Part shown: one piece after another, positions 1 to 64,000 of the stretch
How positions within the stretch are numbered: the first letter of the stretch is position 1
Layout of the letters: every line of letters begins with the position of its first letter
Translations under genes and position numbers: made by a program
Assembly (NCBI GenBank): GCA_963822845.1
Contig: CAWGIY010000003.1
Location: 100,840-164,839 of the forward strand
Direction: 5' to 3'
DNA length: 64,000 bases
Source: an uncultured Chloroflexia bacterium
Lineage (GTDB): Bacteria > Chloroflexota > Limnocylindria > QHBO01
Notes under the pieces: model-generated
Seen by the model: the letters and a program-made list of their open reading frames with translations, nothing else
What the model was told of the DNA's origin: nothing
The model's database searches: none

Positions 1-3000
1 CGCGCACTGCACCTCGATGCCATCGAGGGTGCAGAGGAAGGTGGCATCCGGATCGGTCGAGCTGAACTCGATCGACACCCGAGGTCGCGGTGCTGCCGGT
101 CGCCGGCGGTGCGGTCGCGAGATTGATGGCAACGTCGGGTGCGACATCGGTCCCGCTGACCCACTCGAACTCGGCCGGGGTCTGGTCGGGCGTGCCGAAC
201 TCGCCGACCGCGATGACCTGGAAGAGGTGCCCGTTGCTCGTCGTAGGGGATGTCGGCGTAGGTGGCCTCGCCGGCGACGCCGCCCGGGCACTCGCCGAAG
301 ATCGGCGTGTCGAGCGCGCACAGGAAGGTGGCGCCGGAGCCGGAGAAGGTGAAGGTCACGCTGGTCGCAGGTCGTCTCGAGGTCGAGGCCCATGTCGGGG
401 GTGACCGAGAGGAGCGTCGTCTCCGGCTCGGCCTCGACGCCGAACTCGTAGGCCGGCTCCGGCGCAGGAGTCAGGTCGTGGTTGCCCGGAAGGTCGAGCG
501 CGCGGACCTGGAAGGTGTACGCGCCGGGCGTCAGCTCCTCGAAGGCGATATCGTGGAAGAACGAGTCGCCCGCAGCCGGCTCGCCGCACTCTTCCCAGAC
601 CTCGGTGCTCGTCTCGGTCGTGTTCGTGAAGGCGCATTCGAACTCGAGCTCGAACGAGGAGCCCAGGTCGTCGATGCCGCGGAAGGTGAAGCGCAGGCCG
701 GGCTCGACGAACTGCTCGGGACCGATCTCGGCGGCGCCGAGGAAGACGGTCTCGGGCGGCGCGACGTCCTGCACGGTCCAGTGTAGGTGGCCGGTGACAG
801 GTCCTGGACCTGCTCGCCGTCGGCGTTGCGGTACTGGTTGACCGCGAAGACCTCGAACTCGTGCTCCTCGGGCTCTCCGCCCTCGCCCGGCAGGAACGGA
901 CCGGCCTGGAACGGCGAGGTGCAGCCGACGTGCGGCGACCCGTTGACCGAGCAGCGGAAGGTCGCGCCGGCCTGGTCGGAGCTGGAACTCGAAGGTCGCG
1001 GTGTACGCGCCGGTCGGGTCGTCGGGCCGGCGTCGATGATGGTCTCGGGCTCGCCGGTGGTGACCCACACGAACGGCTGCGGGGTCGTCGATGCCGGCCG
1101 GGAAGCCGCGGCTGGCACCGGCCGGCGTCGGGTCGACGTTCGGGATCTCGGCGATGTCGAGCGCGCGGACCCACAGCCAGTGCTGGCCGGAATCGAGGCC
1201 CTCGAGGAACCAGACGACCTCGCACTCCTCCCACGTCGTCGGCGCCGGCGGCGGCGTGCCCTCGCCGTACGAGCACTCGAAGGACTCGACGGGCTCGTTG
1301 CTGGCGAAGCCGAAGATGACGTCCGGGCCGGAGTTGGCCTGATCCGGGTAGACGGTGATGAACGTCTCGGGCGGCGTCGTGTCATCGGCCCCGATGATCA
1401 GCCACTCGTAGAAGGCAGGCGAGATGTCACGGTTGCCGTCGGGATCGACCGCGCGGACGTGGAAGACGTGCACGCCACCGCCAAGCGGACCGGCGATCTC
1501 GAACGGCGTCTCGCAGGCGGCGAACTCGCCATCGTCGAGGGCGCACTCGAACTCGTTGACGGGCAGGTCGTTCAGGAGCTCGAAGCCCTCGAACTCGAAC
1601 GTGGCGCTGGTCTCGGTCGTCTCCTCCTCCGGGCCGAGGATGATCTCGGTGTCGGGACCCGACATGTCGATGACGGTCCAGTGCGCGATCGCACCGACCG
1701 GATCGATGTTGTCCGGCTGCGTCGATCGCCTGGACGAGCAGGGTGTGCTCGCCCGGCGTCGTCGACCTCGATCTCCTCCATGAGCGGATCGCAGCCGCCG
1801 AGGTTCACGCCGTCGAGCGTGCACTCGAAGTCGAGCTCGAGGACCGGCGTCATGTCGTCGGCGCCGCTGAAGGTGAAGATGCTGATGAAGTTCGGCGTGA
1901 ACGAGCCCTCCGGCGGGCCGCCGGTGATCGATGGTCGTCGGCGGAGTGACGTCGGGGCCGATGATCTCCCACTCGTAGATCGCGGGCGTCAGGTCCATCC
2001 AGCCGAAGGCGTTGATGGCCTGGACGATGAACTCGTGGTCGCCTTCCTCGAGCGGGCCGACGGTGAGCGGTGACTCGCAGAAGAAGAACGGGTCACCGTC
2101 GATCGAGCACTGCGTGATCGCGTCGGGGGCCTGGTCGGTCCAGAACTCGAAGGTGGCCGAGCCGCTGGTCGAGGTCGGGAGGCCCTCGGGGCCGAGCGGG
2201 CCCTCGGGACCGGACAGGATCGAGGTCTCGGGCGCGGATCCGGTCGAGGCGATCGCGATCGCGAAGAGTCCGAAGTCCTCGGCGATGTTGCTGCAGATGC
2301 GCGCCGGCGTCACGAACGGGTTGTGGAGGGTCGTGACGTCGATCCACAGCTCGCCGTCGAAGTGGAGCAGGCGCAGGGTCTGGGCGCCCTCGAAGTCGGC
2401 CGGGTTGTAGCTGATGCAGATGTTGATCGGCTCCGAGTACTCGGCCGTCGTCGGGATGTCGTAGACGTGCGTGCTGGCTCCCGCGTAGCCCTCCGGCAGC
2501 GGCGGCCCGGCGAAGATCCGATCGGCGATCGTCGTGCCGGCAGTGTCGACGCTGAAGAAGCTGACGCTGACGTTGCCGATCGTCACGAGAACGGGCTCGC
2601 CAACTGGCGTGTTCGCCGCGCCGGCCGGCGCGATCGTCCAGGAATGGGTCGCCGGGCTCGGGTCGACGTTGCCCGACAGGTCGGTCGCGACCGCGGTGAA
2701 CGTGTAGTCGCCGGGGACGAGGTCGGTGAACTCGGTCACGACGCCGGGCTCGCACTCGCCGGATTCCGTGCCCGCCGGCCCGGTCAGCGTGCACTCGATC
2801 GTCGCGGTCGGGTCATCCGAGCTGACCTGGAGGTACGCGCTCGCGCTCAGCGTCGTGGCGGGCGGGCCGAAGTCGATGGTCGTTTCGGGGGCGGTGAAGT
2901 CCTGCACCGTCCACGTGTGCATCGCCGGGATCGGGTCGTGCTCGAACGGCAGGCCCATCCAGTCGAGGCCGGTGAACAGGGTCTGGACCTGGAAGATGTG

Positions 3001-5776
3001 CTCGCCCGGGAACAGGTTCGTGTAGGTCTTGCGATAGACGCCCGGCTCGCCGTCGACCGGCTCGGCGGTGCAGAGTCCGAACGGCCGATCGTCGAGCGAG
3101 CAGTAGAAGACCGCATCGGCGTCGAACGGCTCGCTGGTGAACTGGAACGTCGCCGTCGTGGTCGTGCCGCTCGCCGGCGCGGAGAGGATCTTGGCCTCCG
3201 GCGGCGTGACGACGAACTCCGACGTCCTCCCACTGACGCCGAGGTTGCCGAACTCGTCGACCGCGCGCACCGCGAAGAGGTGCTCGCCGATGCCGAGGTC
3301 CGTCGTAGGCTGACGGCCGAGGTGCACGGCGCGGCTCGTGCCGGGTCGCCCGGGGCGTGCCGGGTTGAACTTGCCGTCGAGCCAGCAGTGGAAGGTGACG
3401 CCGGTCGACGTCCGCGCTGAACGTGAAGGTGACGTCGCGGTCGGTCGTCTCCTCGACTGTCGACGCCCGGGCCGGACAGGATCGTGGCCACCGGCGGCGG
3501 CGAGACGATCCAGGTGAAGACGTCCGGCGTGGACTCGATGTTGCCGGCGGCGTCGATGGCGCGCAGGCGGAGCGTGTGCGTGCCGCGGGTCAGGTCGCAG
3601 AACATCTCGGGCGAGGTGCACGAGTTCCAGGCGGTGGTCGAGTCGAGCGCGCACTCGAAGCTCAGGTCCGCGCGCCGGCGTGCGGTTGTCGGTGCCGCTG
3701 AAGATGAACGTCGCCTCCTGGAGCAGCGTGCCGTTCTCCGGCCCGAGGTTGAACGTCGAGTTCGGCTCGGCGATGTCTGGACCGAGCTCGGACGAGCCAC
3801 TCGTAGACGGCCTCTTCGCCGACGATTCCCTGCGGGTTGGTCGCGCGGACGACGAACTCGTGCTCGCCGTTCTCGACGACCCAGCGCCGCACCCGGTCGC
3901 CGGGTCGCGTGACGTCGCCGCCGCACGGCAGGAAGTCGGCGCCGTCGAAGGAGCACTCGAACGTCGAGCCGGGCTGATCGGACGTGAAGGTGAAGACGGC
4001 GTTCTCGGTCTGGCTCGCGCCGTCAGGCTCACCGGAGACCGGATCGAGCCGGCCGTCAGGCCCGCTGAGGAACGTCACGACCGGGGCGGCGGCGACGTGT
4101 CACCTGCGCGCGTGGCCGGGGCGCCGATGTTGCCGGCCAGGTCGGTGGCGCGGATGGCGACGGTGTAGGCGCCCGGCTCGGGAACGCTGAGCTCGTAGCC
4201 GCCGCCGACCGGCGACTCGCACGACACCCACTCGGCCGAGCCGATGCCGGCCGCGGTGAGGAAGGCGGCGCACTCGAACTCGAGCAGGAGCGTCGGCGTG
4301 CGCGTTGTCGATGGCCGAAGAAGGTGTACGGCTCGGGCTCCTGCGCCAACCGTGGCGCCGTTGGCCGGTCCGCCGGAGATCGTCGCGACCGGGCCGCGCG
4401 TGTCGGCGAGCGGTGTCCAGGTGTGGGCGGCCGGCGTCGGATCGGGGTTGCCCTCGAACTCCGGCTGCGTCGGATCGGGGAACTCGGGCTCGAACATGTC
4501 GACCGCGCGCACGTAGAAGGTGTGCTCGCTGAGCGACATCTCCGGATCGGCGTACGAGTAGACGTCGAGCAGGTTGAACGGGCTGACGCACTCGACCCAC
4601 GCGTTCTCGTTCGGCGGCGCCGTGCCGTTGGTGACCTGGCACTCGAAGAGGAGCAGGAACTCTGGCGTCAGGTCGTCGAGGCCGACGAACTCGAAGATCG
4701 TCGAGGCCAGCGTGTTGACGGGTCGGTGACCGCACCGGACGGCGCGCGCTCGATCGTCGTGTCCGGCGGCGAGCTGTCGACCGGGTCGACGACCTCCCAC
4801 TCGTAGATCGGCAGGCTCGAGCTCGGCGGCCGAGCCCATCGTCTCGGACTCCGCGAAGACCTCGAGGATGTGGTCGCCCGGGAGCAGCGGCTCCGGGAAG
4901 TCCGTGTCGCCGGCGAAGGCGGGGCCGACCTGGAACGGCGACTCGCACGGGAAGTAGGCGCCCGGATCCAGGCTGTCGAAGCGGCACCAGAACGTGGCGT
5001 CGCCGACGTTGGCCTCGAAGATGATCTCCGCCGAGGTGCTCGCGCTCGGGCCGCCGGTCGCCGGGTCGCCCTGCGGGCCGCCGGTCGCGGGCGTGAAGCC
5101 GGGGCCGTCGGTGAAGACGACGGTGACGCCGAGGAGCTCCCACGTGAACGGTCGTCGGGGCTCCGACGTTGCCCTCGAAGTCGATCGCGCGCACGAAGAA
5201 GGTGTGCGGGCCGACCTCGGTCTCGGCGAGGCCCCACTCGAAGGCGCCCTGGTTCATGAACATGGCGGCCTCGAACCCGCACGGCTCGTAGCCGTTCGCG
5301 TCGACCTTGCACTGGAAGGTGACGTCGGGCTCGTTCGAGTGGAACGTGAAGATCGCGTCGAACAGCCAGGTCTGGATGCCGTCGTCGGCGGGATCGATGT
5401 CGTCCGGGATGACGTCGAGGATCGACCTCGGGGGCGACGCCGGACGGCAGCGGCACGTAGGTCCACGTGAAGGTCGCAGGCGTCGGATCGGCCAGGCCCT
5501 GGCCCATCATGTCGATGGCGCGGACCTCGAACGTGTGCTCGCCCGGGCTCAGGTTCAGGTACTCGGCCGGGTACTCGCAGTCCTCCCAGGCCAGCGGGTT
5601 GTCGTGTCGATGCGGCACTCGAAGACGATCTCGTGCGGCAGGGTGAAGTCGTCGGTGCCCCGGTAGGTGAAGCTGACGTTGCGGCTCGGGCTCTGGATGC
5701 CGGCGGTCGCCGGGTCCCAGTCGGCCGGTCCGGAGACGATCCCGGTCTCGGGCGCGCCGGGCACCGTGCCGAGCTC
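1..5776 (-). repeat. C-terminal array of ~18 copies of a ~100-aa FEC-motif Ig-like domain (>=25 copies in the whole gene)
   Basis: Repeated ..F.F......tFEC.lDg..w..C.SP..y..L..G.H.F.VRA.D..GN.D.TPA.y.W.v....PeT.I..gP. Examples: STFECSFDG ~3960, LSFECALDS ~3650, VTFHCWLDG ~3390, LDFECTLDG ~1820, NEFECALDD ~1545, LEFECAFTN ~640, ATFLCTLDG ~30. One different beta-sandwich-like insert lies at ~2230-2600. Confidence 0.7.
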
Positions 5777-6939
5777 GCAGACGACGCCGAAGCACTGCTC
5801 GGGCTCCATGTTGCCGGCGGCGAGGTTGCCGCCGCCGTCGATGGCGCCGACCGAGTAGATGCCCCAGCCGCCGTTCAGCTGGGCGACGTTGTCGCGGACG
5901 GTGTGGCCGGCGCCCTCGACGTAGATGCCGTCGCCGCCGTTCGCGTCGGTCGTGTTGTTCTCGATGAGCGTCCCGCTGTCGAGGACGGAGGACTCGGTGA
6001 CCTCGATGCCACCGCCGCCGTTGCCGCTGGCCGTGTTGTCGCGAACGATCGTGTCGTGCGAGAGCTCACCGATCTCGATGCCGGAGCCGAGCGTGCCGCT
6101 CGCGTTGTTGGCGACGATCGTCGTGCCGGTGGCCTCGCCGACCACGATGCCGCCCGCGCTGCCGCTGAAGTCGTTGCCCTTGACGAGGGTGTTCGTGGCG
6201 AGCTCGACGACGACGCCCGGGCCCGGTCGTGGCCGACGGCCGAGTTGTTGAGGACGGTGTTGTTGTTGCCGCCGACCATGACGCCGCCCTGGCCGCCCTC
6301 GATCGTGTTGCGCTGGACGAGGTTGTTGTTCGAGGGCAGCAGCTCCTCGCCGGCCACGATGCCGAAGCCGCCGTTGTCCTTGAGCACGTTGTCGGTGACG
6401 ACGTTGTTGCCGCCGCCGATCATGAAGATCCCGCCGCCGCCGCTCATCGAGATCTCGTTGTGCTCGATGAGGTTGTCGCTGGCGAACTCGAGGTAGATGC
6501 CGCCCTCGCCCTGGTTGGCGCCGAGGTCGTTGTTGCGGATCACGGCGTGGCGCGTGCCGGTGTAGAGGGCGATGCCGATCTCGTTGCCGACGATCGAGTT
6601 GTCGCGGATCAGGTTGCCGTCGGCGCCCTGGTCGGCGTCGGAGAGCGCGATGGCGGCCTCCTCGTTGGCCTCGAGCCGCATCGAGTGGACGACGTTGCGC
6701 GCGGTGCCCGGGTTGAGCTGGACGCCGTAGAGGAACTGGGTGACGAGGCCGTTCATGATCGTGACGTCGTCGTGCCCGTTGTTGAGGATGCCGGCGTCGA
6801 GGCCCATGCCGTCGACGACGTGGCCGTCGAGGTCGATCGTGATGCCGGGCGCGCCGACGATGAGGCCGTGGCCGCCGCAGTCGACCAGGTCGTTGAGCAG
6901 GCGGGTGCTCTCCATGAGGATCTGGCCGCAGTTCACCTG
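5777..6939 (-). repeat. NosD-like beta-helix module 3 (paralogous to modules 1-2)
   Basis: QVNCGQILMESTRLLNDLVDCGGHGLIVGAPGITIDLDGHVVDG ... AIDGGGNLAAGN...CFGVVC. Frameshift at ~6222. Confidence 0.7.
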
Positions 6940-7529
6940 CGCTGCGATCGGCGGCTCGCCGACCGTCCAGGCGTAGATCCTCGTGTCGAAGTTGCTCGCC
7001 GCGTCGTCGGCCCGGACCCAGAACTCGTACGTGCCGGGCTCGAGGTCGGTGTAGGTGATCGGCGAGGTGCAGGCTTCAGCAGCGTCCCAATCCACCGGCG
7101 TGGGCGGCACGGCCGGCTGGAGCACGCACTGGAAGGTCACACCGCCCAGCCAGTTCGCGGAGAACTCGAACGTCGCATCGGTTTCGACGGTGACCCGGTC
7201 GGGGGTCGCGTCGATGGAGGCCGCGAAGGTATCCGCATCACGCGCGACCGCCCAGGTGTAGGAGGCCGGGGTCTCGTCGGCGTTGCCGGAGAAGTCGACC
7301 GCGCGAACCTCGAAGGTGTACGTGTCGTTGGCGAGGTCGCTGTACGTCTTCGGGCTCGCGCACGCCGTCCACGGGCCGCCGTCGAAGCGGCACTCGAAGG
7401 TGACCGGGCTCGCGTTGTCGGCACCCGAGAACCGGAAGACGGCGACGCTCTCGGTGGTCTCGGCTGGATCGGGCCCTCGAGGATGTTCGTGTTCGGGCGC
7501 GATCGAGTCGCCGCCGCCCTGGCCGCCGA

Positions 7530-8803
7530 GGCAGGTGATGTTGTAGCACTGCTGCGGCTTGAGATCGACGCCGAGCGGGCCGAGGTTGCCCTGGGCGACG
7601 TTGCCGCCGCCGTCGATGTTGGCGCGCCCGTTCGACGGGTCGCCGACGTAGATGCCCCAGCTGTCGTTGTCGAAGGAGACGTTGTCCTTGAAGATGTGGC
7701 TCGGCTTCGTGGCCTTGATGCCCTCTTCCTTGTTCGAGTTCGTCGTGTTGCCCTGGACGAGGGTGCCCTGGCCGGCCGGCGTCTCGTCACCGATGTAGAT
7801 GCCGCCGCCGACGTTGTTGCTCGACAGGTTGTTCACGAGGACGTTGGCGAACGACTGCGACTCGAGGGTGATGCCGGTGCCGTCCGAGTTGCTGGTGTCG
7901 TTGCCCTCGATCGTGTTGCCGGTCGAGTTCTTCAGGCCGATGCCGCCCTTGTTGCCGCGGACGTCGTTGCCCTTGATGAGGTTGTCCATCCCGTAGAAGA
8001 GGTCGATGGCGTCGGAGTTCGTCAGCGTGCCGACGTTGTCGATCAGCTGGTTTCGGCGCGAGTGGACGATCTCGAGGGCCGGGCCGCTCGTCTCGGAGAT
8101 GTGGTTGCCCGCGACGACGTTGTCGGTCGACTCGATGCCAACGGTCGGTCCGCTCGTCGTGTCGCTGATCGACACGCCGGCGCCGACATCGGCGATCGGG
8201 TTGTTGCGCACGGTGTTGTCGATGGCGCCCTCGAGGAGCACGCCGGCGTCGCTGGCGACCTGGATGTCGTTGCTCTCGACGACGTTGGCGACGGCGCGGT
8301 CGATGAAGACCGCGTCACCGCTGGTGGCACCGATGAGGTTCCCGCGCACGATGTTGTCGCGGGACGCCGTTGAGGAGCCAGACGCCGCGCTTGTTGGAGA
8401 GGAGCGTGTTCGCGCGCAGGATGTTGTCGTTGACGCCGGACTGGAAGCCGGGCACCGGGTCGCTCGGCGCGAGGGTCGGATCCTCTGGGAAGGTCGGGTG
8501 GCCGAGGCTGATGCCGGCTTCCTGGTTGAGGTCGGCCGTGACGCCCTCGATGATGTTCAGCTTGGCGCCGTTGTTGAGCATGACGCCGTAGTCGAAGTCG
8601 GTGAGCCGGCCGTTCCGGATCGTGACCGAGTCGTAGCCGTTGTTCAGGATCGCGGCACCGATCGACTTGCCGTCGATCGTCTTGCCGTTCAGGTCGATCG
8701 TGATCGCGTCGGCGCCGATGATCAGGCCGTGGCCGAGGCAGTCGGCGAGGTTGTTGTTGACGATGATGCTCTGCGTGATCTTCTGGCCGCAGAAGACCGT
8801 CTT
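7530..8803 (-). repeat. NosD-like beta-helix module 2 (paralogous to module 1)
   Basis: KTVFCGQKITQSIIVNNNLADCLGHGLIIGADAITIDLNGKTIDG ... NIDGGGNVAQGN...CYNITC. Frameshift at ~8372. Confidence 0.7.
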
Positions 8804-9989
8804 CGTGACCGGCGTCGCGCCGACGGTCCACGTGTAGGCGGCGGGCACGCCGCTGTTCGCGGCATCGTCGACGTTGCCGCTCAGGTCCCGGCGCGGACCT
8901 GGAACACGTGCTCGCCCGGCGCGAGGCCGTTGACGGTGTGCGGCGATGTGCAGAGCGTCCAGATCGGCTGGCCCGAGCCGTCCACCGCGCCGTCGAGGCG
9001 GCACTCGTAGACCAGGTCGGCCGTCAGGCTCTGGTTGTCGGTTCCGGTGAAGCTGAAGGACGCACTCGTCTGCACCGTCACCGGGTCCGGACCCGCCGGG
9101 ATCTCCGTGTCGGGCGCCGTCGTGTCGGGCGGCGGGGGATGGATCCACCACGCGTGCCACGCGGCCGTGACGTCCGTGTTGCCACCGCGGTCGATCGAGC
9201 GCACCTCGAAGATGTGGCCGCCGTACTCCAGGTTGGTGTACTGCGTCGGCGACGCGCACGGCTCCCATGCCGGCTGCACCGTGAGGGCGCTCACGTCTGC
9301 CTGCGTGAGCTCGTCGTTGAGCTCCTCGTAGTAGTGCCGGCACTCGTACGCCAGGTTGTATCCGGCCGTCAGGTTGTCGCTGCCGGTGAACTTGAACGTC
9401 GCGTTCCGGTTCGTCGTGTCGTAGCGCGTGCCGGCCTCATCGGTCAGGAGCTCGCCGGGGGCCGCGGTGATGCGGGTGTCCGGCGCGAATGCCGCGACGG
9501 TGCAGTCGTTGACGCCAGGCGTCTCACCGAATGCGCACTCCTCGCTGCCGTCCTCCTCGACGCCGGCCTCGATCGTCCACTCGTACACGATCGGGGTCAG
9601 GTCGAAGTTGCCGGCCTGGTCGACCGCGCGCACCTCGAACTTGTGGGTCATCGAGCGACTCGAGCATCAGGTAGGTGAGCGGGCTCGAGCACTCGACCCA
9701 GAACTCACCCTCCGGCGGCTCAGGCAGGTCCGGCGGCTCGCCCGGGTCGGGCGGCTCGAGCTCCGGCTCCTCCGGAGGCACGATGGGATCCGGCGGCGCG
9801 TCGAGGCGGCACTCGAACACGAGCGCGGTCGGGACGTCGCCGGTCGGGCCGTCGTTGCCGGTGAACTCGAAGACGCGCGGCCGCTGTTGGTGGACGCGTC
9901 CGGGCCAGGATTCGGGCCGAGCGGGCCGTCGATGAGGATCGTCTCGGGGGCGGTGAGGTCCTCTGGCGTCATCGGCAGGTCGTCGCCCT

Positions 9990-11311
9990 CGGCGCAGACC
10001 ACTCCCACGCACTGGATGGCGTCCGGCAGGCCCACGGCGACGCCGACGTCCGCGTGGTTGCCGCTCGCGCGGTTGCCGCCGCCGTCGATGTTGCGGTTCG
10101 GGTCGAGCGGCTCGCCGGGCACCGGGTCCTCGCCGGCGTCGATGCCGTAGTTGGCGTTGTTGTTCGCGTTGTTGCCGATGCGGACGCCGTCGGGGCAGTT
10201 GACCGGGCCGCCGACGGTGTGCCGGCCGGTGGCGATCGAGATGCCGCTCTCGGCATTCTCGTTGGCGATGTTGCCGGCGACCAGCGCGCCGCCGACGGCG
10301 TTCCCCAGCGAGTCGAACGTTGCGCCCTCGATCGAGATGCCCGGGCCGCCGTTGCGGTTCGCGAGGTTGCTGGTGACGACCATGTTGACGCCGTCGCCGA
10401 GCTCGATGCCGGCCTGGAGCGAGTTCGAGACGTCGTTGTTGTCGACGACGAGGTTGTTGACCCCGGAGGCGTCGACGCCCGACGGGTTGTAGCCGAGCTC
10501 GCTGTTCTTGACGACGCTGTTGCTCGAGTTCGAGAGCACGACGCCGCCGTCGGACTGCTGGTGGGCGAGGACGCCGTCGACCGCGATCCGGTCGGAGTCC
10601 TGCACGATCACGCCCGCGTCGCCGTTCCGGACGAGCACGCCGCCGCGCACGACGTTGCCGTGCGAGCCCTGGTGGATGACGATCCCGGCGTCGCCGGTGT
10701 CGCTGACGTCGTTGTTCTCGAGGACGTTCTCGCGCGAGCCGTTCTCGACCACGATGCCGGCGTCGGAGTCGAGGGTCGGGTCGAGGATGATCCCGCTGAT
10801 CGTGTTGTTGCGGATCATGTTGCGGTGCGAGTCGAACAGGTGGATCGACATCCCGTTGCGAGATGAAGAAGTTGTTCTCGATGACGCTGCCCTCGGTGCC
10901 GCTCATCAGCTGGATGCCGGTCTCGCCGTTCGAGTCGAACACGCTGTCGTGCACCGTGTTGCCGAGGCGACCGTTGTCGGCGTCGAACAGCTGGAGGCCG
11001 GTGAGCGCGTTGCGGGTGAGGGTCATGTGGTGCACCTCGCTGTGCACCGATCCCGGCCCGAGCAGGATGCCGTAGCCGTAGTTCGTGACCGTGCCGTTGC
11101 GGATCTCGACGTTCGGGTAGCCGCTGCGGATGCCCGGCGTGAGGTTGTCCTCCTCGCCCGGCTCGAGGATGAAGCCGCTCGAGACCGTGTGGCCGTTGAG
11201 GTCGAGGATGATGTTCGGCGCGCCGATCGCGATGCCCTCGCCCAGGCAGCCGAGGACGTCTTCGGCGAGCTTCGTGCTCTCGGTGATGACCTGGCCGCAG
11301 GTGACGACCTC
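9990..11311 (-). repeat. NosD-like right-handed beta-helix module 1 of the giant gene
   Basis: Starts VTCGQVITESTKLAEDVLGCLGEGIAIGAPNIILDLNGHTVSS. Followed by ~20-residue N..I..N/G repeats. Ends NIDGGGNRASGN...CVGVVC. Frameshift at ~10860. Confidence 0.7.
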
Positions 11312-11362
11312 TGCCTGCGCCGGCACGGGCTGGCGCGCGCCCGGCGGCGGCGTATCGGCCGC

Positions 11363-11920
11363 CTCGAAGCGCAGCTCGAGCACGGGGAGCGTGATCTCGG
11401 GTGGATCCTGTGGCAGCTCACGTGACGAGAAGCTCTGGTCGCCGCCTTCGGGGTCGCTCTCGACCTGGTCGCGGATGACCCAGCCGTGGTTCGGGAGGGT
11501 TCCGGCGAGGATCGCCTCGACGTCGGCGGTCACGTCGAAGTCGCGGTAGCCCTCGCCGGCGGCCGTCGGAACCGGGGCGGTGCCAGCGGCGGCAGGGGGC
11601 TGGCTGACCCAGGTGAGGGTGCTTTCCTTCCAGGTCTGGAGGAGCGGGACGGCGACGAGGTTGCGGCCCTCGGTGTGACCGTCGGAGTAGAGGCGCAGCG
11701 TCGCGGAGATCAGCTCGCAGTCGGGGGCGTCGGCGATGAGCGGGAAGCGGAAGAAGGCGCGGGCGTTCTGCTTCTCGACCGGCCCGGTATCGGGGACGTT
11801 CGCGCCGGAGCGGACGTCGAGCTCGGTCTCGAACATGTAGTTCTCGAGCGGGTTGACCTGGTCGGCCCAGCCGTCGGCGTTCGGGGTGAGGGTGATGTTC
11901 GCCTCGTCGCAGTTGAGCGG
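11363..11920 (-). other. DNRLRE-like domain inside the giant gene
   Basis: ADGWADQVNPLENY...ARAFFRFPL..APDCELISATLRLYS....NLVAVPLLQTWKESTLTWVSQP...DFDVTADV....LPNHGWVIRD....SFSSRE....P.LELRF matches the remembered DNRLRE family pattern. Confidence 0.6.
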
Positions 11921-12631
11921 CGTGCTGCCCGGGTCGTCGGGATTCGGGCCGACGCGCCAGGTGTAGCGGGCCGGCGTCGGATCTGGGCCGCCCACCTCGG
12001 TGCCGATGGCGCGGACCTCGAAGGTGTGGAGGCCGGTCGTCAGGTCGGAGTACATGACCGGGTTGAAGCACTCGAGCCACTGCTCCGGATCGCGGCTGTC
12101 GAGACGGCACTCGTACTCGGCGAACTGCGACGGGGTGAAGTCGCTCACCGCGCGGAAGCTGAAGAGCGCGGAGCGGCTGTTCGTCTGCGGCGTCGTCGTC
12201 GGTGCCGGCGGCACGACCGTGCCGGGCGTCAGGCCAGGGGCCTCGACGATCTCGGTGTCGGGCGGCGTCATGCCGACGCCACTGATCAGCTGCTCGATCG
12301 GCGTCTCGTCGACGTTGTCGGCGCGGTCGATCGCGCGGACCTCGAAGGTGAAGAGGCCCTCCTCGGGTAGCGGCACCGACCACGGGCTCGAGCAGCCGTT
12401 CCACATCAGCTCGGGCGGCTGCGGCTCCCACGGCGGGACGATCTCGGGCTCCTCGGTCAGCTCGATCTCGATGAAGCGGCACTCGAAGTTGAGCTCGTTG
12501 GGCGGCGTCGTGTTGTCCGTCCCGCGGAAGCGGAAGGCCATCGTCTCGATGCTGTCCTGGACCGGGCCGTCCTCCGGGTAGTCGAAGATCGTCTCCGGCG
12601 GGTTGTCGTCGAACGGCGGGGGCGGGCCGAC

Positions 12632-15151
12632 GAACTCGTACGCGCCGGCGTCGCATCGGTTCAGGTGCTCCTGCTCGTCGTCGGTGTAATTGGCCGCGGG
12701 GCGGGGAACGCCGCGCTGGTCGGTGACCGAGCAGGGCTTGGCGCTGGAGTCGATCGCCAGGCTGCCGTACTGGAGGGCGTGGGTCAGGGTCGGGCCGCCG
12801 TTGTCGGCGATGGCCAGCAGCTTCGGGTCGCCGCGGCGATCGCGGACGCCGAGCTCGATCGGGTTCTGCGCCGTCTCGGCGGTGACCGCGAGGAAGCAGG
12901 TGTTGACGCCGCCGGTCTCGAGGTTGCCGCCCTCCGAGCGGATGTACCAGTCGCAGTTGCCGCCCTTGATGCTGCCGCCGACGATCGAGTTCTTGAGGAT
13001 GACCGCGGCGTTCGTCTTCGGCGGGATCTCGGGAACGAAGTCGGACTCCACCACGCCGATGCCGCCGCCGATCGGTGCCGAGTTGCGCCAGATCGTGGTG
13101 TGCACGATCCGGAGCTCGCCGTCGGCGTCGTGGAAGAGACCACCACCACCGGCCGCCGCCATGTTTCCGGAGATCGTCGTGTTCTCGATGAGCGAGTCGC
13201 CGTCGGCGAAGCTCATGATGCCGCCGCCGTGGCCGGCTTCCTCGGGGAGCTCGCCGTCCTCGCCTGGCGTCCCATCCGCGCGGTGTTGTTCAGGAACAGC
13301 GAGCCGCGGATGATGAGCTGGTTGTCGGGCGCGTTGGCGAGGCCGCCGCCGATCTCGGCGGTGTTGCCGCGGATCGTCGAGTCGAGCAGGAAGAACTCGC
13401 CGCTCGAGGTGTTGTAGATGCCGCCGCCGGCCGAGGCCGCGCGGTTGGTGGTGACGGTCACCCGCTCGAACGTGACCTCGGTGGCGCTGTTCTCCAGGCC
13501 GCCGCCGTCGAATGCGCGGTTGTTCGAGATCGTCGTGTCGGCGATCACGACGTCACCCGCGTTGTTGAGGCTCAGGCCGCCGCCTTCCTCGGTCGCCTCG
13601 TTGCCGTCGATCGTCGAGCGCACGATCGTCAGCGGTCCGCCGTCGGACTGGACGCCGCCGCCGCCCGCGACGTCGTCGCTCAGCGTGCCGTCCTCCTCGA
13701 CGATCGGGACGCCGGCCCTGTTGAAGCTGAACGTCGAGTCGACGATCGTCTGCAGGCGCTCGCTGTGCAGCCAGACGCCTCCGCCCTCGCCGTTCGAGGC
13801 GTTCGCGGTGACGGTAACGGAGCTCAGGAGCAGGCTCGCGCGCCCACTGCTGGCGATGGCCGCGCCGTGATCGGACGAGTGGTTCTCGCGCGAACGTGCT
13901 GTCGGCGACGACCATGTGGGCGTCGCCGTCGTTGTAGAGGCCACCACCGTTTTCGGCGATGTTGTCGGTGACCTGGACGTTCTGGACGGTGAAGGCGCCC
14001 CGCAGGCCGAACTGCGAGACGTGGCCGCCGCTGTACAGGCCGCCGCCGTTGGCCGCCTGGTTCTTCGTGACGCTGCCACCGGTGACGGTGACGGTGCCGC
14101 CCTCGGCGTAGAGGCCGCCGCCGCTGGCGCCCGATCGGTTCTGGGTGAGGTTGACGTTCGTCAGCTCGACGATGCTGTCGCCCTCGCTGAGGATGCCGGC
14201 GCCGTTGCCCTCGCTGGCGTTCAGCGAGATCGTGGAGTTGCTGATCCGCAGCGTCCCGACCTTCTCCCAGCGAGCCTGGTTCGCGATGGCGCTGGCGTCG
14301 AGCGGGTAGTCGGCCGGGTCGACGAGGAGGAACTCCTCGGGGTCGAGCGGGTCCGGCATGATCGCGCCCGGGTTCAGGGTGACCGTGCTGCCGGTGATCG
14401 TGATCGTGCCGCCCGAGACGTTGTTGATGGCGGCACCACTGCCGCCGCCGGAGCCGTTGCCGGTGAAGGTCGAGTTGAGGATCTCGACCCGCCCGAGGGG
14501 GAGCAGGTCGAGGTTCGGCGGATCGGTCGCCCACTCGTAGTCGTGAAGGTCGGCGTGGTTGAGGCCACCGCCGGCCTTCTCTGCGTAGTTGTCGCGGACG
14601 ACCACGCCATCGAGCGTGAGCTTGCCGAGCGACCAGTTCTGGATCGCGCCGCCCTCCTCGGGGCTGAAGCCGTTCTGGAGGGTGAGGTTGCGGAATGTGA
14701 CGTCGCCGGCACCGGGGTGGATCTCGAAGAGGCGGTCGATGCCGCGTGCGACGATCGGCGAGCTCGGCAGGGGATTGCCGCCGTCGATGATGACGTCGTC
14801 GAGTGGCCAGCTCCCGACTGCCTTCTCGATCGTCACCGGGTCGAGGATCTCGAAGTCGCCGACGTTGGCCGCGTTCTCGTTGATCGGCGGGATTGCGAGC
14901 TGATAGAGGCCCGGGTTGATGGCGATCGTGTCTGGCCCAGGATGCGCGTTGGCCTCCTGGATGGCGGCGCGCAGGGTGCACTGGCTCCCGGTCGTGCTGG
15001 TGTCGACGTCGCAGATCCCATTGCCAACGACCGCGTCGACCTGGTCACGCGTGTCGTTGACGGTGAAGTCCGACGCGGCGGCGAACGAGAGGATGAGCAC
15101 CATGACCGATGAGGTCGCGACGAGGGCAGCAGCCGGGACACGAACACGCCG
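12632..15151 (-). other. N-terminal module of the giant gene: signal/TM segment, CSLREA-type motif, PMP-like beta-helix repeats, choice-of-anchor-Q-like end
   Basis: Hydrophobic RRVRVPAAALVATSSVMVLILSFAAA. GSQCTLRAAIQEANAHPGPDTIAINPG resembles the CSLREA motif. Repeated GGAI/GGGLY..F.GN units. Ends in ADNGGPTLTHAL..GS.AID....DQRGVPRP....CDAGAYEF. Confidence 0.65.
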
Positions 15152-15519
15152 CGGCGTCCGGCCCCAGGCCTGGCCAAGCGGCCGGCCGGCGACGGCGAGC
15201 GCGCGCCGAGCCCGCAGGCGGGACGCGGTCAGCAGCCGATCCACGGGTCGGGCCACCGGCTCGAGGAGTCCGGCGACCGGATCGAGGAGGAAGCGACCGA
15301 CGCCACGACGGAGCGATGCGTCGGCCGAAACGACGGCCAGGTGGACCGGAGCGACCGCCTTCCCCACGGCGGTGGTCACCGGCGTCGCGACGACCGCGAG
15401 GGTTGCGGCGGTGCGGCTGGCGCCGACGCGAATCGCGGTCCCAGCCTGACGCGCGGCGCCCCCGGCAACTCGGCCGAGGGCGGGAATCGTGACTGCGGAC
15501 TGGAGGAGCCGCGGCAGCG

Positions 15520-15779
15520 GCGGCGATGCCGTCTTGCGGCGATGCCGTCCTGCGCGCCATTGTCCGACAGGTCGCACTGCAGTAGCGATGTCCCGCACCA
15601 CGAGGCATGAACACCACCCCGCAGGCGTCACGGATACAGGTTCGGCTCGTCAGGTCTGCGCGCTGCGCGGCTCGATACGCGCGCCGCTGGCAGGCCCTCG
15701 AGCAGAAGCGCTGATGTGATCGGCTGGGCTCGAATGCCGAGCCGCATCCGTCGCGCGCACATGTGTTGGCGACCGCCAT
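15520..15779 (-). CDS. Duplicated zinc-ribbon (C..C...RFCS..C) small protein or N-terminal domain; no in-frame stop until 15045
   Basis: MAVANTCARDGCGSAFEPSRSHQRFCSRACQRRAYRAAQRADLTSRTCIRDACGVVFMPRGAGHRYCSATCR. Third-position GC is higher than in the overlapping frame. The frame then runs into out-of-frame translation of the giant gene's 5' region. The 3' boundary given is only where sensible sequence ends. Confidence 0.45.
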
Positions 15780-15930
15780 GCCGGCGGCGTCGTGCGCGGG
15801 TCGAGGGGTCCACGGATTCGCACCTGCTCGCGCCAGCGTCTGACGGAGCCGGCGTCCGGCCGTGGGCAGTGACGAGTCTCGGAGTACAGATATGAGCACA
15901 GATGCACGATCACGCTGCCGAATCAGGATT

Positions 15931-15981
15931 CGGTAAGGACGCGATCAGTCGGCGGTAAGGGTTTGGTGAGAACGTCCTTAC
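15931..15981. promoter_or_regulatory. CGGTAAGG direct repeat (22-bp spacing) plus an inverted copy, upstream of the zinc-ribbon/giant gene
   Basis: CGGTAAGG at 15931-15938 and 15953-15960. GTAAGGACG at 15933-15941 is inverted as CGTCCTTAC at 15973-15981. Lies in the 130-nt spacer between the response-regulator stop and the zinc-ribbon ORF. Confidence 0.3.
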
Positions 15982-16030
15982 AAACGAGGTCCCGGCCGGT
16001 GCGCGGGTGCACCATCCGCGCGGTGGGGCC

Positions 16031-16690
16031 TTAGCGCTTCGGCAGCCGATACCCCGCGCCGCGCACGGTCTCGATGACGTCGGCGCCAAGCTTCCGGCGC
16101 AGTGCGTTGACGTAGACGTTGACGAGGTTCGAGGTGGGGTCGAAGAAGTAGCCCCAGACCTGCGAGAGCAGCTGTTCCCGGCTGAGGACCTGGTCCGGAT
16201 GTCGGAGGAGCGTCTCGAGGAGGCTGAATTCGCGGGCGGTCAGGTCGACGACACGGTCGTCGATCGTCACGCGACGCGTCCGAAGGTCCAGGTGCACCTG
16301 GCCGACGGTGAGCGCAGACGATTCCCGTGAGCCGCGATCGCGCAGCCGCGTCCGGACCCGGGCCAGGAGCTCCTCGAAGCGGAAGGGCTTGCGCATGTAG
16401 TCGTCTGCGCCGGCATCGAGGCAGGTAACGACGTCGCGCTCGGGGCGGCCGGTGAGGATGAGGATCGGCATCTGCTTGCCGCGCGCGCGGAGCGACTTCA
16501 GGACCTGGAGGCCGTCGCGCTCCGGGAGCCCCATGTCAAGGATGATCAGGTCGAATTCGTCGGTCATCCCGTACTGCTCGGCCTCCTCGCCGTCGCTGGC
16601 GACGAGGGTCGAGAAGCCGCTGGCCCGCAGGCCCTTGTCGATGAACGAGCTGATGAGGGCGTCGTCCTCGGCGATCAGGATGCGCGTCAT
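16031..16690 (-). CDS. OmpR/PhoB-family response regulator
   Basis: 219 aa. Receiver domain (ILIAEDD...DLIILDMGLP...K) plus winged-helix C-terminus (LTAREFSLLETLL....V.SREQLL..VWG......NLVNVYVNALRRKL....IETVRGAGYRL). Confidence 0.9.
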   Translation of the reverse strand: MTRILIAEDDALISSFIDKGLRASGFSTLVASDGEEAEQYGMTDEFDLIILDMGLPERDGLQVLKSLRARGKQMPILILTGRPERDVVTCLDAGADDYMRKPFRFEELLARVRTRLRDRGSRESSALTVGQVHLDLRTRRVTIDDRVVDLTAREFSLLETLLRHPDQVLSREQLLSQVWGYFFDPTSNLVNVYVNALRRKLGADVIETVRGAGYRLPKR

Positions 16691-18285
16691 GCCGAGCCAC
16701 CGCCCGTGCCGTCGGGGATGACCATCGTGAAGGTCGAGCCCTCGCCGAGCTTGCTCGTCAGCCCGATGGAGCCGCCGTGGGCCTCGGCGATGGTGCGCAC
16801 GATCGCCAGGCCCAGCCCGCTGCCGCGGTAGCGCCGGTGGGCGCTGCGCCCGCGACGGAACCGGTCGAAGACGCGGGCCTGCTCCGCGTCCGGGATGCCG
16901 AAGCCCGTGTCACGAACCCACAGCCGGAACTCACCATCGGCAACCGATGAGCCGATGGCGATCGTGTCGTGCCCGACGGTGTGCTGCACGGCGTTGTGGA
17001 CGAGGTTCATGACCGCCTCGGTCAGGCGGTGGCGGTCGACGAGCACCTCGGCGTCGGCGGCCGCGTCGACCACCCACGTCCGGGACGCCATGGCCGCGGC
17101 CTTGGCCAGGAGCTCGTTGGTGAACGGCTCCAGGTCGATCCAGGTGGGACGCAGGAAGTCGTGCTGCTGGGCATCCGCCAACAGCTGGAGGTCGTCGACG
17201 ATGCGGCCCATGCGCTCGAGCTCATCGGCGACCAGCGCGATCGTCGCGTCGCGCTCCTCGGGCTCCTCGCTGAGCAATTCGAGGTGGCCGCCGACGATGG
17301 TCAGCGGGTCGCGCAGCTCATGGCTGGCGTCGTGGACGAACTCGCGCTGGCTGCGCATCACCGCCTCGAGCCGGTCGAGCATCGCGTTGAAGCTGCGAGC
17401 CATCTCGGACGCCTCGTCGCCGCCGCTGGCGCTGATGCGCCGGGTCAGATCGGACTGAGAGATCGAGCGCGCCGTATCGGTCAGCTCCTGCACCGGCCGC
17501 AGGACCCGACCGGCCAGGAAGTAGGCCGCGATCGAGCTGATGAGGAGAACGCCGAGCCCCGCCAAGAGGCCATAGGTCTGGAGGTCCTCGATGACGACCA
17601 GCTCGCTGGCCGGCAGGATGGCCACGACGAACGAGCCGACCTCGTCGCCGAGCCGGACGCGCGCGGCATGGTAGTGGACGTCGCCGATCTCGGTGCTGTA
17701 GCTGGCGGTGACCAGGCGGCTGATGCCGCCGCTGGGCTCGCTCAGGCTCTCCCACTCGGCCAGGCGCTCGGCCGGGAACTCCTCCAGCGGGAACTGCTCG
17801 ACATCGCGATCGACCGGCCGGCCCTCGACAAAGGTCAGCAACGCCTCCCCGTTGCCGGGCACGTTGCGGAAGAGGAAGACCTCGAAGACGCGCTCGAGGC
17901 TGTCGAAGCGCTGGCCCGTCTGCGGGTCGTTGCCTTCGGTCACGAGCAGGTCGACCTCGGTGATCTCCTGTTCCAGGTCCTCCTGGATGCGATCGTTGAG
18001 GCTGATCAGCAGCACCTCGCGGAGAGCGACGAGGCCGATGATGACGGATAGAGCGAGAAGGACAACGTAGGAAGCCAGGATCCTCGTCCGCGTGCTGCGC
18101 GCAGCCCCGAACCATCGGGGAGAGGCGCGTCCTCGCACCTGCCCCGGAAGTGGCGTTCCCGCGGCGTCGGGAATGTCCTGGATCGGGGCCTCGTCTACCC
18201 TGGCGGACAACCCATCACCCCCGCTCGCGCGGCATGAAGCGGCAGCCGCTCCATCGGTCCGGAGAGCGCTCCGGCGACGTGGCAC
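16687..18285 (-). CDS. Sensor histidine kinase (two TM segments, HAMP, HisKA, HATPase)
   Basis: H-box FVHDASHELRDPLT, N-box LVHNAVQH, G-boxes DTGFGIP and GSGLGLAIV. 4-nt overlap with the response-regulator start. An alternative GTG start at 18138 is possible. Confidence 0.88.
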   Translation of the reverse strand: MPRRRSALRTDGAAAASCRASGGDGLSARVDEAPIQDIPDAAGTPLPGQVRGRASPRWFGAARSTRTRILASYVVLLALSVIIGLVALREVLLISLNDRIQEDLEQEITEVDLLVTEGNDPQTGQRFDSLERVFEVFLFRNVPGNGEALLTFVEGRPVDRDVEQFPLEEFPAERLAEWESLSEPSGGISRLVTASYSTEIGDVHYHAARVRLGDEVGSFVVAILPASELVVIEDLQTYGLLAGLGVLLISSIAAYFLAGRVLRPVQELTDTARSISQSDLTRRISASGGDEASEMARSFNAMLDRLEAVMRSQREFVHDASHELRDPLTIVGGHLELLSEEPEERDATIALVADELERMGRIVDDLQLLADAQQHDFLRPTWIDLEPFTNELLAKAAAMASRTWVVDAAADAEVLVDRHRLTEAVMNLVHNAVQHTVGHDTIAIGSSVADGEFRLWVRDTGFGIPDAEQARVFDRFRRGRSAHRRYRGSGLGLAIVRTIAEAHGGSIGLTSKLGEGSTFTMVIPDGTGGGSA

Positions 18286-18503
18286 TGCGAATGGGCACGG
18301 ACGGTGGCACAGAGATCGATGAGTGAACCTGCCGCGCGCCGGCAGCTGCGCTCCTCTCCTCTGTCTCGGGTCAGAGGATTCATGGGACGATCGGGTGGGA
18401 AGTCCCTAGCCTTTATGGTGCAGCGTTTATGGACCGGCGCAGGACGCTCGTCAATAGTACTCAGCCCGGATGGTGCGAGGACGCACCACGGGACGATCGC
18501 GTT

Positions 18504-18533
18504 TTGACCGGTCGTCGGAGGCGACGGTATCAT
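18504..18533 (+). promoter_or_regulatory. Candidate promoter of tRNA-Asn (TTGACC-N18-TATCAT)
   Basis: TTGACC at 18504-18509 and TATCAT at 18528-18533, 46 nt upstream of the tRNA 5' end. Confidence 0.45.
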
Positions 18534-18578
18534 CGCCCGGCCGACCGCCGTCATGCCTGATGGTCGGTTCGCGCGCGT

Positions 18579-18651
18579 TCCGGCGTAGCTCAGTTGGTAG
18601 AGCGGGTGACTGTTAATCACTTGGTCGCAGGTTCGAGTCCTGCCGCCGGAG
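18579..18651 (+). tRNA. tRNA-Asn (GTT)
   Basis: Cloverleaf read by eye: acceptor TCCGGCG/CGCCGGA, anticodon loop CTGTTAA, T-loop GGTTCGAGTCC, CCA encoded at 18652-18654. Confidence 0.9.
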
Positions 18652-18726
18652 CCACCTCACCGCGATGAGGGCACCCGCCCGCCCGGGGGTTGCGATCTGA
18701 CGGGACGACGAAGCAACGGGTCGCCG

Positions 18727-20208
18727 ATGTCTCCGACCGTGCGCGCGGAGATCGAGCGCTGGTTCGCGCGCCGCGGCGTCCCGCAGCTGATCGACGGCTA
18801 CAGTTCGGAACCGGCGATGGACGCCAGGGCCGCGCCGCTCCTCGTCGGGTGGCTGATCCTCGGGACCATCTGGGGCTGGGGCACCCGCCCGGACTGGCCG
18901 GTCGCCGCCAACGTGGCCGGCATCATCGGCACTCTCGTCTTCATGGCTGTCGCCTGGGCCATCGTCCGGCGCGTCCGGGGACGGCCGGCATGGCCCCGGC
19001 AGACGACCTTCGACCTGGCGGACATCGCCACGATGGCGCTGTTGCCGGTTGTGCCCGCGGCGCTGATCGACGTCTCGGGCGTCGAGGCGATTTCCGCGGG
19101 CGTCGGGGCGCTGACCGGGATCGGTGTCGTCTACCTCATCGTCGGCTTCGGCGTCATCGAGATCGGGCTGTGGGCGATCGACCGGCTGTGGCAGCAGCTG
19201 ACCTACCTGATCGGCCTCGTGGCCAGGACGCTCCCGATCCTGCTGATCATCGTCATCTTCACGCTGTTCGAGTCTGCGATCTGGCAGGTCGCCCATGCCC
19301 TGAGCGCCGGCGAGCTGGTTGCCGTGCTCGGGCTCCTGCTGCTCCTCGCCGCCTTGTTCGTCGGCACCGCGTTTCGGCGTGAGTTGCGCGAGATCGAGGC
19401 CGATGCGGACCCCGAGCGCATGATTGCGGATGCGCGTGAGACGCCGGCACGGGCGGTGGCCGATGCCGACGTCGTGGATCCGCTCGCCGTCCCGCGCCTG
19501 AGCTGGCTGCAGCGGGGCAACCTGACGCTGTTGGTGGTCGTGCCGACGATGCTGCAGGCGACCTTCGTGGCCATCGTGGTTGCGGCATTCCTCGCGGCGC
19601 TCGCCACGTTCATCATCCCGGCGTCGGTGCTGGCGGGGTGGATCGGCGAGGCCCCGCGCGTCCTCGTCACCGTTGACCTCCTGGGCGAGTCCCGCGCACT
19701 CACCGCTGAGATCCTGACTGTCTGCGCGTTGCTCGGCGGGATCGTCGGCCTCTACTTCAGCGGGCTCGCGATCTCCGACCCCGCGTATCGCTCCGAGCGG
19801 TTCGATCGCGATGTCGCCGGCGTGCGCCAGCTACTCGCGGCTCGCGCCATCTACGCCGCTGCGCTCGGCCGCGCTGCGCCGCGACCTCGTACCATTGGCG
19901 TGACCGATGACCGACGTTTCACCCCCCGCAATCGGCGCGCCACGCGTCGACCGGCCGGGGATCCCGCCGTCCTACGGCACGAGCCGGGCGACCGCGTTCG
20001 TCGACTGGAGCCACGTCGAGGAGCGCCTCGCCGCCGACCGCGTCTACTGGCTGGCGGCGGTCGGCGCCGATGGACGGCCCCGCGTGCGCCCGATCGACGG
20101 CCTCTACCACGACGGGGTGATCTACGTCGGCGGCAGCGGCGAGACCCGCTGGGTCCACGACGTCGAGGCACACCCTGCCGTCAGCATCCACCTCGACGGG
20201 GTGGATGA
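18727..20208 (+). CDS. Polytopic membrane protein of unknown function (C-terminal ~100 codons look out-of-frame)
   Basis: About 8 hydrophobic segments up to ~19850. After that the ORF is an Arg-rich read-through overlapping the next gene by 300 nt. A TGA at 19901-19903 in the adjacent frame sits 3 nt before the next ATG, suggesting an indel near the 3' end. Confidence 0.55.
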   Translation: MSPTVRAEIERWFARRGVPQLIDGYSSEPAMDARAAPLLVGWLILGTIWGWGTRPDWPVAANVAGIIGTLVFMAVAWAIVRRVRGRPAWPRQTTFDLADIATMALLPVVPAALIDVSGVEAISAGVGALTGIGVVYLIVGFGVIEIGLWAIDRLWQQLTYLIGLVARTLPILLIIVIFTLFESAIWQVAHALSAGELVAVLGLLLLLAALFVGTAFRRELREIEADADPERMIADARETPARAVADADVVDPLAVPRLSWLQRGNLTLLVVVPTMLQATFVAIVVAAFLAALATFIIPASVLAGWIGEAPRVLVTVDLLGESRALTAEILTVCALLGGIVGLYFSGLAISDPAYRSERFDRDVAGVRQLLAARAIYAAALGRAAPRPRTIGVTDDRRFTPRNRRATRRPAGDPAVLRHEPGDRVRRLEPRRGAPRRRPRLLAGGGRRRWTAPRAPDRRPLPRRGDLRRRQRRDPLGPRRRGTPCRQHPPRRGG

Positions 20209-20419
20209 CGTCGTCCTCATCGAGGGCGACGCCGAGGTGCTGAAGGCCGTGGACGCGGACCTCGCCGAGGGACTGGCGGCGGCGTCGAACGCGAAGTTCC
20301 CCGAGTACGCCATGACCGCCGACTTCTACCGCCGCAACGGCGCGATCGCCATCCGGCTCCGCAAGGTCATCGCCTGGACCGACATCACCCGGGACCCGAC
20401 GCGCTTCCGCTTCGCATGA
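19907..20419 (+). CDS. Pyridoxamine 5'-phosphate oxidase-like (PPOX / split-barrel flavin-binding) family protein
   Basis: 170 aa. VYWLAAVGADGRPRVRPIDGLYHDGVIYVGGSGETRWVHDVEAHPAVSIHLD fits the remembered split-barrel pattern. Confidence 0.55.
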   Translation: MTDVSPPAIGAPRVDRPGIPPSYGTSRATAFVDWSHVEERLAADRVYWLAAVGADGRPRVRPIDGLYHDGVIYVGGSGETRWVHDVEAHPAVSIHLDGVDDVVLIEGDAEVLKAVDADLAEGLAAASNAKFPEYAMTADFYRRNGAIAIRLRKVIAWTDITRDPTRFRFA

Positions 20420-20787
20420 TCAGCGAGCTCTTCCCGATCATCTCGACGCCCGACCTCGAGCGGTCGCTCGGCTTCTACCGCGACCTCCTCGGCGGGACGG
20501 TCACGTTCTCCTTCCCCGGCGATGACGGCAAGCCGGTCTACGTCGGCCTCGACCTCGGATCGTCGCACCTCGGGATCGGCCTCGAGGCGGGCGTTGCCGG
20601 CCCGCCCCGACCGCGGCCGATCAGCCTCTGGGTCTACGCCGACGACTGCGATGCCGTCGTCGGGCGCGTCCGATCAGCCGGCGGAACGGTCACGGAGGAA
20701 CCCGCCGACCAGCCCTGGGGCGAGCGTGTCGGTCGCGTGCTGGATCCCGACGGGAACGAGGTCGTCATCGGCCAGAAGGCGGCCTAG
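20416..20787 (+). CDS. VOC / glyoxalase-bleomycin resistance family protein
   Basis: 123 aa. FPIISTPDLERSLGFYRDLLGG...WGERVGRVLDPDGNEVVI. ATGA overlap with the upstream gene. Confidence 0.7.
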   Translation: MISELFPIISTPDLERSLGFYRDLLGGTVTFSFPGDDGKPVYVGLDLGSSHLGIGLEAGVAGPPRPRPISLWVYADDCDAVVGRVRSAGGTVTEEPADQPWGERVGRVLDPDGNEVVIGQKAA

Positions 20788-20815
20788 CGCCGATGCATCG
20801 GTCCCGGTGGACGGC

Positions 20816-21247
20816 TCATGCGTCCAGGGTCGTGACCTCGTCGCCGACCGAGATCGTCCCATCGCTGAGGATGTCGGCGTTGATGCCGCCACGGTGGACG
20901 AGGTCCTTGATGATCCCCGGTCGGGTGTTCCGCTCCAGGGTGACGCACGGCTCGCAGATCTTGACCCCGTAGCACTCGACGTCGCCGACCCGGAAGCGCC
21001 GGCCGATGAGCTCGTTCAACGGCACGCCGCGAACCGTCACCTGCCGGCGCGTGGCGCCCGGTGGTAGTCCGACCTCCCCGACGACCTCCTCTTCGACCAG
21101 GGTCAGTGCCTCCCCGGCATCGGCCGTCCCGTCCGGGAAGAAGTGGCGGTCGCCCTGCAGGCCCTTGCCCGCGCGGGCCTCGGCCGATGCGACCGGCACG
21201 ACCGGAGCGCCGTGCTCGGGGGCGAGGTGGATGGCGATGACGGTCAT
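20816..21247 (-). CDS. MOSC domain protein
   Basis: 143 aa. GLQGDRH...RRQVTVRG..LNELIGRRFRVGDVECYGVKICEPCVTLE. Confidence 0.7.
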   Translation of the reverse strand: MTVIAIHLAPEHGAPVVPVASAEARAGKGLQGDRHFFPDGTADAGEALTLVEEEVVGEVGLPPGATRRQVTVRGVPLNELIGRRFRVGDVECYGVKICEPCVTLERNTRPGIIKDLVHRGGINADILSDGTISVGDEVTTLDA

Positions 21248-21313
21248 GTGCGGCTTTCCCTTTTGTCAACGCAGGGCTAACGCTATGGCCCATCTTCCGT
21301 TAGTACCTTTGTG

Positions 21314-21363
21314 CCGGACACTGCGTTGGCGGCTCACGCCGCCAGGGCAGCCGCAGTGTCCGG
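21314..21363 (-). terminator. Long nested stem-loop downstream of the 21393 gene
   Basis: CCGGACACTGCG (21314-21325) pairs with CGCAGTGTCCGG (21352-21363). Inner hairpin TGGCGGC-TCAC-GCCGCCA. No U-tract. Confidence 0.4.
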
Positions 21364-21392
21364 CTCTTCCGTGCCCCGGGGTCCTCGGACGC

Positions 21393-21602
21393 TCAGCTCC
21401 GGCGCTCGTGCCAGTCGGGGTCGACCGGCGCGGTGGGGCCCACATCGTTCAGGGTCGGGCCGAGCACCCAGATCATCACGGCCAGGGCGATGGCGAAGAT
21501 GAAGAGGAGCACCGAGCCGGCCCACTCGTAGGTGAGGAACCAGTACACCGCGGCCGTGATGAGGACGAGGCCGGGGATGGCGGCGAACTTCAGCAGACGC
21601 AT
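21393..21602 (-). CDS. Small membrane protein (69 aa, two TM segments)
   Basis: MRLLKFAAIPGLVLITAAVYWFLTYEWAGSVLLFIFAIALAVMIWVLGP. The start was chosen at the internal ATG of ORF 21393..21680. Confidence 0.5.
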   Translation of the reverse strand: MRLLKFAAIPGLVLITAAVYWFLTYEWAGSVLLFIFAIALAVMIWVLGPTLNDVGPTAPVDPDWHERRS

Positions 21603-21621
21603 GGACCGATGATACCCATGC

Positions 21622-22191
21622 TCAGACGAGCCAGCCGCAGTCGGTCCGGCTGACGGGGGAGAAGCCGACAGTCGTCTCACCGATCGGGCGGACCCCCGTG
21701 TCGGGAGGATGGCTCAGCACGAGCGGCCGTGTGCCGAGCGTCCGGTCCGCGGCGCCGAGCGTCGCACGGCGGGTGCGGGCATCTGTCACCGGCGGGCCAA
21801 CGTCGGTCGCCTCGGGGAGGGCCACCGCGGTCGAGGCGCCCGCCGTCGCGCTGCGCGCCGTGATGACCGATCCGTCCGGGTAGCTCAGCCATAGCCCTCG
21901 CATGCGGGCGATGAAGTGCTCGGGCATGCCGGGGACCAGCAGATCGACGATCCCGCTGCCGCTGCGGCGATAGCCCCGTGGCCGCTCGTCGGGCCGGACC
22001 CGGTCGACGAAGGCGCGCAGGAGCAGCTCTTCGACGGCGACCTTGACGGCCTCCGCAGCCTCCACCGTCGACTGGCCACCCCGGAACACCGCGCGGCCGA
22101 CGACCTCCGGGCGGGTGCCGCCGCGCTCGGTCCGCAGCAGCTCGAAGACAAGCGTGTCGTCGGTGCGCGGGTCGGCGTGCTGGTTGATCAT
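21622..22191 (-). CDS. Hypothetical protein (189 aa)
   Basis: ORF with ordinary composition, lying 19 nt upstream of and in the same orientation as the small membrane gene. No motif recognised. Confidence 0.5.
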   Translation of the reverse strand: MINQHADPRTDDTLVFELLRTERGGTRPEVVGRAVFRGGQSTVEAAEAVKVAVEELLLRAFVDRVRPDERPRGYRRSGSGIVDLLVPGMPEHFIARMRGLWLSYPDGSVITARSATAGASTAVALPEATDVGPPVTDARTRRATLGAADRTLGTRPLVLSHPPDTGVRPIGETTVGFSPVSRTDCGWLV

Positions 22192-22255
22192 TCGGGGCGA
22201 GGATAACGCAGCGCCGGACCGCGGCGTCGCGTCCCGCGGCGTGCCCGCGCCTCGC

Positions 22256-22261
22256 TAGAAT
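22256..22261 (+). promoter_or_regulatory. -10 box TAGAAT(CGG) 8 nt before the ATG at 22270 (leaderless-type)
   Basis: TCGCTAGAATCGGTC is identical to the 15-mer at 57388-57402. Confidence 0.5.
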
Positions 22262-22269
22262 CGGTCGCG

Positions 22270-22626
22270 ATGAGCGAGGTCGATGCGGGCAGCTACCGCG
22301 AGATGGTCACGGCGCAGGATCAGCACCAGGTCGATGCGTGGGCGGCCGATCTGTTCATGGACTACGCAAAACGGATGGGCGTCGGGACCGCCATCGCGTC
22401 ATTCCGCAAGGCGGCCGGGCTCGACGAGCGCGGATTCCAGCGCGCCTTCCTCGTCGGTGGGGGACCGGACCACGTGATCGGGATCGACACCGCGGGCAAC
22501 CTGGCCGCGCCGATCTTCGAGCTGCCCAAGGCGATCGCCGGGCTGCGGCGGATCGATCCGAAGGCGCAGGAGAAGCTGGTCGACTTCCTCGTCGCCAACC
22601 GCGAGGTGATGAGCTACGTCGCCTGA
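22270..22626 (+). CDS. Hypothetical protein (118 aa)
   Basis: ORF with normal composition. A -10 box lies immediately upstream. No motif recognised. Confidence 0.55.
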   Translation: MSEVDAGSYREMVTAQDQHQVDAWAADLFMDYAKRMGVGTAIASFRKAAGLDERGFQRAFLVGGGPDHVIGIDTAGNLAAPIFELPKAIAGLRRIDPKAQEKLVDFLVANREVMSYVA

Positions 22627-22658
22627 GCCGCGACCGAGCGGCGTTCCCCGCCCGCGGG

Positions 22659-23663
22659 CTACTCGCCCTCGGCGCTGGCCGGGGTCCCCGCCCTGATGAT
22701 GGCGATCGCGTTCTCGATCTTGAGCTTCGTGATCGTCAGGTGCTTCGCGAAGTTCGCCCGGTTGACCTCTGGGATCTGCTCCATGAGCTCGGGCTGGCGG
22801 AGGATGTCGACGAGGTCGTCGATCCCGTCGGCGAGCTTCGAGCGAGCGCCCATCAGCGCGTCGTCCGCGGCCCGCGCGTCAGCTGCTCGCCCGGCAGCCG
22901 TCTTCGCCCGCCGTCTCGGCGTGCGCGCGGCATGAACGTTCTCCTCTTCCTCGACCTGGCCCGTGGTGCCCGTGATGATTCGCAGCTTCGCGAGTGACAG
23001 CTCGCCGGCCGCGATGCGCTTCGCCAGCCGACGGCGCTTGCGCTCGTCGCCGATCTTCATGAGCTCATAGGCGTGGCTGATCGTGTCCTTGCGCACGGAC
23101 ACGAGCTCGCGGACATCGGCGGGCGCATCGGTCAGGCGCAGCCGGTTCTCGATGTAGCCCTTGTCCTTGCCGACCTTCTGGGCGAGCTGCCGCACCGAGT
23201 AGCCGAACGTCTCGGTCATCTTGCGGAACATCGCCGCCTCCTCGAGCGGCGAGACATCCTCGCGCTGGAGGTTCTCGATGATGCTGACTTCGAGCGCCGT
23301 CTGGTCGTCGAACTCGGCCACGATGGCCGGAATCGTCTCCCGCTCCGCCATCGTCGACGCTCGCCACCGCCGCTCGCCGGCGATGAGCTCGAACTTCGAG
23401 CCACTGGGTCGGACGAGGATCGGCTGGAGCACGCCGTGCTCGCGGATCGAGTCGGCGAGCTCGGTGAGCGACTCCTCGTCGTAGGAGAGCCGCGGCTGCG
23501 CCGGGTTCGGCAGGATCTTCGCGACCGGCACCTCGCGGATCTGCGCGTGGGTGCCGCGTGACTCGATGAGCGAGACGATGCCCGGCGCGAGGTCGGCGGC
23601 CTGCGCCTCGTCGAATAGGCGGTGGATGTTTTCGCGGAACGCGGGACCCTTGCTGCTACCCAA
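22659..23663 (-). CDS. parB: Chromosome partitioning protein ParB/Spo0J
   Basis: ILPNPAQPR...L.ELADSIREHGVLQPILVRP....ELIAGERRWRA, followed by an HTH region. Overlaps the parA stop by 8 nt. Confidence 0.9.
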   Translation of the reverse strand: MGSSKGPAFRENIHRLFDEAQAADLAPGIVSLIESRGTHAQIREVPVAKILPNPAQPRLSYDEESLTELADSIREHGVLQPILVRPSGSKFELIAGERRWRASTMAERETIPAIVAEFDDQTALEVSIIENLQREDVSPLEEAAMFRKMTETFGYSVRQLAQKVGKDKGYIENRLRLTDAPADVRELVSVRKDTISHAYELMKIGDERKRRRLAKRIAAGELSLAKLRIITGTTGQVEEEENVHAARTPRRRAKTAAGRAADARAADDALMGARSKLADGIDDLVDILRQPELMEQIPEVNRANFAKHLTITKLKIENAIAIIRAGTPASAEGE

Positions 23664-24423
23664 GCTCGATCACCTCCTGGGCCAGGTCGCGGAACGCGCG
23701 CGCGGCCGATGAGTTCGTGGCGTACTCGGTCACGGGCTTGCCGGTCAGCGGCGCCTCGCCGAGCTTCACCGTCTGCTTGATCATCGTGTTGAAGACCCGG
23801 TGGTCCCCGAGCTGCTTGAGGTTCTCGAGCATCTCGCGCGCGAGCACGGTCCGTCCGTCGTAGAACGTCGGCAGCAGGCCGAGCACTTCGAGATCGTGGT
23901 TCAGCTTGATCTTGATCGTGTTGATGACCTTGATCAGCGCGGTCAGGCCCTTGATCGCGTAGTACTGCGTCTGCACCGGGATGATCACCCGGCTCGACGC
24001 GACGAGCGAGTTGATCGTCAGCAGCCCCAGCGTCGGCGGGCAGTCGATGATGACGACGTCGAACTGCCGGTCCGCCCAGCCGGCCAGCGCGTCGCGCAGG
24101 ACCATCTCGCGGCCGATCGCCGTGAACAGCTCGACCTCGGTCGACGCAAGCTCGAGCGTGGCGGGGGCGACCCACAGTCCCTGCGTCTCGGTCTCGCGCA
24201 CGATCTCGTCGAGCGCGATGCGGTCGTCGGAGAGGACATCCGCCATGGAAACACGGACATCCGACAGCGAGATGCCGAGCCCGACGGTGAGATTCGCCTG
24301 CGGATCCATGTCGACGCAGAGGACGCGATAGCCGCGCTCCGCCAGTGCGCCGCCCAGGTTGATGGAGCAGGTGGTCTTGCCCACTCCGCCCTTCTGATTC
24401 GCGATGGATATGACCTTGGTCAA
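23656..24423 (-). CDS. parA: ParA/Soj partitioning ATPase
   Basis: Deviant Walker A NQKGGVGKTT, then LCVDMDPQANLT. Proposed TTG start at 24423, 5 nt after GGAAGGTG. The longest ORF extends to 24510. Confidence 0.88.
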   Translation of the reverse strand: MTKVISIANQKGGVGKTTCSINLGGALAERGYRVLCVDMDPQANLTVGLGISLSDVRVSMADVLSDDRIALDEIVRETETQGLWVAPATLELASTEVELFTAIGREMVLRDALAGWADRQFDVVIIDCPPTLGLLTINSLVASSRVIIPVQTQYYAIKGLTALIKVINTIKIKLNHDLEVLGLLPTFYDGRTVLAREMLENLKQLGDHRVFNTMIKQTVKLGEAPLTGKPVTEYATNSSAARAFRDLAQEVIELG

Positions 24424-24465
24424 CGCAACACCTTCCGTGGGACGGGGGCGGGAGGAACGCAACCG

Positions 24466-24471
24466 ATGATA
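24466..24471 (-). promoter_or_regulatory. -10 box TATCAT(CGG) for parA
   Basis: Minus-strand GCGCCTATCATCGGTTGCG, ~43 nt upstream of the proposed parA start. Confidence 0.4.
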
Positions 24472-24500
24472 GGCGCCTCGACCGTTTTCGGACATCCGGG

Positions 24501-24570
24501 TTATCCACAACGTGGAGAAATGTCGATGTCGTTGTGCAAAGACATCGGTCTATACTCGGACTTGTCCACC
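24501..24570. promoter_or_regulatory. DnaA-box cluster in the parA / tRNA-Met divergent spacer
   Basis: Perfect TTATCCACA at 24501-24509. Inverted CGTGGAGAA at 24511-24519 (7/9 to TGTGGATAA). TTGTCCACC at 24562-24570 (8/9 to the high-GC variant TTGTCCACA). Confidence 0.6.
24551..24556 (+). promoter_or_regulatory. -10 box TATACT(CGG) upstream of tRNA-Met
   Basis: CTATACTCGG occurs 25 nt before tRNA-Met, and the same decamer occurs 13 nt before tRNA-Val (59905-59914). Confidence 0.45.
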
Positions 24571-24581
24571 GTCTTGCTCGC

Positions 24582-24654
24582 GGGCCCGTAGCTCAATGGT
24601 TAGAGCAACCGGCTCATAACCGGACGGTCGCAGGTTCGATTCCTGCCGGGCCCA
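24582..24654 (+). tRNA. tRNA with CAT anticodon (elongator Met type; Ile2/lysidine not excluded)
   Basis: Acceptor GGGCCCG/CGGGCCC with a paired 1-72, anticodon loop CTCATAA, T-loop GGTTCGATTCC. Lacks initiator features (no 1-72 mismatch, no GGG/CCC anticodon stem). Confidence 0.85.
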
Positions 24655-24683
24655 CACCACCGATCGCGCGAAGGAGTGCTTGC

Positions 24684-26234
24684 GTGTCGACGGCCGACAA
24701 GCTCCAGCGACTGGCCACGATGCGCACCGATGCGCGACAGGGCGGGGGAGCGAAACGGATCGACCAGCAGCACGCGCGCGGCAAGCTATCTGCACGCGAG
24801 CGCCTCGATCTTCTGCTCGACGACGACAGCTTCACCGAGATCGACGCGTTCGTCACGCATCGCGCGAGCGATTTCGGTCTCGACGAGGAGCGCTACCTCG
24901 GCGACGGCGTCGTCACCGGGTTCGGTCGCATCGACGATCGGCTCGTCTTCGTGTACAGCCAGGACTTCACCGTGTTCGGCGGCTCGTTGTCGGAGGCACA
25001 CGCCGAGAAGATCTGCAAGGTGATGGACCTGGCAATGGAGAACGGGGCGCCGATCATCGGTCTGTCCGATTCGGGCGGCGCGCGCATCCAGGAAGGCGTC
25101 GTGAGCCTCGGTGGCTATGCCGATATCTTCCTGCGCAACACCCTGGCGTCCGGCGTCGTGCCGCAGCTGTCACTGGTGATGGGACCGTGCGCGGGTGGCG
25201 CGGTGTATTCGCCGGCGATCACCGATCTCGTCGTCATGGTCGAAGGAACGAGCTACATGTTCGTTACCGGCCCGAACGTCGTGAAGACCGTCACGCACGA
25301 GGAGATCGACTTCGAGGGACTCGGCGGCGCGCGCGTCCACAACGAGACGAGCGGCATCGCGCATTTCCTTGCCGCCGGCGAGCCGCAGGCGCTCGAGCTG
25401 GCGCGCACGTTGATCGGCTACCTGCCGCAGAACAACGTCGACCTGCCGCCTCGTCGTGGGGAATGGTCGACGTCGTCGGTTGACGGCGCGGCACTCGACG
25501 CGTTGATCCCCGACTCGCCGAAGCAGTCGTACGACATGCACACCGTCATCGGCGGCATCGCGGACACAGCATCGTTCACCGAGGTCCACGAGCACTTCGC
25601 GCGCAACATCATCTGCGGGTTCGCGCGGGTGGAGGGTCGCAGCATCGGGATCGTCGCGCAGCAGCCCGAAGTGCTGGCCGGTGTCCTCGACATCGATGCG
25701 TCCGACAAGGCCGCCCGATTTGTCAGGACCTGCGACGCGTTCAACATCCCGTTGCTGACGTTGGTCGACGTTCCGGGCTTTCTACCCGGAGTCGACCAGG
25801 AGCATCGCGGCATCATTCGGCACGGCGCGAAGCTGCTGTACGCGTACTGCGAGGCGACCGTTCCGAAGGTCACGATCATCACCCGCAAGGCCTACGGCGG
25901 TGCGTACGACGTCATGAGCAGCAAGCATGTGCGGGGCGACATGAACTTTGCGTGGCCGACCGCCGAGATCGCGGTGATGGGCGTCGAGGGCGCGGTGAAC
26001 ATCATCTTCCGCGACCGCATTGCCGACGCCGGTGACGCCGACGCCGAACGCGCCCGGCTCGTCGCGGAGTACGAGGATCGATTCGCGAACCCGTACATCG
26101 CCGCCGCGCGCGGCTACGTCGACGAGGTCATCCAGCCGTCGGAGTCGCGGGCGCGTGTCGCCGGCGCGCTGGCGATGCTCGAGAACAAGCGGCAGTCGCT
26201 GCCACCGAAGAAGCACGGCAACATCCCGCTTTGA
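24684..26234 (+). CDS. pccB: Acyl-CoA (propionyl-CoA) carboxylase carboxyltransferase beta subunit
   Basis: 516 aa. GKLSARERLDLLLD...GVVTGFGRIDDR.VFVYSQDFTVFGGSL...GGARIQEGV.SLGGY. GTG start 7 nt after AAGGAG. The longer ORF start would run through the tRNA. Confidence 0.88.
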   Translation: MSTADKLQRLATMRTDARQGGGAKRIDQQHARGKLSARERLDLLLDDDSFTEIDAFVTHRASDFGLDEERYLGDGVVTGFGRIDDRLVFVYSQDFTVFGGSLSEAHAEKICKVMDLAMENGAPIIGLSDSGGARIQEGVVSLGGYADIFLRNTLASGVVPQLSLVMGPCAGGAVYSPAITDLVVMVEGTSYMFVTGPNVVKTVTHEEIDFEGLGGARVHNETSGIAHFLAAGEPQALELARTLIGYLPQNNVDLPPRRGEWSTSSVDGAALDALIPDSPKQSYDMHTVIGGIADTASFTEVHEHFARNIICGFARVEGRSIGIVAQQPEVLAGVLDIDASDKAARFVRTCDAFNIPLLTLVDVPGFLPGVDQEHRGIIRHGAKLLYAYCEATVPKVTIITRKAYGGAYDVMSSKHVRGDMNFAWPTAEIAVMGVEGAVNIIFRDRIADAGDADAERARLVAEYEDRFANPYIAAARGYVDEVIQPSESRARVAGALAMLENKRQSLPPKKHGNIPL

Positions 26235-27754
26235 GCGGCCCGGCGTCTTTGCGCACGGACATCCCGGCGCCACCATTCCAGCGCCTGCTCATCGCGAACC
26301 GCGGAGAGATCGCAATCCGTGTCATCCGCGCATGTCGCGAGATGGGCATTGTCCCGATCGCCATCCACTCCGATGCCGATATCGACGCGCTGCATGTCCG
26401 CCTCGCGGATCGGTCCGAGCGCGTTGGTCCGCCGGCGGCGCGCGACTCGTACCTCTCGATCGACGCCGTCATCGATGCGGCCCGCCGCGCCGGCGCAGAG
26501 GCGATCCATCCGGGGTACGGCTTCCTGTCCGAGGACGCGGCATTCGCACGGGCGATCGAGGCGGCGGGCCTCGTGTTCATCGGTCCGCCCCCGTCGGCGC
26601 TGGAGGCACTCGGCAACAAGCTGGCGGCGCGCCGGTCGGCGGCAGAGGCCGGTGTCCCGATCGTCCCCGGCACGACCGTCGCGCTCACCGATGATGTCGA
26701 AGCCGTTGCCGGCATCGGCTACCCGGTGATGCTGAAGGCGGCGGCGGGCGGTGGCGGTCGCGGAATGCGGCGCGTCGACGATGCCGCCGAGCTGCGGCCG
26801 GCGATGGAGGCGGCACGGCGCGAGGCCGAGGCGGCATTCGGCGACGGAACGATCTACGTCGAGCGCCTCGTCTCGCCGGCGCGCCACGTCGAGGTGCAGC
26901 TGCTCGGCGACCGACATGGCGCGCTGGCCGTGTTGGGCGAGCGCGACTGCTCGGTCCAGCGCCGGCACCAGAAGCTCGTCGAGGAGTCGCCGTCACCGGC
27001 CGTCGGCGAGGCGACCCGCGAGGCGCTCTTCGAGTCGGCCCGTCGAGTCGCTGGCACCGTCGAATTCCACAATGCCGCGACGGTCGAGTTCCTCGTCGCC
27101 GACGACGGCGATCACTACTTCCTCGAGATGAACACGCGCCTCCAGGTCGAGCACGGGGTCACCGAGCTCGTCACCGGACTGGACCTCGTTGCCTGGCAGA
27201 TCCGGGTCGCGGCGGGGGAGCGGCTGCCGGCAGCGGTTCTCGACGCGGAACCCCGCGGCCATGCCATCGAGGTCCGCCTCTACGCGGAGGATCCGTACGA
27301 CGACTTCCGTCCGAGCGCCGGACGGATCGGCGCATGGGTCATGCCCTCCGGTCCAGGCGTTCGCGTCGACGCTGGCATCGAGGCCGACACGGACCTGCGT
27401 CCGGAATACGACCCGCTCCTCGCCAAGCTCATGGTCCACGCCGGCGATCGGCCCGCCGCGATCCACCGCCTGCGACGGGCGCTGGACGAAACCCTCATCG
27501 GCGGCCTTCAGACCGATGCCGGCTTCCTGCGCTGGCTGGTGGACGACCCCGCGTTCGTCGCCGGGGAGTACGACACGTCGCTGATCGCGGAACGGTGGGC
27601 GAACGGACCACCCCTCGGTGAGGACGAGCGGGGATTGGCCGCACTGGCCGCGGCCGCCGCACGCCGTGCGCACCACGAGGGCGGCTGGGCACCGGCCCCG
27701 ACCCGCGGATCGGCGTGGGGCGAGCTGGGCCGGCGCGAGGGGCTGCGCGAATGA
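26231..27754 (+). CDS. accC: Biotin carboxylase subunit of acyl-CoA carboxylase
   Basis: LLIANRGEIAIRVIRACREMGI, HPGYGFLSE, GYPVMLKAAAGGGGRGMR, EMNTRLQVEH. TTG start overlaps the pccB stop. Confidence 0.9.
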   Translation: MSGPASLRTDIPAPPFQRLLIANRGEIAIRVIRACREMGIVPIAIHSDADIDALHVRLADRSERVGPPAARDSYLSIDAVIDAARRAGAEAIHPGYGFLSEDAAFARAIEAAGLVFIGPPPSALEALGNKLAARRSAAEAGVPIVPGTTVALTDDVEAVAGIGYPVMLKAAAGGGGRGMRRVDDAAELRPAMEAARREAEAAFGDGTIYVERLVSPARHVEVQLLGDRHGALAVLGERDCSVQRRHQKLVEESPSPAVGEATREALFESARRVAGTVEFHNAATVEFLVADDGDHYFLEMNTRLQVEHGVTELVTGLDLVAWQIRVAAGERLPAAVLDAEPRGHAIEVRLYAEDPYDDFRPSAGRIGAWVMPSGPGVRVDAGIEADTDLRPEYDPLLAKLMVHAGDRPAAIHRLRRALDETLIGGLQTDAGFLRWLVDDPAFVAGEYDTSLIAERWANGPPLGEDERGLAALAAAAARRAHHEGGWAPAPTRGSAWGELGRREGLRE

Positions 27755-28215
27755 CCGACCTCGAGACCCGCGTCGACGGCGAGCCGATCGATGCCCCGGA
27801 CGGCTGGCGGCTCGACTGGGTGGATGCGCGGCATGGCGTCGCCCGGCTCAGCGACGGCGAGCGCTCGTTGCTTGTCCTTGCGGAAGGACAGGGGACCGAT
27901 TGGACGGTCACGCTGCACGGTCGGCGCATCCCCGTCACCGTCCGCTCGTGGCGTGAGCGCATCCTCGCCGAGGCCGAGACCGAGGCGCGTTCCCATGCGG
28001 GTCCCATCGAGGTGCGCGCGACCCTGCCAGGCCTGGTCGTGGTCGTGGCGGTGGCCGCCGGCGACGAGGTCGAGGAGGGGGCCGCGCTCCTCACCATCGA
28101 AGCGATGAAGATGCAGAACGAGGTCCGCGCCCCGCGCGCCGGCCGGGTGGTGGAGGTCGAGGTCGTCCCCGGCCAGACCGTGGCGACCGGCGCCGGACTG
28201 CTTCGGCTGGAGTAG
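27751..28215 (+). CDS. Biotin carboxyl carrier (biotinyl/lipoyl-domain) protein
   Basis: C-terminal [17 protein letters not shown] biotinylation motif. ATGA overlap with accC. Confidence 0.8.
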
Positions 28216-28222
28216 GCACGGC

Positions 28223-28228
28223 TACAAT
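28223..28228 (+). promoter_or_regulatory. -10 box TACAAT(CGG) 9 nt before the ATG at 28238 (near-leaderless)
   Basis: GGCTACAATCGGTGGCCGATG. No Shine-Dalgarno sequence fits in the gap. Confidence 0.5.
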
Positions 28229-28237
28229 CGGTGGCCG

Positions 28238-29835
<1,598 letters not shown>

Positions 29836-29839
<4 letters not shown>

Positions 29840-30246
29840 GCATCGGGCCGATCCACCACGTCGCGATCGTGGTCCGCTCGATCGAGGAGGCCCTGCCGCG
29901 CTACCTCGAGCTCTTCGGCCTCGAGCCGGAGGCACCGCCGATGGTCTTCACGCCGCAGCGCGTGCGCCTCTGCTTCCTGCCGACCGGCCCGGAGCCCGCC
30001 GCGCGGCTCGAGCTCGTCGAGCCGATCGACGACGACAGCGGCGTCGCCCGCTACCTGGCATCCCACGGCGAGGGCGTCCATCACCTCTGCTTCGTGACCG
30101 ATGACCTGCCCGCCTCGCTCGAGGCGCTGGCCGCCGCCGAGGCCGAGCTGATCGACCGAGAGCCGCGGCCCGGGGCGCACGGCACGGTCGCCTTCGTCCA
30201 CCCGCGAACGCTCAACGGCGTCCTCTGGGAGCTCCTCGAGCGCTGA
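29836..30246 (+). CDS. mce: Methylmalonyl-CoA epimerase (VOC fold)
   Basis: [19 protein letters not shown]......VRLCFL......LELVEP......[22 protein letters not shown] overlap with the mutase. Confidence 0.8.
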
Positions 30247-30250
30247 TCCC

Positions 30251-30265
30251 TTATCGGTCCGATAA
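30251..30265. promoter_or_regulatory. Perfect 15-bp palindrome TTATCGG-T-CCGATAA upstream of the cNMP-binding gene
   Basis: Read directly. Lies 5 nt after the mce stop and 52 nt before the 30318 start. Confidence 0.3.
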
Positions 30266-30317
30266 CAGTTCGCACCGATGATGCGCGCCTCAACGGAGGA
30301 TCAAGAGGTAGGGCTCG

Positions 30318-30734
30318 ATGACCGTGACCGACACCGTCCTGCGCGGCGTGCCGCTCTTCGCAGGAATGACCGACCGGGCACTCGACGCGATCGCCGACCT
30401 GGCCAGCGAGACGACGTTCGACGTCGACGACGACCTCGTACGCCAGGGCAAGTCGGGTGACTCGTTCCTGATCCTGCGCAGCGGGTCAGCGCAGGTGCTG
30501 AAGGACGGGCAGACCGTCCGGGAGCTGGGGCCCGGCGACTTCCTCGGCGAGATCTCTCTCATCGACGGCGGCCCGCGGACTGCCACGGTCCGGGCGACGG
30601 AGCCGATCACGGCGCTCGTCATCGGGCGCGAGGACTTCGCGACGCTCCTCGAGCGTCACCCGTCGATCAGGCTCGAGCTGTTGATGGCGCTCACCGCGCG
30701 CATCCGTCACTCCGAGCGGAGCCCGACCGCGTAG
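30318..30734 (+). CDS. Stand-alone cyclic-nucleotide-binding domain protein (no DNA-binding domain)
   Basis: 138 aa. VPLFAGM....L..IA.........D..L.RQG..GDSF.ILRSG.A.V.....TV.ELGPGDFLGEISLIDGGPRTATVRA. Confidence 0.8.
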   Translation: MTVTDTVLRGVPLFAGMTDRALDAIADLASETTFDVDDDLVRQGKSGDSFLILRSGSAQVLKDGQTVRELGPGDFLGEISLIDGGPRTATVRATEPITALVIGREDFATLLERHPSIRLELLMALTARIRHSERSPTA

Positions 30735-30737
30735 CCC

Positions 30738-31277
30738 CTACTGCTCGATCGGCTCGCCGTCCGGCCCGAAGACCCACCAGACGTCGCCCTGGCCCTGGCC
30801 GTTCACGTCGCCCGCGGCTGCGTCACCGGCGAAGTAGTAGGCGGGGAAGCCGTTGATCGTCAGCTGGACGGTGCCGTCGGACCGCTCGAACGTGCCGAGC
30901 TCGGCATCGACGCCGTCGCCGGCGGCCTGGTCGTCGCCCGCCTCCACCGGCGGCCAGTTGGCGAGGCACTCGCCCTCGCAGTTGCTCACGCCTTCGGTGT
31001 CGTTCGCGAAGTAGTAGATCGTCAGGCCAGCCGCATCGGTGAGGATCTCGCCGAGGTCGGAGTCGGCGACGACGACGGTGGCCTCGGCCGAGTCGTCGGC
31101 GGAGGCAGTCGCGTCGGCGGTCGCCGTTGCTTCGACCTCCGTCGCGCTTGGCGAAGCGGTTGGTACGGGCTCGGTCGCCTCGGGTGTCGGGTCAGCCTCG
31201 CTGGTACATGCTGCAAGGACGCCAGCCATGGCGACGACGACCAGCGCGCGGCCCAATCGGACAGAAGATGGGGACAT
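30738..31277 (-). CDS. Secreted lipoprotein, Y-x-[FWY]-x-x-D repeat type (COG4315-like)
   Basis: Lipobox VLAAC after the signal peptide, a low-complexity linker, then LTIYYFANDT....C.G.CLANWPP and GFPAYYFAGD. The ATG at 31277 was chosen inside the longer ORF. Confidence 0.7.
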   Translation of the reverse strand: MSPSSVRLGRALVVVAMAGVLAACTSEADPTPEATEPVPTASPSATEVEATATADATASADDSAEATVVVADSDLGEILTDAAGLTIYYFANDTEGVSNCEGECLANWPPVEAGDDQAAGDGVDAELGTFERSDGTVQLTINGFPAYYFAGDAAAGDVNGQGQGDVWWVFGPDGEPIEQ

Positions 31278-31411
31278 GCGAATGCTCCGGTGTACTGCGT
31301 GGTCTCTACGAGTCCATCCGTGCCGCGTTACCCCGCCGACTTCGATGAACGAGAACTCGAGGTCGTGATGGACAACGTTTGGTGGGAGTACTCGCCATAC
31401 GGCGGGGCCCG

Positions 31412-31431
31412 CGTATATATGTATATACGCG
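31412..31431. repeat. Palindrome with A/T core GCGTATATA-TG-TATATACGC (copy 1)
   Basis: A 14-nt stretch containing a single G/C (TATATATGTATATA) in a ~70% GC context. CGTATATATGTATATACGC is identical to 40650-40668. Lies 13 nt downstream of the sucD stop. Confidence 0.7.
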
Positions 31432-31443
31432 GTGGGCGACGAC

Positions 31444-32321
31444 TTAGGACACGCCGGCGTCGCGCAGCAGCTGGGGGATATGCGACGGGGAGTCGGCGAC
31501 CCGCACGCCGGCCTCCTCCAGCGCCGCGCGCTTCGACTCGGCGGTCCCGCCACCGGTCGTCGAGATGATCGCGCCGGCGTGGCCCATCCGGCGTCCGGGT
31601 GGTGCGGTGCGGCCGGCGATGAAGGCGGCCATCGGCTTGCGCACCTCGCGGGCGATGAAGGCCGCGGCCTTCTCCTCCTCCTCGCCGCCGATCTCGCCGA
31701 TCATCACGATCGCCTCGGTCTCGGGATCCTGGTTGAAGAGGTCGAGCGCGTCGATGAAGCTCGTCCCGACGACGGGGTCGCCGCCGATGCCGAGGGTCGT
31801 CGTCTGGCCCATGCCGGCATCGGTCATAGCCTGTACCACCTCGTAGGTGAGGGTGCCGGACCGTGACACGAGGCCGACCGGCCCGCGGGCGTGGATGTTG
31901 CCGGGAATGATGCCCACCTTGGCCTCGCCGACCGAGGTCAGGCCGGGACAGTTGGGACCGATCAGCCGCACGCCCTTCGCCTTCAACACGTGATACACGC
32001 GCAGCATGTCGAGGGCGGGGATGCCCTCCGTGATGCAGATCACGAGCGGGACGTCGGCCGCGGCCGCCTCGAGCATCGCGTCGGGGGCGAAGGCGGCCGG
32101 GACGAAGATGCACGACGCGTTCGCGCCGGTCTGGGCGACGGCATCGGCCACGGTGTCGTACACGGGCACGCGACCGTCGAGCGCCGCCTGCCCGCCCTTG
32201 CCAGGCGTGACGCCGGCGACGATGTTCGTGCCGTACTCGAGCATCGCGGTGGAGTGGAACTCGCCCTCGCGGCCGGTGATGCCCTGGACCAGCAGCCGCG
32301 TGTCGCCGTTGACGAGGATGC

Positions 32322-32325
<4 letters not shown>
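31444..32325 (-). CDS. sucD: Succinyl-CoA synthetase alpha subunit
   Basis: 293 aa. [11 protein letters not shown]....[42 protein letters not shown] overlap with sucC. Confidence 0.92.
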
Positions 32326-33461
<1,136 letters not shown>

Positions 33462-33530
33462 TCCGGTCTCCTGCTGCGGTCAGTCGTCGGGCGCGCATGC
33501 TCGGAGGCTCTCAGCCGACGCGGGCACCCG

Positions 33531-33536
33531 ATTGTA
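33531..33536 (-). promoter_or_regulatory. -10 box TACAAT(CGG) for sucCD
   Basis: Minus strand reads CATCGGTACAATCGGGTGCC, ~70 nt upstream of the sucC start. Confidence 0.45.
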
Positions 33537-33610
33537 CCGATGCACGCCGCGGATGCCCCGGCAAGACGGCTGATTCGTGGCCTGCCTCGCCGATACCGTA
33601 CCGTTGCCCG

Positions 33611-35239
33611 GTGAAGGTCCGCGAAACGCTGGCGCAGGTGCTCGCCAACCCGTCGCTGCGGCGCCTCCAGCTGGTGTGGCTGATCGGGATCGCGGCCGAG
33701 AAGGCGTACCTGGTGGCGCTGCTGGTCTACGCCTACGAGATCGGCGACGTGGTGGCGGTCGGAGCCTTCACCCTCCTGGCGTCCCTCCCCTCGGGCCTGT
33801 TCGGGCCGATTCTCGCGTCGGTCTTCGACTCGTTCCGCCCGGCCCGGGTGCTCCTCGGCCTTCACCTCGGACGCGCAGCGGCCGTGGCGCTGGCCGCCGC
33901 CGCCATCGCCTTCGACCTCGGGCTGTGGATCATCGTCGCCGCGGCGATCATCGAGGGCATCCTCACTCGTCAGCACACGGCGTACACGCGAGCGCTCCTG
34001 CCGGCGCTGGCGCGAACGCCCGACGAGCTGATCGCAGGCAACGCGGTGACGAGCCTGGGCGAGGCGGCCGGGTCGCTCGTCGGCCCTGCAGTCGCCGGCG
34101 TCCTCCTCGTCGTCGGCGGCCCGGGGCTCGCTCTGTGGGCCACGGCCGCGGCCTACCTCCTCGCGGCGTTCGGTGTGCTCGGCCTTCACGTCGTGACCCT
34201 CGCTCGGCCCGCCCTCGCGGGCATGGCGGCGACCCTGCGCCAGACGCTCGGCGGCTTCGGCGCGTTGGCGACCTACCCGTCTGCCGGCCTGCTCCTTGGG
34301 CTGGTGATGACCCAGGTCGTCGTCCGTGGCGCGTTCACCGTCCTGCTCGTGTCGGCCGCCATCGAGCTCCTTGGCATCGGCCAGTCGGGCGTCGGGTACC
34401 TCAACGCGGCGATCGGGGCGGGCGGCCTCGTCGGTGCCATCATGTCGATGAGCCTCCTGGTCGGCCGCGGCCTGTCGGTGTCGTTCGCCGTGTCGCTGGC
34501 GACGTGGGGAGCACCCATCGCCGTCATCGGGCTGGTGCCGAACCCGGCACTTGCCTTCGCGATGGCCGGCCTGATCGGGGCAGCGAACGCGTCGATCGAC
34601 GTGGCCGGCTACACCCTGCTGGCGCGAAGTGTCCCGAACGAGGTGCGCGGCCGAGTCTTCGGCGTGTTCCAGAGCTCGGCGGGGTTCGGCATCGCGCTCG
34701 GCGCGGTCCTCGCTCCGGTGCTCGTGCAACTCGCCGGGCTGCAGGGAGCGCTCGTGATCACCGGCCTGGTGCTGCCCGTGGTGGCAGCGGTCAGCTTCCG
34801 CGGCGTTCGCCGGGCGGAGCGCTCCGCCATCCTCCCCGAGCGCGAGCTTGCGGCGATGCGCCGGGTGCCGATGTTCGCACCCCTCCCGCTCACCGCCCTC
34901 GAGCAGCTCGCCCGCAGCCTCGAGCCGGTCTCCTTCGCGAGCGGCGATCGCGTCATCACCCAGGGCGATCCGGGAGATTGCTTCTACGTCATCGAGTCTG
35001 GAACCGTGGCGATCATCCATGACGGCCACCGACAGACGACGCTCGGGGCGGGGGATGGCTTCGGTGAGATCGCGTTGCTCAGTGACCGGCCCCGGACGGC
35101 GACGGTGGACGTGACCGATCCGATGACCGGCTACCGGCTGCCGCGGGAGGCATTCCTCGAGGCGGTCACCGGCAGCCCGCACAGCGTCATCGCCGCGGAC
35201 GAGCTGATGGCCAGGCGGCTGGCGGAGCTGCGCCACTGA
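33611..35239 (+). CDS. MFS-type transporter fused to a C-terminal cyclic-nucleotide-binding domain
   Basis: About 12 hydrophobic segments, then VPMFAPLP...L.......F..GD.VI.QGDPGDCFYVIESG.V......TLGAGDGFGEIALL.D.PRTATV. GTG start at 33611. Confidence 0.7.
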   Translation: MKVRETLAQVLANPSLRRLQLVWLIGIAAEKAYLVALLVYAYEIGDVVAVGAFTLLASLPSGLFGPILASVFDSFRPARVLLGLHLGRAAAVALAAAAIAFDLGLWIIVAAAIIEGILTRQHTAYTRALLPALARTPDELIAGNAVTSLGEAAGSLVGPAVAGVLLVVGGPGLALWATAAAYLLAAFGVLGLHVVTLARPALAGMAATLRQTLGGFGALATYPSAGLLLGLVMTQVVVRGAFTVLLVSAAIELLGIGQSGVGYLNAAIGAGGLVGAIMSMSLLVGRGLSVSFAVSLATWGAPIAVIGLVPNPALAFAMAGLIGAANASIDVAGYTLLARSVPNEVRGRVFGVFQSSAGFGIALGAVLAPVLVQLAGLQGALVITGLVLPVVAAVSFRGVRRAERSAILPERELAAMRRVPMFAPLPLTALEQLARSLEPVSFASGDRVITQGDPGDCFYVIESGTVAIIHDGHRQTTLGAGDGFGEIALLSDRPRTATVDVTDPMTGYRLPREAFLEAVTGSPHSVIAADELMARRLAELRH

Positions 35240-35247
35240 CCGGCGTA

Positions 35248-35253
35248 TAGACT
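35248..35253 (+). promoter_or_regulatory. -10 box TAGACT(CG) upstream of the IDH-family gene
   Basis: GCGTATAGACTCGTCC, 50 nt before the ATG at 35303, which is preceded by GAGGA. Confidence 0.35.
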
Positions 35254-35302
35254 CGTCCGCGCATTCGCCGGCGCGTTGACCGGCTGCAGCAGCGAGGACT
35301 CG

Positions 35303-36313
35303 ATGAGCTATACGGTGACCCTGATCCCCGGCGACGGCATCGGTCCGGAGCTGGCCGAGGCGGCGAAGCGGGTGCTCGAGGCGACCGGCATCGGTTTCAG
35401 CTGGGACGTCCAGGAGGCCGGAGAGGCGACGATCGCGAGCGAGGGCACGCCCCTGCCGGACCGGGTGATCGCGTCGATTCGCACGAATGGCGTGGCCCTC
35501 AAGGGACCGATCACGACACCCGTCGGCTCCGGGTTCCGCTCCGTGAACGTCGGCCTCCGCCAGGCGCTCGAGCTGTACGCCAACGTCCGGCCGGCGCGGA
35601 CGATGAAGGGCGTGGAGACTCGCTACGAGGACGTCGACCTGATCATCGTGCGCGAGAACACCGAGGACCTGTACGCGGGCATCGAGCACCGCGTCGGGCC
35701 CGATGCGGCCGAGAGCATCAAGATCATCACGCGGGCCGCGTCACAGCGGATCGCGCGCTACGCGTTCGAGTACGCGGTGCGCAACGGCCGGCGCAAGGTC
35801 ACCGCCGTGCACAAGGCGAACATCATGAAGCTGTCCGACGGCCTCTTCCTCGAGTCCGCCCAGCAGGTCGCCGCCGAGTACGCGGGGCGGGTGGAGTTCG
35901 AGGACCGCATCGTCGACAACATGTGCATGCAGCTGGTCCAGAAGCCCGAGCTGTACGACGTGCTCGTCCTGCCGAACCTGTACGGCGACATCGTGTCCGA
36001 CCTCGCGGCCGGGCTGGTCGGCGGGCTCGGCGTCGCGCCGGGTGCGAACATCGGTGAGACGGCGGCCGTGTTCGAGCCCGTCCACGGCTCCGCCCCGAAG
36101 TACGCGGGCCAGAACAAGGCCAATCCCACCGCCCTCATCCTCTCCGGCGCGCTGATGCTGCGTCACCTCGGGGAGACCGATGCGGCCGACGCGGTCGAGA
36201 CGGCCACCCGGGAGGTGATCGCCGCGGGCACGACGGTCACCTACGACCTGGGCGGATCGTCGGGCACCCGCGAGTTCGCCGACGCGGTTGCGGCCAGGTT
36301 GGCGTCGGCCTGA
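35303..36313 (+). CDS. icd: Isocitrate/isopropylmalate dehydrogenase family, most like NAD-dependent isocitrate dehydrogenase
   Basis: 336 aa. [66 protein letters not shown]-cycle gene context. Confidence 0.7.
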
Positions 36314-36333
36314 CCACTCTCCCGGGTGGGGGT

Positions 36334-36484
36334 GTGCGCCCCAGCGCACGCAACTACGAGGGTGATGCCTCGGAGCCGCTTGCCGGCGGTCTCCGATGCC
36401 CGAGATGTGCGCCGTCGCGCACACTCCGGTCGACATTCGTGGCTGCTTCGTCGTTACGTGCGCCCCGCGGCATGCGTCGCGCAC
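36334..36484 (+). repeat. Three hairpins sharing the stem GTGCGC/GCGCAC in the icd-sdhC spacer
   Basis: GTGCGC-CCCA-GCGCAC at 36334-36349. TGTGCGC-CGTC-GCGCACA at 36406-36423. GTGCGC-N15-GCGCAC at 36458-36484. Confidence 0.5.
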
Positions 36485-36506
36485 GGCCACGCGCCTCGCC
36501 GCGCGA

Positions 36507-36512
36507 TAGAAT
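36507..36512 (+). promoter_or_regulatory. -10 box TAGAAT(CGA) upstream of sdhC
   Basis: GCGATAGAATCGAGG, 63 nt before the sdhC start. Confidence 0.35.
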
Positions 36513-36575
36513 CGAGGAGCCGCTCGTCCGCACCTGTTGTCGGGCGGTGCCCCGTGAGAGGATCAAGGCGCCGAC

Positions 36576-36950
36576 GTGATCACCGTCTTCGGCTACCGCG
36601 TGTCATGGGCGGAGCTGGCCTGGTTCGGCCACCGGGTCAGCGGGCTGGGCGTGCTCTTCTACCTGTTCATGCACATCGTCGAGACCTCGACGGTGCTGTT
36701 CGGGCCCGAGGTCTACGACGCCGCCGTCGGAATCTTCAAGAACCTCCCCGCGCGGCTCGGCGAGGTCGTGCTCATGGCCGCGCTCGTGTACCACGCGCTG
36801 AACGGGCTCCGCGTGATCGCCATGGACTTCTGGCCGGGGCTCACCGTCTACTACCGGCCGCTGACCTACGGGGTCATCACCGCGACGGTCGTGGCGATGA
36901 TCCCGATGGCCTTCATCATGACCCGCCCGTTCATGCCGTGGGGCGGATGA
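36576..36950 (+). CDS. sdhC: Succinate dehydrogenase cytochrome b subunit
   Basis: 124 aa, three TM segments, conserved H (FMHIVE, YHALNGLR). First gene of the sdhCDAB order. Confidence 0.7.
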   Translation: MITVFGYRVSWAELAWFGHRVSGLGVLFYLFMHIVETSTVLFGPEVYDAAVGIFKNLPARLGEVVLMAALVYHALNGLRVIAMDFWPGLTVYYRPLTYGVITATVVAMIPMAFIMTRPFMPWGG

Positions 36951-36954
36951 GCCG

Positions 36955-37401
36955 ATGACCGACGCCCGCCGTCCTCGCGTCATCTACGCCAACCCGTCGC
37001 GCGCGGCGCGGCCGCTCCCGGAGGCATCCGGCCGCGAGCGGTTCTGGTGGTACTTCATGCGCCTCAGTGGCCTGGCGCTGGTGATCCTGGCCCTCGGCCA
37101 CATGTTCATCATGCACGTGCTCGTGGAGCTGACCGGCGGCGAGATCAACTTCGCCTTCGTCCAGAGCCGATGGGGCACGCCGTTCTGGCGGATCTACGAC
37201 TTCCTGCTGCTCCTGCTGGCCTTCGTCCACGGCGCGAACGGGACGCGGGTCGTCATCGGCGACTACGTCGCCAACCGCACGGCACGGAGCCTGCTCGTCG
37301 GCATCCTCATCGCGATCAGCGCGATCTGGCTGGTGCTTGGCATGGCGGTCATCGTCTTCTTCGATCCGAATACCGCGCCGCCGACCGGTCCGTTCTCGTG
37401 A
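36955..37401 (+). CDS. sdhD: Succinate dehydrogenase hydrophobic membrane anchor subunit
   Basis: 148 aa, three TM segments, LALGHMFIMH / FVHGANGTR. Its position between sdhC and sdhA supports the call. Confidence 0.65.
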   Translation: MTDARRPRVIYANPSRAARPLPEASGRERFWWYFMRLSGLALVILALGHMFIMHVLVELTGGEINFAFVQSRWGTPFWRIYDFLLLLLAFVHGANGTRVVIGDYVANRTARSLLVGILIAISAIWLVLGMAVIVFFDPNTAPPTGPFS

Positions 37402-39191
37402 CCCTCGTCACGACAGGCGGTCCGGTCATCCCGCCGAGCCGGGTGCACGAGCTCGACGCGGTCGTCGTCGGCGCCGGTGGCGCCGGCCTCTACGCGGCGC
37501 TCGAGCTGAAGCAGGAGCTCGGCCCGGAAGGGCGCATCGGCGTCATCAGCAAGCTCTATCCCAGCCGATCGCACACCGGGGCGGCGCAGGGTGGGGTGTG
37601 CGCCGCGCTCGGCAACACCGAGGAGGACCACTGGGAGTGGCACTGGTTCGACACGGTGAAGGGCGGCGACTACCTCGTCGACCAGGACGCGGCCGAGGTG
37701 ATGTGCCGGGACGCGGTCGAAACGATCATCAACCTGGAGCACCTCGGCCTGCCGTTCGACCGGACCGCCGAGGGCCTCATCAACCAGCGCCGCTTCGGCG
37801 GGCACACGCGCAACTTCGGGGAGGGGCCGGTCCGGCGCTCGTGCTTCGCGGCCGATCGCACCGGGCACGCCATCCTCCAGACCCTCTTCCAGCAGTGCAT
37901 CCGCCGCGAGGTGACCTTCTTCGACGAGTACCAGGTCCTCGACCTCATCCTGCCCGAGGGTCCCGGCGGGCCGGTCAGCGGGGTGATCGCGCTCCAGCTG
38001 GCGACCTCGGAGCTCCACGCCTTCCGCGCGAAGGCCGTGCTGTTCGCGACCGGCGGCTACGGCAAGGTCTTCAAGGTCACCTCGAACGCCCACACGCTGA
38101 CGGGCGACGGGATGGCGATCCCGTACCGGCGCGGGCTGCCGCTCGAGGACATGGAGTTCTTCCAGTTCCACCCGACGGGCATGTACAAGCTCGGCTTCCT
38201 GCTCTCGGAGGCGATGCGCGGCGAGGGCGGCTTCCTCGTCAACGACGCCGGCGAGCGCTTCATGGAGCGCTACGCGCCGACGATGAAGGACCTTGCATCG
38301 CGCGACGTGGTCAGCCGCTCGATCTACCTCGAGGTCGCCGAGGGGCGCGGGATCGGCGGCAAGGACTACGTCCACCTCGACGTGCGCCACCTCGGCGCCG
38401 AGGTGCTCGACAAGAAGCTGCCCGACATGAGCGGCTTCATCCGCACCTACTTCGGGCTCGAGCCGCTGACCGATCTCGTGCCGATCCAGCCCACCGCCCA
38501 CTATGCGATGGGCGGCATCCCGACCGACATCGACGGCCGCGCCCTCGCCGACGCTCGCGGCACGGCGATTCCGGGGCTGTACGCCGCCGGCGAGGTGGCG
38601 TGCGTCTCGGTCCATGGCGCCAACCGGCTGGGGACGAACTCGCTGCTCGACATCCTCGTCTTCGGGCGGCGGGCCGGGAAGCGGATGGCCGTCGACCTCG
38701 CCGAGCTTCCCGATCCGGTCGACGATCGTGCGGCGGAGGCATCGGTCCAGGGCATGGTCTCCGGCCTGCTGGCCGGAACGGACGGCGAGCGCCCGGCGGT
38801 CATCCGCACCGAGCTCCAGGACGTGATGTTCACGAAGTGCGGCGTGTACCGCACCGAGCAGCTCCTGACCGAGGCGCGCGACGAGGTCGCGTCGCTGCGG
38901 AGCCGAGCGCAGACGCTCCGGGTCGACGATCGTGGCTGCCGCTACAACACCGACCTGACCGACGCGCTCGAGCTCGGCTTCCTCCTCGACAGCGCCGAGG
39001 CGACCGTGGCCTCGGCACTGGCCCGCACCGAGTCGCGCGGCGGCCACGCCCGCGAGGACTTCCCCGAGCGCGACGACGAGCGATGGCTGAAGCACACGTT
39101 CGTGACGCGCTCGCCCGAGACGGGGGAGATCGGCCTCGACTACAAGCCGGTGACGATCACGAAGTTCGAGCCGAAGGCGCGGGTGTACTGA
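37398..39191 (+). CDS. sdhA: Succinate dehydrogenase flavoprotein subunit
   Basis: 597 aa. VVVGAGGAGL.AA, SRSHTGAAQGG (covalent FAD His), HPTG, RGEGG, HYAMGGI, GLYAAGE.ACVSVHGANRLG.NSL. GTGA overlap with sdhD. Confidence 0.93.
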   Translation: MTLVTTGGPVIPPSRVHELDAVVVGAGGAGLYAALELKQELGPEGRIGVISKLYPSRSHTGAAQGGVCAALGNTEEDHWEWHWFDTVKGGDYLVDQDAAEVMCRDAVETIINLEHLGLPFDRTAEGLINQRRFGGHTRNFGEGPVRRSCFAADRTGHAILQTLFQQCIRREVTFFDEYQVLDLILPEGPGGPVSGVIALQLATSELHAFRAKAVLFATGGYGKVFKVTSNAHTLTGDGMAIPYRRGLPLEDMEFFQFHPTGMYKLGFLLSEAMRGEGGFLVNDAGERFMERYAPTMKDLASRDVVSRSIYLEVAEGRGIGGKDYVHLDVRHLGAEVLDKKLPDMSGFIRTYFGLEPLTDLVPIQPTAHYAMGGIPTDIDGRALADARGTAIPGLYAAGEVACVSVHGANRLGTNSLLDILVFGRRAGKRMAVDLAELPDPVDDRAAEASVQGMVSGLLAGTDGERPAVIRTELQDVMFTKCGVYRTEQLLTEARDEVASLRSRAQTLRVDDRGCRYNTDLTDALELGFLLDSAEATVASALARTESRGGHAREDFPERDDERWLKHTFVTRSPETGEIGLDYKPVTITKFEPKARVY

Positions 39192-39895
39192 TGGAGGTCA
39201 CGCTGCGGATCCTCCGCTACAACCCCGAGCTCGACCGCGAGCCGCACTGGGAGGAGTACGCCGTCGAGGCAGAGCCGACCGACCGCGTCCTCGACCTCCT
39301 GCACCAGGTGAAGTGGTACCAGGACGGCACGCTCACCTTCCGCCGATCCTGCGCCCACGGCGTGTGCGGCTCCGACGCGATGCTCATCAACGGCCGAAAC
39401 CGGCTCGCCTGCGAGTACCTCGTCCGCGACGCCGGCAGCCGCATCAGCGTCGAGCCGATCCGCGGCATGGGCATCGTCAAGGACCTGCTCGTGGACATGG
39501 AGCCGTTCTGGGACTCGTTCAAGCAGGTGATGCCGTACCTCGTCAACGACGATCTCCCCGCCGACGGCAAGGAGCGCCGCCAGTCGCAGGCGGACCGCGA
39601 GCGGTTCGAGGACACGAGCCGCTGCATCCTGTGCGCGGCGTGCACGACGAGCTGCCCGGTGTTCTGGTCCGACCAGCAGTACGTCGGCCCGGCGGCGATC
39701 GTGAACGCTCATCGGTTCATCGTCGACTCGCGCGACACCGCGCACACCGAGCGGCTCCAGATCATGGCCGACCCCGACGGCGTGTGGCGCTGCCGCACGA
39801 CCTTCAACTGCGTGGAGGCCTGCCCGCGCGACATCAAGATCACGCGCGCCATCCTCGAGGTGACGAACGAGATCCGAAGCGCCGGGATCTCGTGA
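39191..39895 (+). CDS. sdhB: Succinate dehydrogenase iron-sulfur subunit
   Basis: 234 aa. FRRSCAHGVCGSDAMLING.N.LAC, CILCAACTTSCP, CRTTFNCVEACPRDI. Confidence 0.93.
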   Translation: MEVTLRILRYNPELDREPHWEEYAVEAEPTDRVLDLLHQVKWYQDGTLTFRRSCAHGVCGSDAMLINGRNRLACEYLVRDAGSRISVEPIRGMGIVKDLLVDMEPFWDSFKQVMPYLVNDDLPADGKERRQSQADRERFEDTSRCILCAACTTSCPVFWSDQQYVGPAAIVNAHRFIVDSRDTAHTERLQIMADPDGVWRCRTTFNCVEACPRDIKITRAILEVTNEIRSAGIS

Positions 39896-40290
39896 GGCTG
39901 CTCATCTACACCGATGGCGCCGCACGCGGCAACCCCGGTCCCGCCGGCGCCGGCGCGATCCTCCGCGACGCCGAGGGCAGGGTGGTGGCGGAGATCGCGG
40001 AGCCGCTCGGCCGGGCCACGAACAACGTCGCCGAGTGGACCGCCGTCCTGCTCGCGCTGGAAGAGGCGCGCCGTCTGGGCGCCACGCACGTCGACCTGCG
40101 CATGGACTCCGAGCTCGTCGCGCGCCAGATCAGCGGCATCTATAAGGTGAAGCACCCCGACCTCAAGCCGATCCACGCGGCGGCCATGGAGGTCCTGCGC
40201 TCGCTCGACGGCTACACGGTCGGCCACGTGCCGCGAGCGCTCAACGCCGACGCGGACCGGCTGAGCAACGTCGCCATCGACGGGCGGTAG
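39892..40290 (+). CDS. rnhA: RNase HI-type ribonuclease H
   Basis: 132 aa. IYTDGAARGNPGPAGAGAIL.D..G......PLG.ATNNVAEW.A.L.ALE.A..LG.....L..DSELV..Q..G.Y.....L. GTGA overlap with sdhB. Confidence 0.75.
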   Translation: MRLLIYTDGAARGNPGPAGAGAILRDAEGRVVAEIAEPLGRATNNVAEWTAVLLALEEARRLGATHVDLRMDSELVARQISGIYKVKHPDLKPIHAAAMEVLRSLDGYTVGHVPRALNADADRLSNVAIDGR

Positions 40291-40293
40291 ACT
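40288..40293 (+). promoter_or_regulatory. -10 box TAGACT placed 7 nt before the RNase P RNA 5' end; overlaps the rnhA stop codon
   Basis: GGTAGACTATCGGTCCCTGGAGG. The TAG stop of rnhA forms the first three bases of the box. Confidence 0.4.
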
Positions 40294-40299
40294 ATCGGT

Positions 40300-40631
40300 C
40301 CCTGGAGGCGGCCGGATGGTCGCGGGCGCATCGGTCGAAAGGCCGCGTCCGAGGAAAGTCCGAGCTCCAACGAGCAGGCTAGCGGGTAACGCCCGTCCGC
40401 CGTGAGGCGAGGAACAGCGCCACAGTGACGATGCCCGCCCGGTTCGCCGGGAGGGAGTGAAACGCGGCAAGCTCTAGCCGGAGCAAGACCGAATAGGGGA
40501 GCGCAAGGCGGCTTCGGCCGCAGCAGGTGGCTCGCTCAGCTCCCGGGTAGGTCGCACAGATGGATGACCGTCCGTGACCGATGGCGACATCGGCTCACGA
40601 CAGAACTCGGCTTACAGGCCGCTCTCCAGGG
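40300..40631 (+). ncRNA. rnpB: RNase P RNA, bacterial type A
   Basis: GAGGAAAGTCCG (40351-40362, CR-I/P4) and ACAGAACTCGGCTTAC (40599-40614, CR-V/P4). The P1 stem CCCTGGAGGCGGCC / GGCCGC-T-CTCCAGGG closes the molecule. GGGTAACGCC element present. Confidence 0.9.
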
Positions 40632-40649
40632 ATTCCGACTCGGGCTGAT

Positions 40650-40668
40650 CGTATATATGTATATACGC
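40650..40668. repeat. Palindrome with A/T core CGTATATA-TG-TATATACGC (copy 2)
   Basis: Identical 19-mer to 31413-31431, in the same orientation. Lies 19 nt after the rnpB 3' end and 15 nt after the stop of the minus-strand small ORF. Confidence 0.7.
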
Positions 40669-40682
40669 TGAGGCCCGAACGA

Positions 40683-40919
40683 CTAATCCTCGTCCTCGCG
40701 CCAGACCGATCGCGCCGTGCAGGCGTTGCACACCGGGCGCGCCTCGTCCATCGTGCCGAGCGGGAGCGGGTGCTCGACGCCTCCAAGCAGGCAGTCGACC
40801 TGCACCGATGGCGGATCGCCTGGGAGGATGCTGACATGGCGAACGGAGCAGCGACGGATCCGACCTGATCGCGGGATCGGTCGACGCTCGTCATTCCCCT
40901 CGATCGGGTTCAGCGCCAT
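40683..40919 (-). CDS. Possible small Cys-containing protein (78 aa)
   Basis: MALNPIEGNDE...RRCSVRH...VDCLL....H......CNAC. Third-position GC ~90% over the last 40 codons. No Shine-Dalgarno sequence recognised; the longer ORF to 41276 overlaps the next gene. Confidence 0.35.
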   Translation of the reverse strand: MALNPIEGNDERRPIPRSGRIRRCSVRHVSILPGDPPSVQVDCLLGGVEHPLPLGTMDEARPVCNACTARSVWREDED

Positions 40920-41052
40920 CGGCGTGCCCACAGTGCGTGCGGTCGGTCCTCCGTGTCGGCAGGCTACCGGCCGTGGCGTCCTGTCAACAATGGCGCGTTC
41001 GTACCATCGGCCGCGCACCGCCTGGCGCCTGATGCCGGCGAGCTCCGGCGCG

Positions 41053-41058
41053 CTAGAC
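41053..41058 (+). promoter_or_regulatory. -10 box TAGACT upstream of the 41109 gene
   Basis: GCGCTAGACTCACG, 50 nt before the GTG at 41109, which follows GGAGGTG. Confidence 0.35.
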
Positions 41059-41108
41059 TCACGTTCAGTTGTCGCGTGCGCGGTGCTGCTGCCACGCCAG
41101 GAGGTGCC

Positions 41109-42056
41109 GTGTTCGGTCGACGCAAGCGCCAGGAGGAGGCGGCCGCCGAGGCCGCTCGCGAGGCCGAGCGTCATGCGCTGTTTGCCCAGCTGGCCGAGCG
41201 CCCGGAGAACATCTGCCCGTTCCTGGGACTGGCGGGCGAACGGGCCGGATACATCGAGGGCGTCAGCGACGACCACCGCTGCTACGCCTTCGGCGACCCC
41301 GCTCCGCTCTCGGCCGAGCAGCAGACGCGGGTCTGCCAGGAACGCGGCTACGGCAATTGCCCGCGATACCTGCGCGGCGTGCTCGTCATCCCGACCGAGG
41401 AGCTCGAGGCGCTGCGCAAGCCTCGAGCACCGCTTCCCGAGCCCGTGCCGGTTCCTGCACCCGTCGAGCGACGGCGCCGTACCGCGCCGCTGCTCCTGCT
41501 GCTCCTCCTGCTGGTGGTGGTCGGTGGCGGCGCCGCCGGATACCTCGTCTGGGGGCAGGGACTCCTGTCGGTGGCGGTGGAGTCGGGTTCGCCATCGCCG
41601 AGTCCCGAGCCGACCGCGGCGTCGACGCCGACCGCCTCCGCGGGGCCGAGCACCACGCCGGCGCCGACCGCCGTGCCGCCGAGCGGATCCGGCCTGGCCA
41701 GCCCGACGCCCGAGCTGACGCCATCGGTGAGTGACACGTTTGCCTTCTACGAGGTGTCGGTCGGGCCGCAGAGCTACACGCTCTTCGACCTGAACCGGCT
41801 CGGTCGAGTGGTCGACACGCGAGAGACGTCGTTCGAGGGGTTCTCCTATGCGCGCGCGAGGCCGCGCGAGGCGGCCGACGACGGGGTGTATTGGCAGACC
41901 GAGGAGGGCGGCCTCGAGGGCTGGTCATACCGGTATCCGGATTCAGGATCGTTCCGTGTCCGGGCCGTGTTCCTGACGCCTGATGGCGAGCGCCGCTCCG
42001 CCTACCTCCCCGACGACGAGCTCACCGAGTTCCCCGAGGCGACTCCCGCCCCCTGA
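41109..42056 (+). CDS. Single-pass membrane protein with a Cys/His-rich cytoplasmic N-domain and a Pro/Ser/Thr linker
   Basis: 315 aa. ICPFLGL....HRC.....Q..VC..RGYGNCPRY, then the TM segment LLLLLLLLVVVGGGAAGYLVW, a PST-rich linker and a ~110-aa C-domain. GTG start after GGAGGTG. Confidence 0.6.
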   Translation: MFGRRKRQEEAAAEAAREAERHALFAQLAERPENICPFLGLAGERAGYIEGVSDDHRCYAFGDPAPLSAEQQTRVCQERGYGNCPRYLRGVLVIPTEELEALRKPRAPLPEPVPVPAPVERRRRTAPLLLLLLLLVVVGGGAAGYLVWGQGLLSVAVESGSPSPSPEPTAASTPTASAGPSTTPAPTAVPPSGSGLASPTPELTPSVSDTFAFYEVSVGPQSYTLFDLNRLGRVVDTRETSFEGFSYARARPREAADDGVYWQTEEGGLEGWSYRYPDSGSFRVRAVFLTPDGERRSAYLPDDELTEFPEATPAP

Positions 42057-42084
42057 CCCGCGTCATCGGCCGATCGCTCGGGCC

Positions 42085-42270
42085 GTGACCGCCCCACGGG
42101 CGTATCGGCCACTGATTGGCCGAATTCCCACCCCACGGGAGCCCTGGCGACCGACGTGAGCTGCCTCGGCGCCTGACCCTCCCGTCCCACGGGATTTCGG
42201 CCACTCACTCGCCGATGGTCCCGCCCCACGAGAATCGGCTGAAGCCCGCGTCGGCGGCGGCGAAGTTCGA
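42085..42270 (+). repeat. Imperfect tandem direct repeat (2 x ~93 bp) upstream of the mraZ promoter
   Basis: CCCCACGGG at 42092 and 42131, TCCCACGGG at 42185, CCCCACGAG at 42224 (spacings 39/54/39). Each first box is followed by (T)TCGGCCACT. Units are ~70% identical over 55 nt. Confidence 0.6.
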
Positions 42271-42316
42271 CCCGAGTCGTGGTCGAACTCTCCCATGCGC
42301 GGATGCGCAAAACCCC

Positions 42317-42344
42317 TTGACGGGCAGTCGTTGCCCTGTATAGT
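42317..42344 (+). promoter_or_regulatory. mraZ (dcw) promoter TTGACG-N16-TATAGT
   Basis: TTGACG at 42317-42322 and TATAGT at 42339-42344, 58 nt before the mraZ ATG. Confidence 0.6.
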
Positions 42345-42358
42345 GGCGCCCTGTGGTT

Positions 42359-42407
42359 CCAAATGGGGCCAAATGGGGACTAGTGGTGAACGACAGGCCA
42401 AATGGAG
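42359..42407 (+). promoter_or_regulatory. MraZ operator-like direct repeats with 10-bp periodicity
   Basis: CCAAATGGGG (42359-42368), CCAAATGGGG (42369-42378), ACTAGTGGTG (42379-42388), and CCAAATGGAG (42398-42407) spanning the start codon. Resembles the published TGGGN / GTGGG repeat operator of MraZ. Confidence 0.6.
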
Positions 42408-42851
42408 CGGGCATCCTTCCTCACCGGGGAGTTCCGGCACGCGCTGGACGATCGGGGTCGCGTCGCGGTCCCGGTCCGCTTCCGCCCGCGGCTGGCACAG
42501 GGCGCCACGCTGGCGCGCTGGCTGGATGGCTGCCTGGCCATCTTTCCGTCGGACACCTGGGAGGAGCTGGCGGCCCGCATCCAGGGGCTGCCGACGACCA
42601 ACGCGGCCGCGCGACAGTTCGGCCGCTTCATGAGCTCGGGGGCGGTCGAGGTGGAGCTCGATCGCCAGGGGCGGGTCCTCGTCCCGAGCTACCTGCGCGA
42701 GTACGCCGGCCTGACCGAGAGCGAGGTGGTCGTGGTCGGCGCGCTGAACCGGCTCGAGATCTGGGCACCGACACGGTGGGGTCCGTATCGGTCTCAGATC
42801 GAGGACGAGCCGGAGGCGCTCGCCGAGCACCTCGCCGACCTGGGCATCTGA
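42402..42851 (+). CDS. mraZ: Transcriptional regulator MraZ
   Basis: 149 aa. F.G.F.H.LD.RGRV.VP..FR and a second DRQGR.LVP..LR half (two SpoVT/AbrB-like halves). Confidence 0.92.
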   Translation: MERASFLTGEFRHALDDRGRVAVPVRFRPRLAQGATLARWLDGCLAIFPSDTWEELAARIQGLPTTNAAARQFGRFMSSGAVEVELDRQGRVLVPSYLREYAGLTESEVVVVGALNRLEIWAPTRWGPYRSQIEDEPEALAEHLADLGI

Positions 42852-42921
42852 CGGTGCTTGGGCCATTCATGCGTCTCCGGGCCGGACGGCCCGCCGCTCG
42901 ACACAAGAGGTGCGACGCGCC

Positions 42922-43869
42922 ATGGGAGAAGGGCACCTGCCGGTCCTGGTCGACGAGGTCATTGCCTCGCTCGGCCTTGGTCCAGGCAGCTCCGTGGCGG
43001 ACTGCACGGTCGGCGGCGGTGGGCACGCCGTTCGGATTCTGGAGGCGACGTCTCCGCATGGCCGCCTGCTCGGCCTCGATGCCGACCGGGCGGCCATCGC
43101 GGAGGCGACCTCCGTGCTGGCCACATATGGCGACCGGGTCATCCTGCGCCACGCCAACTTCGAGTCGATCTACGACACGGCGATCGACTCCGGCCTGGCG
43201 CCGGTCGACGCCGTCCTCTTCGACCTCGGCCTCAGCAGCTATCAGCTTGCCGATCCGAGCCGGGGATTCAGCTTCGCGGCCGATGCGCCGCCGGACATGA
43301 GATTCGATGAAACCAGTGGTCTATCGGCTCTCGAGCTCATTGACCGCTCCTCGGAGCGAGAGCTCGCCGGAATCCTCGCGACGTTTGGTGAAGAGCGCCG
43401 TGCAGGCCGCATCGCGAAGGCGATCGTGGCGGCGCGTCAGGAGGGGCGTCTCGTGACCGCGGCTGACCTGGCGTCGGTCGTCGCCGCCGCCTCGCCGGCT
43501 CGACCTGGCGGGGCCGATGCCGGTCGCATCCACCCGGCCACCCGCACGTTCCAGGCGCTGCGGATCGCGGTCAACCGCGAGGTCGAGGTCCTCTCCGCCG
43601 GGCTGGCCGGCGCGCTCGCCGCGCTGCGACCTGGCGGACGCATGGCCGCCATCAGCTACCACAGCCTCGAGGACCGCATCGTCAAGCGCTTCGTGGTTCG
43701 CGAGAGCCGCGACTGCATCGAGGACCCGAAGCCGCCGGTCTGCATCTGCGGCCACCGCGCGCAATTGCGCGCCGTCACCAAGGGCGTCATCACCGCGGGT
43801 GCCGACGAGGTCCGGCGGAACCGCCGCGCGCGCAGCGCGAAGCTGCGCGTCGCCGAGAAGCTCGCGTAG
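42922..43869 (+). CDS. rsmH: 16S rRNA (cytosine1402-N4)-methyltransferase RsmH
   Basis: HLPVLVDEV, DCTVGGGGH, FDLG.SS.QL, RGFSF, HPATRTFQALRI.VN.E, ISYHSLEDRIVK. An alternative GTG start lies at 42910. Confidence 0.92.
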   Translation: MGEGHLPVLVDEVIASLGLGPGSSVADCTVGGGGHAVRILEATSPHGRLLGLDADRAAIAEATSVLATYGDRVILRHANFESIYDTAIDSGLAPVDAVLFDLGLSSYQLADPSRGFSFAADAPPDMRFDETSGLSALELIDRSSERELAGILATFGEERRAGRIAKAIVAARQEGRLVTAADLASVVAAASPARPGGADAGRIHPATRTFQALRIAVNREVEVLSAGLAGALAALRPGGRMAAISYHSLEDRIVKRFVVRESRDCIEDPKPPVCICGHRAQLRAVTKGVITAGADEVRRNRRARSAKLRVAEKLA

Positions 43870-43900
43870 GCGCGGGCACGGAGGAAGGAGGGTCACCCGA

Positions 43901-44113
43901 GTGAGCAAGGGACGATCGCGTCACCAGGCCAGCCGCCGCCGGATGTATTCGGCGCGGCAGCGCGACCTCCGCGAGCGGCGCACGCACGCGGCCCGCGAGG
44001 AGGCCTACTGGCTCAGCGACGAGGTCGCGGCCATCGAGATCGAGGAGGGGGCCAACTTCGAGGCGCCGACGAGCTTCGCCATCGCCACCCGCCGCCGCGC
44101 GACCGCGGCCTAG
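43901..44113 (+). CDS. Small basic hypothetical protein (70 aa) between rsmH and ftsL
   Basis: GTG start 8-12 nt after GGAGGAAGGAGG. Basic N-terminal half and acidic middle. No motif recognised. Confidence 0.45.
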   Translation: MSKGRSRHQASRRRMYSARQRDLRERRTHAAREEAYWLSDEVAAIEIEEGANFEAPTSFAIATRRRATAA

Positions 44114-44136
44114 CACGCGACCGAGCGGACCGAGCC

Positions 44137-44547
44137 ATGGCAGTCATCGGCGCCCGACCGGCCACGAATCCGTGGTTCCTGCCCGGGCGCGGGCGCATCC
44201 GGCCGAGGCGGAGCAGTAGGCCTGCCCGTCGAGGGCGGCGCGGACGAGCTCGGCTGGGCGCATCGGTCGACGTTCGGCCCTTCGTGGTGGCAATCGTGGT
44301 CGCCGCCGCGCTCGCCATCTTCTACCTGAGCCAGTCGACCGGCGTCGCGGCCCGCGGCTACGAGATCGACACCCTGGGACTCACCCTGGCCGATCGCCGC
44401 GCGGAGCAGCAGCAACTGCTGACCGCCGTGGCAGGGGCTCGCTCGCCGGCAGAGGTCACCCGGCGCGCGCGCTTCCAGCTCGGCCTCCAGGCCCTCGACG
44501 GTTCGGCCGTCACGTTCGCCCAGCCCGCGGAAACATCAGCCGATTGA
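44137..44547 (+). CDS. ftsL: FtsL-like cell division protein
   Basis: 136 aa. Basic N-terminus, single TM segment (FVVAIVVAAALAIFYL), then a coiled region. Canonical position before ftsI. Confidence 0.6.
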   Translation: MAVIGARPATNPWFLPGRGRIRPRRSSRPARRGRRGRARLGASVDVRPFVVAIVVAAALAIFYLSQSTGVAARGYEIDTLGLTLADRRAEQQQLLTAVAGARSPAEVTRRARFQLGLQALDGSAVTFAQPAETSAD

Positions 44548-44590
44548 CCCATCTCACGCGGCCGAACGCGGCCGCCGCACGGAGACCGAC

Positions 44591-46381
44591 ATGCTCGCCA
44601 GGACCGACAGCCGTGCCCGCGCCCTGGTCCTTCTCATCGTCGTCGCGTTCGTCGCGTCGGCGATCGGCGCGCGCCTGGTCTGGTGGCAGGTCGTCCAGCA
44701 GCCGTGGCTGTCGGCGATGGCGCTCGGCCAGCTCTCGCAGGTGGAGGATCTGCCGTCCGAGCGCGGCGAGATCACCGATGCCAGCGGCGCGCTGCTGGCG
44801 ACCTCGATCGAGCTCCAGTCGGTCTTCGCCACGCCGCCGCTCATCGACGACCCGGCCCTTGCGGCACGTCTGCTGGCGCCGGTCCTCGACATCTCGTCGG
44901 CCCAGCTCCGCGCACGCCTGGACGGCGAGCGCGACTGGGTCTGGCTGAAGCGGCGCATCAGCCCCGAGGCGGCGGAGCGCGTCCGCTCGCTCGACCTGCG
45001 TGGCATCGGGATGCTTCCCGAGACCCAGCGCGTCTACCCAGTCCAGGGCATCGCCGAGAACACGACGCTGGCGGCCCAGCTGCTCGGATTCGTCGACGTC
45101 GAAGGCCGCGGCCGATACGGAATCGAGGAGGGCGAACACGCGCTGCTCGCCGGGATGCCGGGGAAGGTGAGCGCCCAGGAGGACGTCATCGGCCGGCGGA
45201 TCGCCGATTCGGCGACGCTGCTGCTCGACCCGGTCGACGGCGCGGACCTGCGTCTCACCCTGGACCTCGGCGTCCAGCACATCCTCGAGCAGGCGGTCTG
45301 GGACACCTACCGGTTGAACCGTGCCGCGGGTGCGACCGGCGTGATCATGAACGCCGAGACCGGCGCGATCCTGGCGATGGCCAGCTACCCGTCGTACGAC
45401 GCGAACGACTTCGCCACCACCGACGGCGAGCTTTTCAGCAACCCGGCGGTCGCGCGCCAGTACGAGCCCGGATCGGTCATGAAGGCGTTCACGGTGGCCG
45501 CCGCGCTCGATGCCGGGGCGATCACCACGAAGCAGAAGTTCGTCGACGACAACAACCTGCAGATCGGAGCGGTTCGCATCCAGAACGCCGACCGCTGGGA
45601 TCATCCGTACGGTCACGGACGGATCACCGCCGCCGACGTGCTGGCGCTGTCGAACAACGTCGGCGCGGCGAAGGTCGGCCTCGAGCTCGGGCGCCGGGAG
45701 CTGTACGAGGCGTTCCTGCGCTTCGGCTTCGGCGCGAAGACGGGCATCGAGCTGCACGGCGAGGCCAGCGGCGTGGTCTGGGACCCCGACGGCCCGAACG
45801 CGAGCGGAGACCTCACCGCAGCCCAGAACTCCTTCGGCCAGGGGCTGAGCCTGACCGCGATCCAGCTGGTCGCGGGCTATGCCGCCTTCGCCAACGGCGG
45901 CCACCTCGTGACGCCGCACGTCGTCGCGGGCTGGACCGATCCCGACGGCACGTCCCACGTCGCCGAGCAGCCCCCAGGGGAGCGAATCATGCGAGAGGAG
46001 ACCGCCGAGACGATGATCGAGCTCCTCACGAACGCGATCGACAACGGCATCGCCACCGGCGCCCAGGTTTCGGGCTACACGGTCGCGGGCAAGACCGGCA
46101 CGGCACAGATCGCGGCACCGATCATGGTCGAGGGGCCTGACGGCCAGCTCGTCGAGCGCTGGCAGTACCGCGACGGTTGGGTCGACTCGAGCTTTGTCGG
46201 GCTCCTCCCCGCCGGTGACACGAAGCTCGTGACACTCGTCCTCATCCATCGCCCGGCCGGCGCCGGGGGCCGCACCATGCCCGATCGCCCGGAGAACGTG
46301 TACGCCCGCGTCATGCCACAGGTGCTCGACTACCTCGCCATCCCGCCGGACCGTCCGCCCGAGCCGGTCGCCCAACCGTGA
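44591..46381 (+). CDS. ftsI: Class B penicillin-binding protein / peptidoglycan D,D-transpeptidase FtsI
   Basis: 596 aa. N-terminal TM segment, SxxK (GSVMK), SxN (LSNN), KTG (GKTGTAQ). Confidence 0.88.
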   Translation: MLARTDSRARALVLLIVVAFVASAIGARLVWWQVVQQPWLSAMALGQLSQVEDLPSERGEITDASGALLATSIELQSVFATPPLIDDPALAARLLAPVLDISSAQLRARLDGERDWVWLKRRISPEAAERVRSLDLRGIGMLPETQRVYPVQGIAENTTLAAQLLGFVDVEGRGRYGIEEGEHALLAGMPGKVSAQEDVIGRRIADSATLLLDPVDGADLRLTLDLGVQHILEQAVWDTYRLNRAAGATGVIMNAETGAILAMASYPSYDANDFATTDGELFSNPAVARQYEPGSVMKAFTVAAALDAGAITTKQKFVDDNNLQIGAVRIQNADRWDHPYGHGRITAADVLALSNNVGAAKVGLELGRRELYEAFLRFGFGAKTGIELHGEASGVVWDPDGPNASGDLTAAQNSFGQGLSLTAIQLVAGYAAFANGGHLVTPHVVAGWTDPDGTSHVAEQPPGERIMREETAETMIELLTNAIDNGIATGAQVSGYTVAGKTGTAQIAAPIMVEGPDGQLVERWQYRDGWVDSSFVGLLPAGDTKLVTLVLIHRPAGAGGRTMPDRPENVYARVMPQVLDYLAIPPDRPPEPVAQP

Positions 46382-47826
46382 CCTTGCTAGACTCGAACGA
46401 CGTCCGCAGCGGAGTGCGAGTGCCTCCCACCATCCGCCTCGAGGACCTGCTCGCCGCCACCGGCGGCCGCCTGCACGGGCCTGGCCATGCAGCCTCGTTC
46501 TCGATCACCGGCGCGTCGGTCGACTCGCGCCGCACCACGCCGGGGTCCATCTTCGTCGCGCTCCCCGGTGAGCGCACGGACGGGCATGCCTTCGTGGCCG
46601 ATGCGCTCCGCGCCGGGGCCGCCGGGGCCCTCGTCGAGCGGCCGATCGAGCTTCCCGACGACGTGCGCGACGCTCCGCAGGTCGTCGTGGCCGATGCGCT
46701 CCGCGCGCTCCAGGACCTCGCGGCGTGGTGGCGGTCGCGACATCCGGCGCGGGTCATCGGCATCACCGGCTCGACCGGCAAGACGATCGCGAAGGAGATC
46801 ACCGCCGACGTCCTCTCGCGGGCGCTCGCCACGCTGCGCAACGAGGGCAACCTCAACTCCGAGACCGGTCTCCCGATGACCCTCCTCCGGCTCGAGCCGG
46901 CCCACCAGGCGGCGGTCCTCGAGATGAGCATGTACACCGTCGGCGAGATCGCGCGGCTGGCCGAGATCGCGCGGCCCGAGGTCGGGGTCGTGCTCGCCGT
47001 GCATCCCACGCACCTCGAGCGGGCGGGCAGCATCGACCGAATCGCGAGCGCCAAGGCCGAGCTGCCGGCCGCGCTGCCTCGCGACGGCCTGGCCGTGCTG
47101 AACGCCGACGATCCGCGCGTTGCGGCCATGGCCGGGGTCACGCCGGCCGAGGTGCGCACCTTCGGGCTGGGACCGACCGCGGACGTCGGGGCGGTCGACG
47201 TGCTCGGCCACGGGCTCGCCGGCACCGAGTTCACCGTCCGCGCGCCGTGGGGGACGCGACGGCTGCGGAGCGGTACACCCGGCCGCCACCTGGTCCCGCA
47301 CGCGCTGGCCGCGCTGGCGGTCGCGGAGCGGCTGGGTGTCGGCATGGACGAGGCCGCGGAGGCGCTGGCGGCCGGGAGCCACGCGGACCACCGCATGCAG
47401 GTCGTCGAGGCAGGTTCCGGCGCCACCCTCGTCGACGACACCTACAACGCCTCGCCGGTCAGCGTCGCCGCCGCGCTCGACTTCCTCGCGGAGACGCCGC
47501 TGCCGGCCGGCCGTCGACGGATCGCGGTCCTCGGCGACATGCTCGAGCTCGGGCCGGACGAGGAGCGGATGCACCGGGAGATCGGCGCCCGCGCCGCCGC
47601 CGGCGTGGATGCCATCGTGGCGGTGGGGCCGCGCGGCGCGTGGATCGCGGAGGGCGCGACGGCCGCCGGCGCGACGCGCGTGGCCACCGCCTCGGACGCC
47701 GAGGACGCGGTCATGGTGCTCGAGCGCGACATGGCGCCGGGCGTGGGCGACGTCGTGCTGCTGAAGGCATCGCGCGGCATCGGTCTCGAGCGGGCGGTGG
47801 ACCTGCTGAGCGAGCACGCACCGTGA
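46378..47826 (+). CDS. murF: UDP-N-acetylmuramoyl-tripeptide--D-alanyl-D-alanine ligase
   Basis: 482 aa. DSR...PG.IFVAL.GER.DGH.F, GITGSTGKT, GNLNSETGLP, DDTYNASP. This is the only Mur ligase found at the position where murE-murF normally sit. Confidence 0.85.
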   Translation: MTLLDSNDVRSGVRVPPTIRLEDLLAATGGRLHGPGHAASFSITGASVDSRRTTPGSIFVALPGERTDGHAFVADALRAGAAGALVERPIELPDDVRDAPQVVVADALRALQDLAAWWRSRHPARVIGITGSTGKTIAKEITADVLSRALATLRNEGNLNSETGLPMTLLRLEPAHQAAVLEMSMYTVGEIARLAEIARPEVGVVLAVHPTHLERAGSIDRIASAKAELPAALPRDGLAVLNADDPRVAAMAGVTPAEVRTFGLGPTADVGAVDVLGHGLAGTEFTVRAPWGTRRLRSGTPGRHLVPHALAALAVAERLGVGMDEAAEALAAGSHADHRMQVVEAGSGATLVDDTYNASPVSVAAALDFLAETPLPAGRRRIAVLGDMLELGPDEERMHREIGARAAAGVDAIVAVGPRGAWIAEGATAAGATRVATASDAEDAVMVLERDMAPGVGDVVLLKASRGIGLERAVDLLSEHAP

Positions 47827-48815
47827 ATCTCATCTCGATCGTCGTGGCCCTGCTGCTCGCCTTTGCCGGGATCGTGATCCTGGCGCCGATCTACATCGGC
47901 CTCCTCCAGCGGCTGGGTTACGGGAAGCAGATCCGCTCCGACGGGCCGGAGGCGCACTACGGCAAGGCCGGCACGCCGACGATGGGCGGAATGCTCGTCG
48001 TCGTCGTGGTCCTCTTCCTGGCCATGGCCCTGCGCCTCGAGGGTCCGGCCACGCTGACGCCGATGCTGACGCTGGTCGGCGTCGGCATCCTCGGTGCGAT
48101 CGACGACTTCGTGAACGCCCGCAGCGGCATCGGGATGCGCGGCCGCTGGAAGCTCGTGTGGCAGACCGCGGTCGCCATCCTCGCCGCCGTCTACCTCTGG
48201 AACCACTACCGCCTGCAGGCCCTGAACATCCCGCTCGTCGGGCAGGTCGAAGTCGCCGCTCCGCTGCTCATCATCTTCATCGCGTTCGTCATCGTCGGCA
48301 CGAGCAACGCGGTGAACCTGACCGACGGGCTCGACGGACTGGCCGGCGGGGTCCTCATCTTCAGCTTCGTCGCCTACCTGCTCATCAGCCTCGTCCCGGT
48401 GGCGGGCATCAAGGTCGCGCACCCCAACCTGGCGATCTTCTGCGCGCTCGTGATCGGTGCGCTGATGGGCTTCCTGTGGTTCAACGTCCACCCTGCGCAG
48501 ATCTTCATGGGGGATTCCGGAGCGCTCGCCCTCGGCGCGACGCTCGCCGTCACCGCCACGGTGAACGGCCAGCTGCCGCTGCTCCTGGTCGTCGGCATCG
48601 TCTTCTTCGCCGTGATCATGAGCGTGGTGATCCAGGTGCTCAGCTACCGCATTCGCGGTCGACGCGTCTTCCGCATGACGCCGCTGCACCACCACTTCGA
48701 GCTCATCGGCTGGGCGGAGGAGAAGATCACGCTGCGCTTCTGGATCGTGGCGGCACTGGCCGGGCTGCTCGGCGTCAGCCTCTTCCTGTACACGTACCAC
48801 GTGCAGGGGCTGTAG
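47823..48815 (+). CDS. mraY: Phospho-N-acetylmuramoyl-pentapeptide transferase
   Basis: 330 aa. K.GTPTMGG, NAVNLTDGLDGLA, FLWFN..PA.IFMGD.G.LALG, HHHFE. GTGA overlap with murF. Confidence 0.93.
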   Translation: MNLISIVVALLLAFAGIVILAPIYIGLLQRLGYGKQIRSDGPEAHYGKAGTPTMGGMLVVVVVLFLAMALRLEGPATLTPMLTLVGVGILGAIDDFVNARSGIGMRGRWKLVWQTAVAILAAVYLWNHYRLQALNIPLVGQVEVAAPLLIIFIAFVIVGTSNAVNLTDGLDGLAGGVLIFSFVAYLLISLVPVAGIKVAHPNLAIFCALVIGALMGFLWFNVHPAQIFMGDSGALALGATLAVTATVNGQLPLLLVVGIVFFAVIMSVVIQVLSYRIRGRRVFRMTPLHHHFELIGWAEEKITLRFWIVAALAGLLGVSLFLYTYHVQGL

Positions 48816-48823
48816 GCGGACCG

Positions 48824-50245
48824 ATGATGACCACGCCCTCCACGCCGATCCGGTCCGCCCACGACCTTCGCGGTCGTCGCGCGGTCGTGCTCGGGCTCGC
48901 CCGCTCCGGCGTCGCCGCCAGCCGCTTCCTCGCCGATGCCGGCGCGGTGGTCGCGGCCTACGACCGGCGACCCGCCACCGAGCTGGCCGATGCCATCACC
49001 GCCCTGGGCGCTCGCCCGGTGCGCCTAGCCCTCGGCGTCGGCGAGGCCGAGGCGGCGGCGCTCATCGAGCACGCCGACCTGCTGGTGACCAGTCCCTCGG
49101 TGTCGGCCCGCTTCCCGACGACCGACCCCTGGCTGCGCGAGGCGCTCGGCGCCGCCGAGGCGCGCGGTGCGGAGGTCATCAGCGAGGTCGACCTCTTCAT
49201 GCGTCTCACCCGCGCGCGCCTGGTCGGGGTGACCGGCACGAAGGGCAAGACGACGACCGCCTCGCTGCTGGCGGCGATGCTGGAGGCCGGCGGCATCCCG
49301 GCGACCCTCGGCGGGAACATCGGGACACCGCTGGTCGAGCGGTCGCTCGAGCTGGGGCCCAACGACTGGGTCGTGCTCGAGCTGTCCGAGCTCCAGCTCC
49401 CGACGATCAGCCGTGGCGTCGACGTCGCGCTGTACACGAACATCGCCGAGGACCACCTCGACCGGCACGGCAGCGTGGAGGCCTACCGCGCGGTCAAGGC
49501 GCGGCTGGCCGAGCTCACCGTGCCGGGCGGACGGGTCGTGCTCAACCGCGACGACCCCGGCTGCCGCGAGCTCGGGGAGCGCCTGCCGCCGGACGCGCTG
49601 GCGTGGTACGGCCTGGAGGACCCGGACAGCGGGGGGACCGATGCCTCGCTCGATGACGGCTGGGTGACGGTCGGAGGTGAGCGGGTCGTGGTTGCCGCCG
49701 AGGTTCGGCTCCCCGGGCGCCACATGCTGGCCGACGTCCTCGGCGCCGCCCTCGCTGCGTCGCTGGTCGGCGCCGGGACCGATGCCATCGCCCGCGTCGC
49801 ACGGACCTTCGCCGGCGTCTCGCATCGGCTCGAGACGATCGCCGAGCACGATGGCGTGCGCTGGATCAACGACTCGCAGGCGACGATCCCGCAGGCGGCG
49901 ATCGCGGCGCTGGAAGCCTTCGACGCGCCGATCGTCCTCATCGCCGGCGGGAAGGACAAGGGCCTCGAGTACCGCTCCTTCGCCGATGCGATCGCGGTGC
50001 ACGGCCGCGTGGTCGTGCTCATCGGCGAGACGGCGGGGGAGCTCGAGGCGCTCATCGCGGCGCGGGTGCCGGTGCGCCGCGCGGCCTCGATGGAGGAGGC
50101 GGTGGCGATCGCGGCCGAGGCGGCGCGGCCGGGCGACGTCGTGCTGCTCTCGCCGGCGGCCGCCAGCTTCGACATGTTCGTCGACTACGCCGCCCGCGGC
50201 GACGCGTTCCGCGCGGCGGTCATCGGGCTGGGGGAGCGGGCATGA
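48824..50245 (+). CDS. murD: UDP-N-acetylmuramoylalanine--D-glutamate ligase
   Basis: 473 aa. GLARSG.A..RFL...GA, GVTGTKGKTTT, HRLE....DGV.W.NDS.AT, SPA.ASFD.F. Confidence 0.9.
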   Translation: MMTTPSTPIRSAHDLRGRRAVVLGLARSGVAASRFLADAGAVVAAYDRRPATELADAITALGARPVRLALGVGEAEAAALIEHADLLVTSPSVSARFPTTDPWLREALGAAEARGAEVISEVDLFMRLTRARLVGVTGTKGKTTTASLLAAMLEAGGIPATLGGNIGTPLVERSLELGPNDWVVLELSELQLPTISRGVDVALYTNIAEDHLDRHGSVEAYRAVKARLAELTVPGGRVVLNRDDPGCRELGERLPPDALAWYGLEDPDSGGTDASLDDGWVTVGGERVVVAAEVRLPGRHMLADVLGAALAASLVGAGTDAIARVARTFAGVSHRLETIAEHDGVRWINDSQATIPQAAIAALEAFDAPIVLIAGGKDKGLEYRSFADAIAVHGRVVVLIGETAGELEALIAARVPVRRAASMEEAVAIAAEAARPGDVVLLSPAAASFDMFVDYAARGDAFRAAVIGLGERA

Positions 50246-51510
50246 CCGCCGCCACGATCGCCGTCGGCAGGCGGCGCACGGCGGGCACCAAGACCGGCGT
50301 CCGGCGCGACCGGCATGAGCCGGCGTACGCGCTGCTGCTGGCGGTCATGGCGCTCACCGCCATCGGCATCGTCATGGTCTATTCGGCGTCGAGCGTCCGC
50401 TCCTACATCAACAGCGCCGACCCGGCAGCGCAGGGGCTCGAGCAGCTCGTCTGGGCCGGCATCGGCATCACCGGCCTGGTGGTGGCGATGCGGCTCGACT
50501 TCCGCCACCTGCGCTACCTGGCGATCCCGATCTACGTCATCACCCTGGTCCTGCTGGTCATCGTGCTGATCCCGGGGATCGGTGCGGAGATCAACGGCTC
50601 GCGACGCTGGATCGTCATCCCCGGCGTCGGAACGCTCCAGCCGGCCGAGTTCGCGAAGCTGGCCGTCGTCCTGTACCTCGCGCACTGGCTCGACCGGCGG
50701 GGACGTGCCGTCCGCTCGTTCTGGAACGGGCTCATCCCGTTCGCAATGCTCGTCGCGCCCGGCTTCTTCCTCATTGCCGCCGAGCCCGACCTCGGGACCG
50801 CCGGGGTGTACGTGGTCGTGGCGGTCAGCATCTTCTTCATGGCCGGCGCGAACCTGCTGTACCTGAGCGCGATCACCGCGGGCGTGATCGCGTCGGCGTG
50901 GCTGATGATCAACGCCACGAGCTATCAGCTCGAGCGGGTGCAGACCTTCCTCGACCCGTTCCGCGACCCGCTTGGGAGCGGCTACAACACGATCCAGGCA
51001 CTGCTCGCGCTCGGCCTGGGCGGGCTCACCGGCCTCGGCCTCGGGGAGAGCCGCCAGAAGTTCCTCTACCTCCCGGCCCCCTCGACGGACTTCATCTTCG
51101 CGATCATCGGCGAGGAGTGGGGCCTGGTCGGCACGCTGACCGTGGTCGCGCTCTTCGTCGTCATTGCGTTCCAGGGCTACCGGATCGCGATCAACGCTCC
51201 GGACACGTTCAGCGGGCTCGTGGCCTGTGGCATCACGACCTGGCTGGTGGTGCAGGCCTGCGTCAACATGATGGTCGTCACCGCGCTCCTGCCGGTGACG
51301 GGCATCCCGCTCCCGTTCATCAGCGCCGGCGGATCGGCGCTGACCATCAACCTGGCGGCGGTCGGCATCCTCCTGTCGATCAGCCGCGAGACCAGTCAGA
51401 CAGGATCCATGCTCGATGCGGTGTTTGGTGTCGGGCGGCGGGACAGGCGGGCACGTGTACCCCGCGCTGGCCGTCGCGCGAGCGCTCCGCGACGCGCGAA
51501 GCGACGTTGA
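50242..51510 (+). CDS. ftsW: SEDS-family peptidoglycan glycosyltransferase FtsW
   Basis: 422 aa, ~10 TM segments. QPAEFAKLA, PDLGTA, TDFIFA.IGEE.G, PLPFISAGGS. The last ~30 codons are Arg-rich and overlap murG by 95 nt. Confidence 0.88.
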   Translation: MTAATIAVGRRRTAGTKTGVRRDRHEPAYALLLAVMALTAIGIVMVYSASSVRSYINSADPAAQGLEQLVWAGIGITGLVVAMRLDFRHLRYLAIPIYVITLVLLVIVLIPGIGAEINGSRRWIVIPGVGTLQPAEFAKLAVVLYLAHWLDRRGRAVRSFWNGLIPFAMLVAPGFFLIAAEPDLGTAGVYVVVAVSIFFMAGANLLYLSAITAGVIASAWLMINATSYQLERVQTFLDPFRDPLGSGYNTIQALLALGLGGLTGLGLGESRQKFLYLPAPSTDFIFAIIGEEWGLVGTLTVVALFVVIAFQGYRIAINAPDTFSGLVACGITTWLVVQACVNMMVVTALLPVTGIPLPFISAGGSALTINLAAVGILLSISRETSQTGSMLDAVFGVGRRDRRARVPRAGRRASAPRRAKRR

Positions 51511-52546
51511 GCTCGATTACGTGGGTGGCGTCCGTGGCTTCGAACGACGAATCGTGGCCGATCACCCCATGCGCGGGGAATTGCGCTACCACGAGCTCGT
51601 CGTGCGCTCGCTGCGCTCGGCCGGGCTGTCGCTGCACACCGTCGGCGACCCGGCGCGCCTCGCCGCCAGCGTCCCGCAGGCGTGGACGCTCCTCGGGCGG
51701 CTCCGCCCCGCCGCTCTGTTCACGACCGGTGGCTACCTCGCCCTGCCGCTCGTGCTCGCGGCGCGCGCGCGCGGGATCCCGACGCTCGTCTGGGAGGGCA
51801 ACGTGCAGCCGGGCCGCGCGACGCGGGCCATCGGTCGCTTCGCGACCCGCGTGGCCGTCAGCTTCCCGCCGACCCTGGCGGCCTTTCCGGGCAATAGCTT
51901 CGTCTCGGGCACGCCGATCCGCTCCTTCACCGGGATCGAGCGAGCGGCCGCTCGGCGATCGTTCGGCCTGGGCCCGGGCGACCGCCTCCTCGTCGTCTTC
52001 GGGGGATCGCAGGCCGTGACCCGCCTCAACACCGCAGTGTTCGACGCGCTGCCGCGGCTGCTCACCGATTGGCACGTCCTTCACCTCGCCGGCGACGCCG
52101 GCATGGCCGATGCGGGCGCCGCGCGCCAGCACCTGCCCAACGAGCTCCGATCGCGCTACACGGCCGAGCCGTTCCTGACCGACCGAATGGCCGATGCGCT
52201 CGTCGCGGCCGATCTCGTCGTCGGGCGCGCCGGCTCGTCCACCTGCGCGGAGCTGACGGCCGTCGGGGTCGCCTCGATCCTCGTGCCGTACCCGTATGCC
52301 GGCGCCCACCAGCGCTACAACGCGTCCTATCTCGGCGACGAGGGCGCGGCGCAGGTCGTGGCCGACGAGGATCTCGACGCCGATCGGCTCGTCGCCGAGG
52401 TGACCGCCCTGCGCGACGACGAGAAGCGCTCACCGATGGCCGACGCGGCCCGGCGCCTGGGCCGCCCGGATGCGGCCCGCGCACTCGCCGACGAGCTCGT
52501 GGCGATGGCCGAGCGGCGACCACTGCCATCGGAGACCGCGGCATGA
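51416..52546 (+). CDS. murG: Undecaprenyldiphospho-muramoylpentapeptide beta-N-acetylglucosaminyltransferase
   Basis: 376 aa. SGGGTGGHVYPALAVA, TGGY...P, GGSQ, V.RAG.ST.AEL...G..SILVPYP.A...HQ..NA. Confidence 0.92.
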   Translation: MRCLVSGGGTGGHVYPALAVARALRDARSDVELDYVGGVRGFERRIVADHPMRGELRYHELVVRSLRSAGLSLHTVGDPARLAASVPQAWTLLGRLRPAALFTTGGYLALPLVLAARARGIPTLVWEGNVQPGRATRAIGRFATRVAVSFPPTLAAFPGNSFVSGTPIRSFTGIERAAARRSFGLGPGDRLLVVFGGSQAVTRLNTAVFDALPRLLTDWHVLHLAGDAGMADAGAARQHLPNELRSRYTAEPFLTDRMADALVAADLVVGRAGSSTCAELTAVGVASILVPYPYAGAHQRYNASYLGDEGAAQVVADEDLDADRLVAEVTALRDDEKRSPMADAARRLGRPDAARALADELVAMAERRPLPSETAA

Positions 52547-53478
52547 GCGCGACCGTGGCCGATGCCCTCGAGCGGCTCGACGCGATGGCGGTCGAGCGCG
52601 GTGTCGAGCTGCGGGCCGACGCCCCCCTCGCGCCGCTCACGACGCTGCGCGTCGGCGGGCCGGCCGACCGCATGGCTGCGCCCAAGACGCTCGACGATCT
52701 GGTCGCCACCCTCAATCTGGCGCGCGAGGCGGGCGTGCCGGCCTTCCTGCTCGGCAAGGGCAGCGACCTTGTCGTCGCCGATGCGGGCATCCGCGGGCTC
52801 GTCGTGCGCGTGCGCGCCGATGCGGCGACGATCGACGGCACCACGCTCGTGGCCGATGCGGGCGCCTCGATGACGGCGCTCGCCAAGCGCTGCGCGGGGG
52901 CCGGCCTGGCCGGCTTCGACTGGGCGATCAGCATCCCCGGCACCGTCGGCGGCGCCGTGTGGGCGAACGCGGGAGCGCACGGCGGCGAGATGGCCCACGT
53001 CGTTCGCGAGGTCGAGGTGCTCGGTCCCGACGGCGAGCGCCGGCGCATCGGCCCCGAGGATTGCGCCTTCGCCTACCGCGACTCGCGCTTCAAGCACGGC
53101 GAGGAGGTGGTCCTCCGCACGAGCATCGGCCTGGAGCCGGGCGACCCCGATGCCATCCGCGCCCTCGTCGACGGCCACCAGGCGCACCGGCGCGCGACCC
53201 AGCCGCTGGCCGACCAGAACGCGGGGAGCGTCTTCCGCAATCCGCCAGGCGACCACGCCGGTCGGCTCATCGAGGGGGCCGGGCTGAAGGGCCACCGCAT
53301 CGGCACTGCGCGCGTCAGCGAGCTGCATGCGAACTTCATCGTGACCGATCGCGGCGGCCGCGCCGCCGACGTCCGCGATCTCGGAGACCACGTCCGTGCC
53401 TCGGTCGCCGAGCGCTTTGGCGTCGAGCTGCGCTACGAGATCGAGTTCGTCGGCGAGTGGCCGGAGGCGAGCGAGTGA
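52543..53478 (+). CDS. murB: UDP-N-acetylenolpyruvoylglucosamine reductase
   Basis: 311 aa. T.LRVGGPAD, LG.GS.L.V.D.G..G, PGTVGGAV..NAGA.GGE, AGS.F.NP. ATGA overlap with murG. Confidence 0.9.
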   Translation: MSATVADALERLDAMAVERGVELRADAPLAPLTTLRVGGPADRMAAPKTLDDLVATLNLAREAGVPAFLLGKGSDLVVADAGIRGLVVRVRADAATIDGTTLVADAGASMTALAKRCAGAGLAGFDWAISIPGTVGGAVWANAGAHGGEMAHVVREVEVLGPDGERRRIGPEDCAFAYRDSRFKHGEEVVLRTSIGLEPGDPDAIRALVDGHQAHRRATQPLADQNAGSVFRNPPGDHAGRLIEGAGLKGHRIGTARVSELHANFIVTDRGGRAADVRDLGDHVRASVAERFGVELRYEIEFVGEWPEASE

Positions 53479-54581
53479 GCCGCCTGCGGGTCGGCGTCTT
53501 CGCCGGTGGGCGTTCGGCCGAGCACGAGGTCAGCGTGGCCTCGGCCGAGGCGGTGCTCCGTGCCATCGACCGCGATCGGTTCGAGCCGTACCTCGTCTAC
53601 ATCGACCGAGACGGGCACTGGATGCTGCCGGACGGACCCGCCCCGCTGCTCGCCGACGGGACCTCCCTGGCGGGCCTCGTCGGCGCCGCCAGCCCGGCCG
53701 AGGAGGTTGCCGTGCTTCGCACGCACGCCGGCCACCCGCTGGCCACGACCGGCGACGACCGCATCGCCGCCCGCGCCGCGGTCCGATCGCTGGCCGAGAC
53801 GATCGACGTCGCGTTCCTCGTCGTCCACGGCCCGTTCGGCGAGGACGGCACGCTGCAGGGCTTCCTGGAGCTTGCCGGCATCCCGTACACCGGAGCCGGC
53901 GTGCTCGCCAGCGCCGTGGCGATGGACAAGGTCGTCTTCAAGGACCTGATGCGCGGCCACGGCCTGCCGGTCGTCGCGTCGTGCTGGTTCCGGCGTAGCG
54001 CCTGGGAGCGTGAGCCGGACCACGTCCGTCGCGCCGTGGTCGAGACGCTCGGCGAGCGCGTGGTCGTGAAGCCGGCGCGTCTCGGCAGCAGCGTCGGGAT
54101 GTCGCTCGTCCACGAGGTCGACGGGCTGACGGCCGCGCTCGACGAGGCGTTCGCCTACGACAGCAAGGTCATCGTCGAGACGTACGTCGAGGGCGCACGT
54201 GAGCTCGAGTGCGGGGTGCTCGGCAACGACGAGCCGATCGTCTTCGAGCCCGGCGAGGTCCGCTCGAGCCACGAGTTCTACGACTACGAGGCGAAGTACG
54301 TCGCCGGCCTCGCCACCGTCGAGCCTCGGGCACGGGTGGATCCCGATCTCGCAGCGCGACTGAAGGAGCTCTCGCTGGCCGCGTATCGCGCGGTGGACGC
54401 CGCCGGCCTGGCGCGGATCGACTTCCTCGTCACCGCCGACGAGACGTTCCTGTCCGAGATGAACACGCTGCCCGGGTTCACGTCGACCAGCATGTACCCC
54501 AAGCAGGCCGAGCTCGCCGGCCTGCCGTTCGGCGACCTCATCGCCCGCCTCGTCGAGCTAGCGCTGGAGCGAGACCGATGA
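53475..54581 (+). CDS. ddl: D-alanine--D-alanine ligase
   Basis: 368 aa. GGRSAEHEVS, HGP.GEDG.LQG.LE...IPY.G.GVLASA..MDK, KPA..GSSVG, E.N.LPGFT..SMYP. Confidence 0.92.
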   Translation: MSRLRVGVFAGGRSAEHEVSVASAEAVLRAIDRDRFEPYLVYIDRDGHWMLPDGPAPLLADGTSLAGLVGAASPAEEVAVLRTHAGHPLATTGDDRIAARAAVRSLAETIDVAFLVVHGPFGEDGTLQGFLELAGIPYTGAGVLASAVAMDKVVFKDLMRGHGLPVVASCWFRRSAWEREPDHVRRAVVETLGERVVVKPARLGSSVGMSLVHEVDGLTAALDEAFAYDSKVIVETYVEGARELECGVLGNDEPIVFEPGEVRSSHEFYDYEAKYVAGLATVEPRARVDPDLAARLKELSLAAYRAVDAAGLARIDFLVTADETFLSEMNTLPGFTSTSMYPKQAELAGLPFGDLIARLVELALERDR

Positions 54582-55495
54582 AGCTCAGGCCCCAGCCACG
54601 TTCGCCGAAGGCGCGACCGGCGCGGGCCGCAAAGCGGGCCCGACCCCGGGCCGTCTCGCGCGGCACCGGGCGGATGGCCCGGCGGCCCGGCATCTCGTTC
54701 CGCCGTCGGGTGGGCGCCCGGCTGCCGTCGTTCCGCCGGCTCATCGCGGGGGTCGGCGCAGTGGCCGGCGCATCGGTGCTCATGGCGCTCCTGAACGGGC
54801 CGTGGGTGCTCGTCACCGACGTGGCGTGGGGCGGGGAGCGGTACACCGCGGACGATGACCTGCGCGACGCGCTCGAGACCCAGGTCGGCGCCAGCCTTCT
54901 CGCCGTGGACACCGACGCGATCCGCGAGGAGATCGAGCGCCTGCCGGCGGTGGCGAGCGCATCGGTCACGGCCGGCATCGGCGGCCGGCTGGAGGCGACG
55001 GTCGTCGAGCGCGACGCAGCCTTCGTGTGGCTGACGGATACCTCGCGCTTCCTCGGGGCGTCGGACGGAACGATCTTCGCCCGCGTCCGGCGGTCCGGCG
55101 AGCCCGATCCCGAGATGGCGAGGCTGCCCCAGATCGTTGACCATCGGTCGAGCACGGGACTCCTGTCGGTGGGTGACGTCATTCCCGCGCCGCTGCTGCG
55201 CACCGCGCTTCGCGTCGCCACGCTCGACCCGGCGCTCCTCGGCTCGGAGGAGGCCAGCCTCGGCGTGCAGCTCGACGACGAGTTCGGCTTCCGGCTCATC
55301 GCGACCGAGCAGGGCTGGGAGGTGGCCCTCGGCGTCTACGGCATCGACCCGCGCGAGACCGTCGCGGAAGCGGACGAGCGGCTCGAGAGTCAGATCACCG
55401 CGGTGCGCACCCTCTTCGCCGCTCACGCGGAGGAAGAGGTCGGTTGGGTGGATGTGCGCAACCCGGGAAGGGTATATTTCCGTGCGAAGGGGTGA
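54578..55495 (+). CDS. ftsQ: Cell division protein FtsQ/DivIB (POTRA)
   Basis: 305 aa. Basic N-terminus, one TM segment, then a POTRA-like region (G.......L...L.....G.SLL.VD.......I..LP.V.SA.V). Canonical position. Confidence 0.7.
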   Translation: MKLRPQPRSPKARPARAAKRARPRAVSRGTGRMARRPGISFRRRVGARLPSFRRLIAGVGAVAGASVLMALLNGPWVLVTDVAWGGERYTADDDLRDALETQVGASLLAVDTDAIREEIERLPAVASASVTAGIGGRLEATVVERDAAFVWLTDTSRFLGASDGTIFARVRRSGEPDPEMARLPQIVDHRSSTGLLSVGDVIPAPLLRTALRVATLDPALLGSEEASLGVQLDDEFGFRLIATEQGWEVALGVYGIDPRETVAEADERLESQITAVRTLFAAHAEEEVGWVDVRNPGRVYFRAKG

Positions 55496-55551
55496 CGTGA
55501 TCGGGACGCGACGCCTCGTCTGCCGAGACCCTCGCTTCGGGACCGTCCCAG

Positions 55552-55875
55552 ATGTGGCTTCCGCTGATCGGCCTTGCGCTCGGAATCGCGCTCGGGCTGG
55601 TGCTCAATGTGAATGTGAGCCCCGACCTGGCGCGCTACTCGGCCGTGGCCATCCTGGCCGGCCTCGACTCGGTGCTTGGCGCCATCCGCGCCGAGCTCGA
55701 CGACCACTACGACAACCGGATCTTCATCAGCGGCTTCATCACGAACACGCTGGTGGCCGTCGCGCTGACGTTCGTCGGCGACCGGCTGGGCATCGATCTC
55801 TACCTCGTCGCGCTGTTCGCCTTCGGCCTGCGCATCTTCCAGAACGTGGCCCTCATTCGGCGCCACTTCCTGTAG
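55552..55875 (+). CDS. sbp: Small basic protein Sbp (DUF1290)
   Basis: 107 aa. PLIGLALGIALGL......Y.AVAILAGLDSVLGAIRA......D..IFISGF..N.L.A..L...GD.LG.DLYL.A...FG.RIF.N.A.IRR. Resembles B. subtilis Sbp/YlxX, which also sits between divIB and ftsA. Confidence 0.75.
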   Translation: MWLPLIGLALGIALGLVLNVNVSPDLARYSAVAILAGLDSVLGAIRAELDDHYDNRIFISGFITNTLVAVALTFVGDRLGIDLYLVALFAFGLRIFQNVALIRRHFL

Positions 55876-55929
55876 GCTCGGCCATGACCGATGGCGCGCT
55901 CTCCGAGCACGCCCGGAGCAGGAGGTAGC

Positions 55930-57165
55930 TTGGAACGCGAAGCTGTCCTGGTCGGGATCGACGCGGGCACGACGAAGGTGACGACCCTCATCGGCGAGGT
56001 CGGCAGGTCCGGTGACGTCAACGTCATCGGCTATGGCATCTCGCCGTCCGTCGGGATGAAGAAGGGGATGGTCGCGAACATCGACCAGACCGTGAACTCG
56101 ATCTCGTCGAGCGTCGAGAAGGCCGAGCGCCTCTCCGGCTACAAGATCAGCTCCGCCTTCGTCGCCGTCGGCGGCTCGCACATCAGCTCGCAGAACTCGC
56201 GCGGCGTCGTCGCGGTCTCCGGGCACAAGAGAGAGGTGAGCCGCGAGGACGTCGGGCGTGCGACCGATGCGGCCAAGGCCGTCCAGGTGCCCTCGAACCG
56301 CGAGATCCTGCACGTCGTGCCGCGCGGCTACATCGTCGACGGCCAGGAGGGGATCAAGGACCCGCTCGGGATGAGTGCGGTGCGCCTCGAGGTGGAGACG
56401 CACATCGTGGCCGGCGCGGCGACCTCGGTCCAGAACCTGTCCAAGTGCGTCAGCGGCGCCGGCGTCCAGATCGACGAGATGGTGATCAGCTCACTGGCCG
56501 CGGCCGAGGCGACGCTGACCGATACCGAGAAGGAGCTCGGCGTGCTGGTGGCCGACATCGGCGGCGGCACGACCGACATCGCGATCTTCGTCGATGGCGC
56601 GGTCTACCACACCGCCGTGCTGCCGGTCGGCGGGATCAACGTCACCAACGACGTCGCCATCGGCCTGCGAACCTCGCTGAACCTCGCCGAGGAGATCAAG
56701 ATCAAGCACGGGACCGCCAATCTGGCCGAGGTCGAGCCGCAGGAGCTGCTCAACGTCGCCGTCCTCGGCGAGTCTGCCGGGCAGACGATCCAGCGCCGCA
56801 AGCTGTGCGAGATCATCGAGGCCCGGATGGGCGAGATCCTCAGCCTCATCCGCGAGGAGGTGAAGCGCTCAGGCCATGCGGGCATGCTGCCGGCCGGCGC
56901 CGTCCTCACCGGCGGTGCGGCGCGCATCGCCGGCGTCGACGTGCTCGCCCGCGACACGCTCGAGATGCCGGTCCGTACCGGCTCGCCGCAGGGAGTCGGC
57001 GGCCTCATGGACCAGATCGGCAACCCGGCCTTCGCGACCCCGATCGGCCTCCTGCTGTGGGGCGCTCACCACCTTGGCGAGGAGCCGATCGGGTACGGCA
57101 CGGCCAACGGCACGAACCCGTTCTCGCGCGTCGGCGAGTGGGTGCGGAACCTGTTCCCCGGCTAG
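55930..57165 (+). CDS. ftsA: Cell division protein FtsA
   Basis: 411 aa. VGIDAGTTKV, actin-fold motifs (DIGGGTTD, LTGGAA). TTG start 5 nt after GGAGG. Confidence 0.9.
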   Translation: MEREAVLVGIDAGTTKVTTLIGEVGRSGDVNVIGYGISPSVGMKKGMVANIDQTVNSISSSVEKAERLSGYKISSAFVAVGGSHISSQNSRGVVAVSGHKREVSREDVGRATDAAKAVQVPSNREILHVVPRGYIVDGQEGIKDPLGMSAVRLEVETHIVAGAATSVQNLSKCVSGAGVQIDEMVISSLAAAEATLTDTEKELGVLVADIGGGTTDIAIFVDGAVYHTAVLPVGGINVTNDVAIGLRTSLNLAEEIKIKHGTANLAEVEPQELLNVAVLGESAGQTIQRRKLCEIIEARMGEILSLIREEVKRSGHAGMLPAGAVLTGGAARIAGVDVLARDTLEMPVRTGSPQGVGGLMDQIGNPAFATPIGLLLWGAHHLGEEPIGYGTANGTNPFSRVGEWVRNLFPG

Positions 57166-57234
57166 GAGTGCATGCCATCGCCAGTGTCGAGCTGAGGGAC
57201 CGTCTCCGCCACGTCGCTGCCACCTGTCAAGGAA

Positions 57235-57252
57235 TATATCGCTACTGATATA
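57235..57252. promoter_or_regulatory. AT-rich inverted repeat TATATC-N6-GATATA in the ftsA-ftsZ spacer
   Basis: Read directly. One of the few AT-rich patches in the window. Confidence 0.4.
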
Positions 57253-57291
57253 GCCGCTGACCGCGCTGCGCTCTCATCGAAGGCCCCCCGC

Positions 57292-57364
57292 GGTGGACAT
57301 CGGTCCAGACCTTTCCACGCTCGAACGTCGCAGTGTGGATAACTCCGTGCCCGGATGTGGAAAA
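57292..57364. promoter_or_regulatory. DnaA-box cluster upstream of ftsZ
   Basis: Perfect TGTGGATAA at 57334-57342. TGTGGAAAA at 57356-57364 (8/9). CTTTCCACG at 57311-57319 and GGTGGACAT at 57292-57300 (6/9 each; weaker). Confidence 0.55.
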
Positions 57365-57391
57365 CGTCCCACGCCGTCATACGACGATCGC

Positions 57392-57397
57392 TAGAAT
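57392..57397 (+). promoter_or_regulatory. -10 box TAGAAT(CGG) for ftsZ
   Basis: TCGCTAGAATCGGTC is identical to 22250-22264. Lies 57 nt before the ftsZ ATG. Confidence 0.5.
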
Positions 57398-57454
57398 CGG
57401 TCAAACCCGTCGAGCCCTCGGGTTTGCCCGCACTCATCGAGAGGATCACCCGAC

Positions 57455-58705
57455 ATGCCGCTCCGATCGGACTCAGAGAACTTCGCACTCATCAAGGTCA
57501 TCGGGGTCGGTGGCGGCGGAAGCAACGCCGTCAACCGGATGATCCGGGCCGAGATGATGGGCGTCGAGTTCATCAGCGTGAACACCGATGCGCAGGCGTT
57601 GCTCCAGAGCGACGCGCCGCACAAGATCCGCATCGGCGACAAGATGACCCGCGGTCTCGGTGCCGGAGCCGACCCGGGCGTCGGCCAGCGCGCCGCCGAG
57701 GAGGACTCCGAGAAGATCTACGAGGCGCTCAAGGACGCCGACATGATCTTCATCACCGCCGGCATGGGCGGTGGGACCGGATCCGGCGCCGCACCGGTCA
57801 TCGCGGAGATCGCCAAGGACCTCGGTTCGCTGACGGTCGCCGTCGTGACGAAGCCGTTCAGCTTCGAGGGGATGCGCCGCAAGCTCGTCGCCGAGCAGTT
57901 CACCGAGCTGCTCAAGGAGAAGGTCGACACCCTCATCACGATCCCGAACGACCGCCTGCGCGAGGTCGTCGACAAGAAGACCTCGATCGTCGATGCGTTC
58001 CGGGTCGTCGACGACGTGCTGCGCCAGGGCGTGCAGGGCATCAGCGACCTCATCACCGTGCCGGGCCTCATCAACCTCGACTTCGCCGACGTGAAGACGA
58101 TCATGCGTGAGGCGGGCAGCTCGATGATGGGCATCGGCATCGGCACCGGCGAGAATCGCGCGATCGAGGCGGCACGCGCCGCGGTCATGAGCCCACTGCT
58201 CGAGGTCAACATCACCGGCGCGCGCGGCATCCTCTTCAACGTCACCGGTGGCAGCGACCTCGGCCTCTTCGAGGTCAACGAGGCGGCCGAGGTGATCAAG
58301 GAGGCCGCCGATCCGGAGGCCAACATCATCTTCGGCACGGTCATCGACGATCGGATGCGCGACGAGGTGAAGGTCACCGTCATCGCCACCGGCTTCGACT
58401 CGTCGAGGAAGGCGAAGCCATCGAAGTACGGGGCCGATGCGAGCGCCGGGATCGAGACCTCGCTCGACGAGCGCAGTCGCGAGATCCTCGCCGAGATCGA
58501 GCGCGATCGCGAGCAGCGCCAGAGCCTGACCGAGCAGCTCGGGACGGAGTCGCCGTTCGCCAAGCCGTCGGAGCGGGAGGCGACCGAGGTCCGTCCGCCG
58601 GAGCGCAAGCCGCTGCCGGTCAGCTCGGGCAGCCTCGAGCAGCGACCCGCCTACAACGAGTCGGACCTCGACATCCCGAGCTTCCTGCGCCGCAAGGGCG
58701 ACTGA
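57455..58705 (+). CDS. ftsZ: Cell division GTPase FtsZ
   Basis: 416 aa. [40 protein letters not shown] (tubulin signature), C-terminal DIPSFLRR peptide. Confidence 0.95.
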
Positions 58706-58761
58706 CCGGGCCGATATCGGCCACCCCTTCGACGCGACTCGGCCATGTACCCGCGGAGCGG

Positions 58762-59463
58762 GTGGCTCCCGGCTGGCACGATGAGCGCGTGACGCCGACC
58801 GCCGACGAGATCCGCGAGCGACACGACCGCCTGCTCGGTCGCCTGCGCGCGATCGCGGAGACCAGCGGGCACGATCCGGATCGGCTGCGGATCGTGGCAG
58901 TGACGAAAGGCTGGCCACTCGAGGTCGCGCGGGCCGCGTTCGACGCGGGCCTGACCGTGCTCGGTGAGAGCCGCGTCCAGGAGGCCGAGCCAAAGGTCGC
59001 GGCCATCCCCGAGGCGGAGTGGCACCTCGTCGGCCGGCTGCAGTCGAACAAGGCACGCCGGGCGGCCAGCGCTTTCGAGGTCATCCACTCGGTCGACACG
59101 CCGAAGCTGCTGGGGCTCCTCGCGGCCGATGAGGCGCCCCGACCGCGGCTCCTGCTCCAGGTGAACGTCACCGGCGAGGCCGCGAAGGCCGGGATGGCGC
59201 CGGAGGACGCGCTGGCCATGGCGCCGGCACTGGCGGGCGTGCCCGTCATCGGTCTGATGACGATCGCGCGGATGGAAGCGACCGACGAGGAGGCGAGGGC
59301 GACCTTCCGGCGGCTGCGGGAGCTGCGCGATCGGCTGGCGCAGGCGTCCGGCATCGGTCTGGAGGAGCTGTCGATGGGCATGAGCGCCGATGCCGAGGCG
59401 GCCGCCGCCGAGGGCGCCACGCTGGTCAGAATCGGCACCGCGCTGTTCGGGCCTCGAGGCTGA
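58762..59463 (+). CDS. yggS: YggS-family pyridoxal-phosphate homeostasis protein
   Basis: VAVTKG, GES.VQE, WHLVG.LQSNK, LLQVN...E..K.G, LSMGMS.D...A...GAT.VRIG.ALFG. An alternative GTG start lies at 58789. Confidence 0.85.
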   Translation: MAPGWHDERVTPTADEIRERHDRLLGRLRAIAETSGHDPDRLRIVAVTKGWPLEVARAAFDAGLTVLGESRVQEAEPKVAAIPEAEWHLVGRLQSNKARRAASAFEVIHSVDTPKLLGLLAADEAPRPRLLLQVNVTGEAAKAGMAPEDALAMAPALAGVPVIGLMTIARMEATDEEARATFRRLRELRDRLAQASGIGLEELSMGMSADAEAAAAEGATLVRIGTALFGPRG

Positions 59464-59485
59464 TCGCTGGTATTCTCCGGTGTCC

Positions 59486-59743
59486 ATGGAGCTGATCGTC
59501 ACGTTCGTCCAGTTCCTCGCCTTTGCCGTCTGGTTCCTGCTCATCGGGCGCGTCCTGCTGAGCTGGACGAACCCAACGGGCGGTGGCGGGCTGACCGCGT
59601 TCATCTACCAGGCCACCGAGCCGATCCTCGCGCCGATCCGTCGCGTGCTGCCGCCGACCAGCGGGATCGACTGGTCGCCCCTGGTCGCGATGCTGCTGAT
59701 CGGTGTCGTGGTCCGGGTGCTGACCCAGCTGCAACCTCGCTGA
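59486..59743 (+). CDS. yggT: YggT-family membrane protein
   Basis: 85 aa. F..F....L..R..LSW............TEP.L.P.RR.LP...G.D.SP. Canonical position after yggS. Confidence 0.8.
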   Translation: MELIVTFVQFLAFAVWFLLIGRVLLSWTNPTGGGGLTAFIYQATEPILAPIRRVLPPTSGIDWSPLVAMLLIGVVVRVLTQLQPR

Positions 59744-59905
59744 GTCGCGGATCGCTTCGGCGTGTCCCAGCTCGAATTGCGGGTGACGCCCGGCGCCGGA
59801 TCCGACACGGTCGGACCATACGAGGCCGGTCGACGGCCTTGACGATGACGAGCTCGTGCGCCGCCTCCGCCTCATCGGTCCGGCGTGAGCCCGGGGATGA
59901 GCCGC

Positions 59906-59911
59906 TATACT
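59906..59911 (+). promoter_or_regulatory. -10 box TATACT(CGG) upstream of tRNA-Val
   Basis: GCTATACTCGGCC, 13 nt before the tRNA 5' end. Same decamer as at 24550-24559. Confidence 0.45.
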
Positions 59912-59924
59912 CGGCCTCCCCAAT

Positions 59925-59998
59925 GGGCGATTAGCTCAGCTGGTTAGAGTGCACGGTTCACATCCGTGAGGTCACTGGTTCGAATCCAGTATCGCCCA
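59925..59998 (+). tRNA. tRNA-Val (CAC)
   Basis: Acceptor GGGCGAT/ATCGCCC, anticodon stem CACGG/CCGTG with loop TTCACAT, T-loop GGTTCGAATCC, CCA encoded at 59999-60001. Confidence 0.9.
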
Positions 59999-60018
59999 CC
60001 ATTCCTCACCCTCCGGCC

Positions 60019-61210
60019 ATGCGCGTCGCGCTGACCACCGAGTCGTACCTGCCGTACGTCTCGGGCGTGACCGTCTCGGTCGACGCGCTCGCGCGCGGCC
60101 TCGGCGCGCGCGGTCACGAGGTGCTCGTGATCGCCCCGCGGCCGGCGACCGGGAGCGTCACGCAGGCGGTCGGCTCCCCGGGTCCCGAGCCGGGGATCGC
60201 GTGGCTTCCGTCCTATCAGCTCCCGCGTCTTCGTACCGCCGGCATACCGGATGGCGTGGCCGAATCCGTGGGCGGGCGCGGTCCGTCAGGCGGCCCGCTG
60301 GCGCCCGGACGTCGTGCACGCCCACTCGCCGTTCGTCACCGGCCTCCTGGCGCGCAACCTGGCGCGGTCGAGCCGAGCTCCACTCGTCTTCACCCATCAC
60401 ACGCGGTTCGCCGACTACGGCCACTATCTCGGCCCGTTGGCCGCGCCGGGCTCCGCCCTGACCGATGCCTACCTCCGGCGCTTCTGGGCCGGCTGCGCGG
60501 CGATCATCGCGCCGTCGAGCGATCTGGCCGACGAGATCCGTGGGCGCCTGCGGGAGGACCGTCGCGACCGGGTCCACGTCGTGCCCACCGGCATCGACGT
60601 CGACGGCATCCGGGCGCTCGACGCGGTCGATCCGCGGCCGATGGCCAGATGGCCGGCCGACGCGGTGGTCGTCGCCACGCTCGGCCGGCTGGCGCCGGAG
60701 AAGAGCGTCGACGTCATCCTCGGTGCCGCTGCCGTGGCCCTGGAGCGGACGCCATCCGCGCGGCTGCTCGTGATCGGCGGCGGCCCGTCGGAGACCGCCC
60801 TGCGGCAACGGGCGGAGGCCTTCGGTGGCGCAATCCACCTGACCGGCGCGCTGCCGCGGCTCGAGGCACTGGCACTGTTGCGCGGGGCGGACCTCTTCAC
60901 CTTCGCGTCGCGCACCGAGACCCAGGGGCTCGTCCTGGCCGAGGCGCTCGCCGCCGGTCTGCCCGCCGTGGCAGTCGAGGGACCGGGGGTGGCGGACACC
61001 GTCCGCGACGGCGTCGACGGTCGGATCGTCACCGCCGAGCCGGAGGCGACCCGCGCGGAGCGGCTGGGCGTCGCGCTCGCGGAGCTCGTCGAGGATCCCG
61101 CGTGGCGGGGCACCCTTGCCGATCGTGCAGCCGCTGATGCCGACCGATTCGCGCTGCCAAGACGGGTCGCGGAGATCGAGGAGATCTACCTGGCCGCCAC
61201 CTCGGCGTAG
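60019..61210 (+). pseudogene. GT4-family glycosyltransferase with a single frameshift near 60226
   Basis: N-terminus MRVALTTESYLPYVSGV...RGHEVLVIAP is in frame 1. The rest (PDVVHAHSPF...LGRLAPEK...E.QGLVLAEALAAGLP.V) is in frame 2. The junction reads LPSYQLPR | VFVPPAYRMAWP. Confidence 0.75.
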
Positions 61211-61451
61211 CGGCGCCTCTCGATCGGTCGAGGAGGATTCACTGGAGCTGGTTCTCGCGCGGCGTTCCCGCGGTGCATCGAGGGTGGGCACGCGTGACCG
61301 GCGCGCCAACGCGCGGCTTGTGCGGCGGGGATCTCGACGTGTCGCGGAAATCGAGCGCGGCCGGCAGCTCCGGTGACATTCCCTCGGCCCATCGAGAGGG
61401 CTCGGGCTTGCGGAGCGAAGGCCCACGCCGGACCCCGATTGCGGGTTTTGC

Positions 61452-61479
61452 TTGCGCCGAAACGGGCCGGGCGTACAAT
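61452..61479 (+). promoter_or_regulatory. Promoter TTGCGC-N16-TACAAT, 7 nt before the ATG at 61487 (leaderless-type)
   Basis: TTGCGC at 61452-61457 and TACAAT at 61474-61479. Confidence 0.5.
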
Positions 61480-61486
61480 GCCGCCC

Positions 61487-61756
61487 ATGCGAGTGAGTCT
61501 GGTGGCCCGCTTCGTCTCCCACCCTTCCATCGACTTCGGTTCGAGCCGCCGTTCGGCGCATCGGTCCCTGCTTGGCCTTGCCCGACCGCGGACGGTCTAC
61601 CACCGCCCGCGCAGGCCCCAGCCGTCGACGGTGAGTGTCGCGGCGCTGCGCTCCCAGACCAGTCGCTTCCGCTTCCCCGCTGTCGGTCGCGCCGCCCGCC
61701 TGCCCGCCCGACGCCCCGCGCTCCCGTTCGGGTTGCCGCGCGCCCGACGCGCCTAG
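61487..61756 (+). CDS. Possible leaderless ORF encoding an 89-aa extremely Arg-rich protein
   Basis: The ATG lies at the expected transcription start. Third-position GC ~84%, but the overlapping frame is similar. No motif recognised. Could instead be a 5' UTR or an RNA. Confidence 0.3.
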
Positions 61757-61766
61757 CCGCCGCGGG

Positions 61767-62234
61767 GTGCCGGTCACGCGCAGCGCTCGCGCCACGTCGG
61801 CAGGGGGTGTCGTCTACCGAGCGCTCGACGGTCGCATCCAGGTCGCACTCGCGCATCGGCGCAGCCCGCCGCTGTGGGCGCTGCCGAAAGGCACCCCAGA
61901 CGCCGGCGAGACCATCGAGGAGACGGCCGTCCGCGAGACGCGCGAGGAGACCGGGCTCGAGGTCGAGATCGAGCGTCGCCTGGGCTCGATCCGCTACTTC
62001 TTCGTCCGCGGCTCGACGCGGTTCAACAAGACCGTGCACTTCTTCCTCATGCACGCCATCGGTGGCAGCACGGACGACCACGACGCCGAGTTCGACGAGG
62101 TCCGCTGGGTCGACCTGCCCGAGGCGCTTGCCATCCTCACCCACGCCACGGAGCGTTCGGTGGTGGACGAGGCCGCGGCAGCGCTCGGTGCAGAGCCGGG
62201 GTCCGACGCGTTGACGGCCGGGGCGCACGCGTGA
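61767..62234 (+). CDS. NUDIX hydrolase
   Basis: Nudix box [30 protein letters not shown] start at 61767 is tentative. Confidence 0.8.
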
Positions 62235-63346
62235 CGGAGGCACCGGTGGCGACGTCGCTGCGCCACACCCCCCTCCACGATCGCCACGTCGCGCTCGGGG
62301 CGCGGATGGTGCCGTTCGCCGGCTACGAGATGCCGGTCCAGTACGCCTCGATCATCGACGAGCATCGCACCGTCCGCTCCGCCCTTGGCCTCTTCGACCT
62401 GTCGCACATGGGCGAGATCGAGGTGCGCGGGAGTGGGGCGCTCGGCTTTCTCGGTCAGGCGGTCGTGAGCGATCCATCGGCGCTGGCCGAGGGCCAGGCG
62501 CAGTACTCGATGCTGTGCGACGCCGACGGCGGGATCATCGACGACCTCATCCTCTATCGGCTCGGTGCCGATCGGTTCATGGTCGTGTGCAACGCCTCGA
62601 ACCGCGCGGCGGTGATCGAGCATCTCGGCGCGTTGGAGCGGCGCGACGTCGCGCTCGACGACCGCAGCGACGAGATCGCGCTGGTCGCGCCGCAGGGCCC
62701 GGCGGCGGCGTCGGTCCTGTCGGGCCTGACCGACGTGGACCTCGACGCACTGGCGAACTACCACGCCGCCGAGGGCTCGGTCGCCGGCGTGGCCTGCGTC
62801 GTCGCCCGAACCGGCTACACCGGCGAGGACGGCTTCGAGCTCTTCTGCGACGCGGACCGCGCCCGCGAGCTGTGGGATGCGGTCGCCGCCGCCGGCGAAC
62901 CGGCCGGGCTGGAGCCGTGCGGGCTCGGCGCGCGGGACACGCTGCGGCTCGAGGCCGGCATGCCGCTGTATGGCAACGAGCTCGACCGCGACACCAACCC
63001 GTTCGAGGTCAACCTGGGCAGGGTCGTGAAGCTCGAGAAGGGTGACTTCGTCGGCCGCGCCGCCCTCGAGGCCGTGAAGGACCGAGGGCCGCGACGGAAG
63101 CTCATCGGCCTGCAGATGGTCGACAACGCCATCCCGCGCAGCGGGTACGAGGTCCTGGCCGACGGCCGGCCCGTCGGACGGGTGACGAGCGGGACGCTGT
63201 CGCCGACGCTCGGCACCAAGATTGCGATGGCCAAGGTGGCCGCCGAGGTCGCCGGCATCGGTAACGCGTTCGAGGTCGTCGTCCGTGACCGCCCCTACCG
63301 GGCCGAGCAGGTAAAGTTGCCCTTCTATCGCCGCCAGCGCGACTGA
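62231..63346 (+). CDS. gcvT: Glycine cleavage system aminomethyltransferase (T protein)
   Basis: 371 aa. TPL...H...GA.MV.FAGY.MPVQY..I..EH...R...[37 protein letters not shown] overlap with the NUDIX gene. Confidence 0.92.
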
Positions 63347-63381
63347 CGCGGCGAACGTCCCCAAGGAGGTTGCACGCGCGG

Positions 63382-63759
63382 ATGGCCTACCCCGACGACC
63401 TGTCCTACTCGAAGGAGCACGAGTGGGTCCGCCAGGAGGGGTCGCGCGCGACCATCGGCATCACGAGCTTTGCGGCCGATGAGCTGGGCGACATCGTCTT
63501 CGTCGAGCTGCCCGAGGTGGGCGCCGCGCTCAGCCAATTCGCGACGTTCGGCGTCGTCGAGAGCGTGAAGGCGGTCAGCGACCTGTACGCGCCGATCTCC
63601 GGCGAGGTCGTCGAGATCAACGAGGCCCTGCGCGAGAACCCCGAGCTGATGAACGCGGACCCGTTCGGCGATGGCTGGATCGCGAAGGTCGAGCTCGCTG
63701 ATCGGTCGGAGCTCGACGCCTTGCTCGACGCGGACGGCTACGCTGCCGAGACCGCCTGA
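63382..63759 (+). CDS. gcvH: Glycine cleavage system H protein
   Basis: 125 aa. Y..EHEW......ATIGIT..A...[13 protein letters not shown]........G.VESVKA.SD.Y.P.SGEV.E.N (lipoyl-Lys in ESVKA). Confidence 0.92.
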
Positions 63760-63775
63760 CGGCGGACCTGAGCCG

Positions 63776-64000
63776 ATGACCTATTCGCCACACACCGATG
63801 CCGACCGGGCGCGGATGCTCAGCGCGGTCGGGGTCGGATCGGTCGAGGACCTCTTCGCCGATATCCCCGTCTCGGTGCGTGCGAGCGCCTGGGACGTGCC
63901 ACCGCCGCTGGCCGAGCAGGAGGTGCGTGCCGAGCTGGCGCGCCTGGGCGGGCGCAACCGGATCCCCGACGTCAGCTTCCTCGGCGCGGGCGTGTACCGG
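63776..64000 (+). CDS. gcvPA: Glycine dehydrogenase (decarboxylating) subunit 1, 5' fragment (runs off the window)
   Basis: MTYSPHTDADRARMLSAVGV.S.EDLFADIP........L..PL.E.EV...L..L...N......FLGAGVY. Canonical position after gcvH. Confidence 0.8.
   Translation, partial: MTYSPHTDADRARMLSAVGVGSVEDLFADIPVSVRASAWDVPPPLAEQEVRAELARLGGRNRIPDVSFLGAGVYR

Follow-up and report, generated by a model that had tools for sequence, protein, structure and literature searches.

At least 36 frame changes in a giant surface-protein gene of a Chloroflexota contig: a probable local artefact of long-read metagenome consensus

The window considered here, a stretch of 64,000 nucleotides, carries on its minus strand, from ~15779 to nt 1, a giant gene, longer than 5,200 codons, whose reading frame changes at least 36 times, corresponding to 2.3 changes per kb. 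We conclude that these changes are most likely a local artefact of a long-read metagenome consensus, because the lesions consist of small indels only with no nonsense codon, because neither an extra substitution load nor relaxed constraint accompanies them and because the same insertion-biased, mostly non-homopolymer spectrum recurs in the same gene of a Nanopore-only MAG. The underlying gene would most likely be a single intact one of more than 15.8 kb, and its product is most likely a single giant protein of the cell surface, belonging to a type that is common to soil Actinomycetota and Chloroflexota.

Number, distribution and nature of the frame changes

Stop maps and GC3 phase both establish that the minus-strand coding phase switches many times along the stretch from 15.3 kb to nt 1. 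The Viterbi path of a codon model switches frame 33 times within the gene body and a 7-state model with both strands included returns the identical 33, matching the roughly 33 that a sequence-only reading of the DNA had reported between 15.1 kb and nt 1. The total of at least 36 is obtained by adding a hidden compensated pair at ~3351-3297 and a change at ~15500-15550, for which orthologues were compared. As many as 35 of 37 events fall within 15.2 of 63.6 kb (binomial p = 7e-20), and the frameshift rate in the giant gene is at least 55-fold that of the 48 kb beside it on the contig. Shift density climbs toward nt 1, from 1.05 to 4.4 per kb, and is highest over 1..5600. That the rest of the window is nearly intact, as had been proposed, is correct: the remaining 48 kb contain one confirmed frameshift, in a GT4 gene at ~60226 where the Pfam Glyco_transf_4 profile is divided between one ORF (positions 1-55) and its successor (positions 63-169), and one doubtful case. 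A candidate frameshift at ~51433 was rejected since complete FtsW and MurG genes overlap there, and a phase switch at ~19930 is the junction where strains differ. The stop map also verifies that a minus-strand frame stays open for 1,358 codons from 4074 to 1, a frame noted earlier as missing from the ORF list; ORFs running off the window edge go unlisted, which accounts for its absence, and it is the true coding frame over only ~70% of its length.

All of the lesions are small frame-shifting indels, ~20 single-base insertions, ~7 single-base deletions and 2 two-base insertions, so that insertions outnumber deletions by ~3 to 1. No in-frame stop codon occurs across the 5,265 codons of the stitched frame, no large deletion is seen relative to orthologues and none of more than 2 nt is attributable to decay. 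Comparison of the junctions with orthologues bears out the earlier remark that shifts of both signs occur and that some lie outside C or G runs; ~14-15 of the 19 localised insertions are not homopolymer extensions, against the expectation that errors fall in homopolymers. Homopolymers as the cause of the local concentration were rejected, since runs are rarer inside the giant gene than outside it (the longest in the gene is 5 nt), and no simple-sequence or long homopolymer tracts are present at the shift sites, which lie mostly in non-repetitive sequence. Collapse of internal repeats was rejected as well, the DNA repeats within the gene being merely 60-75% identical. Compensation of the shifts beyond chance is not indicated by an informal count of our own, with 19 sign runs versus ~16 expected, a difference that is not significant.

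The individual junctions, all on the minus strand and placed by orthologue comparison unless indicated, are given here from the 5' end of the gene. The first, at 15500..15550, separates a zinc-ribbon-like part from the rest of the gene, the two forming a single continuous frame in the closest relative, L008. It is followed by an extra A or G outside homopolymers at 13885..13886 (+1, a 1-nt excess relative to all four orthologues), a base missing after GGG at 13270 (-1), a G or C added in TCGCAAC at 10858..10859 (+1), a change at 9860..9880 that reads as -1 versus L003 and L004 and as +2 versus L008 (Viterbi and orthologues), a G or C added in TCGCTCG at 9655..9656 (+1) and, by our own reading of the sequence alongside the orthologues, a -1 shift at 8885..8892 inside GCCGGGACC, where the orthologues have a whole codon. 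Just downstream of the last of these there is an in-frame length difference of ~14 aa that is separate from the shift. An extra T in GGCG-T-CCCGC (+1) lies at 8364, and a +1 shift in GCGCCCGAAC at 7494..7498, possibly in a CCC run, is compensated after 11 codons by a -1 shift at 7458..7460 (segment identity and orthologues). A compensating pair had been suspected near 7476-7500, and the 7496/7464 pair indeed restores PNTNILEGPIQ, 100% identical to L008. A +2 change at 6220..6228 (Viterbi and orthologues) and a -1 change at 5603..5605 come next.

Closer to the window edge there are +1 shifts at 5422 (GTCG-A-TCC, or G before ATC), 5149..5151 (ACC-G-TTC) and 4809..4811 (GCC-G-ATC) and a -1 shift at 4716..4718. 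Three +1-type shifts (4343, ~4315 and 4300-4301; Viterbi and orthologues) lie within the 54 nt of 4293..4346, in accord with the observation that all three frames are used in 4291-4350. A +2 change at 4090..4100 (Viterbi and orthologues) precedes +1 shifts at 3793..3794 (CTC-G-TCC), 3672..3673 (GCG-C-GCG), 3457 (GACA-G-TCGAG) and 3403..3407. The hidden compensated pair, missed by Viterbi, spans 3297..3351, where the orthologous HAPGDP...PC lies in a different frame over ~15 codons. Further +1 shifts are located at 1929 (ATC-G-ATC), 1761 (GA-C-GACG), 1713..1716 and 1077..1078, followed by a -1 shift after CCC at 1023..1026 and a +1 shift at 982 (CA-G-CTCC). Four more changes within 60..790 (~780, 362, 238 and 72) are placed by the codon model and domain motifs only; the first corresponds to the extra base called earlier at 781, a position beyond the end of the orthologue DNA fetched.

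Protein architecture, orthologues and constraint

The giant gene (1..15779, 3' end beyond the window at nt 1) was reconstructed by Viterbi stitching and orthologue alignment. Judged from its sequence, the product would be a membrane-anchored extracellular giant protein, with a zinc-ribbon-like part, a transmembrane anchor, PMP-/NosD-type beta-helix modules, a CBM96/DNRLRE domain and an Ig-like array with a cysteine pair. The zinc-ribbon-like N-terminal part (15560..15779), comprising two CxxC...C..C units, is continuous with the giant protein in a single open frame of L008; in a tblastn search with the L008 N-terminus residues 41-146 align with window positions 15836-15501 and residues 123-330 with 15550-14924 in another frame. 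A hydrophobic signal or anchor segment (VRVPAAALVATSSVMVLILSFAAAS) at approximately 15070..15145 in the stitched translation is conserved in L008. Four beta-helix modules follow with E-values of 1e-11 to 1e-22, above Pfam cut-offs. The first (13264..13887) is a right-handed beta-helix with Chlam_PMP repeats (Beta_helix 4e-11, Chlam_PMP 1e-7, NosD 2.5e-7), the second (9874..11143) matches Beta_helix at 2.7e-22 and NosD at 5.9e-15, the third (7498..8887) matches Beta_helix at 4.6e-21 and NosD at 3.7e-20 over 8358-7498, with 8887-8360 assigned from the translation, and the fourth (5603..6822) matches NosD at 1.2e-19 and Beta_helix at 1.7e-18 and 1.8e-14. Between the first and the second is a CBM96 (DNRLRE) carbohydrate-binding-like domain at 11389..11896 (PF24517, 1.4e-16, 61 bits versus a cut-off of 26), the match covering residues 457-625 of segment 13264-10862. 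In the stitched translation the remainder, 1..5600, is taken up by 17 or more Ig-like domains in a row, each ~95 aa long and bearing a conserved Cys pair and the motif P-x-T-x-I-x-x-G-P ... F-E-C-x-L-D ... C-x-S-P ... V-R-A-x-D-x-x-G-N, for which Pfam gives weak Y_Y_Y and He_PIG matches below curated cut-offs.

Directly upstream on the same strand, within 1 kb of the start of the giant gene, are an OmpR-type response regulator (16031..16690) and a HAMP/HisKA histidine kinase (16687..18285), both intact by Pfam. Their pairing with the giant gene is kept in relatives, as found by tblastn for L002, L003, L005, L007 and L008.

The stitched protein is collinear with that of L008, at 80.8% identity over 4,916 aa, and with those of L003, L004 and L005, at 70.7-76.1% identity. 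Uninterrupted open frames extend over 4,935 codons in L003, 4,832 in L004, 4,779 in L005, 4,884 in L007 and 5,019 in L008, in each case running off the fetched DNA, with no internal frame switch in any of the five. Isolates are among them, L003 being Jiangella aurantiaca (a SPAdes-style assembly) and L004 Nocardioides gansuensis. Stitched segments between 15535 and 783 match the intact orthologues at 62-100% identity with the exception of one ambiguous 8-codon segment, and the frame assignments made earlier hold up, the orthologues following the corrected frames as single ORFs. No copy with more than 81% identity to the window protein was found in protein, genome and metagenome searches, and JGI metagenomes scanned with a 329-aa unique segment yielded no relative. 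An origin from a plasmid was rejected, a plasmid collection giving only distant matches to housekeeping genes.

The affected sequence is without excess substitutions or relaxed constraint. In a relative-rate test with L003 as outgroup the window lineage has 202 unique amino-acid changes versus 381 for L008, and the window/L008 ratio of such changes is equal in the sparse-shift and dense-shift halves of the gene. Similarly, dN/dS versus L008 amounts to 0.353 in the part with sparse shifts and 0.355 in the part where their density is ~4 times higher. Nucleotide identity between the window and L008 is 85.1% in the gene and 86-88% in the flanks. A same-species contig, with 98.66% nucleotide identity, is without the block of kinase, regulator and giant gene at this position, so that strains of the species, 1.3% apart, differ in gene content at exactly this border.

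Origin of the frame changes

Two possibilities had been left standing by the sequence-only reading, a decaying gene or a poor or collapsed consensus. It is the poor consensus that we favour; decay would require an indel-only mutational process, and a collapse of internal repeats is at odds with their low identity to one another. We infer that the source assembly is a Nanopore-only one of metaFlye plus Medaka, of the Microflora Danica type. The proteins of the window are recorded on a 191,354-bp contig present in both NCBI and ENA, a source pattern like that of the Microflora Danica assemblies. The closest relatives, L008 and L012, are contig_NNNN records of ENA ERZ2503xxxx / MFD MAGs, and the Microflora Danica project assembled Nanopore reads alone, by Flye in meta mode with one Medaka round (PMC12313526). 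A Gaiellaceae MAG of the same project, L009, carries the same gene with at least 48 frame switches, 3.6 per kb versus 0.78 per kb in its flank, and as in the window the spectrum is insertion-biased and non-homopolymer with no in-frame stops. Split response-regulator genes are found in L001 and L002, further assemblies of the same kind. It is documented that Nanopore consensus sequences suffer frameshifts driven by indels (PMC9262707), and the fragmentation of gene calls by consensus indels, as measured by the IDEEL test, resembles what is seen in the window, with small indels, no accompanying substitutions and intact orthologues (PMC9262707). The spectrum of L009 offers the same likeness.

If the consensus is at fault, the frame changes would be small insertion and deletion errors, concentrated in this gene since the consensus is locally poor. 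The concentration might stem from a lower read depth, a mixture of strains or reads that belong to related copies of this widely shared gene, and a tapering of depth toward the contig end is also possible, as shift density rises toward nt 1. Several observations weigh against an artefact. The local excess of at least 55-fold has no explanation in the sequence itself, given the rarer homopolymers and the diverged internal repeats, and the response regulator and kinase, both intact, are found less than 1 kb from the start of the gene. Classic Nanopore errors, moreover, fall in homopolymers, genome-wide, and worsen at low coverage, in contrast to the mostly non-homopolymer insertions of the window and their restriction to one gene (PMC9262707).

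One mechanism within the artefact explanation, which we entertain as a serious though tentative candidate, is that the consensus mixes two or more diverged copies (strains, paralogues or orthologues of other soil taxa), with sites variable between the copies having come out as surplus or missing bases. Almost every single-base insertion is readable as a juxtaposition of two alleles of one site, C/G pairs account for 12 of 19 and mostly occupy third codon positions, and both alleles are found among orthologues at 9-10 of the 19 sites, but the allele test is a weak one in that any inserted base unlike its neighbour reads as an allele pair. The differences between strains of the species, both in sequence and in gene content at this very border, are consistent with such mixing, and soil is likely to supply related reads, the family being common to Actinomycetota and Chloroflexota at 70-81% aa identity. 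Against it, the nucleotide identity to L008 is similar in the gene and in its flanks.

That the gene is instead a genuine, very recently inactivated pseudogene, with ~36 real small indels in this Limnocylindria-like Chloroflexota lineage, is in our judgement unlikely. The confinement of the damage to one gene among intact contig neighbours is not what uniform sequencing error would predict, both + and - shifts are present with many outside homopolymers, and the locus is accessory, its loss tolerated, because the same-species contig does without it. Yet 36 frameshifts have accumulated without one nonsense codon in ~5,200 codons. Bacterial pseudogenes have a deletion bias, and base substitutions in them outnumber indels roughly tenfold. 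Here insertions predominate and no longer deletion is attributable to decay, and neither mixed lesions with a deletion bias nor accelerated or neutral substitution on the branch are found. In unique amino-acid changes the window lineage stays below the intact L008, its dN/dS is indifferent to shift density and the same pattern is present in L009, another Nanopore-only MAG. Were the indels real, a giant, horizontally shared gene would have been destroyed very recently by a process confined to it and yielding almost exclusively single-base insertions outside homopolymers, with the heavily shifted copy of L009 as a second independent case, a scenario that we rate as a shade more improbable still. 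Functional frame changes, in the form of programmed ribosomal frameshifts, phase-variable contingency tracts or a string of separate genes, can be dismissed almost outright: some shifts do compensate within 11-20 codons (7496/7464, 1085/1023) and an uninterrupted frame of 1,358 codons exists, but none of the shifts is present in the orthologues, which read through in a single frame, no repeat tract marks the sites, past the 13887 shift the old frame stops at 13553-13555 (ORF 13553..15631), the order of + and - signs is consistent with chance on the same informal count, and domains are divided across junctions.

Consequences for annotation and comparison with known systems

From the record as it stands, annotation would turn a gene longer than 5,200 codons into ~20 separate fragments or call it a pseudogene. 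A local consensus artefact, our preferred explanation, makes the case mainly useful as a caution: errors in a long-read MAG consensus can pile up in one gene to at least 55-fold above its neighbours, a second MAG (L009) repeats this accumulation in the same gene family, and genome-wide quality scores would not reveal errors concentrated in a single locus. If the shifts are real, they would point to an unusual indel-only mutational process confined to one locus.

Pseudogenised large adhesin genes of host-restricted pathogens are like the window gene in that a very long, frameshifted surface-protein gene sits beside intact neighbours. In such pathogen genes the lesions are usually single or few and of various kinds (nonsense, frameshift, deletion, IS insertion), whereas the window gene has ~36, without exception small indels, and shows no relaxed constraint.

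The nearest counterparts of the window protein are giant beta-helix surface proteins of soil Actinomycetota, with which it is collinear at 70-81% identity over ~4,700-4,900 aa and with which it shares the Pfam Beta_helix/NosD, Chlam_PMP and CBM96 matches and the upstream response regulator gene. Sources name the family 'choice-of-anchor Q', 'CSLREA domain', 'DNRLRE domain' or 'right-handed parallel beta-helix repeat-containing', and going by these names no member has a tested function. The window copy differs from the Actinomycetota family in its host, a Limnocylindria-like member of the Chloroflexota, and, like L008 and unlike that family, it appears to add the N-terminal zinc-ribbon part.

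Frame changes in the giant gene and its surroundings

With a G+C content of ∼70% in the window the third-codon-position G+C signal marks the coding frame sharply, and on the minus strand from ∼15.3 kb to nt 1 this GC3 phase hops repeatedly through all three frames, with stop maps showing stop-free stretches that continue in several minus-strand frames over the same interval. A Viterbi path based on codon usage, with shifts of 1-2 nt permitted, places 33 frame changes in the body of the giant gene, and a 7-state model (six frames plus non-coding) gives the identical 33 same-strand switches between 1 and 15.6 kb, in agreement with the number claimed from the sequence-only reading, whose examples at 7496/7464, 4293-4346 and ∼780 were all recovered. 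Orthologue comparison reveals in addition a compensated pair at ∼3351-3297 that was overlooked by the codon model and a change at ∼15500-15550 that divides an N-terminal zinc-ribbon-like part from the remainder of the gene, so that at least 36 frame-disrupting events lie between ∼15779 and 1. Joined across the frame changes, the translation yields a stitched protein of >5,000 aa without a stop. Shifts are unevenly spread, with 1.05 per kb between 15.2 and 5.65 kb vs 4.4 per kb over the remaining stretch down to nt 1 (p = 6e-5); the rise toward nt 1 would fit a tapering of read support near a contig end. The open frame 4074..1 does extend over 1,358 codons, as had been noted; the ORF lists omit it solely because it crosses the window edge, and the true coding frame coincides with it over only ∼70% of its length.

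In the other 48 kb, where one or two frameshifts had been suspected, the 7-state model proposes three substantial candidates. The GT4 glycosyltransferase gene (60019-61210, plus strand) is indeed split by a real frameshift at ∼60226, the two overlapping ORFs matching Pfam Glyco_transf_4 at positions 1-55 and 63-169, and this is the sole confirmed case outside the giant gene. The candidate at ∼19930 is a junction where gene content varies between strains, and that at ∼51433 was rejected because the complete FtsW and MurG genes overlap there by 95 nt. Overall, 35 of 37 events fall within 15.2 of 63.6 kb (p = 7e-20). FtsW, MurG and FtsZ form a cell-division cluster (50242-58705) that, together with parB and parA (22659-24510), is accompanied by sucCD, sdhA and acyl-CoA carboxylase / methylmalonyl-CoA mutase genes, a core chromosomal setting that excludes a plasmid.

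Orthologues and protein family

Scanning one genome per species, we found seven close loci at 50-81% identity. In five of these the gene is one open frame, with no internal frame switch, that continues past the fetched DNA: L003, from a Jiangella aurantiaca isolate (SPAdes-style NODE contig, coverage 58; 4,935 codons open), L004, from a Nocardioides gansuensis isolate (4,832 codons), L005, from a Gaiellaceae MAG with a k141-named contig (4,779 codons), and L007 and L008, both from Microflora Danica (MFD) MAGs (4,884 and 5,019 codons). The stitched protein is collinear with that of L008, the closest relative (80.8% over 4,916 aa), and also with those of L003 (74.7%), L004 (76.1%) and L005 (70.7%), and its segments from 15535 to 783 are all backed at 62-100% identity except for one 8-codon piece. 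Segment support and collinearity thus establish that the orthologues match the corrected frames and not those recorded, bearing out the earlier frame assignments.

The homologues are giant proteins of soil MAGs, named in their sources as 'choice-of-anchor Q', 'CSLREA', 'DNRLRE domain' or 'right-handed parallel beta-helix repeat' proteins. Pfam searches of the in-frame segments return four Beta_helix/NosD modules, Chlam_PMP repeats and one CBM96 domain, whereas the numerous ∼95-aa domains with a conserved Cys pair match only weakly (Y_Y_Y, He_PIG). In the stitched translation the N-terminal part is followed by a hydrophobic anchor, and a membrane-anchored extracellular giant protein is predicted from sequence. 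The gene belongs, as a new member, to a family of giant surface proteins with beta-helix and CBM96 domains that is known but uncharacterised. The genes directly upstream, both intact, encode a response regulator of OmpR type and a HAMP/HisKA kinase, a pairing found again beside the orthologues.

In L008 (8045-8800; compare window 15560-15899) the zinc-ribbon-like part has two units (C..C...C..C), precedes the membrane anchor and shares one open frame with the giant protein; the actinobacterial orthologues begin with a plain signal peptide instead. The giant gene, usually beside regulator and kinase, is common to two phyla (window 1-18285; L003, L004, L005, L007, L008), namely Limnocylindria-like Chloroflexota (the window, L008) and Actinomycetota (the two isolates and Gaiellaceae MAGs). 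Database matches of the window's methylmalonyl-CoA mutase indicate Chloroflexota and, within these, Candidatus Limnocylindria. Cross-phylum identity of the giant protein, 70-76% over ∼4,700-4,900 aa, equals or exceeds that of the adjacent regulator (64-70%), and these values suggest that a cassette of >15 kb may have spread horizontally.

Lesion spectrum and its interpretation

Lesions were typed by comparing the spacing between anchors on either side of each frame change with that in four orthologues, to find nucleotides in surplus or deficit, and then searching for the one-base change with which the orthologous reading is best recovered. The giant gene contains ∼20 single-base insertions, ∼7 single-base deletions and 2 two-base insertions. 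What looked like a deficit of 43 nt at ∼8887 proved to be a deletion of 1 nt alongside a separate in-frame difference in length. Homopolymer extension does not account for most insertions, non-homopolymer cases on the minus strand including those at 1929 (ATC-G-ATC), 3457 (GACA-G-TCG), 5422 (GTCG-A-TCC) and 8364 (GGCG-T-CCC).

Either genuine decay or a locally poor or collapsed consensus had been proposed. Bacterial mutation spectra favour deletions, and substitutions exceed indels roughly tenfold. Against natural decay, the stitched gene has 36 frameshifts vs zero nonsense codons, and relative to the orthologues insertions are in excess and no larger deletions were seen. In a relative-rate test with L003 as outgroup the window has 202 unique amino-acid changes vs 381 in the intact L008, with a similar outcome for outgroups L004 and L005 and an equal ratio in both gene halves. 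Nor does dN/dS relative to L008 change where shifts are denser, being 0.353 in the sparse-shift half and 0.355 in the half with ∼4-fold denser shifts. The process that made the indels therefore produced essentially nothing else. We consider it probable that the frameshifts are a local consensus artefact, and a gene riddled with frameshifts most likely does not exist as a biological feature; of the two proposals it is poor consensus that the data support. A genuine pseudogene, which would have to arise by an indel-only process, is unlikely, and functional frameshifting or a set of separate genes can be set aside as highly improbable.

Local concentration of probable errors and long-read data

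The closest relatives are contig_NNNN records from ENA ERZ2503xxxx assemblies and MFD MAGs. In the MFD project Nanopore reads alone were assembled with Flye (meta mode) and given one round of Medaka polishing (PMC12313526), and Nanopore consensus sequences are known to retain indels that break up gene calls (PMC9262707); we infer that the window derives from the same kind of data. In L009, an MFD Gaiellaceae MAG, the homologous gene (9000-22306) switches frame at least 48 times (3.6 per kb vs 0.78 in the flank), with an insertion-biased spectrum (38 events of +1 vs 25 of -1), non-homopolymer contexts and no in-frame stop. Data whose technical origin is known thus show the window's pattern as well, and the family may be a recurrent consensus-error hotspot in long-read MAGs.

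Homopolymers are excluded as the cause of the local concentration, since runs are fewer in the gene than in the rest of the window and the longest is 5 nt, as are internal repeats, which are only 60-75% identical at the DNA level. Because the family is common to phyla at 70-81% amino-acid identity, related reads may well occur in soil samples. Nearly all inserted bases can be read as a second allele beside the first at a variable site, a test that is non-discriminating. A same-species relative contig (ERZ25039494:contig_21700), 98.66% identical across window 19862-30257, is without the kinase, regulator and giant-gene block left of 19862, and strains of the window's species therefore differ in content exactly at this border; L008, at 86% nucleotide identity, carries the block at the same place.

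At the junction itself (19862-19869, within 18478-19907) contig_21700 carries different genes on the left. The membrane-protein gene at 18727-∼19869, only 82% identical to its contig_21700 counterpart and entirely missing from L008, is without its last ∼7 codons and stop, so that the ORF runs to 20208 over the start of the PNPOx gene. The junction is either a strain-variable recombination/deletion point or an assembly join. A further between-strain indel is the 441-bp stretch at 30257-30699, missing from the 98%-identical contig_21700. Even small response-regulator genes are broken into receiver and DNA-binding ORFs in L001 (7239-8616) and L002 (1656-2089), both from the ENA ERZ2503xxxx assemblies, which shows the general indel-error background of that data set.
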